Shown piece after piece: positions 1 through 64,000 of a stretch of 64,000 bases of DNA. The position numbers and the translations under genes were made by a program. The notes under the pieces are model-generated. The model was not told the DNA's origin and made no database searches. It saw only the letters and a program-made list of their open reading frames with translations. This stretch comes from Actinomycetota bacterium (GTDB lineage Bacteria; Actinomycetota; Geothermincolia; Fen-727; Anoxymicrobiaceae). The stretch covers positions 76,708-140,707 of the forward strand of contig JAHJCO010000059.1 of the NCBI GenBank assembly GCA_018831265.1. The letters are read 5' to 3'. Numbering within the stretch: position 1 is the stretch's first letter; each line of letters opens with the position of its first letter.

Positions 1-2584
1 AAGCCACACAGTGGGCGGGGATGCGGACATGTTCGTCACCTGGGGCTCAGCAGATACGGGGAAAGCCGTCAGCGGCGTGTCCTTCATCAAGCCCGGTACC
101 GACGCCGGCCACGCCGTCGCCGTCGGTCCGGACGGCAACCCGGTGGTGGTGGGGACGACGTCAAACGGCTCGGACCTGGACCTGTACGCGGGCAAGTTCC
201 CCGCGGCGGGCGCCGGCACCGAGCTGTGGAAGATCCAGCTCGACGGCGGTGGCAACGACGTGTTGAACGGGGTCGCGGTCGGCGCCGACGGTAACCCCGT
301 GCTGGTGGGCCGCGTTTACGAAAGCGCGTCCGGTGACGACAACATCTGGATACGGTGCGTCGACGGGCAGAACGGGACGATGGTCTGGCAGCGGACCGTC
401 GACAGCGGAAAGGGAAACGACGTCGCCGACGCCGTGGCCGTGGGGCCCGACCTCTGCCCCGTGGTGGTGGGGGAGTACAACAGCGGGAGCACCATGGACA
501 TCTGGGTGCGCAAGTACGACGGCCAGGGGAACACGCTCTGGACCAGCATCATCCCGGGCGCCGTCGGCCACGACGCCGCCACGGGCGTTGCGATCGGCCT
601 GGACGGGGACCCCGTCGTCTGCGGTTACCTGCACAACGGGGCGGACACCGACACCTGGGTGATGAAGTACGATGGGCAGAACGGGCAGTCGCGCTGGTCG
701 AGGCTCATCGACAGCGGCAAGGGCTGGGACCAGGCCTTCGGCGTGGCGATCGGGCCGGACGGCAACCCGGTGGTAAGCGGCCACTTCGAGAGCGGGACCT
801 CGTGGGACCTGTGGGTGAACAAGTTCAGCGGCGCCACGGGCGGCACGGTCTGGAACCGCCTCACCAAGGGAGGGGTCGAGTGCAGCGGGCGCTCCATCTG
901 CTGCGATGCGACCGGAAACGTGATAGTCGCCGGGTACTGCACTGTGGGCACCACAAAGGATCTGATCGTCAAGAAGTACCCACCCGGTAAGTACACTTCA
1001 ATGACCACCGTCGGGTTCAAGAAGCCGGTGGAGAAGCAGGGCCAGGCGCTCTCGGGTTTCATGGAGAAGCCGGGCGCGAAGCACAAGGGGTCGGTCATCT
1101 ACCAGCTCTCCTCGAACGGGAAGGACTGGTACTACTACTCGAACGGCTGGAAGAAGGCCGCGGGCCCGGCGCAGTCCAACAGCGCCGGCGAGGTCGACCT
1201 GAGGATCGGCGACTTCGACCAGACCGCGGCATCGAAGCTGTACCTGCAGGCGTTCCTGCAGTCGAGCGGACTGGAGCAGGTGGAGCTGGACGCGGTCACG
1301 GTCTACCTGTCTCCGCCGGTCCCCAGCGGCAACAACGACCAGTGGTACCTGGCCGAGGGTTCGACCAACTGGGGGTTCTCGACCTACATCACGGTGCTGA
1401 ACCCCAACCCGAGCGCGGTGAACGCCGAGATAACCTACATGACCGGGACCGGCGCGGTGAGCGGCGGGACGGTCACGATGCCGGCGATGAGCCAGGCGAC
1501 CATAGACCCGGCGCAGGTGGTTCCCGCCACCGACTTCTCTACCAGGGTCCGCTGCGTGGAGGGCCTGCCGATAGCGGTCGACAGAACCATGTCCTGGACC
1601 GGAACGGGCGCCGCGGCCCCCGAGAGCCACTCGTCCATCGGGGTCACCTGGCCGAGCTGCGCGTGGTGCATGCCCGAGGGCTCCAGCGCCTGGGGCTTCG
1701 AGACCTGGACGCTCGTGCAGAACCCGAACCAGATCAACGCGCAGGTCAGCATAACCTACATGATGGAGAACGAAGCCCCGGTCATGGTGAACGATACGCT
1801 CCCGCCGCTCTCCCGGAGGACCTACAGCATGAAGGATCACATCGGGGAGAAGGACGCCTCCATCAAGGTGACCAGCGACGTCCCGGTCATCCCCGAGCGT
1901 GCCATGTACCGCAACAACCGGCGTGAGGGGCACGAGTCGATCCCCTGCGAGCTGCCCGGGTACGATTACTACCTGGCCGAGGGCTCTACCGCATGGGGTT
2001 TCACCACCTACCTGCTTATCCAGAACAACAACAAGGGGACGGCGGACGTAACGGTCACCTACATGACGTCGAACGGTCCGGTGATCCAGCCGACGTTCCA
2101 GATGCCCATGAGCTCCCGGAAGACGATAAGGGTGAACGATGTGCTCCCGAACGCGGACTTCTCCATCAAGGTCAGTTGCCCCGGCACGATAATAGCCGAG
2201 CGGGCCATGTACTGGAACTCGCCCACAGGCGAGGTGTGCCACGACTCGGTGGGGACAGCCGACGCACACACAACCTACCACCTGCCCGACGGCGATACCA
2301 CCAACGGAATCGAGACCTGGACCCTGGTCCAGAATCCCAACGGGAGCGACGTACAGGTAGAGGTGCAGTACCTGACGCCGGACGGCAAGGGCAACAAGTC
2401 GTTCACCGACACCGTACCAGCCAACTCCCGAAGGACATACTCGATGGCCGACCACATCACAAACGGGCGGGCAGGCATAGTGGTTACCTCGAAGACGGCG
2501 GGCGCGAAGATCATCGTCGAGAGGTCGATGTACTCCGACGGCCGGCAGGCCGGCACCGATACCATCGGGGGTTACAGGGACTGA
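1..2584 (+). CDS. Secreted repeat protein, 5'-partial (runs off window start): ~55-aa beta-propeller-like repeats followed by 4 copies of the ~110-aa 'YLAEG' module
   Basis: Frame is open to nt 2; no signal peptide, unlike the paralogs; repeated 'GVAVGPDGNPVV.G' blocks; four modules with WYLAEGST.WGF / LVQNPN / TYMT / ERAMYWN / GHDSIG motifs; paralog of 18080-20728, 50911-53784, 60341-61921. Confidence 0.75.
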   Translation, partial: SHTVGGDADMFVTWGSADTGKAVSGVSFIKPGTDAGHAVAVGPDGNPVVVGTTSNGSDLDLYAGKFPAAGAGTELWKIQLDGGGNDVLNGVAVGADGNPVLVGRVYESASGDDNIWIRCVDGQNGTMVWQRTVDSGKGNDVADAVAVGPDLCPVVVGEYNSGSTMDIWVRKYDGQGNTLWTSIIPGAVGHDAATGVAIGLDGDPVVCGYLHNGADTDTWVMKYDGQNGQSRWSRLIDSGKGWDQAFGVAIGPDGNPVVSGHFESGTSWDLWVNKFSGATGGTVWNRLTKGGVECSGRSICCDATGNVIVAGYCTVGTTKDLIVKKYPPGKYTSMTTVGFKKPVEKQGQALSGFMEKPGAKHKGSVIYQLSSNGKDWYYYSNGWKKAAGPAQSNSAGEVDLRIGDFDQTAASKLYLQAFLQSSGLEQVELDAVTVYLSPPVPSGNNDQWYLAEGSTNWGFSTYITVLNPNPSAVNAEITYMTGTGAVSGGTVTMPAMSQATIDPAQVVPATDFSTRVRCVEGLPIAVDRTMSWTGTGAAAPESHSSIGVTWPSCAWCMPEGSSAWGFETWTLVQNPNQINAQVSITYMMENEAPVMVNDTLPPLSRRTYSMKDHIGEKDASIKVTSDVPVIPERAMYRNNRREGHESIPCELPGYDYYLAEGSTAWGFTTYLLIQNNNKGTADVTVTYMTSNGPVIQPTFQMPMSSRKTIRVNDVLPNADFSIKVSCPGTIIAERAMYWNSPTGEVCHDSVGTADAHTTYHLPDGDTTNGIETWTLVQNPNGSDVQVEVQYLTPDGKGNKSFTDTVPANSRRTYSMADHITNGRAGIVVTSKTAGAKIIVERSMYSDGRQAGTDTIGGYRD

Positions 2585-2761
2585 CCAGTCTTCCGAAGCC
2601 TGCTGGGCGGAGAAGGCCCGGTCGTCCCCTGCGGACGGCCGGGTCTTTCTCGCTCACCTTCCGACGGGGTGGAGGACGCCAACGGCCGCCCGGCAGGAAC
2701 AGCCCCGTTTCCGTCAAATCATGCCTGCAGGACTAACTCGAGAGGACGGGAGGCGGTTTCT

Positions 2762-3055
2762 ATGACACTGCTACTGGACAGCATGAGCCGGTTTGCCGAC
2801 TGGGGACCGCACATGGACTTCGACGGGGGAGGCTGGTTCTGGATGGGCATCATGATGATCGTTGGGACCCTGCTGGTGATCGCGGTGATCTACATCATCA
2901 TCAGGGCGCTCCACCAGGAGGGCGTCTTGCGGGCTCAGCCTCCGGCGGCCGGCCCGACCGAGACCCCGATGGACATCACGAAGCGGCGGCTCGCCTCGGG
3001 AGAGATAACCGAGGAGGAGTTCGAGAAGATCAAGAACCGGCTCGGGAGTCCATGA
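2762..3055 (+). CDS. SHOCT-domain membrane protein
   Basis: GGGAGG RBS; one TM helix (WFWMGIMMIVGTLLVIAVIYIII); C-terminal 'SGEITEEEFEKIKNRL' SHOCT motif. Confidence 0.65.
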   Translation: MTLLLDSMSRFADWGPHMDFDGGGWFWMGIMMIVGTLLVIAVIYIIIRALHQEGVLRAQPPAAGPTETPMDITKRRLASGEITEEEFEKIKNRLGSP

Positions 3056-3494
3056 AGCAGGTATTGATGAGCCACTCCAGGACGTCGGCGCCGGCCTCGG
3101 AGACGACGCCCGGGTAGGTCGCTAGCGGCAGGGGGGGCCCGGCGGGCGGGATCGCCTTGAGCCGTACCTTGCACGAGAACCGGCGGGAGAGGTCCATGAG
3201 GTCGGCCCTGGTCAGGTACCGACAGTAGGCCGAGGACCTGAACCAGGTCAGCCAGGGCACGATCTCTATGGTGACGGACCTGCCACCTATCTCCACGGCG
3301 ATCCTGGAGAACGGGGCCGCGGTCCCGGTAAGCAACCTCACCAGTGCGGAGCGCCCGGTGATCATCCTCTCGCCCTTCCTCTGCCCCCGCCTTACGAGCG
3401 CCCGGGCCCAGGCCGCGAGCAACCGCGACGGGCACACCGCTATCCCGGCCCTGGCAGAGCCGATCATCGCCGCCCGCTGGACACGCAAGTCCAA
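3030..3494 (-). CDS. Hypothetical protein (uncertain coding status)
   Basis: Only sizeable ORF in a 460-bp gap; no recognisable motifs; AGG/ATA-rich codon usage atypical for this genome. Confidence 0.2.
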   Translation of the reverse strand: MDLRVQRAAMIGSARAGIAVCPSRLLAAWARALVRRGQRKGERMITGRSALVRLLTGTAAPFSRIAVEIGGRSVTIEIVPWLTWFRSSAYCRYLTRADLMDLSRRFSCKVRLKAIPPAGPPLPLATYPGVVSEAGADVLEWLINTCFMDSRAGS

Positions 3495-3512
3495 GCACCT
3501 CCTCCCAGCAGA

Positions 3513-3597
3513 AGTGTAGCAAAAGGGTCAGGCACTTTTGCTACACTCTTGCCACAGGAACAGCACGTGCAAAAGGGTCAGGCACTTGTGCACATGA
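3513..3597. repeat. Two REP-like hairpins (stem ...GTAGCAAAAG / loop GGTCAGGCA / CTTTTGCTAC...)
   Basis: agtgtagcaaaag-ggtcaggca-cttttgctacact and gtgcaaaag-ggtcaggca-cttgtgcac; GTAG tetranucleotide 5' of stem. Confidence 0.8.
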
Positions 3598-3618
3598 TCA
3601 ACTGTCTGGGGTGAGAAG

Positions 3619-3981
3619 ATGGTCAGGATAATAGACCGGCCGGCCGAGGTTCTCGCGGAAGGGAACCCGCCCAAGAAGATCCTCGAGTTCGCCGGCCGGG
3701 TGAGCTCGGGTAGTAAGGATATCAGCATCGCGCTGATGAGGAGCCCGGGTGGCTGGACAGAGCCGGGACAGACGCCGGAGTTCGCAGAGTACTCGGTCGT
3801 CCTTGAAGGGATGCTGCGTGTCACCACCAGGGACGGCACTCATGACGTGCGCAAGGGACAGGCCGTGATCGTCGAGAGCGGCGAATGGGTCCAGTACGGT
3901 ACTCCGCTGCCGGAGGGTGCCGAGTACATCTCGGTATGCGTCCCCCCGTTTTCAGCCGATACAGTCCACCGCGACCCGTGA
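3619..3981 (+). CDS. Cupin-domain protein
   Basis: Small single-domain protein; two-His/Glu cupin-like beta-barrel pattern (TEPGQTPEFAEYSVVLEG...VIVESGEWVQY); flanked on both sides by REP hairpins. Confidence 0.55.
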   Translation: MVRIIDRPAEVLAEGNPPKKILEFAGRVSSGSKDISIALMRSPGGWTEPGQTPEFAEYSVVLEGMLRVTTRDGTHDVRKGQAVIVESGEWVQYGTPLPEGAEYISVCVPPFSADTVHRDP

Positions 3982-4035
3982 TGTAGCAGCAGTGTAGCAA
4001 AAGTAGCAAAAGGGTCAGGCACTTTTGCTACATCC
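3982..4035. repeat. REP-like hairpin(s), GTAGCAAAAG-GGTCAGGCA-CTTTTGCTAC
   Basis: tgtagcagcagtgtagcaaaagtagcaaaagggtcaggcacttttgctacat. Confidence 0.8.
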
Positions 4036-4045
4036 GGGTCTTTTC

Positions 4046-5998
4046 CTAGAAGAAGCGTACCGCGACCTGGGTGGAGAAGATCCAGGCGAAGGCGAGTCCC
4101 ATCAAAAGGGAGGATGAGGCGACCCCGTAGCCCCGGCGGCGGAAGAACAGCGTTAGCACCGAAGCCGGGATGAAAGCCACGAAGCCGATGACGGCGACCA
4201 CCGGCACCAGCGGGACCCTGGTGTGCGGCACAAGCCCTCCGATGAGCAGGAACGGGTTGAAGGCGAACGGGATGAAGGCGACGCCCAGACCAATGCCGCG
4301 CACCCCTGCCTCGGCCAGGACGTAGGTGACGCGTCTGCGCCGCGTCTCCAGGTCGGTCCAGCGGGGCAGCAGGAACGCGTGGAAGAAGTGACCTGATACG
4401 TACAGGTAAGCCGCCGTGACGCCCGCCAGGACCAGGAACCAGCCTATCGATATCGGGACACCCCGCGGCAGGAACAGCGCGTACGCCGTCGGCGAGTAGA
4501 GCAGGGCGAAGACCGCGAATGGGACCAGCCCGACGAACGCGACCGCCCCCGCCCCCAGGGTCTCGGGCTCTTCCTCGCCCCGCCCCCGCTTCATCCACGC
4601 GGATGGCCTGGGCCATGCGCTTGCCGGTGCCAGCTTCCATCGCCGCTCGAGCATGGCCAGCAGCACAAAGGCCGAGAGCATGACCAGCACCTGCCCCGCC
4701 GCTACGCCCGCAAGCACATCGGGGCCGAGTATCAGGGGTAGGGAAGAGAACGGGATGAAGGCGCCCAGCCCGAGCACGCCGACAAGAGGCAGCGCGGCAA
4801 GGGACGCGGCGAGATATACGAGGGTACAACCGAGCGCAACGATGCCGTAGTCCCGCTTGCGGTCCGGGGTCGGCTCAGGGGCCCACCTCTTACGGCCCTC
4901 ACCGAACGCGTGCCTGCCGGCGTACAGGCAGGCGAGCGCCACCAGCAGGAAGCCGAGCATGACCATCGCCTGGAAGAGGGCGCGCATTATGGGGGTGCGG
5001 GTCGCGGGCGCGGGCGCCTTCAGGTCGAAAGCCCGGAATATCCAGGAGTAGACCGCCGTCCAGACCGCGGGGCTGGTCATCTCGCTGAAGTGGGTGTCCT
5101 TAGTCACCACGAACTTACGGGCTGTGCCGTCCTCGAACGACCCGTAGGTACGACCCGGGACCACCCCGGGCAGACCCGCCGCCAGCGCTACCACCTTCTC
5201 CTGCTCCTCGACAGAGGTCAGCTCGTCGTTGGAGCCGATGACCAGAAGGAAGTTCGGCGGTCTGTCGGCGGTGATGGTGTCGGCGAAGTCCCTGTCGTCC
5301 ACGTCGGCCTCCGAGTGGACGTCGAAGGCATGGGAGACCGCCAGGTGCTTCCAGAGCCTGCCGATGAAGCCATCCGCGCCGCCGTACTGGCGCTCCATTG
5401 CGCTGCGGACGCTCGTCGAGCTGTAGACCGCGGCGACGGCCTTTATCTCCTCGTCAGGCTGGAGTATCCCGGCACGTGTCGATGTGACCCCACCGCGCGA
5501 GTGACCGGTGATCGCTATCCTGTCCGCGTCCACCCCCGGGAGCGAGCGTAGGTAGGTGACCGCCCCCAGGGCGTCCATGGCCTCCGAGTAGTTCTGGTCG
5601 GCGGCTCCACCGGTGCTGCCATGCCCCCGAAGGTCGATGTCGAGCACCATCACCCCGCGCCGTGCGAGCTCGCGGGCCGGCTCGAAGTAGGCCTCCTTGG
5701 ACTGGGTGAACCCGTGGCAGAAGATGACCGCCGGGGTCGGGCTCGCGACCGGGTCGTCGGGGGTGATGAGGAGCCCGCTCACCTTCCGGGCCGGTGACTC
5801 GAATCCCTCGGTGGAGATGCCCACCCGGCGGATGGAGACGTCCGGGAAGGTCAGCAGGGCGGCCCCGAGGATCCCAATCGCCGCGACGACGAGCCCGACG
5901 ACGAGCGAGACCATGGCCCGCTTCTTCAGCTTCGGAGCGGCCGCTCCTTTTCTCTGCGGTACCGCCGCGCACTCTTCCTTTGCCACATCATCCATCAA
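4046..5998 (-). CDS. Alpha/beta-hydrolase (dienelactone hydrolase/S9-like) fused to C-terminal polytopic membrane domain
   Basis: N-terminal TM anchor; 'VIFCHGF', nucleophile elbow 'GHSRGG'; C-terminal ~300 aa with ~8-9 hydrophobic helices. Confidence 0.7.
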   Translation of the reverse strand: MMDDVAKEECAAVPQRKGAAAPKLKKRAMVSLVVGLVVAAIGILGAALLTFPDVSIRRVGISTEGFESPARKVSGLLITPDDPVASPTPAVIFCHGFTQSKEAYFEPARELARRGVMVLDIDLRGHGSTGGAADQNYSEAMDALGAVTYLRSLPGVDADRIAITGHSRGGVTSTRAGILQPDEEIKAVAAVYSSTSVRSAMERQYGGADGFIGRLWKHLAVSHAFDVHSEADVDDRDFADTITADRPPNFLLVIGSNDELTSVEEQEKVVALAAGLPGVVPGRTYGSFEDGTARKFVVTKDTHFSEMTSPAVWTAVYSWIFRAFDLKAPAPATRTPIMRALFQAMVMLGFLLVALACLYAGRHAFGEGRKRWAPEPTPDRKRDYGIVALGCTLVYLAASLAALPLVGVLGLGAFIPFSSLPLILGPDVLAGVAAGQVLVMLSAFVLLAMLERRWKLAPASAWPRPSAWMKRGRGEEEPETLGAGAVAFVGLVPFAVFALLYSPTAYALFLPRGVPISIGWFLVLAGVTAAYLYVSGHFFHAFLLPRWTDLETRRRRVTYVLAEAGVRGIGLGVAFIPFAFNPFLLIGGLVPHTRVPLVPVVAVIGFVAFIPASVLTLFFRRRGYGVASSSLLMGLAFAWIFSTQVAVRFF

Positions 5999-6043
5999 GA
6001 TCCGGTACTCCCCCAGTGGGCCACGCGATCTGGATGCAAAAGG

Positions 6044-6511
6044 CTACCCGCGTTCCACCCGCTTCTTCAGGTCGCTCAGCGCCGAGTTCATGACGCGTTT
6101 GTCCACCGACTTCAGGAGACGCTTCGTGACCGGGTTCATCAGCGCCCTGGGGATGGAGTAAGAGACGTCGTAGTGGTAGGTGACCTCGGTGCGGTCGTCG
6201 TCAAGGGGCTCGAACTCGTAGTAGGAGTTGCAGTCGTCCAGGTCGCCCTCGACATAGCCCATGTCGATGCGGTCGGCCTTGTCGTCATACGAGTAGGACA
6301 GGACGTAGGATATCTTGCGCAGGATGATGTCCACCGTGTAGCGGACCTGGGTGCCCCGCTTCTTCTTGTCCCGCTTGAGCACCTCCATGGCCTCGACGCC
6401 GCCCATCCAGTCCGGGTAGGACTCGAAGTCGAGCAGGACGCTCTTTATGTCGTCCACGCCCGCGTTGATGGTGATCGAATCGGTGAGGCCCGCGCTGGTT
6501 GTATCCGCCAT
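6044..6511 (-). CDS. SRPBCC (polyketide cyclase/START-like) family protein
   Basis: ~150-aa protein with alternating beta/alpha pattern typical of Polyketide_cyc2; likely start MADTTSAG. Confidence 0.5.
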   Translation of the reverse strand: MADTTSAGLTDSITINAGVDDIKSVLLDFESYPDWMGGVEAMEVLKRDKKKRGTQVRYTVDIILRKISYVLSYSYDDKADRIDMGYVEGDLDDCNSYYEFEPLDDDRTEVTYHYDVSYSIPRALMNPVTKRLLKSVDKRVMNSALSDLKKRVERG

Positions 6512-6524
6512 CTCATCCTCCTGA

Positions 6525-6659
6525 CTAGAGTAGGGGTCAGGCACTATTCTATTCATTTCCCTGATAAGTCCGCCACCGGGGCCGTGACTTGACTGGTGCC
6601 TGACCCCTACTCTAGTCGACCCCTACTCTAGTCATGTGACTTGAATCCCGCCTGGCACC
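6525..6659. repeat. MITE/REP-like element with perfect 20-bp terminal inverted repeats (ctagagtaggggtcaggcac ... gtgcctgacccctactctag) plus partial duplicate
   Basis: Perfect TIRs at 6525-6544 and 6596-6615; shares GGGGTCAGGCAC core with other elements. Confidence 0.8.
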
Positions 6660-6714
6660 GATTTATTCAGAGTTATTAGTTATAATGCTGGGACCTCGCG
6701 AAAAGGAGACATGG

Positions 6715-7638
6715 ATGAACGCTCCCGCCGTCAGCGGGATACTGGGCCTGGTCGGGGACACCCCCGTGGTGGAGATCGCCCGGCTCAACCCCAACCCGAG
6801 GGTGCGGATACTGGCCAAGCTCGAGGGGTACAACCCGTGCAGCTCGGTCAAGGACCGCATCGCCCTCTACATGATCGAGGGCGCCGAGGAGCGGGGCGAT
6901 CTCGAGGGCGGTATGACCATCCTGGAGCCGACCAGCGGCAACACCGGCATCGGCCTGGCCATGGTCGCCTCGGTGAAGGGCTACAAGCTGAAGATAATCA
7001 TGCCCGAGACCATGAGCGTGGAGCGCCAGCAGGCCCTCAAGGCGTTCGGGGCCGAGCTGGTCCTCACCCCCGGCGAGGAGGGGATGAACGGGGCTATCGA
7101 GCTCGGGCGCATGATGGGGCGCGAGGCGAAGTACTACATGCCCGACCAGTTCACCAACCCCGATAACGTACGGGCGCACTACGAGGGGACCGGCCGCGAG
7201 CTGCTCCAGCAGACCGACAGCGTGGACATGCTGGTCGCGGGTATCGGCACCGGGGGCACCCTGATGGGTGTCTCGAGGCGGCTGCGCGAGCGCGACCCCG
7301 GGATGAAGGTGGTCGCCGTAGAGCCCTTCCCGAACTCCCGCATCCAGGGCCTGCGCAACCTGGGAGACTACATGCCGCCCATATTCGACATCTCGGTCCT
7401 CGACGAGAAGCTGAACGTCGACGACCGTTCGGCCTTCACCATGGCGCAGGCGCTGGTGAAGGACGAGGGGCTCTTCGTGGGCATCTCCTCTGGGGCGGCT
7501 ATGTGCGAGGCGAGGCACCAGGCGACAAAGATGGACGGCGGCACCATCGTGGTCGTCTTCCCGGACCGAGGCGACCGCTACCTCTCCACGGAGTGCTTCA
7601 GCCACCAGCGCAGCGACGTGCCCACCGAGGGCATCTGA
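6715..7638 (+). CDS. cysK: Cysteine synthase (O-acetylserine sulfhydrylase), PLP-dependent
   Basis: AGGAG RBS 6 nt upstream of the ATG; 'SSVKDR' PLP-lysine motif, 'TSGNTGIGLA', 'GIGTGGT' glycine-rich loop. Confidence 0.9.
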   Translation: MNAPAVSGILGLVGDTPVVEIARLNPNPRVRILAKLEGYNPCSSVKDRIALYMIEGAEERGDLEGGMTILEPTSGNTGIGLAMVASVKGYKLKIIMPETMSVERQQALKAFGAELVLTPGEEGMNGAIELGRMMGREAKYYMPDQFTNPDNVRAHYEGTGRELLQQTDSVDMLVAGIGTGGTLMGVSRRLRERDPGMKVVAVEPFPNSRIQGLRNLGDYMPPIFDISVLDEKLNVDDRSAFTMAQALVKDEGLFVGISSGAAMCEARHQATKMDGGTIVVVFPDRGDRYLSTECFSHQRSDVPTEGI

Positions 7639-7665
7639 CCGGCAGGGCCGCTCGCCCTATCCGAG

Positions 7666-7845
7666 TCAGAATTCCTCGATGGAGTCCAGCTCTTCTTCGT
7701 CCTCGACGCGGAAGTCCGCCTCGCAGGGAACCAGGAATCCGCAGTTGGAACAGACCTCACCCATCTCGGAGAGGTCGAGCTCCACGCCGCAGTTTGGACA
7801 GGCCAGCATCCCCATCAACTCCCCGCTGCTCGCCGTCCGGACCAT
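7666..7845 (-). CDS. Small Zn-ribbon protein (LysW-like pattern, acidic C-terminal tail); not in ORF track (59 aa)
   Basis: MVRTASSGELMGMLACPNCGVELDLSEMGEVCSNCGFLVPCEADFRVEDEEELDSIEEF; CPxCG...CSxCG zinc ribbon. Confidence 0.5.
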   Translation of the reverse strand: MVRTASSGELMGMLACPNCGVELDLSEMGEVCSNCGFLVPCEADFRVEDEEELDSIEEF

Positions 7846-7866
7846 TGTACTACCATCCGTGGGATC

Positions 7867-8283
7867 CTATGACCCCCGGGTGGTATCGTCCGTCTCCGCG
7901 CGGCCTTCAGCCTTCTTCAGGTCCGCCAGGGGCAAGACTGAAAAGCCGAGCTCGCCGAGGACCTCTACCGCCCGGTTGGGGTCCTCGACGGTGAAGCCGA
8001 TACGGGTCCAGCGGTCCTTCTTCGTGATGAGGAACATCTTGTCCCTCCTGTGCCTCCGGTAGTCCTTTGGGCACCAGGTCCGAAAGTCGCCGGACCCCCA
8101 GTACCGGTACTTACCGCTCCACCACGCGGGCACCCACCAGTAAACGCCCTCGATCTCAGCGAGAGGCATGGTCTTGTCCCCGCGGGGGAAGTAGTAGTCG
8201 CGAAAGGTGATCGAGTCGCCTCGGATCTCGACGAGGTTGTCTGAGTACACGGTCTCGCCCGCGGTCGATTCGGAGTCGCCCAT
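7867..8283 (-). CDS. Hypothetical protein
   Basis: ORF beginning MGDSESTAGETVYSDNL...; the longer track ORF to 8676 lacks support upstream. Confidence 0.4.
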   Translation of the reverse strand: MGDSESTAGETVYSDNLVEIRGDSITFRDYYFPRGDKTMPLAEIEGVYWWVPAWWSGKYRYWGSGDFRTWCPKDYRRHRRDKMFLITKKDRWTRIGFTVEDPNRAVEVLGELGFSVLPLADLKKAEGRAETDDTTRGS

Positions 8284-8388
8284 TTCAAACCCCCGGTGTC
8301 GAGATGATTGTACCACGGGCCCTGGACGGCCGCAGTCAGAACGATTGACCGTTTGCTTGTTTTGCTCTATCATCGTAGCAGAACAAGC

Positions 8389-9399
8389 ATGGATGAATCT
8401 GATATCTTCAAGGAAGAAGGATACGAGCTCGCCGAGCGCCTGGCGGACGACTGCTGGGGTGAGCTTCATCGCGCCGTGTACCTGCCGCACCGCCGGGAGG
8501 TTCTTTTTCGGCGGTTCCCCTCCGTTCTGGGCGAGGACCCCGACGCCTGGTCGCTCGCCGAGGCCGAGATAAAGGCCTGGGCGCGGCTGGACCATCCGGG
8601 CATCCTGCAGGCCCTGGACTGGGGACTCACCGGCTCGGGGCCGTTTCTCGCCAGCGAGATGCCGGCCGGCCTCCAACTGGCACAGTGCCTGGATTCGGGT
8701 GAGGCCCCCGGCTACGAGGAGCTCTTCGGGCCGCTACTGGAGGCGGTCGAGCACGCGCGGCGGCTGGGGGCGCTGCACCTCGGCCTGAGCCCGCGGAACG
8801 TCTGGGTCGCACGCGGCGAGGGTGCCTGTCGCGTGCAGGTCGCCGAGTTCGGCCTGTGGTACGTCTGCCGGCGGTTCCCCGACGCCCTGCCCACCGACGA
8901 CGCCTTCCTGGCTCCCGAGCAGCACGGGGAGGGGAAGGCGAGCGCTGCGAGCGACGTCTACTCGCTGGGGCTGCTGCTGGCCTCCGTGGTGGCGGGCGGA
9001 AGCGGTCCCGACCGGGCAGGGGATCGATCAGGCATCGTGGACGCCCACTTCGAAGGCCCTCCCGAGCTGGCTTCCGTGGTGGCGTGCTGCCTGTCCGAGC
9101 AGCCCCTGGCCCGCTACGCGACCGCCGGAGAGCTGGCCGGGGCGCTGGGGCTGTCAACGGAGCCGCATGAAGACGACGCAGGCGAGTGCCCGATATGCAG
9201 GCTGAAAGACGAGATCGGGGTCCGTCCCTTCGAGGGCCGTTCTACCTCAGAGGCTGGTAGATCTGAGGATAGCGATCCTCATCATGTGACGACGTTTCGT
9301 GCATCGACTTCGAAGGGTCTTCCAGGCCGCTACGCCTGGCTCATGATCGCCGCACTCGCGCTGGCTACGTTGCTGGTCTGGTGGGCCGCGTTCCGGTAG
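8389..9399 (+). CDS. Membrane-anchored protein-kinase-like pseudokinase
   Basis: Kinase fold motifs present but degenerate: HLGLSPRN (HRD Asp->Gly), EFG for DFG, no VAIK lysine or Gly-loop; APE and 'DVYSLG' retained; C-terminal TM helix. Confidence 0.6.
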   Translation: MDESDIFKEEGYELAERLADDCWGELHRAVYLPHRREVLFRRFPSVLGEDPDAWSLAEAEIKAWARLDHPGILQALDWGLTGSGPFLASEMPAGLQLAQCLDSGEAPGYEELFGPLLEAVEHARRLGALHLGLSPRNVWVARGEGACRVQVAEFGLWYVCRRFPDALPTDDAFLAPEQHGEGKASAASDVYSLGLLLASVVAGGSGPDRAGDRSGIVDAHFEGPPELASVVACCLSEQPLARYATAGELAGALGLSTEPHEDDAGECPICRLKDEIGVRPFEGRSTSEAGRSEDSDPHHVTTFRASTSKGLPGRYAWLMIAALALATLLVWWAAFR

Positions 9400-9466
9400 G
9401 GCCGCGACTCCAGTCGACGGCGCGTGTGGTGGTCTGGATCCCACCGCAGGCAGTCGAGTCTATGTC

Positions 9467-9500
9467 TACAGATAGATTGACATATCTGTTTACATATCGT
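9467..9500. promoter_or_regulatory. Putative TA promoter/operator: inverted repeat ACAGATA-N8-TATCTGT overlapping a TTGACA -35 hexamer, plus direct repeat ACATATC x2
   Basis: acagatagattgacatatctgtttacatatcg ~40 bp upstream of the antitoxin start. Confidence 0.4.
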
Positions 9501-9539
9501 AGCCTGAGTTCGAACCCACTCGGACTCGGGGAGGTCACC

Positions 9540-9797
9540 ATGGCCCAGGCAGCATGGGCGAATGTGCGAATAAAGAAGGAGACCAAGAGCATCTTGGACG
9601 AGATGGCACATGAACTGGACATCTCGCAGGGCGCGGTGATCGAGTTCGCACTCGACCGACTCAGGCGGCAGCGGATATTGGAATCAGCCGCGGCGGCTTA
9701 CGATCGTATGCGCGAGGATCCTGAGGCCGCTCAGGCCTTCGATGAGGAGATGGAAGCGTGGGACCATATTCCTGACGAAGGCTTGGAGAACGTATGA
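9540..9797 (+). CDS. RHH-type antitoxin (MazE/PemI-like)
   Basis: GGGAGG RBS; beta-strand + helix pattern 'NVRIKKETKSILDEMAHELDISQGAVIEFAL'; 4-bp ATGA overlap with the toxin gene. Confidence 0.6.
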   Translation: MAQAAWANVRIKKETKSILDEMAHELDISQGAVIEFALDRLRRQRILESAAAAYDRMREDPEAAQAFDEEMEAWDHIPDEGLENV

Positions 9798-10171
9798 CCA
9801 GGTATGGAGCCGCAAGGCCGGCCAGGCCCGACAAGGTCGAACGTGGCCAGATCTGGATTGTCGACTTCGAGCCCGTTCTTGGCAAGGAGATGAACAAGGA
9901 GAGGCCGGCGCTTGTCCTTTCATCTGATATCCTGAACTCGAGCGGCTGGCGGCTGGCAACAGTTATCCCCTTTTCAACGAAACGCATGGAAGGCAACGAA
10001 TTGCGCCTGGAGGTAAGACCGCCTCTTGGAGGCCTTCGCGAAACGAGCTTCGCCGTCTGTGACTATCTAAGGACGATTTCGCAGGCGCGCCTCATGAGCT
10101 ATCTCGGTCGCCTTCCCGCGGGATTGATCTCCGAGATCGGTGAAAGGGTTCGAATATCCCTGGAGATATAG
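9794..10171 (+). CDS. MazF/PemK-family toxin endoribonuclease
   Basis: 'GQIWIVDFEPVLGKEMNKERPALVLS' signature of PemK/MazF. Confidence 0.85.
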   Translation: MTRYGAARPARPDKVERGQIWIVDFEPVLGKEMNKERPALVLSSDILNSSGWRLATVIPFSTKRMEGNELRLEVRPPLGGLRETSFAVCDYLRTISQARLMSYLGRLPAGLISEIGERVRISLEI

Positions 10172-10247
10172 ATCGCCTCCGACCTCTCTCCTGACACGTA
10201 GGTGACCGGCCCCTGCTTCCCACAGACAAGGTGGCTGACCCGGCGTT

Positions 10248-11042
10248 TCAGATCGGCGCGCTACCCATCTTCCGGGCCTCGAAGGTGGCGAGCTCCGTGT
10301 ACCCGGCCGAGCGGACCAGCTGCAGCGCACGGTCGAAGTCGCGCCCGACGTCCTCGGGGCTGTGAGAGTCCGACCCCAGGGTGACCGGCACCTCCAGCTC
10401 GGCGGCGATACGCACGAACTCGGGCTCCGGGTACATCTCCGCGACCGGCCAGCGCAGCCCCGCCGTGTTTATCTCGTAGCACATCCCGGCCGCCTTCACC
10501 TTCTCCAGCAGGCTTCGGTAGTGGGGCCGCAGGTCGATGGATGCGCGCATGTCGAACTTCTTGGCCAGGTCGGCGTGGGCGACGATGTCGTAGAGGCCGG
10601 TCTGCACCATGGACCCGACGGCGTACAGGTATTCCGCGTAAAACTCGTCCAGGTCTATGTCGCGGTAGCGGTCCAGGTTGCGCGGGTCGTCGAATATCCA
10701 GCCGTCCAGCACGTGTACGGAGCCTATGATGTAGTCCCACGGGTAGGCTTCCATCATGACGACGCGCTCCTCCATGGTGGCCGCGTCGTAGTCGGCCTCG
10801 ATCCCCAGGCGCACGGTTATCCGCCCCGCGAAGCGCTTCTTGAGCCCCAGCACCTGCTCCACGTACAGGGGCAGCTGCTCACGTGCCATCGCCAGATCGG
10901 GGTTTTCGTCGTACAGCAGTGGCATGTGGTCCGCGATGCCGATCTCGGCGAAGCCCTTGTCGATGGCGGCCTCCACCAGCTCGTCCAGCGTCCCGCGGGC
11001 GTGACCGCAGAGCGCCGTGTGCACGTGGTAGTCGAAGATCAC
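10248..11042 (-). CDS. hisK: Histidinol-phosphatase, PHP family
   Basis: N-terminal 'DYHVHT', PHP metal ligands, HisJ/HisK-family length and motifs. Confidence 0.8.
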   Translation of the reverse strand: MIFDYHVHTALCGHARGTLDELVEAAIDKGFAEIGIADHMPLLYDENPDLAMAREQLPLYVEQVLGLKKRFAGRITVRLGIEADYDAATMEERVVMMEAYPWDYIIGSVHVLDGWIFDDPRNLDRYRDIDLDEFYAEYLYAVGSMVQTGLYDIVAHADLAKKFDMRASIDLRPHYRSLLEKVKAAGMCYEINTAGLRWPVAEMYPEPEFVRIAAELEVPVTLGSDSHSPEDVGRDFDRALQLVRSAGYTELATFEARKMGSAPI

Positions 11043-11743
11043 TCCTCGCTCCCCTCGCCTATCCTGTCTATCAACGCCCTCTTCGCTATCTCGAACTCCT
11101 CCTCGGTGAGGACCCCGCGGCCCCGCATGGCGTCCAGCCTTTCGATCTGGTCCACTATCTCCGAGTAGATCGGCGGGCGCTCCGGGGGGAGCGGCGCCAT
11201 CTCGGAGGTCGGCTGGACCTTGTTGATCTCGCGTGCCGTCTTGAGCGCCAGCTCGTCCGCGTCAAGCACAGGGGACCCCGTCCCGGCAGGATGCGCCTGC
11301 TCCAGTATGTCAGCCCGCAGCCGGTCCGGGTGCGGGACGTCGAAGAACGCCTGCCTCACAGACCCCTGCGAGTCCTGCACCAGGAGGTCTCCCATGCGCA
11401 GCAACCGCCCGAGTACGAGCTGGTAAGATGCCACGTTCTGGATGCTCGACACCGGCACCTCGCGAGAGTGGCGCCTGAGCAGGCCGGACTGGTAGATCAG
11501 CCGCCGGTTTGTGAGGACCAGGCTGGTTCGCATCCGCTCGAGCACTCGCCACAGGAAGAACAGCCAGGTCCCCAGGACCACGACCAGCCCCACTATGACC
11601 AGCCACTTCTGCGCGCCGAACCCGATCATGAGGATTATCCAGCCCGCCAGCGAGAACGTCGCGACCACACCTGAGGGTACCAGGACCCAGGGGTGGTGGC
11701 GCGTCTCGAAGACGATCTCTTCGCTTTCGCCCAGCGCGGGCAT
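11039..11743 (-). CDS. Membrane PH-domain (YdbS/bPH_2-like) protein with C-terminal SHOCT domain
   Basis: Two TM helices then 'LVLTNRRLIYQSG'; C-terminal 'GVLTEEEFEIAKRALIDRI' SHOCT; the track ORF's N-terminal extension to 11908 is unsupported. Confidence 0.55.
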   Translation of the reverse strand: MPALGESEEIVFETRHHPWVLVPSGVVATFSLAGWIILMIGFGAQKWLVIVGLVVVLGTWLFFLWRVLERMRTSLVLTNRRLIYQSGLLRRHSREVPVSSIQNVASYQLVLGRLLRMGDLLVQDSQGSVRQAFFDVPHPDRLRADILEQAHPAGTGSPVLDADELALKTAREINKVQPTSEMAPLPPERPPIYSEIVDQIERLDAMRGRGVLTEEEFEIAKRALIDRIGEGSEE

Positions 11744-11949
11744 ACTATGCTTCAAAGGGCCTCCAAGCGGTCTCGAAGAATAGTTATGCACGCCTCGCGG
11801 GTTACCCTGCCGTGAACGCGGCATCGAGGCGGTTCGTCGAAAAACAAGTGCCTTGCGCGTACACTTGGAAGTACATCGCGGAAGCGAACAAATGACAAGA
11901 AACGACACGTGCCTGGCAATAGCAATACGATGCGGGAATGAGTTCGAGG

Positions 11950-11998
11950 ACTAATACTCAGGAGCTAAAGTGCCAGGCACCTTAGCCGACAAGTATTA
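11950..11998. repeat. Palindromic element, family 2 (CTAATAC...GTGCCAGGCAC...GTATTAG)
   Basis: Near-identical copy at 53785-53824. Confidence 0.65.
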
Positions 11999-12014
11999 GC
12001 AAATACGATGCGGG

Positions 12015-13382
12015 ATGACGATGAGTACGAAGAAAAGATTGAAGAGGCTGGATGACAGCGGTGGGCCGCGGCGCCGTCCGAGGTCCAGGCCCGCCGAGCC
12101 CGGCGTCCCGCTGGAGCAGGTGGAGCCCACCGTGTACCGGAGGAAGCGCCGGCGCTGGCCGAAGATACTGCTGCTATCGGTGATAGTGCTTCTCCTCGTC
12201 TTCATCGGCCTGGGCATCTGGGGCTATGCCTGGATGAAGTCCAAGGAGTCCCGCATGCGCGAGGCCGGCGTCGCCGAGGCGCTGGACCCGGTGCGCCCCG
12301 GGCAGCCTGTCACGACACTCATCATGGGGGTCGACAAGGGAAGCGTACCCGGCGAGACCGGCAACTACCGTACCGACATCATGATGCTGGTCAGCGTCAA
12401 GCCGGGCGAGAAGAAGTCCGCGGTCATCTCCATCCCCCGCGACACCATGATCACCATACCCGGACACGGCACCCAGAAGATAAACGCCGCCAACGCCTTC
12501 GGGGGCCCACCGCTCGCCATCGAGACGGTCAGGCGGTTCACCGGCCTGGACGTCAACCACTACGTGCTGATGGACTTCGAGGGCTTCAAGGGGATAGTGG
12601 ACGCGGTCGGCGGCGTGAAGATGCACGTCGACGCGGAGATCCACGACCAGTATGCCGGCGACGTCCCCGCCGGGGACCAGGTGCTGGACGGCAACACCGC
12701 GCTCGCGTTCGTCCGCGCCCGGCACGACCCCGACTCGGTACCCGAGGGCGACCTGTCCCGTGTCGAGAACCAGCGCAAGTTCTTCCAGGCGATGCTGTCC
12801 ACCGTCTCCCACGTCCGCAACCCGTTCAAGCTCATGAAGGTGGTGGATGTCGCCTCCAAGAACATAAAGACCGACCTCACCTTCCTGCAGATGCTCTCCC
12901 TGGGCCGCAAGCTGCAGGGGGCGGGCGACCAGATGCAGATGGCCACCGTGCCCGGCACCCCGAAGTACACAAAAGGGGGCTGGTACTACATCGTCGACGA
13001 GGACGCCTTCCGGCAGATGCTGGAGACGTTCATGAGTTCGCAGGAGGTCCCGTCCCAGCCCGAGGCAGAAAGCGAATCGAGCAGCGATCAGAGGGCAGGA
13101 ATAAAGGTCGCGGTGTTGAACGGGACGGATGTCACCGGGCTCGCGGCGAAGGTCGCCGCCGAGCTCGGCAAGGCGGGTTACGGGGGGGTCAACACCGGCA
13201 ACGCCGAGGACGCGTACAGCAGGACTACTGTATACTATGCCCCGGGCGAAAGCTCGAAGGCGGGACTGGTGGCCTCGGACCTCGAGGGGGCCAGGGAGCC
13301 CGTGATCGAGGAAGGCGCCGGCGTCACCTCCGACCACGACGCGACGGTGGTCGTGGTCCTGGGCTCGGACTACAGGCACTAG
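12015..13382 (+). CDS. LCP family (LytR-CpsA-Psr) cell-envelope phosphotransferase with LytR_C domain
   Basis: N-terminal basic region + TM helix; LCP core ('RTDIMMLVSV', 'ISIPRDT'); C-terminal LytR_C. Confidence 0.85.
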   Translation: MTMSTKKRLKRLDDSGGPRRRPRSRPAEPGVPLEQVEPTVYRRKRRRWPKILLLSVIVLLLVFIGLGIWGYAWMKSKESRMREAGVAEALDPVRPGQPVTTLIMGVDKGSVPGETGNYRTDIMMLVSVKPGEKKSAVISIPRDTMITIPGHGTQKINAANAFGGPPLAIETVRRFTGLDVNHYVLMDFEGFKGIVDAVGGVKMHVDAEIHDQYAGDVPAGDQVLDGNTALAFVRARHDPDSVPEGDLSRVENQRKFFQAMLSTVSHVRNPFKLMKVVDVASKNIKTDLTFLQMLSLGRKLQGAGDQMQMATVPGTPKYTKGGWYYIVDEDAFRQMLETFMSSQEVPSQPEAESESSSDQRAGIKVAVLNGTDVTGLAAKVAAELGKAGYGGVNTGNAEDAYSRTTVYYAPGESSKAGLVASDLEGAREPVIEEGAGVTSDHDATVVVVLGSDYRH

Positions 13383-13435
13383 TACTGAGCGAAGTCCCTC
13401 CTCCACGGTCCGCTCACACCCGAAAGGTGGCACTC

Positions 13436-13882
13436 ATGGAGCAGATCAAGGTACGCGCCACGGGGCCGGAAGACCTCCAGAGGGAGATGGAGCGCTTCTT
13501 CGAGCACCTGGGACGGTGGAAGAGGCCCGTCTTCTTCTTCGAGAAGGCGTGGAAGCCGCTCTGCGACGTCTCCGAGACCGGCGTCGACCTCGTGGTGGTG
13601 GTCGAGCTTCCGGGGGTCACCCCCGAGAACGTGCACATCGAGGTCCATGGCAGCACCCTGATGCTCCGGGGCATCCGCCGGGAGCCCCCCAGCGCCCCAC
13701 GCAGGAACTATCACCTGATGGAGATAAGCTACGGCGTCTTCGAGCGCGAGATATCGCTGCCCATCGAGGTGGACGCGGACAACGCCCGCGCGGTCTTCGT
13801 GGACGGCTTCCTGGAGATACGGCTGCCGAAGGTCGCCGCGCCGCTCCGGAAGGAGGTCGATATCAATGTGCCCTCCGAGTGA
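13436..13882 (+). CDS. Hsp20/alpha-crystallin small heat-shock protein
   Basis: Alpha-crystallin domain ('DVSETGVDLVVVVELPGV...EVHGSTLMLRG','AVFVDGFLEIRLPK'). Confidence 0.85.
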   Translation: MEQIKVRATGPEDLQREMERFFEHLGRWKRPVFFFEKAWKPLCDVSETGVDLVVVVELPGVTPENVHIEVHGSTLMLRGIRREPPSAPRRNYHLMEISYGVFEREISLPIEVDADNARAVFVDGFLEIRLPKVAAPLRKEVDINVPSE

Positions 13883-16472
13883 TTCCTCCGATGACAGCAA
13901 GCCGGAGGTGCCCGCCGAGGGGAATCCTCCAGAGGAGCAACCCGCCGGGAATTCTGTGGAGGAGGCACCCGCCGGGGGGAATCCCACCGAGGAGCAGCCC
14001 ACGGTGATCGAGGCCGAGTCCGCGCCGTCCGCCGGCGAGCGGGAGGAGAGCGGAACCCCGGTCGACAAGATAGAGATCGCCTCCGAGCTCCCCATCATGC
14101 CCCTGACGGACACCGTGATATACCCGCACATCGTAGCGCCGCTGCTGGTCACCGAGGAGCCTCTGATCAAGCTGATCGACGACGCCCTGGCCGGAGACCG
14201 CATCGTCGGCGTGGTGACCGCGAAGGTCGAGGTGGAGGACGAGGTCATACCCACGCCCGAGCAGCTCTACGAGGTGGGCTCGGCCGTCGCCGTGGCGCGC
14301 ATGTTCAAGCTGCCCGACGGCAAGATGCAACTGCTGGTACAGGGCATCGCGCGCATCAGGGTCAATGAGTACTCGCAGACCCAACCGTACCTGCGCGCCT
14401 CGGTCGAGAAGCTCACCGACAGGATCGAGGACGGCGTCGAGACAGAGGGGCTGGCGCGCAACGCGCTCAACCTCTTCCGGCAGATCGTCAACCTGGCGCC
14501 CTACCTCCCCGACGAGATGTTCGTCGCCGCGATGAACGTGGGCGACCCCAACGACCTGGCCGACTTCCTGGCCGCAAACATCAACCTGGATACCAACCAG
14601 AAGCAGGAGATCCTGGAGGAGCTGGACGTAAAGGAGCGGCTGCGCAGGCTGACCGTCTTCCTCAACCACGAGGTCGAGGTCCTGGAGATAGGCTCCCGCA
14701 TACAGGACCAGGTGCAGTCCGAGCTGGGCAAGGGGCAGAGGGAGTTCTACCTGCGCGAGCAGCTCAAGGCCATCCAGAAGGAGCTGGGCGAGCTCGACGA
14801 GAAGAGCATGGAGATCAACGAGATCCGAGAGGCCATCGACGAGTCCGGCATGCCCGAGGAGGCCCGCAAGGAGGCCGAGCGAGAGCTGGACCGCCTGGCC
14901 AACATGCCCGCCGCGGCTGCGGAGTACACGGTCGCGCGCACCTACCTGGACTGGATGGTCAACCTCCCCTGGCAGAAGAGCACCGAGGACAACCTGGACG
15001 TCAAGCGCGCCGCGCGCATCCTGGACGAGGACCACTACGACCTGGAGAAGGTCAAGGAGCGCATAGTCGAGTACCTGGCGGTGCGCAACATCAAGGAGGA
15101 CACCAAGGGGCCCATCCTCTGCTTCGTAGGCCCGCCCGGGGTCGGCAAGACATCGCTGGGTCACTCCATCGCGCGCGCCCTGGGGCGCACCTTCCACCGT
15201 ATCTCGCTTGGCGGGGTGCGGGACGAGGCGGAGATCCGCGGGCACAGGCGCACCTACGTGGGGGCGCTTCCCGGGCGCATCATCCAGGGACTGCGCAAGG
15301 CCGGCACCAACAACCCGGTGTTCATGCTGGACGAGGTGGACAAGCTGGGAGTGGACTTCCGCGGGGACCCGGCCGCGGCGTTGCTGGAGGTGCTGGACCC
15401 TGAGCAGAACCACTCCTTCTCCGACCATTACCTGGACGTGGCCTTCGACCTGTCCACGGTGATGTTCATCACCACGGCGAACATCCTGTTCACCATCCCC
15501 CCGGCGCTGCTGGACCGCATGGAGGTGCTGGAGCTCCCCGGCTATACCGAGCCGGAGAAGGTGATGATCGCCAGGCAGTTCCTGGTGCCGAGGCAGGTGG
15601 AGGAGCACGGCCTGACCGGGCACGAGGTGGAGGTCGAGGACGGCGCCCTGCACGGCATCATCCGCAACTACACCCGCGAGGCCGGGGTGCGCAACCTGGA
15701 GCGCGAGATCGCCGGCACCCTGCGCAAGGTGGCGAGGAAGGTCGCCGAGGGAGAGAAGGGGCCGTTCAAGATTACCGCGGACGACCTGCACGAGATGCTG
15801 GGCCCCATCAAGTTCCGCCTGGACGTCATAGAGCAGGCGGACGAGGTGGGCGTGGCCACCGGGCTGGCCTGGACCGAGGTCGGTGGCGACGTGCTGTTCG
15901 TCGAGGCCGAGTCGTTCCCCGGCAAGGGCAACCTCTCCCTGACCGGCAAGCTGGGCGAGGTGATGCAGGAGAGCGCGCGGGCCGCCGTGACCTACGCCCG
16001 GGCGAACTCGGAAGCCCTTGGTATCTCGCCCGACTTCTTCGAGAAGAACGATATCCACATCCACGTGCCGGCGGGCGCGATTCCAAAGGACGGCCCCAGC
16101 GCGGGCGTGACCATGGCCGCGGCGCTGGTCTCGGCGGCGACCGAGAAGCCCCTGGTGAAGGACATCGCCATGACCGGCGAGGTGACGCTGCGGGGCAAGG
16201 TCCTTCCGGTGGGCGGCATCAAGGAGAAGGTCCTGGCGGCGCACAGGGCCGGCGTGAAGAAGGTGATCCTCCCCGAGGACAACGAGAAGGACCTGGAGGA
16301 GGTACCCGACTTCGTAAAGCAGGATATGCAGTTCTCCTTCGTCACCAACGTGAGCGAGGTGATCTCCGAAGTGCTGAAAGACGGGAGCAGGAGTGAGCCC
16401 GGTGGGGCGGGGAAGGGCAAGGCGGGCGGGGGAAAAGGCACCGGTGAGGCATCAGCGGGTGAAGGTGCCTAG
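13866..16472 (+). CDS. lon: ATP-dependent Lon protease
   Basis: Lon N-domain; AAA+ Walker A 'GPPGVGKTS'; protease Ser-Lys dyad 'KDGPSAGVT...K'. Confidence 0.95.
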   Translation: MCPPSDSSDDSKPEVPAEGNPPEEQPAGNSVEEAPAGGNPTEEQPTVIEAESAPSAGEREESGTPVDKIEIASELPIMPLTDTVIYPHIVAPLLVTEEPLIKLIDDALAGDRIVGVVTAKVEVEDEVIPTPEQLYEVGSAVAVARMFKLPDGKMQLLVQGIARIRVNEYSQTQPYLRASVEKLTDRIEDGVETEGLARNALNLFRQIVNLAPYLPDEMFVAAMNVGDPNDLADFLAANINLDTNQKQEILEELDVKERLRRLTVFLNHEVEVLEIGSRIQDQVQSELGKGQREFYLREQLKAIQKELGELDEKSMEINEIREAIDESGMPEEARKEAERELDRLANMPAAAAEYTVARTYLDWMVNLPWQKSTEDNLDVKRAARILDEDHYDLEKVKERIVEYLAVRNIKEDTKGPILCFVGPPGVGKTSLGHSIARALGRTFHRISLGGVRDEAEIRGHRRTYVGALPGRIIQGLRKAGTNNPVFMLDEVDKLGVDFRGDPAAALLEVLDPEQNHSFSDHYLDVAFDLSTVMFITTANILFTIPPALLDRMEVLELPGYTEPEKVMIARQFLVPRQVEEHGLTGHEVEVEDGALHGIIRNYTREAGVRNLEREIAGTLRKVARKVAEGEKGPFKITADDLHEMLGPIKFRLDVIEQADEVGVATGLAWTEVGGDVLFVEAESFPGKGNLSLTGKLGEVMQESARAAVTYARANSEALGISPDFFEKNDIHIHVPAGAIPKDGPSAGVTMAAALVSAATEKPLVKDIAMTGEVTLRGKVLPVGGIKEKVLAAHRAGVKKVILPEDNEKDLEEVPDFVKQDMQFSFVTNVSEVISEVLKDGSRSEPGGAGKGKAGGGKGTGEASAGEGA

Positions 16473-17916
16473 CGGTCCTCGGGACCGGCTGGACAGGGTC
16501 TTCAAGCCGCGCTCCGTCGCGTTCTACGGGGCGTCCAACGACCCGCTCACCATGGGGACCGGCCAGCTCGCCAACCTCATCCTCCAGGGGTACCAGGGAG
16601 CCATCTACCCTGTCCACCCCACCGAGCAGACCGTGCTGGGCCTGCCGGCCTACCCCGACATCGAGCACGTCCCGGAGACCCCCGACCTGGTGGTGATGGT
16701 CCTGCCCACCGGGATAGTGGCAAGGCTGCTGGACGACTGCGGGCGCGCGGGGGTGCGGGCGGCGGTGGTGGTGTCGGGCGGGTTCCGCGAAGTGGGTGGG
16801 CGCGGGGTGGAACTGGAGCGGGAGCTGGCCGAGGTGGTGGAGAGGCACGGGATAGCCCTCATCGGGCCGAACTGCATCGGGGTATCCAACTTCCACGTCG
16901 GTCTGAACACGACCTACTTCCCCTATCAGCAGGAGCCCGGCGGGGTGACGATCATCAGCCAGAGCGGGACCTACTCCTGCCACGTCTACGGGTTCACACG
17001 GAAGCTGGGCGTGCGCCTGAGCCATACCGTGAGCGTGGGCAACTCGCTGGCGACCGACCTCGCCGACTGCATCCGCTACTTCGCCGACGACCCCGAGACC
17101 AGGGTGATCGCGCTCTACATAGAGGGTATCCCCGAGGGGGAGAAGTTCATGGAGGCGGCGCGCTACGCGGTGGCGAGGAAACCCGTGGTGGCGCTGTACG
17201 TGGGCGGGACCGGCGCCGGGGCCCGGGCCGGGATGTCCCACACGGGCGCGATGGCGGGGGACGACGACATCTACTCCGGGATGCTGCGCCAGGCGGGCAT
17301 CCTGCGCGCATATACGATTGAGGAGATGCTGGACTGGTCCTGGGCGCTGGAGACGCAAACGCCCCCGCGGGGCAGGCGCACCTGCGTACTGACCAACTCG
17401 GGGGGCCCGGGGGCCAGCATGGCCGACACCTGCGTAAGGGCCGGGCTGGAGGTGCCGGTGCTCTCCGACGGCCTGCAGGAGAAGCTGCGCGTACACCTGC
17501 CGTTCACCGCGGCGAGCGTGAACCCGGTGGACATCACCTTCCACATGAACATCAAGGACATCTACGACCGGCTGCCCCGCCTGCTGCTGGAGAGCGGCGA
17601 GATAGACGGCATAGTGATGTACGGGGCGTTCGGCTCGATGCTGTTCCGCATGATGCAGGAGGCGATGGGGGAGCGCGTCCAGTACCCGGTGGAGCGGGTG
17701 GCGCCGATTATCCTGGAGATGGTCCAGCGGTTCACGGGCCTGCCGGGCGAGTACGGCATGCCGATCGTGATGTCATCGTTCTGGGGGCGCGACGACGAGG
17801 CCCTCGAGTACATGTCCGACCACGGCATCCCGGTGTACCCCAGCCCCGAGCGCGCGGTGATGGCCATGGCCGCCCTCTACCACCGCGGCACCGTCCTCGA
17901 CAAGGCCGTTGACTGA
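16459..17916 (+). CDS. CoA-binding acyl-CoA synthetase (NDP-forming)-family protein (alpha-domain type)
   Basis: 'VAFYGASNDP' CoA-binding Rossmann start; 'IGPNCIG', 'SQSGTYSCHVYG'; probable GTG start within the lon 3' end. Confidence 0.65.
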   Translation: MKVPSGPRDRLDRVFKPRSVAFYGASNDPLTMGTGQLANLILQGYQGAIYPVHPTEQTVLGLPAYPDIEHVPETPDLVVMVLPTGIVARLLDDCGRAGVRAAVVVSGGFREVGGRGVELERELAEVVERHGIALIGPNCIGVSNFHVGLNTTYFPYQQEPGGVTIISQSGTYSCHVYGFTRKLGVRLSHTVSVGNSLATDLADCIRYFADDPETRVIALYIEGIPEGEKFMEAARYAVARKPVVALYVGGTGAGARAGMSHTGAMAGDDDIYSGMLRQAGILRAYTIEEMLDWSWALETQTPPRGRRTCVLTNSGGPGASMADTCVRAGLEVPVLSDGLQEKLRVHLPFTAASVNPVDITFHMNIKDIYDRLPRLLLESGEIDGIVMYGAFGSMLFRMMQEAMGERVQYPVERVAPIILEMVQRFTGLPGEYGMPIVMSSFWGRDDEALEYMSDHGIPVYPSPERAVMAMAALYHRGTVLDKAVD

Positions 17917-18079
17917 AAGTCCCCGAAAGCCGGATCCAAGGTCTCACACACTGACTGGCGACTCAATATCGCCTGCAATGCTGTGCTGCACGCGGCTACG
18001 GCAGCGCTCGCTGCCTGTGGTTACCGTGCCGTCCGTTTGTGAGATGGCGCTATGAGATTGGGTCTGACCCCTCGGTGTG

Positions 18080-20728
18080 TCAGTCGCTGAAGCCACCGAT
18101 GGTCTCGGTGCCCGCGCCCCTGTCGTTCCAGTACATGGCGCGCTCGACCATTATCTTCTTGCCGGTGGAGGTGCAGTTGACCAGCACCGCCGCCCGCCCG
18201 CTGGCTATCTTGTCCGCCATGTTGTACGTCTTGCGCGAGTTGGCCGGTATTGAGTCGGTGAACGTCTGGTTGCCTGTCCCGGTGGCTGTCAGATAAGTGA
18301 TGGTTATGTTGACCGCGCTCCCGTTGGGGTTCTGCACCAGGGTCCAGGTCTCCCTGCCGTTCGATGTCTCGCCGTCCGGCAGGTAGAACGCCTGGTGGGG
18401 CGACGCCATCCCGATGGAGTCGTGGCACGCCTCGCCGGTGCCCTTGTCCCAGTACATGGCCCTCTCCGCGATGATGGGCTCGGTGCCGTGCACCTTGGTG
18501 GAGAGGTCCACCCCCGGCTTGACGTCGTTCACCCTGATGGTCTTGCGGGAGTTCGCCGGCATCTGGAAGACGTCCTGCGGGTCCGGGCCTTCGGTCGTCA
18601 TGTAGGTCACCGTCACGTCCACCGCGGTGCTGTTGGGGTTCTGGATCAGGACAAAGGTGGTGAAGCCCCACGCCGTGGTGCCCTCGGCCAGGTAGTAGTC
18701 GGTGGCCGGCGAGGTGGTCCCTATGGAGTCGTGCCCCTCGCGGCGCGAGTTGCGGTACATGGCGCGCTCAGGGATCACCGGCACGTCGGACGTCACCTTA
18801 ATCGATGCGTCCTTGGCGCCGATGTGTTCGGCCATGTTGAAGGTCTTACGCGTGCCCCCGTCCACCACCACGTCGAACTCCCGGGGGTCGGCCCCCTCTA
18901 TCATGTAGGTGATGGTGCAGTTGGCATCGGCGCTGTTGGGGTTCTGAATGAGCAGCCAGCACTCGAAGCCCCACTCCGATGAGCCTTCCGCCAGGTACCA
19001 GGTTGTGGCCGGCGCGGTCACCCCCACCGAGTTGTGGGACTCCTCGGCAACGGCTCCACCGTTTGTGCCAGCGCCGGCTCCACCGCCTGTCCACCTCATG
19101 GTGCGGTCAACCGCTATCATCTTTCCCTGGGCGCAGGACACCCTGGTGGAGAAGTCAGTGGCGCCCAGCACATCGGCCGGATTGATGGTGGTCTGGGAGT
19201 TGGCCGGCAGGTTGAAGTCCCCTCCGTCCACCGGGCCACCGGATGTCTGGTAGTCGACCGCGGCGGTGACCGCGGTGCTGTTGGGGTTCTGGATGGTTAT
19301 GTAGGTGGAGAACCCCCAGGCGGTGGTCCCCTCCGCCAGGTACCAGCTGTAGTAGTCGGTGGACATGTGCTGGGCGTACAGGTCGAGGTTGCCCACCCCG
19401 CTGTACTGCACCGGGAAAGCCATTATGGCGCCCCCGTACCCGTCCGGTATCATGTCCATCCAACCTGAGTCGTCCGCCACCCCGAATACCGCCTCCCCGT
19501 TGGTCTTCCAGCGCGCCAGGCCGCTGGAGGTGATGCTCTGCGCGTACCACTGGAGGCCCACCCGGCTGTCGTTCCAGGACACTATGGCCCCGCCGCTTCC
19601 GTCTCCACATATCTCCGGGTCTTCAATGTTCCAGTTCCCGGATACCAGCTGTACCCCTCCTGCCGTCCACTGCGCGCTTCCCGAGGAGTCAATGCGCTGG
19701 GCGTATACGGCCATCTTGGAGGGCAGCAGCCTTCCGTCCTCCCAGCTCACTATGGCCCCGCCGCTTCCGTCCGCCACTATCACCGGGTCGGACCCTGCGT
19801 GCAGCCCTACCCCCTGCGCGGTCCAGGCCGCCGCGCCCGCTGCTGTCACCCTCTGGGCACGAACATTCGAGCTGCCGACCGACCAGGACATGATGGCCCC
19901 GCCCCCCGAGTCCGGGATCATGTGCAGGTCATCGCAGTCGCCCAGGTTGCACATGAGCACGCCGTTGGCAGTCCATTTCATGTTGCCGCTGGAGTCCGCC
20001 TTCTGGCAGTAGACGTGGGTGTCGGCGCCGCTCCTCAGGTCGTCCCAGGAGAACACTGCCCCACCTGAGCCATCCGCCACCACGTTCGCGTAGCGCTGGG
20101 TCCCTGCCGCGGTGCAGACCGCCTTGCCCGCAGCTCCCCACCTGCGGGTGCCGCCGGAGTCGAGGCGCTGGGCGTATATATCGTCGGAAGCCCCGCGGGT
20201 ATCGCCCCAGGCGATTATCGCCCCACCGGAGCCATCAGTGGCTATGTCCCCGTTCAGCTGCTCGTTGGCCAGGTCGTTACTGACCAGGATACCGTTTGCC
20301 GCCCACTGGGCCACTCCGTTAGAGTTTATCCTCTGGGCATAGACGTGCTGGTTGAACAATGGACCGTCCGACCATATTATTACCGCTCCGCCGGAGCCGT
20401 CCGACACGATTGTGGGATACTCCTGCGTGCCTGCCGCGTTGCAGATGGGCACGCCGCTGGCTGCCCACTTCTTCGCCCCGCTCGCGTCTATGCGCTGTGC
20501 GTATATGTCGCTGTCGCCGGTGCGCATGTCGCCCCACACCATTATTGCGCCGCCTTGCCCGTCCGGGATCGTCTCAGGGTCCTCCTGGTCCCCGGCGGCG
20601 GTGCAGACCGCCTTGCCGTTGGTGCCCCAGCGCTGCACCGCGGCCATGGCGGAGGTTGCGGTGAGCAGGCACACCAGTAGTGCGGCCAGCGTCACGAAGA
20701 GAAGTGAACGGACGGTGAAGCGAGACAT
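18080..20728 (-). CDS. Secreted repeat protein: signal peptide, ~9 copies of a ~48-aa repeat (W..NG..VC.AAG.Q..P.IV.DGSGGAIV.W.D.R...DIYAQRI), then 4 'YLAEG' modules
   Basis: Start ATG at 20728 with AGGGGG RBS (track ORF extends to 20785); signal peptide MSRFTVRSLLFVTLAALLVCLLTATSAMA. Confidence 0.8.
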   Translation of the reverse strand: MSRFTVRSLLFVTLAALLVCLLTATSAMAAVQRWGTNGKAVCTAAGDQEDPETIPDGQGGAIMVWGDMRTGDSDIYAQRIDASGAKKWAASGVPICNAAGTQEYPTIVSDGSGGAVIIWSDGPLFNQHVYAQRINSNGVAQWAANGILVSNDLANEQLNGDIATDGSGGAIIAWGDTRGASDDIYAQRLDSGGTRRWGAAGKAVCTAAGTQRYANVVADGSGGAVFSWDDLRSGADTHVYCQKADSSGNMKWTANGVLMCNLGDCDDLHMIPDSGGGAIMSWSVGSSNVRAQRVTAAGAAAWTAQGVGLHAGSDPVIVADGSGGAIVSWEDGRLLPSKMAVYAQRIDSSGSAQWTAGGVQLVSGNWNIEDPEICGDGSGGAIVSWNDSRVGLQWYAQSITSSGLARWKTNGEAVFGVADDSGWMDMIPDGYGGAIMAFPVQYSGVGNLDLYAQHMSTDYYSWYLAEGTTAWGFSTYITIQNPNSTAVTAAVDYQTSGGPVDGGDFNLPANSQTTINPADVLGATDFSTRVSCAQGKMIAVDRTMRWTGGGAGAGTNGGAVAEESHNSVGVTAPATTWYLAEGSSEWGFECWLLIQNPNSADANCTITYMIEGADPREFDVVVDGGTRKTFNMAEHIGAKDASIKVTSDVPVIPERAMYRNSRREGHDSIGTTSPATDYYLAEGTTAWGFTTFVLIQNPNSTAVDVTVTYMTTEGPDPQDVFQMPANSRKTIRVNDVKPGVDLSTKVHGTEPIIAERAMYWDKGTGEACHDSIGMASPHQAFYLPDGETSNGRETWTLVQNPNGSAVNITITYLTATGTGNQTFTDSIPANSRKTYNMADKIASGRAAVLVNCTSTGKKIMVERAMYWNDRGAGTETIGGFSD

Positions 20729-20967
20729 CTTATACCCCCTGTTCGAAGCCTGCAGCCCTGATGGTGAATACATCACAACCGACATCTCCCCGTTTGTCTT
20801 CCTGACACAGCGATTCTACCCCTTTCCCTATCGATCTTCGCATCTTCATCACCAATTCCACCGCCTGCTCCGCCTCAGCCTATCACCTGGGACTTCCGGG
20901 GCGGGCGAGTAGGCATCAAGGTCATTGCACTTCAAATGAATTGAATCTGACCTGACCCCCGGTTGAG

Positions 20968-22224
20968 TCATTCCCAGGCGTCTGGGCGGGAGCGGATCTC
21001 GCCGCCCACGACCTCCTCGATCCCGTGATACAGGCCGGCGATTATCCCCTCGAGGTTCCGCAGGCGCTCGGAGAGCAGGTTGCGCGATACGGCGTTGAAC
21101 GCCTTCATCTCCTCGGCTATCAGCCCCGGTGTGGGTATCGGTGCCCCCCTCGGGCGCATCAGGAAAGAGGCAACCCGCAACGATGACGGCGGAGGCGGGC
21201 TCTCCCACGGTTTCAACGGGGGGATAAACAGGTGCGGGAAAGCGAGGGTCTGCGTTGGCATCGCCTCAGCGACCTCCATGAGCCCCATGAGCTTCTTGAG
21301 GGCGCTCAGCATCGCCCTGGGGTTGGAGGTCATCTTCGATGCCAGGGTATCCGCGAATAGGGTCTCGTTGTGCCCGGGGCCCTGGACGTTCATGTCGGCA
21401 AGCTCGGATTCTTCCGGCAGTGACTTCGGCTGCCCCGTCCAGATCGAGAAGGCCGTCGCGCCCCGGACCCTCTGGTAGTAGGTGAGCTGCTTCCATGGCA
21501 TGTACGGCTGGACGATTATCCCCAGCCAGAGCGGCGCCACAGGGATGACGAACAGTGGGAGCATCGCGACGAACGGGTTGTTGAGCGCTATCGCGACCGC
21601 CACGGGGAGCAGTAAGGCGACGAGCGTGACCAGAACCAGTGTCCTGGGCTTCAGGGCGATCGGTGCCTTCAGGCCGGTGTGCGCCGCGATGTGAGCCACC
21701 TGGTGGGCCATCACCACCTCGACCTCCGGGCCGCTCAGCTTCGCGTCAAGCATCTCCGGCGTGACTCCTACGGCGGGCCTGCCGCCCACCTCGAAGGTCA
21801 GCGCGTTCGCCGTCGGCATCCCGACCGGGACCACGTGCGGTGGCCTCACCCCCGCGGCGATGGCCGCCGCCTCAGCCGCCTCCTGGAACAGGTGTAGCCG
21901 GTGGCGGTCGTAGGTCGGGGTCCCGCGACTCAGTGAGCGGTACTGCTGGACCAGCGGTTTCAGGACGGCGAAGTAGTAAGCGGCGGGGAAGAGGATGGCC
22001 AGTATCCCAACGATGAGGAGTGGCTCGGCCACGACGGCCCAGCCTATGTTACTGTGCCCGTACCTTCCCGTGATCGAGCTGAGCCTGAACGCGTTGAACA
22101 CCTGGTAGCCGATGATGAGGAGTATCGGCACGAGTGGCAGCAGGGCCAGGCCGACGCGCAGCCGCGCCCTGTTCCTGTACTTCCTGAGGCTCTTCTCGAT
22201 CTGCGGCTCGAACTTCACCGGCAC
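20968..22224 (-). CDS. Membrane M48/M56-like peptidase homologue with degenerate HExxH (HQVAH)
   Basis: Several TM helices; 'VVMAHQVAHIAAH' in place of HExxH; downstream 'ETLFADTLAS' third-ligand-like region; paralog of 22254-23399. Confidence 0.5.
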   Translation of the reverse strand: MPVKFEPQIEKSLRKYRNRARLRVGLALLPLVPILLIIGYQVFNAFRLSSITGRYGHSNIGWAVVAEPLLIVGILAILFPAAYYFAVLKPLVQQYRSLSRGTPTYDRHRLHLFQEAAEAAAIAAGVRPPHVVPVGMPTANALTFEVGGRPAVGVTPEMLDAKLSGPEVEVVMAHQVAHIAAHTGLKAPIALKPRTLVLVTLVALLLPVAVAIALNNPFVAMLPLFVIPVAPLWLGIIVQPYMPWKQLTYYQRVRGATAFSIWTGQPKSLPEESELADMNVQGPGHNETLFADTLASKMTSNPRAMLSALKKLMGLMEVAEAMPTQTLAFPHLFIPPLKPWESPPPPSSLRVASFLMRPRGAPIPTPGLIAEEMKAFNAVSRNLLSERLRNLEGIIAGLYHGIEEVVGGEIRSRPDAWE

Positions 22225-22253
22225 CCCCCCGCCACCCCAACGGGCGTACTATT

Positions 22254-23399
22254 CTACAACGCGGTCCCCCCGACCGCCCGCCCGCCCCTCTCGAACGCCA
22301 TCCACCTGCCCTCTTCTATAGCTTCCAGGTTCGCGATGCGCTCGGCGACCAGCCCCTTGCCCCAGGCGGACAGTTCTTCGAGGTTGGTCGTCATGCGGGC
22401 GGCACGGCTCTGCACCGAGGCGTCGCTCCACTTGAGGCCGAGCTCGTCGCGCTGACGGCGCAGGAGATCTTGCGGCGTCTCGCTCCAGCGGTACGGCGGC
22501 ATGAACATGTGATCCAGGCCCATGTCGTTGACCGGCAGAGGGGAGTCCTTCGCGTTGTTGACCAGCGAGTCGAGCTTCTTGACAGCATCCAGCAGCGGAG
22601 CCGGCTCGCCGGTCAGGCGGACCGCGATGGAGTCCGCCAGGATGTCGTCGTGCCCGCGGGCGTTCCTTCGCTTCTTGTTGAAGAAGACCATGAGCAGGAG
22701 GGCCATCCACAGGATGAACCCCACCGCTACCGCGACCAGGGGCCTGCCGCCGCTCCCCGCCATGGGGACCGCGAACAGGGCGAGGGCGGTGTAGAGGGCG
22801 AAAAGCCCGGTGATCAGCGCGTCGGGGGTTATCGGCCCGGGGCGCGCCAGGTAGTCGCCGGCGAGAATACCGCCCAGCTCGTGGGCCATTATCGCCCCGA
22901 CCTGCGCGTACGTCAGGTCCGCCTCGAGGGCGGCGACCGTCACGCCGATCTCCGGCCCGCCATCGGCCTCGAACGCCAGGGCGTTGGGCCGATCACCCCT
23001 GATCACCTTCACCCGAGGCGCGGGTACCCCGGCCTCCTCGCTGACCTGGTCCAGCGTATTGAGAAACCGCCCGAGCTTCGCGATGTCGAAGCCCCCCGCG
23101 CCCACGGTCAGCGCGCCGAATGCGGCTCCGTCACGGATGATGGACGGGACGTAGAAGGTCACCATGCCGACGAGGAAGAGGACCAGCACCACCAGCGCGG
23201 CGATGAGGAGCGCCGTGCGCCCGCCCGTGCCCCGCACCAGCGGGCTGAACGTGGTGTTGCCGGCCGCGTAGGGTACGATGACGAGAACCATCACCAGCAC
23301 GATCATGAGCGACAGGACCGCCAGCATCGCCCGGCGGGCGAGCAGGGCCCTTCGCCGGTATCGCTTTATGGCTTGCTTCACGTCGGGATTGAGGCTCAC
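22254..23399 (-). CDS. Membrane M48/M56-like peptidase homologue with degenerate HExxH (HELGG)
   Basis: 'AIMAHELGGILAGD'; 'GHDDILADSIA'; TM helices; paralog of 20968-22224. Confidence 0.5.
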   Translation of the reverse strand: MSLNPDVKQAIKRYRRRALLARRAMLAVLSLMIVLVMVLVIVPYAAGNTTFSPLVRGTGGRTALLIAALVVLVLFLVGMVTFYVPSIIRDGAAFGALTVGAGGFDIAKLGRFLNTLDQVSEEAGVPAPRVKVIRGDRPNALAFEADGGPEIGVTVAALEADLTYAQVGAIMAHELGGILAGDYLARPGPITPDALITGLFALYTALALFAVPMAGSGGRPLVAVAVGFILWMALLLMVFFNKKRRNARGHDDILADSIAVRLTGEPAPLLDAVKKLDSLVNNAKDSPLPVNDMGLDHMFMPPYRWSETPQDLLRRQRDELGLKWSDASVQSRAARMTTNLEELSAWGKGLVAERIANLEAIEEGRWMAFERGGRAVGGTAL

Positions 23400-23417
23400 G
23401 ATATGAGTCTAACAGTT

Positions 23418-23461
23418 TCGCATCGGGGTCAGACGCCGATGCGAATGGGGTCAGGCTGGGC
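23418..23461. repeat. REP-like hairpin, variant loop (TTCGCATCGG-GGTCAGAC-GCCGATGCGAA) plus GGGGTCAGGC half-site
   Basis: Identical hairpin at 31097-31125. Confidence 0.8.
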
Positions 23462-23573
23462 CTCCATCATGGTGGAGAGCCTCACCAGCGGCAAGGAAGT
23501 CATGTGCGAGAGGGCCATGTACTGGAACTCGAGGGGAGCGGGCACGGACACCATCGGAGGGTATGCGGAATGA
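23444..23573 (+). pseudogene. C-terminal remnant of a 'YLAEG'-module protein
   Basis: Encodes ...SGKEVMCERAMYWNSRGAGTDTIGGYAE*, matching the last ~35 aa of the paralogs (ERAMYWN..GAGTDTIGG); no upstream domain or start. Confidence 0.55.
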
Positions 23574-23745
23574 AAGAAAACCTCAGCACGTCTTGTTGCA
23601 CTCGATCCGGCCATAATGAAAGAAGACCTCAGCACGTCTTGTTGCGCTCTTCGAGTCCGATCGACCTGTTGTCACAGTGCAAGAAGATGTCTGAGGTATT
23701 GTTTCATTCATCGGTGAAAGAAATGGTCTGAGGTTTTCTTTCACT
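23571..23745. repeat. AT-rich palindromic repeat cluster, family 3 (GAAAGAANACCTCAGACCATTTCTTTC and variants)
   Basis: Direct and inverted copies; same family at 30019-30093 and 56091-56207. Confidence 0.7.
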
Positions 23746-24532
23746 ACAGGTGGCTGAGGATCTTACTGAAGAAGTCCTGGGTTCGGGGGTGCTTCGGGTT
23801 GTTGAAGATCTCGGTCGGGTCGCCGTCCTCGACGACCAGTCCCTCGTCCATGAAGATCAGCCGGTCGCCGACCTCACGAGCGAACCCCATCTCGTGGGTG
23901 ACCACGATCATGGTCATCCCCTCGCGGGCCAGGTCCTGCATGGTGTCCAGGACCTCCTTGACCAGCTCGGGGTCGAGCGCGCTCGTCACCTCGTCGAACA
24001 GCATCACGTCAGGCTCCATGGCCAGCGCCCGCGCGATGGCCACGCGCTGCTGCTGGCCCCCGGAGAGATGGGCCGGGAAAGCGTCCGCCTTGTCCCCGAG
24101 CCCGACCTTCCCCAGCAGCTCGACCGCCTTGACGTTCGCCTCCTCCTGCGAGATGCCCCGTACCTTGAGCGGGGCGAGCGTCACGTTCCTGATGGCCGTG
24201 AGGTGCGGGAAGAGGTTGAAGGACTGGAAGACCATACCCACCTTCTCACGGACCTTGTTGATATCCGTGGCCCGGTGGGTCACGTCCACGCCCTCTATGT
24301 AGATGTGCCCTCGCGTGGCGTGCTCGAGCCCGTTTATACAGCGGAGCATGGTGCTCTTGCCGGACCCGCTCGGCCCCACCACGACCACCACCTGCCGGGG
24401 AAGAACCTCCAGGTCGATCCCCTTGAGCGCGTCGAAGTCGCCGAACTTCTTGTGCAGGCCCTCGATCTTTATCATGGGCTCGCCCGGCTTCAACTCCATC
24501 GGCGGCTCGTCGCCGTCGCGGTGGTCGGCCAT
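23744..24532 (-). CDS. Amino-acid ABC transporter ATP-binding protein
   Basis: Walker A 'GPSGSGKST', signature '[15 protein letters not shown]', Walker B '[11 protein letters not shown]'; ATGA overlap with the permease gene. Confidence 0.9.
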
Positions 24533-25575
24533 CAGTCTCCCTTCGCCAGCCTGTTTTCCAGGTAATGCACCCCACGCATGGCGGGGATCGTCACCAGCAG
24601 GAAGAACAGCGCCACGCCCACCAGCGGGGTCACGTTGGCGGCCTGACCCATGCCCTCTTTCCCCATCATGAACGCCTCGCCCATTCCGATGAAGGCGACC
24701 AGAGCGGTGTCCTTGGTGAGCATGATGAACTCGTTGGAAAGGGGCGGGATGACCCGCCGGACCGCCTGTGGCAGCACCACGTACCTCATGGACTGCAGGT
24801 AGGTCATGCCCAGCGACCGTGCGGCCTCCATCTGCCCCTTGTGGATGGACTCGATACCCGCCCTGTATATCTCGGCCTCGTAGGCCGAGTAGCACACCGT
24901 GAGCGCGACCACCCCCGCGGTGAACCGGCTGAAGTTCAACCCCAGGTAGCTGAGCCCGAAGTAGATGATGAAGATCTGGAGGATGAGGGGCAGGCCCCGG
25001 ATCACGTCGATGTAGATCGCGGCGAAGACCCGGAAGGTGCGTAGCCTGGATATCCTCAGCATGGCTATCAGCAGCCCGAATATGAGGATGAAAACCTCCG
25101 AGACCACGGCGAGCTTGAGGGTCGTCAGGAACCCGCGCGCCACCTCCGGCCACCACTCCTTGATGGTCTCCCAGTCGAAGAAGTCCTCGGTGAAAGCGCG
25201 CAGGCGGTCCTGCATGAAGAGCACGAACAGCCCTGCCGCCACCAGTGCCAGCCCGATTATCCCAAGGGTCTGGCCGGCCGTGGCCAGTCCCACGCCGCCC
25301 AGGTCGCTGTGGAGTATCTGCCTCTTTGCGACGCGCGCGAACACGATGGCCAGGATGGAGGCGATCACCGGGAGCCCGGAGAGCCCAACGCTCCCGAGGA
25401 CATTGCCCGCCTCGAGCTCGGTCGAGAAGACGGAGAGGAAGATGGCCACGACACCCGGGACCGAGAGCAGCCCGAGTATCCCACAGACCACGGAAGCCTT
25501 GGCCCAGCCGCTGATGTCGGGGTTCTCGAACTCCGATAGCGGCTCCGCGAACCGCCCGGCCGGCGCTTCTTCCAT
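24532..25575 (-). CDS. Amino-acid ABC transporter permease (polar amino-acid family) with extended N-terminus
   Basis: EAA-like loop, His/Glu/Gln/Arg/opine-family permease pattern; extra N-terminal TM helices. Confidence 0.85.
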
Positions 25576-25659
25576 CTACGGTGTCCTCATCTTAGAAACA
25601 TGGGCCTGCATCCGCACGGACGCAGGCCCACGAACTGCATTCAGACTACTGTTCCGCTA

Positions 25660-26448
25660 TCAGCTGGGCGGCTCCACGCCGAACCACTTCAGGTAGATCT
25701 CCTTGTAGGTGCCGTCGTCTATGACCTCTTTCAGGGCCGCGTTGACCTTGTCGAGCAGCTCGGTGTTGTCCTTGTTGACCCCTATGCCGTACTGCTCGTC
25801 GGTCTTGATCGTGGTCACGACCTTGGTCTTGCCCTCCCTCTTGGTGCAGATGTAGGCGTTGACGGGCAGGTCATTGATGATCGCGTCTATCTTGCCCTGC
25901 TCGAGCGCCTCGAACGCCACCAGGATGGTGTCGAACTTCTGGATCTCTTTGATGCCGACAGTGGGCTGGATCTCCTCGGCCTTGAACTGTCCCGTGGTGT
26001 CTATCTGGACCCCGACCACCTTGTCCTTGAGGTCCGCCTCGGACTTGATGGTCGAGTCGGAGGCGACCGCGATGGACTGGTTGCTGTCGATGTAGGGGTC
26101 CGAGAAATTGATCTCCTGCTTGCGCTCGTCGGTGATGGTCATCGCCGACATGATGATGTCGTACTTCTTGGTCTTCAGCCCCGGGATGATCCCGTCCCAG
26201 GCCGTGGAGATGACCTCGAGCTCGACGCCCATCTTCGCCGCGATCGCCTCGGCCAGCTCGACGTCGAACCCCACCGTCTTGCCGCCTTCCTTGCTCTCGA
26301 ACGGCGGGTACGATGTGTCGCTGCCCATCTGGAGCTTGCCGCTGGTGATCAGGTAGCCGGTGCTGCCGCAGCCTGCCACGAGTGGCACCGCCAGCGCGGC
26401 CACCAGCAACAGGCCGATCACGGCCTTCGCCAAACTGCTCCCCCTCAT
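25660..26448 (-). CDS. Amino-acid ABC transporter substrate-binding lipoprotein (SBP family 3)
   Basis: Lipobox 'LVAGC'; SBP_bac_3 pattern. Confidence 0.9.
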   Translation of the reverse strand: MRGSSLAKAVIGLLLVAALAVPLVAGCGSTGYLITSGKLQMGSDTSYPPFESKEGGKTVGFDVELAEAIAAKMGVELEVISTAWDGIIPGLKTKKYDIIMSAMTITDERKQEINFSDPYIDSNQSIAVASDSTIKSEADLKDKVVGVQIDTTGQFKAEEIQPTVGIKEIQKFDTILVAFEALEQGKIDAIINDLPVNAYICTKREGKTKVVTTIKTDEQYGIGVNKDNTELLDKVNAALKEVIDDGTYKEIYLKWFGVEPPS

Positions 26449-26529
26449 GCTGCCTCCTTCCTCCGCCCCCCGGAAGGGGCTTTCGACCCACGGATGCCGC
26501 CAATACGCAATCTAGAAGATTATATATGC

Positions 26530-26822
26530 GGGGTCAGGCTCAATTCAATTTCAGCGATCAAGCCGCACGACCTGTATGGTGTGAATTGAATTGTGCCTGA
26601 CCCCTAGCCTAGTCAACTTGCGGGCCGCTCGAAGTATTCAATTTCAGCGATCAAGCCGCACGACCTGTATGGTGTGAATTGAATTGTGCCTGACCCCTAG
26701 CCTAGTCAACTTGCGGGCCGCTCGAAGTATTCAATTTCAGCGATCAAGCCGCCCGATCTGTATGGTGTGAATCGAATTGTGCCTGACCCCTAGCTGAGTC
26801 ACTTGTGGCCGCTCAAGGTATT
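26530..26822. repeat. Tandem array (~93-bp unit, ~3 copies) of a MITE-like element with GGGGTCAGGC(T/A)CAATTCAATT inverted arms
   Basis: Units starting ~26581, 26674, 26767 are near-identical, including the internal segment. Confidence 0.85.
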
Positions 26823-27179
26823 GAGGTCCCTGCTCGACACCACGTCGACACCCGTGCCGAGCAGGTCGGCGAGGATGACCTGGCCTTCCTTCACCGGCGC
26901 CTCGACCGCGATAGAGGCCAGTGATTCGACTGCTTCCCGCACCAGGCGCCTGGGGATCGCCTCGGTCGAGCGTACCGGCAGGAGTGGAAGCGTCCCGTTG
27001 CGCACCGTGACGGTCGTTGTGACCACCCGGCGCGGGTCGGTGAACTCGGCCTCGGCGTACTTCTCCCCCAGCCGGCACTCCGCGCCCTTCACTTCGAGCA
27101 CCCGCCCGTCCTCCTCGACGAGCTCGAGCGGACAGCTCAGCGGGCAGTTGATGCAGGTGAACTCGTGGCTACTCCGCAT
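26799..27179 (-). CDS. DUF1667-domain protein (Cys-rich)
   Basis: 'CINCPLSCPLEL...C' N-terminal Cys cluster; operonic with two FAD oxidoreductases, as in anaerobic GlpA-like clusters. Confidence 0.65.
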   Translation of the reverse strand: MRSSHEFTCINCPLSCPLELVEEDGRVLEVKGAECRLGEKYAEAEFTDPRRVVTTTVTVRNGTLPLLPVRSTEAIPRRLVREAVESLASIAVEAPVKEGQVILADLLGTGVDVVSSRDLNTLSGHK

Positions 27180-28434
27180 CCGGGGCTACCTCCACCACGA
27201 GCTCGCGGACCCCCTCCGAACCCCCGCCCGGGACCGAGGCCGGGATCATCGCCATCTCCGGGGGGTGCACCATCTTCGCCTTCCTGCGGCCGAGGGTCTC
27301 GCCGCCGGCCTTCACCGTCATCCTGACCGCCTTCTCCGGGTGCTCCACCCGGAAGTAGAAGTCTATGTCGCGCTCGAAGGAGCGGACGAGCTGCGGGACC
27401 ACGTACTTCACGTTCCTCCCCGGCACCACCGTCACGGGGGCCTTCCTGGGCCGGCCTTCGAGCACGCGCTCGGCGGCGCCCCTGCCGGCGATCTCGGCGC
27501 TGTGAGTGACGTAATCGACAAGGTCATAGACGTTGACCACGTTGCCACAGGCGAATATCCCGTCCACCGAGGTCTCCATGCGCTCGTCCACCAGGGGTCC
27601 GGCGGTCACGGGGTCGAGCCGCAGGTCGGCCCTCTTGGAGAGCTCGTTCTCCGGGATGAGCCCGACCGAGAGCATGAGCGTGTCGCAGGGGATGTGCCGC
27701 TCGCTGCCCGGGACGGGGAGGCGTTCCCGGTCGACGGCCGCGACGGTGACGCCCTCCACCCTCCCCGGCCCGTGTATGAAGGTCACCGTGTGCGACAGGT
27801 GGAGGGGTATCTCGAAGTCGTTCAGGCACTGGACGATGTTCCTGGTCAGGCCGCCCGGGTGGTCGAGTATCTCGTAGACCCCCTCGACGGTCGCGCCCTC
27901 GAGAGTGAAGCGCCTTGCCATGATGAGGCCGATGTCACCGGAGCCGAGGATCACCACTTTCCCGCCCGGCATGAGCCCCTCTATATTTATGTACCGCTGC
28001 GCGGCGCCCGCGGTGATCACCCCGGCGGGGCGGTAGCCCGGCAGCAGCACCTGGTGCCGGGTCCTCTCCCTGCATCCCATGGCGAGTATCACCGACCTGG
28101 GCTCGATGTCGACAAGGCCGTCGCGCGAGTTCATCGCCGTTATCCTGCGGTCGGGGGCCAGGTCGAGCACTATCGTCTCCAGCATCACCTCCACGTTGGT
28201 CCGGGCGAGCTCGTCCACGTAGCGCTGCGCGTACTGCGGCCCCGTGAGCGTCTCCTTGAACACTATCGAGCCGAAGCCGTCGTGTATGCACTGGGGGAGG
28301 ATCCCGCCCAGCTCGATGTCGCGCTCGATCAGCAGGACGTCGTCCAGCCCGGCGGATGAGGCTGCAAGCGCGGCGGCCAGCCCGGCGGGGCCACCCCCGA
28401 TCACCACGCAGTCAGGCCTGCGGACCTTACTCAT
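27169..28434 (-). CDS. FAD/NAD(P)-binding pyridine-nucleotide-disulfide-type oxidoreductase
   Basis: 'VVIGGGPAGLAAA' and second Rossmann 'VVILGSGDIGL'; ATGA overlap with upstream gene. Confidence 0.8.
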   Translation of the reverse strand: MSKVRRPDCVVIGGGPAGLAAALAASSAGLDDVLLIERDIELGGILPQCIHDGFGSIVFKETLTGPQYAQRYVDELARTNVEVMLETIVLDLAPDRRITAMNSRDGLVDIEPRSVILAMGCRERTRHQVLLPGYRPAGVITAGAAQRYINIEGLMPGGKVVILGSGDIGLIMARRFTLEGATVEGVYEILDHPGGLTRNIVQCLNDFEIPLHLSHTVTFIHGPGRVEGVTVAAVDRERLPVPGSERHIPCDTLMLSVGLIPENELSKRADLRLDPVTAGPLVDERMETSVDGIFACGNVVNVYDLVDYVTHSAEIAGRGAAERVLEGRPRKAPVTVVPGRNVKYVVPQLVRSFERDIDFYFRVEHPEKAVRMTVKAGGETLGRRKAKMVHPPEMAMIPASVPGGGSEGVRELVVEVAPDAE

Positions 28435-30002
28435 ACTGCGCCCCCATCGCCGTCCCGTCGCGAGGCACCGTCGAGAAGGCACTTCGCCGGGCCGACGAAC
28501 AGCTCGGAGCCGGGGCCCTTCTTGGTTATCTCGTGCCTGGGGACGCCGAGCTCCCGGGCGAGTATCTCGCTTATCCAGGGGGTGCAGAAACCGCCCTGGC
28601 ACCTGCCCATGCCCGCCCTGGTCCGCCGCTTCACCGCGTCCATGCTCCTCGCGGGCACCACACCGTGAATCGCGTTGACCACGTCGGCTTCGGTCACCTG
28701 CTCGCAGCGGCAGACTATGTGCCCGTGCCGGCGGTCGCGCTCGATGAGCGCCTCCTGCTCCGCGCGCTCGCAGTCGGCGAACATCCTCGGGGTCGGCCTG
28801 GCCTGATTGAAGTACGCGCGTTTTACCCGCGGGATGCCCAGGTCGTGCAGGATCTGCATGACCATCTCTGCCACAGCAGGCGCGGAGGCCAGGCCGGGGG
28901 ACTGCATGCCGGCGACGTTCACGAAGCCGGCGACCTCCTTCGAGGCGCCTATGATGAAGTCCTCGTCCTCGCTCGGCGCCCGGACGCCGGAGAACATCGC
29001 GATGACCGAATCCCTGGGGAAGTCGGGGAGCAGGTAGTGAAAGCGGTCGAAGATCTCCCGTATCTCGTCGCCCGAGATCGAGGTGTCCTCCTTATCGTCG
29101 ACCTCGATGGCGGTGGGGCCGAGCTGAAGGTTTCCTTCCAGGGTCGGCATCGCGCCCCCACCCTTTGAGGTGCGCTTCTTGCGCCCTGTGATGCGGAACT
29201 CCGCCACGCTTCCCTTCACGTACTCCCTGGTCGCCTCCCGGTCGAATATCAGGGTGGCGCCCTTCCTGCCGTGGATGCGGAAGCCGCCGGCGCCCGCCAT
29301 ATCCGCTATCTCGTCCGCGTAGACGCCCGCGGCGTTGACAACTATGCCGCACTCGATCTCGCCCGCGTCCGTGACGACGGCGCGAACGGCGCCGCCCTCG
29401 GTGCGGATCCCCGTGACGCGCGTGTCCAGACACAGGCGCGCGCCGTTGAGCACCGCGTGCTCCGCCAGCGCGATCGTGAGCTTGTAGGGGCTGACGAGGC
29501 CGTAGGTCCGGTCGTGGACCCCGACTATCGCGTCGCGCGTGACGTTGGGCTCCATCCGGAATATCTCGTCGCGGTCCACCACCGTGAGCCAGGGGATTCC
29601 CTTCCTGTTCCCGCTGCGGACGATGAGCCGCGGCAGGACCCTGCGGTTCAGGAAGTCGCACAGGAACCCGGGGGAGTACCTGGCCAGTCCCTCGGGAAGC
29701 GAGCGCGGGGTGATGACTATCAACAACCCCTGCCTCCTGAAGTCCACGTTCAGGCCCGACACGAAGTCGTCGTACATCTGGTTCCCCCGGACGTTCAGCC
29801 GCTGTTTGAGGGTGCCAGATTTTTCCCCTATGCCGCTGTGCACCTCGGCGTTGTTGGCCTTGCTGGTGCCGGAGGAGACGTCGCTCTCCTTGTCCAGGAT
29901 CACCACGTCGTGCGTGTAACGGGTAAGCTCGCGCGCGATGGAGCAGCCGATGACGCCCGCTCCTATCACCACGACCCCGGCCCGCCCGGGAAGCTCGTCC
30001 AA
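28431..30002 (-). CDS. FAD-dependent oxidoreductase, GlpA (anaerobic glycerol-3-phosphate dehydrogenase)-like, with BFD-like [2Fe-2S] domain
   Basis: 'VVVIGAGVIGCSIA' DAO fold; C-terminal 'CRCEQVT...GRCQGGFC'; probable TTG start at 30002 with GGAGG RBS; the track's 30 N-terminal codons are repeat-element DNA. Confidence 0.75.
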   Translation of the reverse strand: MDELPGRAGVVVIGAGVIGCSIARELTRYTHDVVILDKESDVSSGTSKANNAEVHSGIGEKSGTLKQRLNVRGNQMYDDFVSGLNVDFRRQGLLIVITPRSLPEGLARYSPGFLCDFLNRRVLPRLIVRSGNRKGIPWLTVVDRDEIFRMEPNVTRDAIVGVHDRTYGLVSPYKLTIALAEHAVLNGARLCLDTRVTGIRTEGGAVRAVVTDAGEIECGIVVNAAGVYADEIADMAGAGGFRIHGRKGATLIFDREATREYVKGSVAEFRITGRKKRTSKGGGAMPTLEGNLQLGPTAIEVDDKEDTSISGDEIREIFDRFHYLLPDFPRDSVIAMFSGVRAPSEDEDFIIGASKEVAGFVNVAGMQSPGLASAPAVAEMVMQILHDLGIPRVKRAYFNQARPTPRMFADCERAEQEALIERDRRHGHIVCRCEQVTEADVVNAIHGVVPARSMDAVKRRTRAGMGRCQGGFCTPWISEILARELGVPRHEITKKGPGSELFVGPAKCLLDGASRRDGDGGAV

Positions 30003-30018
30003 CTCGCCGCCTCCGTCC

Positions 30019-30093
30019 GGTGAAAAAAAACCTCTGAAAAAAAACCTCAGACCATTTCTTTCACCGAAAGAATACCTCAAACTGTTTTTCACC
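30019..30093. repeat. AT-rich palindromic repeat, family 3
   Basis: ggtgaaaaaaaacctctgaaaaaaaacctcagaccatttctttcaccgaaagaatacctcaaactgtttttcacc. Confidence 0.7.
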
Positions 30094-30222
30094 GCCGACG
30101 ATCAGTCAAAAGTCCACCCCTTCTGAAGATGGAGGCTCGAGGTTTCTTCTTTGAGTGTCCGTCCAGGATGAGCGGGCACGTGTTTGTGGTATAAGGAGAC
30201 GTTTTGTAACGGGCGGTGGTAG

Positions 30223-31155
30223 ATGGCGAGAGACTTCAAGGGCTGGTTCAACGAGACCCGCAGGGCGGAGCTGATGCTGATAGGCATCACCGTCATCTGG
30301 GGGCTTACCTTCGCGCTGGTCAAGCGGTCGCTGGACGACATAGCGCCGTTCACCTTCATGGCCTGGCGGTTCATGCTGGCCGCGGCGATCATGCTCGTCC
30401 TCTGCGCGCGGAAGTGGAAGGGCCTGGACCGCCGCATCCTGGTCGCCGGCCTGCTGCTGGGGGCGCTGCTGTACGGCTCCTACGCGTTCCAGACCTTCGG
30501 GCTGCAGTACACCTCCGCGGGCAACGCCGGCTTCATCACCGGCCTCTTCATAGTATTCACGCCGCTGCTCTCCGTGCTGTTCCTGAGGCACAGGCCCGGC
30601 GCCAAGTCCCTTCTGGCGGTGGGCATAGCGCTGTGCGGGCTGTGGGTGCTCTCCGTGCAACCGAACATGGGCATCAACAAGGGGGACGCGCTGGTACTGG
30701 CGTGCGCCTTCACCTACTCGGTGCACATCATCCTGCTGGACAGGTACGTGAAGGTGCACGACCTGGCGCTGCTCACCTTAATCCAGATGGTGGTGCTGGC
30801 GGTGGCCAACACCGGCTCGGGTCTGGTGTTCGAGGAGTTCATCCTCCCCCCCAACGCCTTCGTCTGGATGACGGTCATCATCTGCGGGGCGCTGGCCAGC
30901 GCGCTGGCGTTCTACGTGCAGGGGCACGCCCAGAAGGTGCTGACCCCGGTTCGGACCTCGATGGTGCTCATCATGGAGCCGGTCTTCTCCGTGGTGTTCG
31001 GCATCATCATCCTGGGGGAGTCGCTTTCCTGGCGGGGCGCCCTCGGCAGCGGGCTGATCTTCGCCGGGATGCTGCTTACCGAGCTGCCTGACGAAATTCG
31101 CATCGGGGTCAGACGCCGATGCGAAAAAGTCAATCCTTCAGAGCCCGGTAAATAG
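30223..31155 (+). CDS. DMT-superfamily (EamA) transporter
   Basis: 10 TM helices, two EamA repeats; last ~20 codons run into REP hairpin 31097-31125. Confidence 0.8.
   Translation: MARDFKGWFNETRRAELMLIGITVIWGLTFALVKRSLDDIAPFTFMAWRFMLAAAIMLVLCARKWKGLDRRILVAGLLLGALLYGSYAFQTFGLQYTSAGNAGFITGLFIVFTPLLSVLFLRHRPGAKSLLAVGIALCGLWVLSVQPNMGINKGDALVLACAFTYSVHIILLDRYVKVHDLALLTLIQMVVLAVANTGSGLVFEEFILPPNAFVWMTVIICGALASALAFYVQGHAQKVLTPVRTSMVLIMEPVFSVVFGIIILGESLSWRGALGSGLIFAGMLLTELPDEIRIGVRRRCEKVNPSEPGK
31097..31125. repeat. REP-like hairpin TTCGCATCGG-GGTCAGAC-GCCGATGCGAA
   Basis: Identical to 23418-23446; abuts the 3' end of the RAYT gene. Confidence 0.8.
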
Positions 31156-31861
31156 TCGCAGGATGGACACCGAGGTGCCCGGCCACTCCGGCGACGCTGA
31201 AGCCGCGATCTCTAATGGCACTCCTGATAACGTCGTTCCTCGCGCCGGCGTCCTTGGTGCCCTTGAGGAGTGAGTTCAGTATCAGCGCCTGGTCTTTCAT
31301 GCTGGAGGCTTCGTGAAGCCCCGCGAGAACGTACCCGGTGAATTCTTCACGCGCCCTGGAGGGATTGTCTGAGAAGCATCCGAGAACGAAAGAGGTCGTC
31401 AGGAAGTCGGGTTCAATACAGAGGCCGGCCGTGGCTGAGTAACTGCTCCACCTCCAGTTCTCCGGGGACCCAGCCATGCCTTCCTTGACTGGATTGAGAA
31501 AGATATAGCGGAACAAGGCAAACAGGTGACGCTCGTTCTCCACTAGCGGAGAAAGAAACCTGCCCTGAACGACATGTCCAATCCTCTTGTGCTTCCATGC
31601 GAAGTACCGGCAGTAGTTTCCGTTCAGCTGCTGCATTCCCTCAGAAAGGTTGGCCTCGGGCGTTTCGATCAGAATGTGATAGTGGTTTCCCATCAGGCAG
31701 TAAGCATGGCAGTTCCAACGGAAATCGCGGATCGTGCCAGCCAGTCCCTTGATGAACACGCGACGATCTCCGTTCGTCAGAAAGATCTTCTGTTTATCGT
31801 TCCCTCGGGACATGACGTGGTAGAAAGCCCCTGGGAACAGCTGTCGCGGCTGTCGCCCCAT
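31130..31861 (-). CDS. REP-associated tyrosine transposase (RAYT; IS200/IS605 Y1 HUH family) with C-terminal HTH
   Basis: HUH motif 'GNHYHILIE'; Y1 transposase fold length; C-terminal 'LGVHPATIYRALKD' HTH; flanked by palindromes (31097-31125 and gtgtgcaagttgcacac at ~31890). Confidence 0.85.
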   Translation of the reverse strand: MGRQPRQLFPGAFYHVMSRGNDKQKIFLTNGDRRVFIKGLAGTIRDFRWNCHAYCLMGNHYHILIETPEANLSEGMQQLNGNYCRYFAWKHKRIGHVVQGRFLSPLVENERHLFALFRYIFLNPVKEGMAGSPENWRWSSYSATAGLCIEPDFLTTSFVLGCFSDNPSRAREEFTGYVLAGLHEASSMKDQALILNSLLKGTKDAGARNDVIRSAIRDRGFSVAGVAGHLGVHPATIYRALKD

Positions 31862-31973
31862 GAAGCAATTCTAGCAAGCAAAACAAGCGTGTGCAAGTTG
31901 CACACCTGAAAAGGTCACGAATAATACTCCCGCCGTGTTTTTTTCGCAACGGCGTCTGGCACCATTGCGAAAG

Positions 31974-33143
31974 TCAGATCCAGCCGCGTTTCGCCATGAA
32001 GTTCACCAGCGGACGGCCCAGGCCCGACTTGTACAGGAGCGGAAGTCGCTTCACCGAGGCCTCGTCGTTGCCGCCCTTCATCAGGGGGGCGAGCTTGCCG
32101 AACCCCAGACCCCGGTCCCGGGCCAGCAGGGCCGTCATGTGCATCTGTCCCTCCGGCAGGACGAGGTCACTCGGCCTGGATATAAGGCTCATCGCCCCGC
32201 TGGGGCAGGTGGAGACGCACAGCCCGCAGCCGATGCACCTGTCGGGGTCCACCCGCATCGACCCCTCCCGCGAGACCAGCGCCTCCATCTGGCAGCGCTC
32301 GACGCAGGTCTCGCACTCGTTGCAGAGGTCCGAGTCGATGCGGGCCTGGAAGTTGGTGTAGACGGCCTCGGCCGGCCTCTCGTGCATCTTGAGGAGCTTG
32401 AGCACCCCGCAGCAGCACGAGCAGCAGCAGCATATGTTGATTATCTCCTTGCAGTTGGTCGGTGCGAGCACCAGGCCCGCCTCCTCCGCCCGATCGAGTA
32501 TCTTCAGGGCTTCGTCGACGTCGATCTTCCTGCCTTTGCCGTAGTCGACGTAGTACCGGGCGCCGAGCCCGAAGATGAGGCAGGACTCCAGCGGCTTGTC
32601 GCAGCCCCTGTCCACGAGGTGCTGGGCCTTGCGGCAGATGCAGTCGGCGACCGCGACCTCCGTCTGCCCCTTTACCATCTCACGGACCATGTCGTAGCTG
32701 CCTATGGTCGTGGTCGCCTCGACGGCCGAGTTCACCGGCACCACCCGGAACTGCTTGACCACCGTGTCCGCGAAGTACGGGTCTATCTCCTCCGCGAGCT
32801 CGACGTACTCCCTGTCGATGCTGTCCACGTGGAACTCGTGGATCCCCACAACGAACTGGGCCGCCTGGTAGAACCTGTCCTTCCCGCTCCTCAGGCTCAG
32901 TATGAGGCCCTTGCGCGCCATGGACTCGAGCTTCTGCTCCGCTTCGGCCGCGGGGATTCCCAGGCGCTTCGCGATAGCGCCGGCGGGCTCGGGGAACTGG
33001 CGGAGCTTCATGGTCAGCTCCGCCTCCTCCGGGGTGAAGAACTTCCGGAGTATATCCAGCTCTTTTCCGGTCGGGGTCTCGGGGTAGCCCCCCGGGAGCC
33101 TGTCGAGGAACTCTCGCAGTTCGACGTAAACGGTCTCTGCCAT
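31974..33143 (-). CDS. 4Fe-4S dicluster-domain protein with poly-Cys run (CCCCSCCC) and N-terminal wHTH-like region
   Basis: 'CNECETCVERC' and 'CIGCGLCVSTCP' ferredoxin motifs; 'NICCCCSCCCG'; start MAETVYVEL; the track's extension to 33272 is unsupported. Confidence 0.65.
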   Translation of the reverse strand: MAETVYVELREFLDRLPGGYPETPTGKELDILRKFFTPEEAELTMKLRQFPEPAGAIAKRLGIPAAEAEQKLESMARKGLILSLRSGKDRFYQAAQFVVGIHEFHVDSIDREYVELAEEIDPYFADTVVKQFRVVPVNSAVEATTTIGSYDMVREMVKGQTEVAVADCICRKAQHLVDRGCDKPLESCLIFGLGARYYVDYGKGRKIDVDEALKILDRAEEAGLVLAPTNCKEIINICCCCSCCCGVLKLLKMHERPAEAVYTNFQARIDSDLCNECETCVERCQMEALVSREGSMRVDPDRCIGCGLCVSTCPSGAMSLISRPSDLVLPEGQMHMTALLARDRGLGFGKLAPLMKGGNDEASVKRLPLLYKSGLGRPLVNFMAKRGWI

Positions 33144-33238
33144 GGGATCCCCCTTAGTCTTTGCGTGGTATGCAAATATAATACATGCGAGCGGCGGAAC
33201 GCCGCCAGCATTCGTCCCGCGAACGGAGGTGCCGTCCA

Positions 33239-33993
33239 TGCGACGCAACGGTAAGTACACATCGATAGCCATAGCGCTCCTCCTGGCCGCGGCGCTCGCG
33301 GCGGGCGGCTGCGGGGAGCAACCTTCACTGGCCTACGATTCTTCCGGCGGGAACGTGGTGGTGCAGGTGGAATCCGGCGGGGGGCTGGCGCCCTTCTACC
33401 TCGACACCGTGCCTTCCTTCCGCGCCTTCGGTGACGGTCGGGTCGTGAAAGCGGCGGACGATACCAGGAACAACAGCCTGCTACTGGAAGGAACGCTGGG
33501 GGACGGCGGGGTGGAGGGCCTGCTCGAGAGCATCGAGAAGGCGGGGTTTTTCGACCTGAAGGATTCCTACCGCGACGACAGGGTGATGGACGGGGTCACC
33601 GTGAGCGTCACCGTTTCGCTGAAAGACGGGAGGAAGAAGGTAGACGTCTACATGACCGAGGTGCCGGAGTTCGCCGCCACGCTGAAGGCCGTCAATGGAT
33701 TCCCGGTCACGGGCGAACACCCCTACGTCCCTGAAGAGGGGTATCTCTACGTCACCCGGCAGAACGAGCCGCCGAAGGACCCTCGGGTCCCACCGGACGA
33801 CATCGCCGCCCTGATACCCGGGGTACAGATACTCGAGCCGGCCGATTCCGCCAACGAGCCCGTGGTGGTCCCGGGCGGGGAATTCGTGAAGATAAAGGAG
33901 TGGGAGGTGACGCAGAAGTATTCGGGCCTGGACGTGCTGTCCGGAGGGACATGGTTCAAGGTCTACCCGGTGTACGAGAAGCGCGAGTACTAG
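33239..33993 (+). CDS. Lipoprotein, function unknown
   Basis: Signal peptide with lipobox 'LAAGGC'. Confidence 0.55.
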
Positions 33994-34070
33994 CGCGTAC
34001 GGACGCCCCGCGTGTCACTGGGACGGGCGATAATGATCGGTATGAAGAGACTCACGTCCCGGGAGTGTCT

Positions 34071-37000
34071 GTGAACTTCCAGAGCAACACCCTGGTCGAG
34101 GCCATCGCCTCGCTGTGCGCGGAAGAGCCGTTGAAGCCCAAGATCATAATCGCGCCCTCCAACCGGGCCGGGAACCAGTGGCTCGAGCGCGTCGCCATGT
34201 CGGGCCGTCCGGTCCTGAACGCCGGCTCCCGGACGCTCCGGGGGCTCGCCCTCGAGCTGTCCGCTCCCCTGCTGGTCGAGCGGGGGCTGCAGCTGGTGGG
34301 AGGCATCCGCGCACAGGTTCTGATGGACAGGGCCTTCGCCCGTATCTCCCCGAAAGAGCCTTACCTGTCTCGTCTCGAGCCGGGGCCGGGCCTGGTCCGC
34401 ACCCTGCTCGGAGCCGTGAGGGACCTTCGCCTCGCCGGGCTGGATGCGGACGCCGTCGACGAGCGCGCGTTCGAGGTGAGGTCCAAGGGCGCCGAGGTGA
34501 AGGCGCTCCTCGAGGCGTTCGAATCCGTGCTGGCGGAGGGCGGCTTAACCGACTACGCAGGGTGTCTCCGCCTTGCCGTCGAGCGCGTCACCTCCGATAG
34601 AGGGCTCCCGCTCGACTCCCTTGTGGCGATCCCCGCGGACCTCGAGGAGCGCCTGGCGGGCCTCGAACGCTCTCTCTGGTCGGCGATGCCTGAGAGCAAC
34701 CGTCGCATACTCGAGGTGGACCTGCCCGGCGACCCGAGCACCGACTCCTCGCGTCGTTACATGCTGAGCTTCGCCCTGCACCCCCAGACCGCGCCCGACC
34801 CCGGGCCGGACGGCGGCGGAGTCAGGATGTTCCGCGCGGTGGGCGAGGTCAACGAGGTCCGAGAGGTCTTCAGGCGGGTCGTCGAGGAGGGCCTGCCCTT
34901 CGACGACGTCGAGGTGTTGTACACCGAACCGGCAACGTACCTCCCGCTCCTGTTCGAGCTGGCCTCCCGCCAGGCGGCCGACGGGTCCGATGAGCTCCCG
35001 GTGACCTTCCTGGAGGGCGTCCCCACCCGGTACTCGAGGCCCGGAAGGGCACTGGCCGGGTGGCTGGAGTGGGTGAGGGGGGGCGATCTCCCCCAGGGTA
35101 CGCTGGTCCGCATGGTCCACGACGGGTTGCTCGAGATACCCGCGGTCGAGGGCGGCGATCTGAGCTTCGCGAGGCTGGGCGCGATACTACGGTCGGTGGC
35201 GATCGGGGCCGGGCGCGAGAGGTACCTGGCCTCGCTGGACTCGGAGGCCCGCGCCCTGACCTCGCAGATCGTGGGGCTGGACGAGGCGGAGGAGGAAGGG
35301 CGCGACGCGCGGAGACGTATCGGCCTCTCGGAGCGCCTGGAGGGCCTGGGCGCGCTGCGCGAGCTCATCGGCGGCCTCCTCGAGGTAGTCCCTTCCACCG
35401 GTGGGCAGGCGGAGGCGCTCAGCTCCGCGTCGCTGTTCCTCGAGAGGTACGCGAGGCACTCGGGGAAGTTCGACGAGTACAGCAGGGTGATACTGCTCGA
35501 CTCGGTGGCCGAGATCGAGCGGTGCCTCCAGGACGGCGAGGTTGCCGGCTTCGAACCCTGGAGCTGGCTCGATGAGGTGATCTCCTCGATCAGCGTCGAG
35601 GGATCGGGGCCTGCCCCGGGCCGGCTGCACACGGCCCCTGTGGACAAAGGCGGTCATTCCGGCCGCGGGCACACGTTCATCGTCGGCTTCGACGAGGCCC
35701 GGTTCCCCGCCGCGGGCAGGCAGGACCCCGTTCTGCTGGATGGCGAGAGAGAGCGGCTGTCGGACGATCTGCTCACGGGAGAAGCGAGGCTCACGCGCGA
35801 GCTGGAGCAGCTGATGCTGCTGTTCGCCCGGTTGAGGGGCGAGGTGACCTTGAGCTACTGCTGCCGGAGCCTCATCGACGATCGCGAGCTGTTCCCGAGC
35901 CCGGTGCTGCTGTCCGCCTACCGCGTGCTGGAGAAGCGCGACGGCGACCAGCAGGACCTGAACGCATACTGCGGGGACCCGGTCTCTTTCGCGCCGGCGT
36001 CGCCGGAGAGCGCCATCGACACCACCGAGTGGTGGCTTTCTCTCGCGTGCGGTCGGACCGACCGGCTGGTCCCGACCGGACTGGTCGTGGCGAGTTTCGG
36101 CCACCTGGGGCGCGGGATGAGGGCGCGCGAGATGAGGGAGAGCCCGGAGTTCACCGAGTACGACGGCTACGTGCCCGAGGCCGCCTCGGAGTGCGATCCC
36201 GCGCGCGAGGGGGCGAGGCCGCTCTCGGCGTCCGCCCTCGAGGAGCTCGCGAGGTGCCCGCTGGAGTATTTCCTCCACCGTGTCCTGCGCATAGATCCGC
36301 TCGAGGAGTACGAGATCGACCCCAACGAGTGGCTGGACGCCAGGCAGGTCGGCCACTTTCTCCACGGCTGCTTCAGGATCTTCCTCGAGCGCCTGGACGA
36401 GCGGGGCGAGCGCCCGAGCCGGGACGCCCACCTCGCCGAGCTGCGGCGCCTGTTCGACGATGAGCTCGCATACTGGCGGCGCGTGGTGCCTCCACACAAC
36501 GAGGCTTCCTACAAGGCCCAGGCCAGGATGCTCGAGCGCGCCGCCTGCATCTTCCTGACGGAGGAGGAGCTGCACTGCGTCGACAGGCGGCCTGCGTACT
36601 TCGAGGTCTCGGTGGGTCGGATGCCCGACCTGCCCGGGAGGCGAGGCAACGAGATAGACACCGCCGAGCCCGTGCTTGTCTCCCTGCCGAAGGGGATGGT
36701 CTTCCGCGCCCACGGGCAGATGGACAGGGTGGACGAGCTCCCTGGCGCACCCGAGGGCCGTCGCTTCGAGGTCTGCGACTACAAGTCGGGCGGCGCCGGC
36801 CGGTACGACGTCAACGACCCGTTCGCCTGCGGCCGTCACGTGCAGAACATCCTGTATACGCTGCTCCTGCAGAGCAGGCTCGACGAGCTCTTTCCGGGCG
36901 CGCGCGTAGAGGGTTTCAGCTACTACTTCCCCAGCCTGTACGGAAGGGGTGAGCGGGTGGGATGGACCATGGATGAGCTCGAGGCGGGGGAGACGGTCCT

Positions 37001-37220
37001 CGCGGATCTCTGTGCGATGCTCGCAACCGGCTGCTTCCCGTTCACCATCAACCCGAACCTCGACCTGACCTACAGCGATTTCGTCTTCGCGTACGGCGAT
37101 GTCGCCGATGCCGCCAGGCAGGCGAGAGTCAAGGTAGATAACCTCGCCAACGAGGCGCTGCTGCCTTACCGCGAGCTGCGCGCCCGCGAGCTGGACGAGG
37201 AACAGGAAGAGGGCGAATGA
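34071..37220 (+). CDS. addB: AddB/RexB-like PD-(D/E)XK nuclease subunit (no Walker A)
   Basis: GTG start with GGGAG RBS; C-terminal RecB-type nuclease motif 'FEVCDYKSG'; ~1050 aa; immediately upstream of and overlapping the AddA-like gene. Confidence 0.7.
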   Translation: MNFQSNTLVEAIASLCAEEPLKPKIIIAPSNRAGNQWLERVAMSGRPVLNAGSRTLRGLALELSAPLLVERGLQLVGGIRAQVLMDRAFARISPKEPYLSRLEPGPGLVRTLLGAVRDLRLAGLDADAVDERAFEVRSKGAEVKALLEAFESVLAEGGLTDYAGCLRLAVERVTSDRGLPLDSLVAIPADLEERLAGLERSLWSAMPESNRRILEVDLPGDPSTDSSRRYMLSFALHPQTAPDPGPDGGGVRMFRAVGEVNEVREVFRRVVEEGLPFDDVEVLYTEPATYLPLLFELASRQAADGSDELPVTFLEGVPTRYSRPGRALAGWLEWVRGGDLPQGTLVRMVHDGLLEIPAVEGGDLSFARLGAILRSVAIGAGRERYLASLDSEARALTSQIVGLDEAEEEGRDARRRIGLSERLEGLGALRELIGGLLEVVPSTGGQAEALSSASLFLERYARHSGKFDEYSRVILLDSVAEIERCLQDGEVAGFEPWSWLDEVISSISVEGSGPAPGRLHTAPVDKGGHSGRGHTFIVGFDEARFPAAGRQDPVLLDGERERLSDDLLTGEARLTRELEQLMLLFARLRGEVTLSYCCRSLIDDRELFPSPVLLSAYRVLEKRDGDQQDLNAYCGDPVSFAPASPESAIDTTEWWLSLACGRTDRLVPTGLVVASFGHLGRGMRAREMRESPEFTEYDGYVPEAASECDPAREGARPLSASALEELARCPLEYFLHRVLRIDPLEEYEIDPNEWLDARQVGHFLHGCFRIFLERLDERGERPSRDAHLAELRRLFDDELAYWRRVVPPHNEASYKAQARMLERAACIFLTEEELHCVDRRPAYFEVSVGRMPDLPGRRGNEIDTAEPVLVSLPKGMVFRAHGQMDRVDELPGAPEGRRFEVCDYKSGGAGRYDVNDPFACGRHVQNILYTLLLQSRLDELFPGARVEGFSYYFPSLYGRGERVGWTMDELEAGETVLADLCAMLATGCFPFTINPNLDLTYSDFVFAYGDVADAARQARVKVDNLANEALLPYRELRARELDEEQEEGE

Positions 37221-40200
37221 CCGTGCAGCCCGCGAGCCAGCCACCCCCGGACCAGGACCAGCGCGACCTGATCGTCAGCGCGCTCGACCGCAACGTTGTG
37301 GTCGAAGCCGCGGCCGGAACTGGGAAGACCACCAGCATGGTGGACCGCATGGTGGCGCTGCTTCGCACGGGTGCGTGCGACGATATCCGGAGGATGGCGG
37401 CGGTGACGTTTACCCGGAAGGCCGCCTCCGAGCTGCGCGACCGCTTCAGACTTGCCCTGGAGAAGGCCGTGCGCGGGGCCGCCGGCGACGAGAGGGGGCG
37501 CCTTGCCGGGGCGCTGGACAGCATAGACCAGTGCTTCGTGGGTACGATCCACTCGTTCTGCGGCCGGCTGCTCCGCGAGCGGCCCATAGAGGCGGGGGTG
37601 GACCTCGCCTTCGAGGAGCTCGACGAGGACGCCGATATGCGCCTGCGCCAGGAGGCATGGGCGGCATATGCCGAGTCGGTGATAGGGCTCGGCCCGGGGA
37701 GCGTGATCGACGAGCTCGACGACCTCAACCTGGACCTGTCCGACCTCGCCGACACCTTCTACAGGTTCGCCGAGTACCCGGACGTGGACGACTGGCCCCT
37801 GCCTCCCGAGAGCGAAATGCTCGAGGACCTCGACGAGGCGGCAGTAGCGGTGAAGCGTTTCACGGAGCGCATGAGGAAGCTCGCCGACAGGCTGCCCAGG
37901 GAGTGCGGCTCGGACCGGCTGATGCCGCGCTACTCGAAGATGCCGAGGGTGGTATCGCACTACGAGGACCTGAGCGAACGCGCTTCCATGCTCGAGCTCA
38001 TCGACATGTTCTTCGACAAGCGCTCGGGCGCGGTGCTAAAGGAGTGGGTGCAGAAGGGCGGGTTTACCCAGGAGGAGGCGCGCTCGGAGCGCGAGGCCTG
38101 GGACGCTTTCCGCGAGGAGTTCGCCGCGCCGCTCGCCGAGGCGTGGCGGGAGCTTCGCTACCGCACGGTCATGAAGGTGATAACCGAGGCCGGGGCCGTC
38201 TACGATCGCATGAGGGCGGAGCGCGGCCAGCTCGACTTCCAGGACCTGCTGATGAAGGCGGCCGGCCTGCTCAAGGGGAGCCCTCACGTGCGCTCCTACT
38301 TCGCAGGGCGCTACTCGCACCTGCTGGTCGACGAGTTCCAGGACACCGATCCCATACAGGCGGAGGTCATGCTGCTGCTTACCGCTACCGACCCCCGCCA
38401 GGACGACTGGCGCCTGTGCGTGCCCCGCGGCGGGTCGCTGTTCGTTGTGGGGGACCCCAAGCAGTCGATATACCGGTTCCGCAGGGCAGACATCGTTACC
38501 TACAACAGGGTGAAGCGGATGATCCTGGAGGGCGACGGCGGGAAGGGCCGCGGCATCGAGGTCCGGCTGTTCGCCAACTTCCGCACGTCGGCGGCCGTCA
38601 TCCAGTGGATAGACGAAGTCTTCGCGCCCAAGGGTGACTGCACGGACAAGTCCGGCAGGCTGGTTTGCTTCCCGGAGGCGGCCTCCGAGCAGTCTCCGGC
38701 CTACGTCCGGCTGGAGGCCGGCCGGAGCGAGTCCCTTCAGGGCGAGCTGGGAGGAGTGTTCCAGTTGACCATACCCTCCGACGAGATCCTGCTCACCTCC
38801 CACCTCGTGGAGGGCGGACCGCCGACCGCGCAGGAGGCCGCGGTCCTGGCGCGCCGGTACACCAGGAGCGAGCTTGCGGCGTCCTACGAGGCGGACCTCA
38901 TCGCCCGCTACATCCGGTGGGCGATAGACGATCGCGTCACCGTTCCCCGAAGCGAGAAGGAGCTCGAGGATATCCACAGGCGCATGCCCTCGTGCGAGGA
39001 CCCGGCCGCGCTTCGGGCCGAGGACTTCCTGATCATCACGCGAAACAAGACCCACCTGAGCACCTACGGCCAGGCACTCCAGAGGTACGGCATCCCGCAC
39101 CGGGTGACGGGGGGCACTGCCCTGAACGAGGTGGAGGAGCTCCGGCTGCTGCTGACCTGCCTCCGTGCGGTGGACAGGGTCGATGATCCCGTGGCGCTGG
39201 TCGGGGCACTGCGGAGCGAGCTGTTCGGCATCAGTGACGCGGCGCTATACCGGTTCAGGAGGAACGGCGGCCGATTCAACTACAACGGCCCGGTTCCCGA
39301 GGGGCTGCCCCCCGGGGACGAGGAGGCCATCACCGACGCCTTCGACAGGCTGCGCCGGTACCGCGGCTGGGTGAAGACCATGCCACCGCTGGCCGCCTTC
39401 GAGAAGGTCGTCTCGGACCTGGGGCTGATGGTGCTGGCCGCGACCCGCGACGGCGGAGACGTCCAGGCGGGCAGCCTCGGCAAGGCGCTCGAGTTGCTCA
39501 GGGGTGACCAGCGCGCGCACTGGAGCACCTCCCACCTGGTCGATTTCCTCGCCGACCTGGTCGAGGGCGAGTTCAGCTACGACGGGGTGTCGGCACGGTC
39601 ACATGAGGTCGGGGCGGTGAGGGTGATGAACCTCCACAAGGCCAAGGGGCTGGAGTCCACGGTGGTGTTCCTCGCCGACGGCTCCGGCGAGCCCAGGTCG
39701 GGCCCGGAGATCGTCATCGACCGCGGCGGCGACCGGACGATCGGCTACATCGGAGTGTTCGGCCCGAGGTGGGGCGCCTGGTACAGGCCCCTGCTGGCGG
39801 CGCCGGGCGGCTGGGCGGACCGCCAGGCGGTCGAGAAGGAGTTCGAGGCCGCCGAGAGGCTGAGGTTGCGCTACGTGGCGGCCACCAGGGCGGGCTCGGC
39901 GATGATCGTGTGCGAGCGCGAGGACGGCAGGGCCAACGGCTCCAATCCCTGGAAGTATTTCAGGGATCACCTCGCCGGGGTGCCCGACCTGCCTGACCCG
40001 GGCCCGAGGAGCGCACCATCACGGGAGGCGCTCGACATCTCGGTGGAGGACGTGACGAAGGCTTCAGAGGAGGCGGCCGGCAGGATGCGGCGCGCAGAAG
40101 GTCCCACCTACGCGAGGCTCGCGGCCAAAGAGTACGCGCTCCGGGGAAAAGATTTTGCAAAAGGGTCAGGCACTTTTGCACCATCAACCACGGGCGGGCC

Positions 40201-40684
40201 GGAGTATGGCATCAACTGGGGCACCGCCATGCACATGCTGCTGGAGCTGGCTATGAGCCGGCCGGGCTTCGATGTCGAGGCCTGGGCGGAGAGGGTGCTG
40301 GGGGAGAACGAGATCGATCCGGGTGAGACGCCGCGGGCGGTGGAGACCGTCCGGGCGGTCACCGGATCGGCGTTGTGGGAAAGAGCCCTTGCCTCCGACC
40401 TGTGCCTGACGGAGGTCCCGTTCCACATGCTCCTCGGGGATGCGGACATCCCCACCACGATGAACGGGGCCATGGACCTGGCTTTCCGCGAGGAGGGGGG
40501 TTGGGTCATAGTGGACTACAAGACCGACAGGATAAGCGCATCGAGGAGCGAGCGGGCCCTGGCGGACGAGTACGCCCCGCAGCTCGAGCTGTACGGCCGG
40601 GCCTGGGCGGGGTGCACCGGCGAGACCGTCAAGGAGACCGGCCTGTTCTTCGTGGACAACCGTACATACCACAGGATCAGATGA
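37217..40684 (+). CDS. addA: AddA/RecB-like UvrD-family helicase with C-terminal PD-(D/E)XK nuclease
   Basis: Walker A 'AAGTGKTT', 'TFTRKAASELRDR'; C-terminal 'GWVIVDYKTDRI'. Confidence 0.85.
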   Translation: MTVQPASQPPPDQDQRDLIVSALDRNVVVEAAAGTGKTTSMVDRMVALLRTGACDDIRRMAAVTFTRKAASELRDRFRLALEKAVRGAAGDERGRLAGALDSIDQCFVGTIHSFCGRLLRERPIEAGVDLAFEELDEDADMRLRQEAWAAYAESVIGLGPGSVIDELDDLNLDLSDLADTFYRFAEYPDVDDWPLPPESEMLEDLDEAAVAVKRFTERMRKLADRLPRECGSDRLMPRYSKMPRVVSHYEDLSERASMLELIDMFFDKRSGAVLKEWVQKGGFTQEEARSEREAWDAFREEFAAPLAEAWRELRYRTVMKVITEAGAVYDRMRAERGQLDFQDLLMKAAGLLKGSPHVRSYFAGRYSHLLVDEFQDTDPIQAEVMLLLTATDPRQDDWRLCVPRGGSLFVVGDPKQSIYRFRRADIVTYNRVKRMILEGDGGKGRGIEVRLFANFRTSAAVIQWIDEVFAPKGDCTDKSGRLVCFPEAASEQSPAYVRLEAGRSESLQGELGGVFQLTIPSDEILLTSHLVEGGPPTAQEAAVLARRYTRSELAASYEADLIARYIRWAIDDRVTVPRSEKELEDIHRRMPSCEDPAALRAEDFLIITRNKTHLSTYGQALQRYGIPHRVTGGTALNEVEELRLLLTCLRAVDRVDDPVALVGALRSELFGISDAALYRFRRNGGRFNYNGPVPEGLPPGDEEAITDAFDRLRRYRGWVKTMPPLAAFEKVVSDLGLMVLAATRDGGDVQAGSLGKALELLRGDQRAHWSTSHLVDFLADLVEGEFSYDGVSARSHEVGAVRVMNLHKAKGLESTVVFLADGSGEPRSGPEIVIDRGGDRTIGYIGVFGPRWGAWYRPLLAAPGGWADRQAVEKEFEAAERLRLRYVAATRAGSAMIVCEREDGRANGSNPWKYFRDHLAGVPDLPDPGPRSAPSREALDISVEDVTKASEEAAGRMRRAEGPTYARLAAKEYALRGKDFAKGSGTFAPSTTGGPEYGINWGTAMHMLLELAMSRPGFDVEAWAERVLGENEIDPGETPRAVETVRAVTGSALWERALASDLCLTEVPFHMLLGDADIPTTMNGAMDLAFREEGGWVIVDYKTDRISASRSERALADEYAPQLELYGRAWAGCTGETVKETGLFFVDNRTYHRIR
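40156..40180. repeat. REP hairpin (TGCAAAAG-GGTCAGGCA-CTTTTGCA) embedded in frame in the AddA-like CDS
   Basis: Encodes ...DFAKGSGTFAP... in the linker before the nuclease domain. Confidence 0.75.
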
Positions 40685-41514
40685 GCGAGCACATGCTTCT
40701 GCCCGAGGTCGACTTCTGCGCCTTCGACCTGGAGACGACGGGGCTGTCCAACTTCAGCCGGATAGTGGAGGTCGGGGCGGTCCGGTTCCGCCTCGAGGCG
40801 GTGCACGACCGTTTCAGCGAGCTGGTCCACCCCGGCAGGAGCATCCCCGAGGTGGTCATCGGCATACACGGAATCACCGACACCATGGTCGCGGGGGCCG
40901 CGGCGGCGCCGGAGGTTATCGATCGGTTCTTCGAGTTCGCGGACGGGTGCGTTCTAGTCGCGCACAACGCGGCGTTCGACTCCGGGATAATGGCCACCGA
41001 GTTGCACAGGGCCGGGCTGGAGCCGCCCGAGCCCCTCATCCTCGACACCATCGCGCTGGCCAGGAGGTTCCTGCCGAGGCTGCCGAGCTACGGGCTGGGC
41101 GCCCTCTCGCGCGATCTGGGCATCGGGCGGCCCCGCAAGCACCGCGCCCTCGAGGACGCGGAGGCCTGCAGGAGGATCTTCGAGAGAACCGTGCTCTCGG
41201 TCCCGGAGTGGCAAGGCCGGCCACTGGACCTGCTGGCCGATGCCGCCGGCGGCTGCACCCTGCGCTACCGGCCGCAGGCGCCCTCCGATCTGCCCCCCGG
41301 CATGGAGGCCATCCTCGCCGCCCTCGAGAGGCGCGGTGACGTGGTGGTAGTCTACAGGGGGGGCAGCAAGGGCACCGTGCCCAGGCGACTGTCGCCGGTA
41401 TCGGTGTACTCGGCGGGGGGTCACTGCTACATGGAGGCCCGCTGCCACGTGGACAACGTGACCAAGTCTTTCAGGGTCGACCGCATCGCCAGCGTAGAGC
41501 TCTGGGAGGACTGA
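40681..41514 (+). CDS. DEDDh 3'-5' exonuclease (DnaQ-like) fused to a C-terminal WYL-like domain
   Basis: Exo I 'FDLETTG', Exo II 'LVAHNAAFD', Exo III 'HRALEDA'; C-terminal 'VVVVYRGGSKG...RLSPVSVY..HCYMEARC...SFRVDRI' WYL pattern; ATGA overlap with the AddA-like gene. Confidence 0.7.
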   Translation: MSEHMLLPEVDFCAFDLETTGLSNFSRIVEVGAVRFRLEAVHDRFSELVHPGRSIPEVVIGIHGITDTMVAGAAAAPEVIDRFFEFADGCVLVAHNAAFDSGIMATELHRAGLEPPEPLILDTIALARRFLPRLPSYGLGALSRDLGIGRPRKHRALEDAEACRRIFERTVLSVPEWQGRPLDLLADAAGGCTLRYRPQAPSDLPPGMEAILAALERRGDVVVVYRGGSKGTVPRRLSPVSVYSAGGHCYMEARCHVDNVTKSFRVDRIASVELWED

Positions 41515-41521
41515 GCTTCCC

Positions 41522-43204
41522 ATGGCCAGGATGATCCCCGAGATAGAGGTCGGCCGGTATCCCCACGGCGAGGGACTCCTCTACCGCTGGCTCAAGGGGC
41601 TGCCCGACGATTACCGCGTCTTCCACGGCGTCCACCTGCTCCGGCAGTCCGGCGGCTCGCTGAGGCGCGGAGAGGCCGACTTCGTGGTGCTCCACAAGGA
41701 CCTGGGCTTCCTGGTGATAGAGGTCAAGGGCGGCAAGGTCACCTGCCAGCCGGGTAGGGGCCGGTGGACCTCGACGGACTACCGGGGCGAGGAGCATCCG
41801 ATCAAGGACCCGTTCCTGCAGGCTGAACGCAACGTCAACGCCATCGTCGAGCGCATCAGGGACTCAGGGGTGTTCGGCCCCGGCCCGCTGAAGACCCTGC
41901 CCGTCACGGTGGGCTACTGCGTAGCCTTCCCCGACGGGGTGGCGCAGCAGAAGAACCTCCCGCTGCACGTGGTGCCGGAGGTCGTCATAGACAGCCGGGA
42001 CGCGGCCCGGATGGCCGCGCGGATCGAGGGGCTGTTCGGCGCCTGGCGAAAGAAGAGGCCCGGATCGCGCGGCTTCACCCCCCGGGAGTTCAACGACCTG
42101 TGCAACAAGGTCCTGCTCACCCGGTTCAACGTGACCGTGCCCCTGAGCGTGAGATTCGGGAGGGAGAAGGAGCGCTTCGAGTCCCTGACCGACGAGCAGT
42201 GCCGCATCCTGGAGACCGTCTCCGGCGGGAAGCGCGCCCTGTTCAGGGGATACGCGGGGACGGGCAAGACGCAGTTGCTGATGGAGAACGCCAGGCGCTT
42301 CGCCGCCGCCGCCGCCCGGGTACTGGTGGTCTGCTACAACCAGCCGCTCGCGGAACTCCTCTCACAGTGGGCCGCGAACGTCTGCGGAGCCGGAGGCGTA
42401 ACGGTCAGGCACTTCCACGGCCTCGCCGAGGAGTATGCCGGCGAGGCGGGTCTCGACTTCGATGTCCCGCCGGAGGACGAGCCGGACGCGCTGCAGGCCT
42501 TCTACGAGAGGGGATCGGCGGCCCTGCTGGAGGCGGCGCTTGCCGAGGCGCCCGGACGTTTCGATTGCGTGCTGGTGGACGAGGGCCAGGACTTCCACCT
42601 GGAGTGGCTGCGGGTGCTCTCGGAGCTGCTCGACCCGGCGGGGATGGACGTCTTCCACATCTTCTACGACGAGCAGCAGAACGTCTACGGCAAGGAGCTC
42701 GAGTTCCCCTTCGAGGCCGTGCCCTACGACCTGAGCTATCAGATGCGCAGCACCGCGAACGTCTGCGAGGTCGCCCGGAAGGCCGGCTCGGTCGATATCC
42801 GGTGCTTCCCAGACTGGGTCAAAGGTGCCCCCGTGAAGTACTTCCCCTACCGTGAACCGTCCGAGCAGGTCGCCCTGATCGAGAAGGTGGTCAGGGAGCT
42901 TCTCGACAAAGGCATCGACCCCTCACAGGTGATGGTGATCTCGTCACACCGCAGGGCCCGCTCCTGCCTGGCCGGGGTCAACCGACTGCAGGGGTACCCG
43001 CTGGTGGAGTACCGGCCCCCCGGCGAGGAGGACACCATCGCGTTCTCCAGCCTGCACCGCGCCAAGGGCCTCGAGTCGGACGTGGTGATCTTCTGTGACG
43101 TGGACGGCGGCGAGCCGTACTGCAGCCGCTCAAACCAGTACGTGGCGGTCTCGCGCGCCCGCCACCTGCTCTACATCATCCACCGCAGGGACTGGAAGCT
43201 TTGA
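41522..43204 (+). CDS. NERD-domain nuclease fused to SF1 (UvrD/DUF2075-like) helicase
   Basis: N-terminal NERD 'GEADFVVLHKDLGFLVIEVKG'; Walker A 'GYAGTGKTQ', Walker B 'VLVDEGQD'; C-terminal 'SLHRAKGLESDVVIF'. Confidence 0.75.
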   Translation: MARMIPEIEVGRYPHGEGLLYRWLKGLPDDYRVFHGVHLLRQSGGSLRRGEADFVVLHKDLGFLVIEVKGGKVTCQPGRGRWTSTDYRGEEHPIKDPFLQAERNVNAIVERIRDSGVFGPGPLKTLPVTVGYCVAFPDGVAQQKNLPLHVVPEVVIDSRDAARMAARIEGLFGAWRKKRPGSRGFTPREFNDLCNKVLLTRFNVTVPLSVRFGREKERFESLTDEQCRILETVSGGKRALFRGYAGTGKTQLLMENARRFAAAAARVLVVCYNQPLAELLSQWAANVCGAGGVTVRHFHGLAEEYAGEAGLDFDVPPEDEPDALQAFYERGSAALLEAALAEAPGRFDCVLVDEGQDFHLEWLRVLSELLDPAGMDVFHIFYDEQQNVYGKELEFPFEAVPYDLSYQMRSTANVCEVARKAGSVDIRCFPDWVKGAPVKYFPYREPSEQVALIEKVVRELLDKGIDPSQVMVISSHRRARSCLAGVNRLQGYPLVEYRPPGEEDTIAFSSLHRAKGLESDVVIFCDVDGGEPYCSRSNQYVAVSRARHLLYIIHRRDWKL

Positions 43205-43212
43205 CTAGGATA

Positions 43213-43260
43213 GGGGTCAGGCACCATTCAAGTCATTTGACTTGAATGGTGCCTGACCCC
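43213..43260. repeat. Perfect 48-bp palindrome (GGGGTCAGGCACCATTCAAGTCA tt TGACTTGAATGGTGCCTGACCCC) between convergent genes
   Basis: 23-bp perfect arms; sits between the stops of 41522-43204 (+) and 43321-44544 (-). Confidence 0.85.
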
Positions 43261-43320
43261 GGGTCTAGTCACGCGCGGGGCTGAGAGCCCCGCCTCAAAG
43301 CCCCGCCTCGACAGCCCTCT

Positions 43321-44544
43321 TTAGAACCAGTCCGTCGTCCTGACGTTGGGCTGGTAGAGCATGCCGTAGAGGTCCATCGCGTAGCGGTCGGTCATGCCGG
43401 CGAGGTAGTCGCAGACCACGCGCTCGGCAGGCTCGCTCTCGAGGTCCTCCACCAGGGGAGCGGGGAGCATGTCCGGCTTGGAGGTGAAGGTCTCGTACAG
43501 GCCGCCTAGGATCTTCTCGCCCTTGAAGATCATCCGGCTGACGATCGGGTTCAGGTAGACCTCCTCCAGCATGGCGAGCGCGAAGGCGTGCACCTGGGAG
43601 TCTATGCCCGGCGAGAACGATACCAGCGGGTCGGGCAGCCCGCGCAGGGCCTCGGGGGTCCCCGCTCCCGCCCTGCTCATCCGCGCCACGGTCTCCCTCG
43701 CCACGTCGGTGATGAGGGCATTAATCATCCCGCTTATGGCCCGCATCCGCCCGACGTCCGTTCGGCTGGCGCCCAGGTCCCAGCCGGGGTCCTCGATGGA
43801 GTCGACCATCACCCGGGCGACCTGCGCGATGAGCGGCATCTCCGAGGCCCGCTCCCCGAGCCAGTCGGCGCTGACCAGCCCGATCCTGAGCGCGTCGTCC
43901 AGGTCGTGCGTGCACCAGGCGATGGTGTCGGCGACGTTGACCACCTGGCACTCGGCCGAGGGCTGCGGGTAGGCGGAGAACTCCTCGAGCACCGGCGGCT
44001 CGTCGAACAGCGTCCTGTGCCGCGCCAGCCCCTCGCGCGTCTCCCAGCAGAGGTTAAGGCCGCGGAACGACGGGTAGCAGCGCTCGAGCCAGTCGACCAC
44101 CCGCAGGCCGTGGAGGTTGTGGTCGAAGCCGCCGCCGTCCTTCATCAGCGCGTCCAGGGCGGTCTCACCGCCGTGCCCGAACGGGGGGTGCCCGATGTCG
44201 TGCACCAGGGCGATGGCCTCGGCCAGCGTCTCGTTGAGCCCGAGCATGCGCGCCAGCGAGCGGGATATCTGCATGACCTCAATGGTGTGGGTCATGCGGG
44301 TGCGGTAGAGGTCTCCCTCGTGGGTCACGAAGACCTGGGTCTTGTACTGGAGCTTGCGGAACGAGGAGGAGTACAGGATGCGGTCGCGGTCGAGCTGGAA
44401 GCGCGGGCGCTCCGGCTGGGGCGGCTCCTCGCACGCCCTGACCCGGCCGGCCTTCGCGGGCAGGTCGGTCCCCAGGGACGCCAGGGGCGACAGCTCCCCG
44501 CGCTCGCTGTCGTCGAAGTATGATGCGCCGCGCAGATCGACCAT
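43321..44544 (-). CDS. dgt: dGTPase-family HD phosphohydrolase
   Basis: HD motif 'HDIGHPPFGH'; dGTP triphosphohydrolase-like length and motifs. Confidence 0.85.
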   Translation of the reverse strand: MVDLRGASYFDDSERGELSPLASLGTDLPAKAGRVRACEEPPQPERPRFQLDRDRILYSSSFRKLQYKTQVFVTHEGDLYRTRMTHTIEVMQISRSLARMLGLNETLAEAIALVHDIGHPPFGHGGETALDALMKDGGGFDHNLHGLRVVDWLERCYPSFRGLNLCWETREGLARHRTLFDEPPVLEEFSAYPQPSAECQVVNVADTIAWCTHDLDDALRIGLVSADWLGERASEMPLIAQVARVMVDSIEDPGWDLGASRTDVGRMRAISGMINALITDVARETVARMSRAGAGTPEALRGLPDPLVSFSPGIDSQVHAFALAMLEEVYLNPIVSRMIFKGEKILGGLYETFTSKPDMLPAPLVEDLESEPAERVVCDYLAGMTDRYAMDLYGMLYQPNVRTTDWF

Positions 44545-44546
44545 GG

Positions 44547-45857
44547 TCAGCCCCGGTCCCGGCCTTCGGAGAAGTAGTTGATGAAGAACTGGGGGTTCAG
44601 CTCCGGCGCGAAGTAATGCTTGTGCTTTATCCAGACGAAACCGTCGCTCCGGGTGATCACCGCGACGTCGATGGGACCGCCCACCGACTCGGCGGCGAAA
44701 GACATCCTGGTCCTGAACGAGGTCAGGTTGACGAGCGACTCGGCGATCTCGGACAGCTCGTTCTTGGGCAGGCCCGCTATGACGTCTATGACCGGTATCA
44801 CGTACTTCTTGCGCCGGAACGCCGCGAGCTCCCTGGGTATCTCGGCGGCCCCTTTCCGGATCGAGTCCGCCCGCTTGCGGTAGTCCTCCTTGTCGCCGGC
44901 GTCCTTCAGCTCGCCGATGAGCCCCTCGACCAGCTCCCGGTAAGCGTCGAGCGCGACGCCATACCTGTTGAACACTGTATCGTTGTAGGCGGGCTCCGCG
45001 CCTTCCATGAATGCGTTCACCATCTCGCGGCGCGCGAAGGGGATAACGGCCGCCCGCGTGCCGGAGCCCGTGCCGGACACCCGGTCCTTCTTGAAACGAA
45101 GGTGGTCGCAGACCACGCCGCCCACCAGGAACTCGACCACGGTGGGGAAGATGTCCTTCTCGCCGAAGCCGGCCACCACCACGCCGGAGAGAGTGCCGAA
45201 CTGCGGTGCGGACGGGGACTTGATGAAGATATCGAGAGCCAGCCTGTTGAGCCTGCCCGAGTACGACGGGGAGGCGGGCCAGCGCCGGAACACCTTCCTG
45301 CGGATCTCCCTGATGACCTTCCCGTACTCGCCCTCGAGTCGCTCCGGGAGGTCGGCCGGCGTGCCTGGAAGCTCCTCGGCCTTGTCCCAGACCTTCAGTA
45401 TCGCGCGAAAGGCCTTGTTTGCCGCCTCCCGCTTCTGCTCGTCGGTGGCCGCGGGGTTCTCCTCGACCAGCGAGTTGACCGCGTCACGGAGGACGTTCTT
45501 CACTAAAACGAAGCAGTCAGTGACCGTGGCGGCGAAGTAATCGCGCTGCTCGGACTCGGGGTACAGGCGCATCTCGCCGGAGAGAAAGCCCATGAAATCG
45601 TCGGCGTACTCCTCGAGCGTGTCGAAACACCCCGCGCCGAGCCTCTCCTGGTAGAGGGACACCACGGTCTCCCAGGGCACTCCCATGTGGTTGGCGCCGC
45701 CGAACATCATCACCCCGACCGGGCACTTCCTGGAAAGCGTGAATATCTTGTTGGCGGAGGTGATGACCTTCTCGTCGCGGCCCTTCTGTATGGTCACGGC
45801 GCTATCGGCGGCCAGCGCCACCGCTTCCCTGTTCATAACCACTATCTCGGCGGTCAT
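44547..45857 (-). CDS. Proteasome beta-subunit-type Ntn hydrolase homologue with large insertions
   Basis: 'TAEIVVMNREAVALAADSAVT' matches proteasome beta N-terminus (Thr1); 'GSGTGSGT' and C-terminal 'GGPIDVAVITRSDGFV' match beta-subunit motifs; 436 aa vs ~200; start ATG at 45857 with GGAGG RBS (track start 45926 lies in repeat DNA). Confidence 0.55.
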   Translation of the reverse strand: MTAEIVVMNREAVALAADSAVTIQKGRDEKVITSANKIFTLSRKCPVGVMMFGGANHMGVPWETVVSLYQERLGAGCFDTLEEYADDFMGFLSGEMRLYPESEQRDYFAATVTDCFVLVKNVLRDAVNSLVEENPAATDEQKREAANKAFRAILKVWDKAEELPGTPADLPERLEGEYGKVIREIRRKVFRRWPASPSYSGRLNRLALDIFIKSPSAPQFGTLSGVVVAGFGEKDIFPTVVEFLVGGVVCDHLRFKKDRVSGTGSGTRAAVIPFARREMVNAFMEGAEPAYNDTVFNRYGVALDAYRELVEGLIGELKDAGDKEDYRKRADSIRKGAAEIPRELAAFRRKKYVIPVIDVIAGLPKNELSEIAESLVNLTSFRTRMSFAAESVGGPIDVAVITRSDGFVWIKHKHYFAPELNPQFFINYFSEGRDRG

Positions 45858-45865
45858 GCACACCT

Positions 45866-45985
45866 CCGGGGTCAAACCTGGTTCTTTGCATTTCTTGCAT
45901 TTGGGGTCAAACCTGAGATCTTGCATACCCCTGACGACTGCAACAAGAACGTAAGAAACGCAGAATCTCAGGTTTGACCCCTAGA
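45866..45985. repeat. MITE-like element, family 4: 17-bp perfect inverted repeats GGGGTCAAACCTGAGAT ... ATCTCAGGTTTGACCCC plus extra half-copy
   Basis: IRs at ~45902-45918 and 45966-45982; half copy at ~45868. Confidence 0.75.
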
Positions 45986-46079
45986 TTATGTCACAGCCCT
46001 GTCAGGGCCGCTCCGCGCGCCCTGCCGTGGGTGTACAATCGACGTGCAGGCGATCATCGAGTGCCGGGGTTGGCGTATT

Positions 46080-46535
46080 ATGCGGCGCAGGAGTACGTCC
46101 GGGACGCTCTTCACCATAGGGTACGAGGGTCTGAGCCCTGGTGACCTGGTGAAGACACTGCGGCACAACGGTGTCGAGCTCGTCTTAGACGTCCGCCAGC
46201 GGGCCTCCAGCCGCAAGGCCGGTTTCTCCAAGTCGGTCCTGAAGTCCAACCTGGAGAAGCACGGGATAAGCTACCAGCACTTCCCCGAGCTCGGCAGCCC
46301 ACCAGACCTGCGAAAGAAGTACAACGCCGACGGTGACCGCGCCTACTTCATCCGGCACTACAGGAACTCGCTCGAGGGCAAGGGTTCCATCCTGCAGGAG
46401 TTGGCCAACCTCGCCTCGACGATGCCGGTCGCGCTGGTCTGCTACGAGGCCGACCCGGGCCATTGCCACCGCTCGATCGTGGCCTCCGAGATGGCCCGCC
46501 TGTCGACGCCCGCCCTCCAGGTCCAGGACCTGTAA
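46080..46535 (+). CDS. DUF488-family protein
   Basis: 'TLFTIGYEG...VLDVRQ...GISYQHFPELG' DUF488 pattern. Confidence 0.65.
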   Translation: MRRRSTSGTLFTIGYEGLSPGDLVKTLRHNGVELVLDVRQRASSRKAGFSKSVLKSNLEKHGISYQHFPELGSPPDLRKKYNADGDRAYFIRHYRNSLEGKGSILQELANLASTMPVALVCYEADPGHCHRSIVASEMARLSTPALQVQDL

Positions 46536-46599
46536 AGGGAGACCGGCGCCCTTGACGGAACATATTTCCAACGGGCAGTGGCTTGCAAAGGGGGTAGGA

Positions 46600-47535
46600 A
46601 TGAGACGTGGCAGGGTTACAGTGCCGGCCGCCGCCATATGCGTACTGGCGATGGTAGTGGCACTCTCCGCGGGGTGTGGCGGAGCGAATAAACCGGTCGT
46701 TTCCTCGACGACGCCTGCCAGCTCCGATCCGGGCCTGGAGGTCGCGATCCTGGGGCAGGACTTCGGGTCCGAGCAGGGGGACTCCACGGTCTCCTTCGGG
46801 GACCAGAAGACGGCCGTGCAGGACTGGACGGACACCGCCATCACGGCCATGGTCCCCAGGGACCTCAAGGCCGGCGACTACAAGGTGACCGTGACCACCT
46901 CGGGCGGGACCAGCGACCCGCTCGATTTCGAGGTGTTGAAGACCGGGACCAGCCACGCGGTCAACCCCGGCGAGATCGAGCATACCGTCCCGGTCCAGGC
47001 TATTGAGGCGTGGCTGAAGAAGAGCGGCGTCGATGCGACCGGCATGACCTTCAGTGTCTACTCCGCAAGTAAGAACGACCCGAACTGGAAGATCGACAAC
47101 GCTTACCAGGGCGGCAGCCTCTGGGGCCAGTTCCTGCTCCGCAACGTAAAGGGGAACTGGACCGTGGTCGAGGCCAAACAGGCCATCACCTCCGACGACC
47201 TGAAGAAGTACGGGGCTCCGAGCGACCTGCTCCCGTCGCCACCGACTCCCCCGACTCCGCCACAGCCGCCGAAGGAAGCCGCGGCGATTACCGCCTACCT
47301 GCAGTCGAAGGGCCAGCTGATCGACGGATGGACCTTCAGGGTTGCCAAGGTCAGCACCCAGGACCCCAACTGGGAGATCGTCACCGGGACCAGGGAAGCG
47401 ACCTCCGATAACTTCCTGGTCGTCTTCAACAACATGCTTGGCGACTGGCAGTGCCTCGCCGACCAGGGGCCGCCGTGGCCGGGAGTCGAGTTCAAGGGCG
47501 AGGCCGTCCCGAGCGACCTGAACAGCCTGCCGTAA
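46600..47535 (+). CDS. Lipoprotein with IPT/TIG-like domain and an internally duplicated ~100-aa domain
   Basis: Lipobox 'LSAGC'; internal repeat (...SKNDPNWKIDNAYQGGSLWGQFLL... / ...STQDPNWEIVTGTREATSDNFLVVF...). Confidence 0.55.
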   Translation: MRRGRVTVPAAAICVLAMVVALSAGCGGANKPVVSSTTPASSDPGLEVAILGQDFGSEQGDSTVSFGDQKTAVQDWTDTAITAMVPRDLKAGDYKVTVTTSGGTSDPLDFEVLKTGTSHAVNPGEIEHTVPVQAIEAWLKKSGVDATGMTFSVYSASKNDPNWKIDNAYQGGSLWGQFLLRNVKGNWTVVEAKQAITSDDLKKYGAPSDLLPSPPTPPTPPQPPKEAAAITAYLQSKGQLIDGWTFRVAKVSTQDPNWEIVTGTREATSDNFLVVFNNMLGDWQCLADQGPPWPGVEFKGEAVPSDLNSLP

Positions 47536-47608
47536 CCGTAGCGCGACAGGAAAGAAAAGGCCCCCGGCGTCCTCGCCGGGGGCCTTGCCTCGTGTGTCGA
47601 TCTGAGTT

Positions 47609-48328
47609 CTAGGCCTCAGGAGTGGTCGGCGGCTCAGCGGGAGGGACCGCCGGCGGAGGCGCCGCGAACTGCTCTGGAGGCATCACCGCGGTCGTGCCGG
47701 ACGCGGCCAGCAGCCAGCGGTACACATACGCGATCGAGATCATGATGATCGGGGCCGTGACGAAGACGCCGATACAGCAGGCGAGGAAGCCGAGTATCCC
47801 GAGGCCGATCATCGTAAGGAAGAAGAGGAACAGGTGCCACCAGTGGCCCTTGGTCATCTGGCCGCTCTTCTTGATGGCGTCCACCGGGCTCATCCCCTGG
47901 TCTATCACGAGGTACCCCCAGAAGTGGTACTTGACCGCCCAGTAGATGCCCGGGACGATGAGGAGGATAATGCCGCCGAGCACTATCAGGAAGTAGAGGA
48001 TGCTTCCCACCAGCATGTCCAGGAACTTCGTGTACTGCGAGTAGAGGTCCGTGAAGTCCGCCGGCTTCTGGTCGCAGGCGGTCAGTCCTATCTTCGTCTG
48101 CGCCATGTTCTGGAATACGCCCACGATGAAGGCGATTATCCCGAAGACGACCCCGAAGGTGATGACGATCCCCCTCGAGTTCACGAAGACTCCCATGTTC
48201 GTGAAGAAGTTGGGGATCGCGCCGGCGATGAAGATTATCAGCACCACCGCGATGTAGAACCCCACGTTCTCTTTGAACTGCTCCCAGCCGTACGAGACCG
48301 CGTCACCTATTCTGAAGTCCTGTTCCAT
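47609..48328 (-). CDS. Polytopic membrane protein (DUF975-like) with Pro/Ala-rich tail
   Basis: 4-6 TM helices; C-terminal 'AAPPPAVPPAEPPTTPEA'. Confidence 0.55.
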   Translation of the reverse strand: MEQDFRIGDAVSYGWEQFKENVGFYIAVVLIIFIAGAIPNFFTNMGVFVNSRGIVITFGVVFGIIAFIVGVFQNMAQTKIGLTACDQKPADFTDLYSQYTKFLDMLVGSILYFLIVLGGIILLIVPGIYWAVKYHFWGYLVIDQGMSPVDAIKKSGQMTKGHWWHLFLFFLTMIGLGILGFLACCIGVFVTAPIIMISIAYVYRWLLAASGTTAVMPPEQFAAPPPAVPPAEPPTTPEA

Positions 48329-48360
48329 GCGCTCCCCCCTTGGAGTCGGTTACCCCTACG

Positions 48361-48393
48361 ATGTAATAAAAGGGTCAGGCCCTTTTATTACAT
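48361..48393. repeat. REP hairpin ATGTAATAAAAG-GGTCAGGCC-CTTTTATTACAT
   Basis: Loop conserved, stem differs from the other copies. Confidence 0.8.
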
Positions 48394-48463
48394 CTGCTGT
48401 ACCTGTCACTGCATAGAATAATGACTTCGGGCGTCAAGCGCCAACCCCTGCTCCTGACTCCCT

Positions 48464-49501
48464 CTACTCCGATCCCGTGAGCATGCTCTCAAATACGCCC
48501 TCGCCCTGGAGGTCCACCCGCTCGCCCGCCACGCGCCCGCTGGCACCGACCCGCATGACGTGCTGCGCCCAGACGGGCTGCAGGGCCGAGGTCTCGCCGA
48601 AAGCCTGGAAGCGGAATGCCTCGATTTCCTGCCCCAGTTCCATCTCCACGTGGAGATCGGTACCGCGCCACCGTGCCTCGAAGTGCGCCCGCTTCGGTAG
48701 CCGGCGGCCCGACGGGGTGTGCTCCTGGTACTCGAGCACCCGGTGGCGCAGCAGCAGGCCGGTGACATCGAAGATGTCGGCCATGCACTCCTCGCCGCGA
48801 TAGACCAGGAGTGCGCGCATGGTCGCGTTCATGGCCCGCCGGGGCGCCTGTGCCACGGGGAAGATGAAAGTCCAATCGCCCAGAAAGAAGCGGTTCCAGT
48901 ACCAGTAGCTGAAGAGGCCCTGGAAGCGGGCGTCGGTGCGGCCCTGCTCGTGGTAACCGACCCCGCTTACGGCCACCTCGCCGCCCGGGAGAGAAAGCCG
49001 GCCCTCGACCGCGCCCCGGGGCACCATCGAGGCGTAGTGGAAATACTTTTCCGGCGCGAGCGTCCAGAGCAGGGGCCTCGCCATGAATCCGGCCCGCCCG
49101 GGAAACGGGGGCCACGGTGGAAGCAGCGGTCTGTACTCCAGGTCGAAGCCGAGGTTTCCCTGGAGCGCACGCACCCGGTACCGGCCGTCCTCGAAGGAGG
49201 CGAAGTCCTCGCCGAACGACATCCTCATGCCGGATTCGTCCGCGGAAAACTCCCCGGGGTAGTAGGCATGGGAACGGTGAGCGACAGGGCCGGGCTCGAC
49301 CACGGCCAGGGTTATTCCGGGATCCGGTCCGTTGTCGTCGTCCTCCACCGCCCCGAACATGCGGGGCATCATGATGGTCATCACGCGGTGACCGCTCTCG
49401 AACTCGCCGTCGAAGAACCACCACTGGGTGTACTCGCTCCGCCCGTCCCACTGGTACCGCTCCGCCACGTAAGGGAGTGGCTTGTACCGGCCCTCGCGCA
49501 T
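48464..49501 (-). CDS. Hypothetical protein (possibly lipocalin-like CrtC/AttH superfamily)
   Basis: 'QWWFFDGEF' near N-terminus; no catalytic motifs recognised. Confidence 0.35.
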   Translation of the reverse strand: MREGRYKPLPYVAERYQWDGRSEYTQWWFFDGEFESGHRVMTIMMPRMFGAVEDDDNGPDPGITLAVVEPGPVAHRSHAYYPGEFSADESGMRMSFGEDFASFEDGRYRVRALQGNLGFDLEYRPLLPPWPPFPGRAGFMARPLLWTLAPEKYFHYASMVPRGAVEGRLSLPGGEVAVSGVGYHEQGRTDARFQGLFSYWYWNRFFLGDWTFIFPVAQAPRRAMNATMRALLVYRGEECMADIFDVTGLLLRHRVLEYQEHTPSGRRLPKRAHFEARWRGTDLHVEMELGQEIEAFRFQAFGETSALQPVWAQHVMRVGASGRVAGERVDLQGEGVFESMLTGSE

Positions 49502-49599
49502 AGCTCTCCTTTCGTAACGGACTCGCCGCTTGAGCCCGGGCTCTCAGCCCGGGATTGTCATCGCTTGTGAAAAAAGATGGTTGAGGTGAATTCTCATGG

Positions 49600-50250
49600 T
49601 CAGATGTCCAGCGAGTAGATGTACCCCGTGACCTCTTCGCCGGGCAGCGAGTAGTCGTAGGCCGTCAGGTTGAACTCCCGCACGCGGGAGAACCCGTACC
49701 TCTCGTAGAAGTCCCACGAGAGTGTTGTGTCCGTGCCGACCGTGGTCTTGTGATAGCCCAGGGCGCGCGATTCGGCGACCCAGGCGTCCATCATCACCCT
49801 GCCGATGCCTCCGCGGTACTCCTTCTGGCTGGTGAGCATGAGCGTCTCGGTGCTGGGGCTCATCGGGTGACGGTAGGTGAACGGCAGATAGCCGACGAGC
49901 ACCCTGCGCAGGCAGGCCCTGGCGAAAGGCGTTGCCTTGGCCCGGTTCCGCCCGGCGAACCAGCGCATGAGGAACGACATGCCCGTTCCCATCATGCGCG
50001 CGGCCCGGCGGTTCTCGAACGGAAGCCCACCCACGAGTATCCCGCGGGCTTCCCCGTCCGCCTCGGCCACGTAGGTCGCCGCGCTCATGTGGTTAGCGGT
50101 GAGGATCATGTCCTCGAGCAGGGACCTGTCCGCGTGGTCGATGAGGGGCCAGAGTATGTGGTGAAATCCGCTCACGAAGGCGTCGCAGGCCCCGGCCAGG
50201 TCCCTCTCCGGCTCGAACCTCCGCACCATGTAGGTGTCCAGTGCGCTCAC
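49600..50250 (-). CDS. GNAT-family N-acetyltransferase
   Basis: Acetyl-CoA binding 'RGGIGRVMMDAW' (R/Q-x-x-G-x-G/A) motif. Confidence 0.55.
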   Translation of the reverse strand: MSALDTYMVRRFEPERDLAGACDAFVSGFHHILWPLIDHADRSLLEDMILTANHMSAATYVAEADGEARGILVGGLPFENRRAARMMGTGMSFLMRWFAGRNRAKATPFARACLRRVLVGYLPFTYRHPMSPSTETLMLTSQKEYRGGIGRVMMDAWVAESRALGYHKTTVGTDTTLSWDFYERYGFSRVREFNLTAYDYSLPGEEVTGYIYSLDI

Positions 50251-50273
50251 CTCAGCGTGCGCTCCCTATCCCG

Positions 50274-50302
50274 TGTGCAAAAGTGCCTGACCCTTTAGCA
50301 CA
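50274..50302. repeat. REP hairpin (reverse orientation) TGTGCAAAAG-TGCCTGACC-CTTTAGCACA just 3' of the tRNA
   Basis: Loop is the reverse complement of GGTCAGGCA. Confidence 0.75.
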
Positions 50303-50313
50303 TCAGGGTCGTG

Positions 50314-50390
50314 TGGAGCCCCGGGCGGGACTCGAACCCGCGACCTACGGATTAGGAATCCGTCGCTCCATCCGTCTGAGCTACCGGGGC
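50314..50390 (-). tRNA. tRNA-Arg (anticodon CCU)
   Basis: Cloverleaf: acceptor GCCCCGG/CCGGGGC, D-stem GCTC/GAGC, anticodon stem ACGGA/TCCGT with loop TTCCTAA, T-arm GCGGG-TTCGAGT-CCCGC, encoded CCA. Confidence 0.85.
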
Positions 50391-50448
50391 ATGGTTTATC
50401 CGATTGTAGCAGATGGACAGTGGCGGCTGCGGCTCCAGTGCCCCCGGA

Positions 50449-50838
50449 TCACTGCCAGGAAGTGGAGACCTTCTTGACCGACTCCATCACCAGGTTCACG
50501 GCCTTGATGTACTTCATGACGGTCTGCATATTGCCCTCGAAGAGCAGCTTCTTGGTCATGATGGCCTGCAGGGGGTCCTGCTTGCCGGCCACGACCTCCT
50601 TCCACAGCGCGTAGTCGCCGGTCAGGGTGAAGTCGCACTTCCTGTCCTCGCCGCTGACCGCCTCGAGCACGGCCCCGTCCTTCATGTGTGTCCAGAAATG
50701 GATGTCGCCGCCCTTGGCGCCCGTCGCCACGAAGTGTATCGTCGCGTCGAACCCCTTGCCGGCCCTGGGAAGCTCCTTGTCCTTGTTGACCGTGGTCTTG
50801 AGTAACTCCACCCACTCCTGGCTTCCGAACTGTGCCAT
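50449..50838 (-). CDS. SCP2 sterol-binding domain protein
   Basis: ~129 aa; 'FDATIHFVATGAKGGDIHFW...LTGDYALWKEVVAGK' SCP-2 fold pattern; GGAGGGGG RBS. Confidence 0.65.
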   Translation of the reverse strand: MAQFGSQEWVELLKTTVNKDKELPRAGKGFDATIHFVATGAKGGDIHFWTHMKDGAVLEAVSGEDRKCDFTLTGDYALWKEVVAGKQDPLQAIMTKKLLFEGNMQTVMKYIKAVNLVMESVKKVSTSWQ

Positions 50839-50910
50839 GGCGCCCCCTCCTCGGTTAGCCGCTCTACCGCCGAGGATACTATCCAATCGACCATCGGGTG
50901 TCGAGCGTCG

Positions 50911-53784
50911 TTGACCACCCAGGGGGGCGGCCCTATCATGGCGACAAGAAGCCGTACCGAGCATCCCTGGAGGAACGCCGTGAAGAGAAGCATCGCCGCC
51001 GCCCTGCTGACCGTGCTGATCTGTGCCGTCGCCGCGCCGGCGATGGTGCTGACACCGGCGATTGCGGGGCAACCGGCGGGTCCGGCCGTTCCGCGGCCCG
51101 GGCGGTACGCGCCCGGCGAGGTGCTGGTCAGGTTCAGGGAGCCGGTGGGAGCGGGGGCGGTCGAGAGCGCGCTGACGGGACTGGGGGCCAGGCGGGCGAA
51201 GCGCCTCACCGTGAGCGGCATCGAGCTGCTGGAGGTGCCGGGCGGGGTCGAGGAGGCGATCGAGGCGTTGCGGGCCTCGGGGCTCGTCTACTACGCGGAG
51301 CCGAACTACGTGCGCAGCGTCGACTTCACCCCCAACGACACCGATTTCGACAAGCAGTGGAACCTCCACGATACGACGCCGGTGGACGCCGATATTAACA
51401 TGCCCGCCGCCTGGGACATCGAGACAGGGTCGCCGGGCGTGGTGGTGGCGGTGCTGGACACCGGGATCGCCTACCGCGACGGCGGTGGCTTCCATAAGGC
51501 GACTGACCTGGACACGACCGCTTTCACCCAGGGCTATGACTTCATCAACGACGACCAGTACGCCGACGACGACCACGGACACGGCACGCACGTCGCGGGC
51601 ACCGTGGCGCAGAGCACTAACAACAACTTCAGGGTGGCCGGCGTGGCGTTCGGGTGCACACTCATGCCGGTGAAGGTGCTGGACGGCGAGGGCAGTGGCA
51701 CTGACGTCGAGCTCATCCAGGGTCTTGAGTTCGCCTCCACCCACGGGGTCGAGGTCGTGAACATGAGCCTGTCCGGCCCGGAGCCCAACGCCGCGCTCGA
51801 AGAGGCTCTGAGGCTCGCCCGGAGCCGCGGGACGCTGCTGTGCGCCTCGTCGGGAAACGACGACGACCCGCTGGTAGGGTACCCGGCGGCCTACCCTTCG
51901 TGCGTCGCGGTGGGCGCTACAAACAAGAACAAGAACAGGTCTTCGTACTCGAACTACGGCAGCGAGCTGGACGTCTGCGCCCCGGGCGGTGATGGGCACC
52001 TGTTCGCTCAAGGCATCATCCAGGAGACGTACCAGACCCTGGGTAATCCATCAAGCCCGTTCGTCGAGGTTTCGATGCAGGGCACCTCCATGGCCTGCCC
52101 CCACGTCGCGGGCGTGGCGGCCCTGGTGCGGTCCGAGCACACCACCTGGACGGTGGACGAGGTCACCGGGGCCATCAGCTCGACATGCAGGGACATCGGA
52201 GCGGCCGGCTGGGACAACGAGACCGGCTGGGGCCTCATCGACGCGGAGGCGGCCCTGCTGGCCCCCAGGCCGTCGGGGACCGGTCCCGCGATATCCTCGG
52301 TGACGCCCGACCACTCGGACACGGGGGCCGACGCGCATCTGACCATCACCGGCGCCAACTTCGCGACGCCGGCGAAGGTGGCGTTGCAGCGCGAAGGCGA
52401 GCTGGCGATCACCGGGACCGCCATCGCGGTGAGCGGCTCCACACGTATCGACTGCGACGTGGACCTCACCGGTGCCCAGGCCGGCCCATGGAACCTGGTG
52501 GTCGAGAACGACGACATGCTGGGCGACTCGCTGGACGGAGGGTTCGTGGCCGATCCTTCGATGAGTACGACCTGGTACCTGGCCGAGGGCTCGACCGCAT
52601 ACGGCTTCGAGGAGTACGTCCTCATACAGAACGCGGGCGGGACGCAGGCCAGCACTACGGTCACCTTCATGACCCCGGACGGGTCGCTGGACCCGCTGGC
52701 CGTACCGGTGCCCGCGCAGAGCAGGACCACCATCCGGGTCAACGACTTCGCATTGGACACCGACGTATCGACCAAGGTGACCTCCGATGCCGAGATAATC
52801 TGCGAGCGTTCCATGTACTGGGGCGGCAGGATCGAGGGCACGGACTGCATAGGGGTCGAGGCGCCCGCGTACTCCTGGTACCTGGCGGAGGGGACGACCG
52901 ACTACGGCTTCGACACCTACCTGCTGATACAGAACCCCCAGAGCAAAGTGGCAACCGTCTTCGTGACCTACATGACGCCGGAGGGCCCCGTCGAGAAGGC
53001 GCCTTTCGCCATGCCCCCCAACAGCCGCGAGACAATCGTGGTCTCGGAGGACCTGCCGGCCGAGGAGATGTCGTTCAAGGTGCTCTCGGACCAGAGGATC
53101 ATCGCCGAGCGTTCCATGTACTGGGACGGGATGCGCGGGGGGCACGACTCGATCGGCACCGTGACGCCGTCGGAGACCTGGTACATTGCCGAGGGCACGA
53201 CCGACTGGGGCTTCGACGAGTACGTGCTGCTGCAGAACCCGGGCTCCGAGAACGCGACCGTGACGCTCACCTACATGACGCCGGAAGGCCCGGTTCCGCA
53301 ACCGCCGGTGACGGTCGATGCGGGTACCCGTCAGACCATCCACGTGGACGACGTCCTGCCTGCCGAGGACGTCTCGGTGAGGGTGGAGTCCGACGTCGGG
53401 GTCATCGCCGAGCGCGCGATGTACTGGAACAACGGGACCGGCAAGGCCGGGCACTGCGCGATCGGGGTCCTGCAGTCCAGGCAGGAGTGTTTCCTGGCCG
53501 AGGGCACCACCGACTGGGGCTTCGACGAGTGGATACTCATCCAGAACCCGAACCCGGAGCCGGCGAACATCGGCGTCAAGTACATGACCCCGCAGGGCCC
53601 GGTGGACCGGGACGGCTTCGTGCTTGCGGGAAACAGCAGGGTTACCGTGCACGCCAACGAAGACCTGGTGCCGGCGAGCGATGCCTCGGCCTATGTCTTC
53701 TCCGACCGGCGGATAATCGCGGAGCGCTCGATGTACTGGAACGCCCGGGGCGGCGGCCACGTCTCCACCGGGATGATGAAGTAG
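50911..53784 (+). CDS. Secreted subtilisin-like serine protease (S8, with I9 propeptide) fused to IPT-like domain and 4 'YLAEG' modules
   Basis: Signal peptide; catalytic 'VLDTGI', 'HGTHVAG', 'GTSMACPH'; four C-terminal modules (WYLAEGSTAYGF..., WYLAEGTTDYGF..., WYIAEGTTDWGF..., FLAEGTTDWGF...). Confidence 0.9.
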   Translation: MTTQGGGPIMATRSRTEHPWRNAVKRSIAAALLTVLICAVAAPAMVLTPAIAGQPAGPAVPRPGRYAPGEVLVRFREPVGAGAVESALTGLGARRAKRLTVSGIELLEVPGGVEEAIEALRASGLVYYAEPNYVRSVDFTPNDTDFDKQWNLHDTTPVDADINMPAAWDIETGSPGVVVAVLDTGIAYRDGGGFHKATDLDTTAFTQGYDFINDDQYADDDHGHGTHVAGTVAQSTNNNFRVAGVAFGCTLMPVKVLDGEGSGTDVELIQGLEFASTHGVEVVNMSLSGPEPNAALEEALRLARSRGTLLCASSGNDDDPLVGYPAAYPSCVAVGATNKNKNRSSYSNYGSELDVCAPGGDGHLFAQGIIQETYQTLGNPSSPFVEVSMQGTSMACPHVAGVAALVRSEHTTWTVDEVTGAISSTCRDIGAAGWDNETGWGLIDAEAALLAPRPSGTGPAISSVTPDHSDTGADAHLTITGANFATPAKVALQREGELAITGTAIAVSGSTRIDCDVDLTGAQAGPWNLVVENDDMLGDSLDGGFVADPSMSTTWYLAEGSTAYGFEEYVLIQNAGGTQASTTVTFMTPDGSLDPLAVPVPAQSRTTIRVNDFALDTDVSTKVTSDAEIICERSMYWGGRIEGTDCIGVEAPAYSWYLAEGTTDYGFDTYLLIQNPQSKVATVFVTYMTPEGPVEKAPFAMPPNSRETIVVSEDLPAEEMSFKVLSDQRIIAERSMYWDGMRGGHDSIGTVTPSETWYIAEGTTDWGFDEYVLLQNPGSENATVTLTYMTPEGPVPQPPVTVDAGTRQTIHVDDVLPAEDVSVRVESDVGVIAERAMYWNNGTGKAGHCAIGVLQSRQECFLAEGTTDWGFDEWILIQNPNPEPANIGVKYMTPQGPVDRDGFVLAGNSRVTVHANEDLVPASDASAYVFSDRRIIAERSMYWNARGGGHVSTGMMK

Positions 53785-53824
53785 CTAATAGTTGGTGCCA
53801 GGCACCTTAGTGTAAAAGTATTAG
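53785..53824. repeat. Palindromic element, family 2 (CTAATAG..GGTGCCAGGCACC..GTATTAG)
   Basis: Copy of 11950-11998. Confidence 0.65.
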
Positions 53825-53901
53825 TCTGTCCGGTTGTCAATGGATGTTCGGGGACCGTTCCCGGGGGCTTACGTAGCCGGTAGCGGGCAGGAGGTTCCGC
53901 C

Positions 53902-54120
53902 TTGATATTGAAGATGCCATGGATAGACCGTGGCCGATGCGATCGCAAGCTGGACTGCGCGGCGGCCAGGGTGTGCCCGAGAGGGGCGCTGGAGGTCGGG
54001 CCCGAATCCGAGGAGGAGGAGGGGCGCGCCTCGGAGTATCCCCTGGTGGACCTGGAGCACTGCCGGCGGTGTGGCGATTGCGCCAAGGCCTGCCCGGAGG
54101 GCGCCGTGAAGATGGTGTAG
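53902..54120 (+). CDS. 2x[4Fe-4S] ferredoxin
   Basis: 'CDRKLDCAAARVCP' and 'CRRCGDCAKACP'; GGAGG RBS. Confidence 0.7.
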   Translation: MILKMPWIDRGRCDRKLDCAAARVCPRGALEVGPESEEEEGRASEYPLVDLEHCRRCGDCAKACPEGAVKMV

Positions 54121-54174
54121 AATGGCGCGCGTGGGAGCCGGGGCTCCCGCGACGCCGAGAGACGGGGAGGAAAG

Positions 54175-54492
54175 ATGGCCGACGTGCTGGAGATAACCGA
54201 TCAGAATTTCGAGACCGAGATCATCAATGCAGACAAGCCGGCGCTGGTGGATTTCTGGGCGCCGTGGTGCGGCCCCTGCAAGATGATGCACCCGGTCATC
54301 GAGGGCCTCAGCGACGAGATGGCAGGCAAGGCGGTCGTCGCCAGGTGCAACGTGGACGAGAACCCGGAGCTGGCCGGACGCTTCGGGGTTACCGCCATCC
54401 CTACAATCGTGTTCTTCAAGGGCGGGCAGGAGACCGACAAGGTCATTGGCGTCTGCCAGCCCGACGAGCTTCGCAAGCGCCTGGAGGCTTAG
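54175..54492 (+). CDS. trxA: Thioredoxin
   Basis: 'WAPWCGPCK' active site; 105 aa. Confidence 0.9.
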   Translation: MADVLEITDQNFETEIINADKPALVDFWAPWCGPCKMMHPVIEGLSDEMAGKAVVARCNVDENPELAGRFGVTAIPTIVFFKGGQETDKVIGVCQPDELRKRLEA

Positions 54493-54502
54493 CGGCCCGG
54501 CC

Positions 54503-55240
54503 GTGTCTGCTCTACAGATCAAGGGTTTCATACCAAGCTCGATGCTCGACTGGGAGGGCATGCTGGTCTCCACCGTCTTCCTGCCGCGCTGCAACTTCCG
54601 CTGCCCGTTCTGCCAGAACCCCGACCTCGTGCTGAATCCCTCCACCCTGGAAACGGTGCCGCTGGGAGAAGTGCTCGACTTCCTGGCCGACCGAAAGGGA
54701 TGGATAGAAGGCGTCTGCATAACCGGCGGCGAGCCCTGCCTGCAGGAGGGTCTGCCTGACCTCTGCGCCTCCCTGAAGGGCGCCGGGGTGAGGGTGAAGC
54801 TCGACACCAACGGCAGCCTGCCCGAGGCGCTCTCGGGGCTCATGGACGAGTGTCTGATCGATTACGTGGCGATGGATGTCAAGGCTCCGCTGGAGCCAGG
54901 CCCGTACCGGGTGGCCACGGGGGTGGACGACGCCGGGTTGCTGGACCGGGTGCTCGAGAGCATCGAGCTGATACGTTCGTCCGACCTGGAGAGGGAGTTC
55001 CGAACGACCGTGGTACCCATGATGCACGGCCCCGAGGAGGTGTCCCGCATCGCAAAGGGCCTGGAGGGTGAGGAGCGCTACGTGCTCCAGCACTTCAGCC
55101 CACGCGATACCCTTGACCCGCGGTTCGCGAAGTTGCGGCCTTTCACCGAGGAGGACATGGACGGGATGCTCGCTGAGGCGAGGCGTCATATACCGGGCAC
55201 GATCGTGCGGGGGGCGCCGGCGGCGCTGGACGAAGCGTGA
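54503..55240 (+). CDS. Radical-SAM glycyl-radical-enzyme activase family protein (NrdG/PflA-like)
   Basis: 'CNFRCPFCQNP' CxxxCxxC; ~245 aa; GTG start inferred. Confidence 0.65.
   Translation: MSALQIKGFIPSSMLDWEGMLVSTVFLPRCNFRCPFCQNPDLVLNPSTLETVPLGEVLDFLADRKGWIEGVCITGGEPCLQEGLPDLCASLKGAGVRVKLDTNGSLPEALSGLMDECLIDYVAMDVKAPLEPGPYRVATGVDDAGLLDRVLESIELIRSSDLEREFRTTVVPMMHGPEEVSRIAKGLEGEERYVLQHFSPRDTLDPRFAKLRPFTEEDMDGMLAEARRHIPGTIVRGAPAALDEA

Positions 55241-64000: not shown

Follow-up and report, generated by a model that had tools for sequence, protein, structure and literature searches.

The role of the founding member of the ASRT superfamily is disputed. Experiments published on ASRT itself deal with DNA looping (PMC8660804), and the superfamily as a whole was described in 2009 by De Souza, Iyer and Aravind, who gave as its hallmarks a Trp that follows a polar residue and starts strand 1, together with an almost invariant Asn that ends strand 2 (PMC2739507). 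Its stand-alone members TM1070 (PDB 1NC7) and ASRT (PDB 2II7; Pfam PF07100) are single-domain cytoplasmic proteins of ~115-130 aa which carry a SHEshChhN signature and form tetramers, and the same survey noted dyads and tetrads of such domains in secreted families (PMC2739507). Secreted tetrads of the ASRAH domain were then found only on cell-wall amidases: 'family 2' comprises secreted N-acetylmuramoyl-L-alanine amidases of Chloroflexi (Roseiflexus, Chloroflexus, Herpetosiphon) with four ASRT-like domains (PMC2739507). The secreted ASRAH families were predicted to bind sugar or peptidoglycan, and the tetrads to form a pseudo-tetramer (PMC2739507). A full-text search for 'ASRAH' returned that paper only, and one for 'DUF5719', the name under which the relevant sequences are filed in Pfam, found no papers. 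Two further groups of proteins invite comparison with the gene described here. Fervidolysin-type subtilases combine a PF22148 prodomain and an S8 catalytic domain with non-catalytic beta-sandwich domains. The SLH and CWB2 triads of Firmicutes are fixed tandem repeats that build a pseudo-symmetric terminal unit common to many secreted and surface proteins of the same genome, and their polysaccharide ligands are known.

The gene under study encodes a subtilase that ends in a tetrad of ASRT-like modules. The longest open reading frame, 50911..53784 on the + strand of the window (the whole 64-kb stretch of DNA that was analysed), is intact, encodes 957 aa and opens at a TTG at 50911. The start codon is likely to be the ATG at 50938 (MATRSR...), judging from a G-rich stretch 10 nt upstream and the Sec-type signal peptide that would follow. 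The features of the gene are these:

50938..53784, + strand: subtilase-TIG-tetrad coding sequence, stop codon included (from the ORF list, the upstream sequence and the Pfam domains)
50938..51066, + strand: predicted Sec-type signal peptide MATRSRTEHPWRNAVKRSIAAALLTVLICAVAAPAMVLTPAIA, followed by GQ (cleavage between AIA and GQ; read from the sequence, with a crude hydrophobic-stretch heuristic)
51091..51306, + strand: subtilase N-terminal prodomain, Fervidolysin_NPro-like, aa 61-132 (Pfam PF22148, E 9e-14)
51436..52233, + strand: Peptidase_S8 catalytic domain, aa 176-441 (Pfam PF00082, E 2e-58; motif positions)
52285..52515, + strand: IPT/TIG beta-sandwich spacer domain, aa 459-535 (Pfam PF01833, E 1.6e-4, 22.0 bits against a cut-off of 20.9)
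52567..52866, + strand: ASRT-like (ASRAH, DUF5719-type) module 1, aa 553-652
52870..53169, + strand: ASRT-like module 2, aa 654-753 (module HMM E 3.7e-53; model)
53173..53478, + strand: ASRT-like module 3, aa 755-856 (module HMM E 5.3e-52; alignment consensus)
53482..53781, + strand: ASRT-like module 4, aa 858-957, the protein end (module HMM E 2.4e-50)

The canonical subtilase motifs are all intact (VLD183TGI, H224GTHVAG, SSGN316D and GTS393MACPHVAG), so that the protein has both the D183/H224/S393 triad and the oxyanion Asn N316 of a Peptidase S8 enzyme. Together with the Pfam domains, these motifs bear out the original prediction of a complete secreted subtilase followed by an IPT-like domain and four tandem modules. 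The propeptide had been called an I9 domain; Pfam places it with the fervidolysin type (PF22148) and not with Inhibitor_I9. The window protein differs from other subtilases of that type in its C-terminal domains, which are a TIG domain and the ASRT-like tetrad. The protein ends at its last module with neither an LPXTG motif nor a hydrophobic tail, and the absence of a sortase-type C-terminal signal is thereby confirmed. Orthologues of the same architecture (939-1002 aa) are present in other MAGs, where identity to the window S8 protein over the tetrad is 62-67% for L001-L004 and L026 and 47% for L005. The protease itself implies nothing unusual. The best NCBIfam protease model, mycosin TIGR03921 (type VII secretion), scored 177.1 bits, below its cut-off of 278.75, and for this reason no equivalog is assigned; dentilisin, PatA and IteS scored far under their NCBIfam cut-offs. 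Long antisense ORFs over the gene, such as 52051..53760(-), were taken for high-G+C artefacts; all domain matches lie in the + frame.

The four modules measure 100-103 aa each, somewhat less than the ~110 aa first estimated, and share 40-54% pairwise identity over window positions 52567-53781. The motif set that had been described for them, W-Y-L-A-E-G-[ST]-T ... G-H-D-S-I-G, is found in every one in the order claimed. Conserved polar and aromatic residues of the module include E7, an aromatic at 17, Q21, an SR motif, ER-MYW and GHDSIG. Module 3 carries a position-specific 2-residue insert (NNGTGKAGH) which, according to the alignment consensus, is kept at position 3 across the family. Pfam DUF5719 (PF18986) matches the C-terminal repeats in 3 stretches with 75.0 bits against a gathering cut-off of 26.2 (E 7e-21), and close homologues bear the NCBI name 'DUF5719 family protein'. 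When a profile of 46 tetrads was compared with PDB sequences, TM1070 (E 0.007) and ASRT (E 0.008) were the top matches, both marginal at 18-30% identity; a single-module profile gave E 0.04 and 0.48 for the same two proteins, and a single tetrad sequence gave no match. PF07100 has no match to the window S8 protein in Pfam at E <= 1, and is precomputed for some homologues. A Foldseek comparison with TM1070 returned a probability of 1.00 and a target-normalised TM of 0.80, and the module is an eight-stranded beta-sandwich with ASRT/TM1070 topology, the next structural neighbours being carbohydrate-binding modules and glycosidase beta-sandwich domains. Both superfamily hallmarks, the strand-1 aromatic residue or Trp and the strand-2 Asn, are present. 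The Asn at the end of strand 2 is invariant in all 16 window modules and at all four positions of the 46 aligned tetrads. Strand 1 starts with Trp in 9 of the 16 window modules and with Tyr, Phe, Ile or Cys in the other seven; at tetrad positions 1 and 2 the conservation of Trp reaches 90% or more. By the definition of De Souza, Iyer and Aravind, the module is an ASRAH domain. The view that it belonged to no named family can therefore be dropped, since DUF5719 is scored above its gathering threshold, the fold is that of ASRT/TM1070 and the superfamily has been described since 2009. The function of the extracellular versions, by contrast, is a published prediction, namely sugar or peptidoglycan binding.

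Compared with TM1070 and ASRT, the window protein is secreted, has four domains in one chain and does not conserve the SHEshChhN ligand signature: the consensus of module strand 2 is F-[EDTS]-x-[YWF]-x-L-x-Q-N, with E, D, T or S at the H25 position and Leu at the C29 position by an ungapped count back from the Asn. The segment before strand 2 is also shorter by 6 residues in the HMMER alignment. The lack of the signature, the signal peptide and the four domains likewise set it apart from ASRT-like family 1, the stand-alone intracellular sensors. DUF5719, which we take to be the actinobacterial ASRAH-dyad cell-surface lipoprotein ('family 3' of the 2009 survey), comes from the same phylum, Actinomycetota. 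However, only the repeat core of its 319-position model is matched, at ~40-255 over the four window proteins and at 48-133 in the best stretch of the S8 protein. The dyad lipoprotein has two domains, a lipobox Cys, N- and C-terminal extensions and a neighbourhood of WhiB, glycosyltransferase and inactive zincin genes, whereas the window protein has four domains and lacks the lipobox Cys, the family extensions and the WhiB/glycosyltransferase neighbourhood. With ASRAH family 2 the protein shares the joining of a secreted catalytic domain to a tandem ASRT-like tetrad. By its published description, however, family 2 is always fused to an amidase and is found mainly in Chloroflexi, while the passenger here is S8 plus TIG.

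The tetrad is not confined to the protease. An HMM built from the four S8-protein modules recovers exactly 16 copies in the window, the number originally counted, distributed over four proteins that each end in four of them (per-copy E 1e-19 to 1e-53), a pattern far beyond chance. Three of the four tetrad proteins are non-proteases. The further copies in the window are as follows:

1337..2581, + strand: paralogous tetrad in the protein at 11..2584(+), whose N terminus is cut by the window edge (HMM match)
18083..19351, - strand: paralogous tetrad in the protein at 18080..20785(-) (HMM match)
60692..61918, + strand: paralogous tetrad in the TIG + tetrad protein at 60329..61921(+) (49-57% in-register identity to the S8 tetrad)
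23442..23570, + strand: orphan remnant with the final 43 aa of a module-4-type sequence and then a stop codon (hmmsearch E 9e-9)

The N-terminal part of the protein at 18080..20785(-) consists of eight ~54-aa repeats with no Pfam match. The remnant at 23442..23570 is intergenic and is 53% identical by tblastn to the end of that same protein (E 4e-12); modules upstream of it are not detectable.

Copy number and register suggest that the four modules behave as one object. Exactly four copies occur in 114 of the 120 closest homologues, and the other six, with three copies, look like fragments (290-424 aa, mostly on contigs of ~1-3.6 kb). Among 141 new distant representatives, retrieved with a single-module profile from 1.84 billion representatives, 130 have four copies and seven have eight, the latter arranged as two separate tetrads. 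A few proteins deviate, among them P0130, in which at least seven near-identical copies occur, and P0164, in which a single copy accompanies a set of four. The tetrads at 1337..2581 and in the 18080..20785 protein are 59-67% identical in register as compared with 27-44% out of register. Because paralogues match in register, recent tandem duplication is rejected as the source of the four copies, and on this sequence comparison the four modules of a tetrad have been passed on together, in register, as a single unit. An AF2 model of the 405-aa four-domain chain reached a pTM of 0.92. From this value, the copy number and the analogy with the TM1070 and ASRT tetramers, we infer that the four modules form a closed tetramer-like geometry. 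They would then fold as one compact unit, rather than as beads on a string, and mimic in a single chain the TM1070/ASRT homotetramer; the strict four-or-eight copy number would make this a clean example of a homotetramer turned into a single-chain pseudo-tetramer.

What the tetrad is attached to varies widely. In 136 of the 141 distant representatives it is C-terminal, and a signal-peptide-like N terminus was found, by a heuristic, in 202 of 229 Met-starting homologues. An S8 passenger is present in 15 of 54 tetrad proteins, the remaining 39 having no S8 domain. Other passengers include C39-like and C1 proteases, GH116-like, GH39, GH5, malectin, FG-GAP, BNR and beta-helix domains and metallophosphatase, as well as Amidase_3, YkuD L,D-transpeptidase, GDSL and CAP domains; family-wide, the passengers belong to more than 30 families. 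The commonest architecture is TIG plus tetrad (~530 aa, in many-membered clusters), and some homologues consist of a signal peptide and a tetrad with no passenger at all. Three homologues of the window tetrad (P0065, P0102 and P0118) are Amidase_3 + tetrad proteins. Paralogue families are large, with 12 and 8 loci in single MAGs among the best 80 of at least 559 loci, and tetrad genes can adjoin each other. In all, 7753 clusters at 50% identity match the module. With a mean pI of 4.9 the tetrads are acidic, that of the S8 protein especially so (pI 4.3, net charge -31). The Geothermincolia-type tetrad differs from ASRAH family 2 in occurring on dozens of unrelated passengers and in families that reach 12 paralogues per MAG within those best 80 loci. 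New with respect to 2009 are the quantised copy number, the in-register inheritance and, in Geothermincolia-type MAGs, the dozens of secreted passengers.

We consider it somewhat better than even, at a probability of roughly 0.55, that the gene encodes a fervidolysin-type secreted subtilase whose compact ASRAH tetrad is a non-catalytic, lectin-like unit that retains enzymes on the glycan of the cell's own envelope. The product would be made as a pre-pro-enzyme of the subtilisin family, and in the mature protein the TIG spacer would join the catalytic domain to the C-terminal tetrad. The tetrad would bind peptidoglycan or a wall-linked polysaccharide of the producer, and the protease, along with dozens of other tetrad-bearing secreted enzymes, would be held non-covalently at the cell surface, a function comparable to that of the SLH or CWB2 triads. 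The C-terminal position, the signal peptides, the variety of passengers, the large paralogue families, the adjoining tetrad genes and the carbohydrate-binding structural neighbours all favour this reading, and the fusions to Amidase_3 and YkuD, both of which act on peptidoglycan, point to the cell's own wall as the ligand. An anchoring or substrate-targeting role and a closed pseudo-tetramer had both been proposed originally; they agree with the prediction of 2009 (PMC2739507), with the copy number, with the in-register conservation and with the fusion census, and we keep both as probable rather than observed. Several points count against wall retention. Sugar binding by extracellular ASRAH domains is itself a prediction of 2009 (PMC2739507), and the ASRT-family signature is not conserved. 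P0130 and P0164 depart from the copy rule, the gene neighbourhood is uninformative and the tetrads are acidic. Moreover, many passengers are glycoside hydrolases, which fit substrate targeting equally well.

Substrate targeting is the first of three other readings, and one that we think unlikely, though worth taking seriously. The tetrad would act here as a carbohydrate-binding module for polysaccharide or glycoprotein in the environment, for instance plant or microbial necromass, and would concentrate hydrolases on insoluble material. GH116-like, GH39, GH5 or malectin passengers are what such a module would be expected to carry, and the nearest folds after ASRT/TM1070 are carbohydrate-binding modules and accessory sandwich domains of glycosidases. 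Wall-binding modules such as SLH and CWB2 are usually basic, and the acidity of the tetrads is in this respect unlike a typical wall anchor. However, the same tetrad is found on Amidase_3, YkuD, proteases, CAP and FG-GAP, or with no passenger, and a single substrate specificity is hard to reconcile with catalytic partners so varied. The copy number of carbohydrate-binding modules is, furthermore, freely variable, as opposed to the fixed four seen here.

It is less probable again, in our estimation, that the tetrads serve protein-protein assembly, docking on each other or on a scaffold as in an S-layer lattice or a cohesin-dockerin system; the lattice would be built from the abundant TIG + tetrad proteins and the proteins that are tetrad only. 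Oligomerisation is a documented property of the stand-alone relatives, both of which are tetramers, and the prevalence of the ~530-aa TIG + tetrad proteins in many-membered clusters, together with the large tetrad families per genome, would suit a structural role. Against this, the intrachain interfaces are probably filled, as the pTM of 0.92 suggests, and if the four domains satisfy each other's interfaces then these are not free for intermolecular docking. No candidate scaffold partner was seen, and the link to amidases and transpeptidases is simpler under wall binding. Finally, an accessory domain dedicated to stabilisation or maturation of the protease, comparable to the Tk-SP C-terminal beta-jelly-roll or to the fervidolysin sandwich domains, is very improbable given that most tetrad proteins, including three of the four in the window, have no S8 domain, and that a TIG spacer separates the catalytic domain from the tetrad.

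If the tetrad is indeed a wall-glycan anchor, it would explain how proteases and glycosidases are displayed in an abundant, uncultured class of subsurface and sediment Actinomycetota, the module would become a sequence tag for predicting the surface proteome, and the extracellular branch of the ASRT superfamily, whose literature consists of the computational prediction of 2009, would gain its first testable function. We entertain more tentatively the wider idea that the tetrad is a general non-covalent surface-display system of Geothermincolia and their relatives, a single-chain, pseudo-tetrameric lectin that could offer as many as four sugar sites to a lineage-specific wall glycan and would carry much of the secreted enzyme repertoire, from proteases and glycosidases to wall-remodelling enzymes. 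Its role would then equal that of SLH, CWB2 or sortase systems elsewhere. The parallel with the SLH and CWB2 triads would lie in fixed, pseudo-symmetric repeats shared by many secreted proteins; the folds are unrelated, the repeats come in threes and not fours, and the usual basic character of those modules differs from the acidity of the tetrads. The known wall-anchoring modules would in that case gain a fold and a four-fold geometry that are new to them.

The genes around the subtilase (SCP2, GNAT, thioredoxin, radical SAM, ARMT1-like and LUD/CCG genes) offer no functional clue, and an operon-based function for the tetrad protein was rejected, its neighbours being unrelated housekeeping genes. 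Window positions 53035-59822 share 94-95% nucleotide identity with L006 (JAZDFZ010000056.1), from the MAG 'Actinomycetota bacterium MEGAHIT-group-0.229'.

The subtilase is encoded by an uninterrupted 957-aa ORF at 50911..53784 (+), in which translation probably begins at the ATG at 50938, with a G-rich stretch just 5′ of it. A Sec-type signal peptide follows this ATG and ends between AIA and GQ, and D183, H224, N316 and S393 were located by the canonical subtilase motifs. Pfam and a module HMM bear out the original prediction of an S8 protease followed by a TIG (IPT-like) domain and four modules, but the propeptide, which had been called I9, is assigned by Pfam to PF22148 instead.

Domains, modules and genes (coordinates are those of the window unless given as aa)
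aa 61-132 of the subtilase, fervidolysin-type subtilase prodomain (PF22148; Pfam)
aa 176-441 of the subtilase, Peptidase_S8 domain (Pfam, E 2e-58)
aa 459-535 of the subtilase, TIG domain (Pfam, score barely over the cut-off)
C-terminal repeats of the subtilase, DUF5719 (PF18986; Pfam, 75 bits, cut-off 26.2)
52567-52866 (+), module 1
52870-53169 (+), module 2
53173-53478 (+), module 3
53482-53781 (+), module 4
11..2584 (+), 18080..20785 (-), 50911..53784 (+) and 60329..61921 (+), tetrad proteins (module HMM)
50449-50838 (-), SCP2 sterol-transfer-family protein (PF02036, E 4e-14), divergent from the subtilase

The C-terminal 405 residues of the subtilase are four modules of 100-103 aa with pairwise identities of 40-54%. 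All the motifs originally quoted occur in them in the quoted order, although the module measures about 101 aa rather than ~110. An HMM built from these four copies found 16 in the window, each with high significance and in agreement with the earlier count; they fall in four proteins with exactly four copies each (a tetrad), always C-terminal.

The modules had originally been left without a named family, but one can be given: Pfam matches DUF5719, and among PDB sequences a profile of 46 aligned tetrads matched best TM1070 (1NC7), at E 0.007, and ASRT, the sensory rhodopsin transducer of Anabaena (2II7/2IIA), at E 0.008-0.01. On this basis the module is an ASRT-like domain, the 'ASRAH' domain defined by De Souza, Iyer and Aravind (Biol Direct 2009; PMC2739507). 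The hallmarks of that domain are a Trp that opens strand 1 and a near-invariant Asn at the close of strand 2 (PMC2739507); both are found in the modules, with the Asn invariant in 16/16 window copies. As regards ASRT/ASRAH membership, fold and hallmark residues agree and the sequence statistics are only marginal. Three families were described: cytoplasmic, tetramer-forming stand-alone ASRT-like proteins, secreted tetrads that are 'always fused to an amidase' and occur chiefly in Chloroflexi, and an actinobacterial lipoprotein carrying a dyad; sugar or peptidoglycan binding was predicted, as were tetramer-like structures for the dyads and tetrads (PMC2739507).

The module here differs from family-1 ASRT in that it lacks the signature and belongs to a secreted, multi-domain protein. 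Nor is the subtilase a canonical lipoprotein of the DUF5719 type, of which the dyad lipoprotein presumably forms the core: it matches the Pfam model only in part, has no lipobox, carries four domains in place of a dyad and lies in a different gene neighbourhood. With a protease as its passenger, it likewise falls outside the published tetrad family, defined as always having an amidase. Domain and tetrad arrangement are thus both known already, but here they occur on a protease. The sequences themselves are not new, since close homologues are entered at NCBI as 'DUF5719 family protein'; what was previously undescribed is the breadth of passengers (the non-tetrad parts) and the quantisation of copy number at four or eight.

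Copy number, the register of paralogues and a conserved insert mark the tetrad as ancient and as passed on in one piece. Exactly four copies occur in 114 of the 120 closest homologues, and the six with three copies (290-424 aa, mainly on short contigs) look like fragments. Because this list is biased towards four copies, a single-module profile was searched against 1.84 billion cluster representatives; 7753 clusters matched at E ≤ 1e-3, of which 3280 reached E ≤ 1e-30. Among the best 141 new matches, 130 have four copies and seven have eight, as two separate tetrads, the remainder being fragments or rare exceptions. The tetrads of 11..2584 and 18080..20785 are 59-67% identical in register and 27-44% out of register, which rules out recent tandem expansion as the origin of the tetrad, and a two-residue insert is conserved specifically at position 3. 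The tetrad model has a pTM of 0.92 for the four-domain chain, which implies a defined, compact predicted arrangement between domains. From this evidence for a single unit and the tetrameric state reported for TM1070/ASRT (PMC2739507), the structure that we infer as the best fit is a single-chain pseudo-tetramer. Two homologues are organised otherwise: P0130 (701 aa, apparently truncated on either side) carries a run of at least seven ~110-aa copies with near-identical scores and looks like a recent, homogeneous tandem array, not a tetrad, and P0164 has a tetrad plus one isolated copy.

The scan of GTDB species genomes yielded at least 559 tetrad loci. The best 80 of these all lie in Actinomycetota MAGs, labelled Geothermincolia, Anoxymicrobiaceae or Solincola with some Acidimicrobiales, and two single MAGs account for 12 and 8 of these 80. 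In 54 complete tetrad proteins, Pfam identified a highly varied range of passengers: S8 (15), Big_7 (9), TIG (8), malectin (7), GH116-like (6) and FG-GAP, BNR and FlgD_ig (4 each), together with C39-like and C1 cysteine proteases, GH39, GH5, beta-helix and metallophosphatase; the closest matches bring in, by their precomputed annotations, Amidase_3, YkuD L,D-transpeptidase, GDSL esterase and CAP. In 136 of the 141 proteins matched by the single-module profile the tetrad lies at the C terminus, and by a rough check ~88% of Met-starting homologues begin with a signal-peptide-like segment. Throughout an uncultured class of Actinomycetota, the tetrad is thus used promiscuously, as a terminal module. 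Its presence on dozens of unrelated secreted enzymes, its fusion to enzymes acting on the cell's own peptidoglycan, the large families per genome and the existence of proteins consisting of a tetrad alone together characterise a module for generic localisation, not a partner of any one enzyme.

We propose that the subtilase would be exported via Sec and that its prodomain would aid folding and then be removed, as is established for subtilases. The mature protease would stay tethered via the TIG spacer to the ASRT-like tetrad, which would bind wall glycan non-covalently through sites at module interfaces. Such binding, predicted from the localisation signature, the beta-sandwich/CBM-like fold and the published prediction (PMC2739507), is the most likely mechanism, with a probability of roughly 0.55. 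Against it stand the replacement in the modules of the ligand-contacting His of the ASRT family by E/D/T/S and of Cys by Leu, the strongly acidic character of the tetrads (mean pI ~4.9; 4.3 for the subtilase's) and an experimental ASRT literature that concerns DNA looping (PMC8660804). The glycosidase passengers favour a substrate-targeting CBM, which we nevertheless consider unlikely, and a protein-protein or lattice assembly module is somewhat less probable still. A stabilising domain specific to the protease is very improbable, given that 39/54 tetrad proteins have no S8 domain. Wall-glycan binding as a lineage-wide anchoring system, if true, would bring a new fold and a new geometry to wall anchoring.

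Subtilase + TIG + tetrad genes (939-1002 aa) are also present in several other MAGs, and the subtilase-tetrad proteins of loci L001-L004 and L026 share 62-67% identity over the tetrad. At locus L006 (JAZDFZ010000056.1) the DNA is 94-95% identical to window 53035-59822, so that the MAG with this locus and the source of the window are closely related. The subtilase-tetrad orthologue in other MAGs lies a few kb upstream of a gene orthologous to the window's TIG + tetrad gene (60329..61921), with linkage conserved at L002 (4393-7212 and 10733-11969) and L004 (10749-11183), and in L004 it is likewise upstream of the LUD/CCG gene; the syntenic neighbourhood supports orthology rather than mobility. 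Tetrad genes can also cluster, as illustrated by the adjacent GH116-like and amidase genes of L081 (GCA_936421195.1, 1-8078), where three consecutive genes on one strand encode malectin + GH116-like + FlgD_ig + tetrad (1540 aa), Amidase_3 + tetrad, and a 703-aa protein.

The genes flanking the window's subtilase (SCP2, GNAT, thioredoxin, radical SAM, ARMT1-like phosphatase, LUD/CCG oxidoreductase and acyl-CoA synthetase) are housekeeping genes that suggest no functional link to it. A 520-aa minus-strand ORF overlapping the subtilase (50449..52011) is for the most part an artefact; the real gene in it, for SCP2, comprises just the final 129 aa. At 33900-43204 (+), an AddAB-like pair, comprising a PD-(D/E)XK nuclease (1106 aa) and a UvrD helicase-nuclease (1155 aa), is followed by a NERD + UvrD_C helicase (560 aa); these genes are unrelated to the tetrad and consistent with an ordinary chromosomal region.

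The tetrad of 11..2584 has that of 18080..20785 as its closest paralogue. The N-terminal part of the former (11-1336, +) is cut by the window's left edge and gave nothing significant in Pfam (CBM65_1, E 0.008, is below the cut-off). The N-terminal 478 aa of the latter (19352-20785, -) have no Pfam match and contain ~8 repeats of ~54 aa (motif ...DGSGGAI..W.D.R....(I/V)YAQR...), spaced 53-56 aa apart with one 102-aa gap, presumably over a divergent eighth copy; the pattern suggests an uncharacterised propeller-like repeat domain. Finally, an orphan 43-aa remnant at 23442-23570 (+), in which an ASRT-like domain of the module-4 type survives at its C-terminal end (...EVMCERAMYWNSRGAGTDTIGGYAE and stop), lies in the intergenic space between minus-strand genes for an M48-like peptidase (22254..23399) and an ABC ATPase (23744..25156). 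With no modules detectable upstream of it in any frame, it looks like the 3′ remainder of a fifth tetrad gene that was deleted or rearranged.
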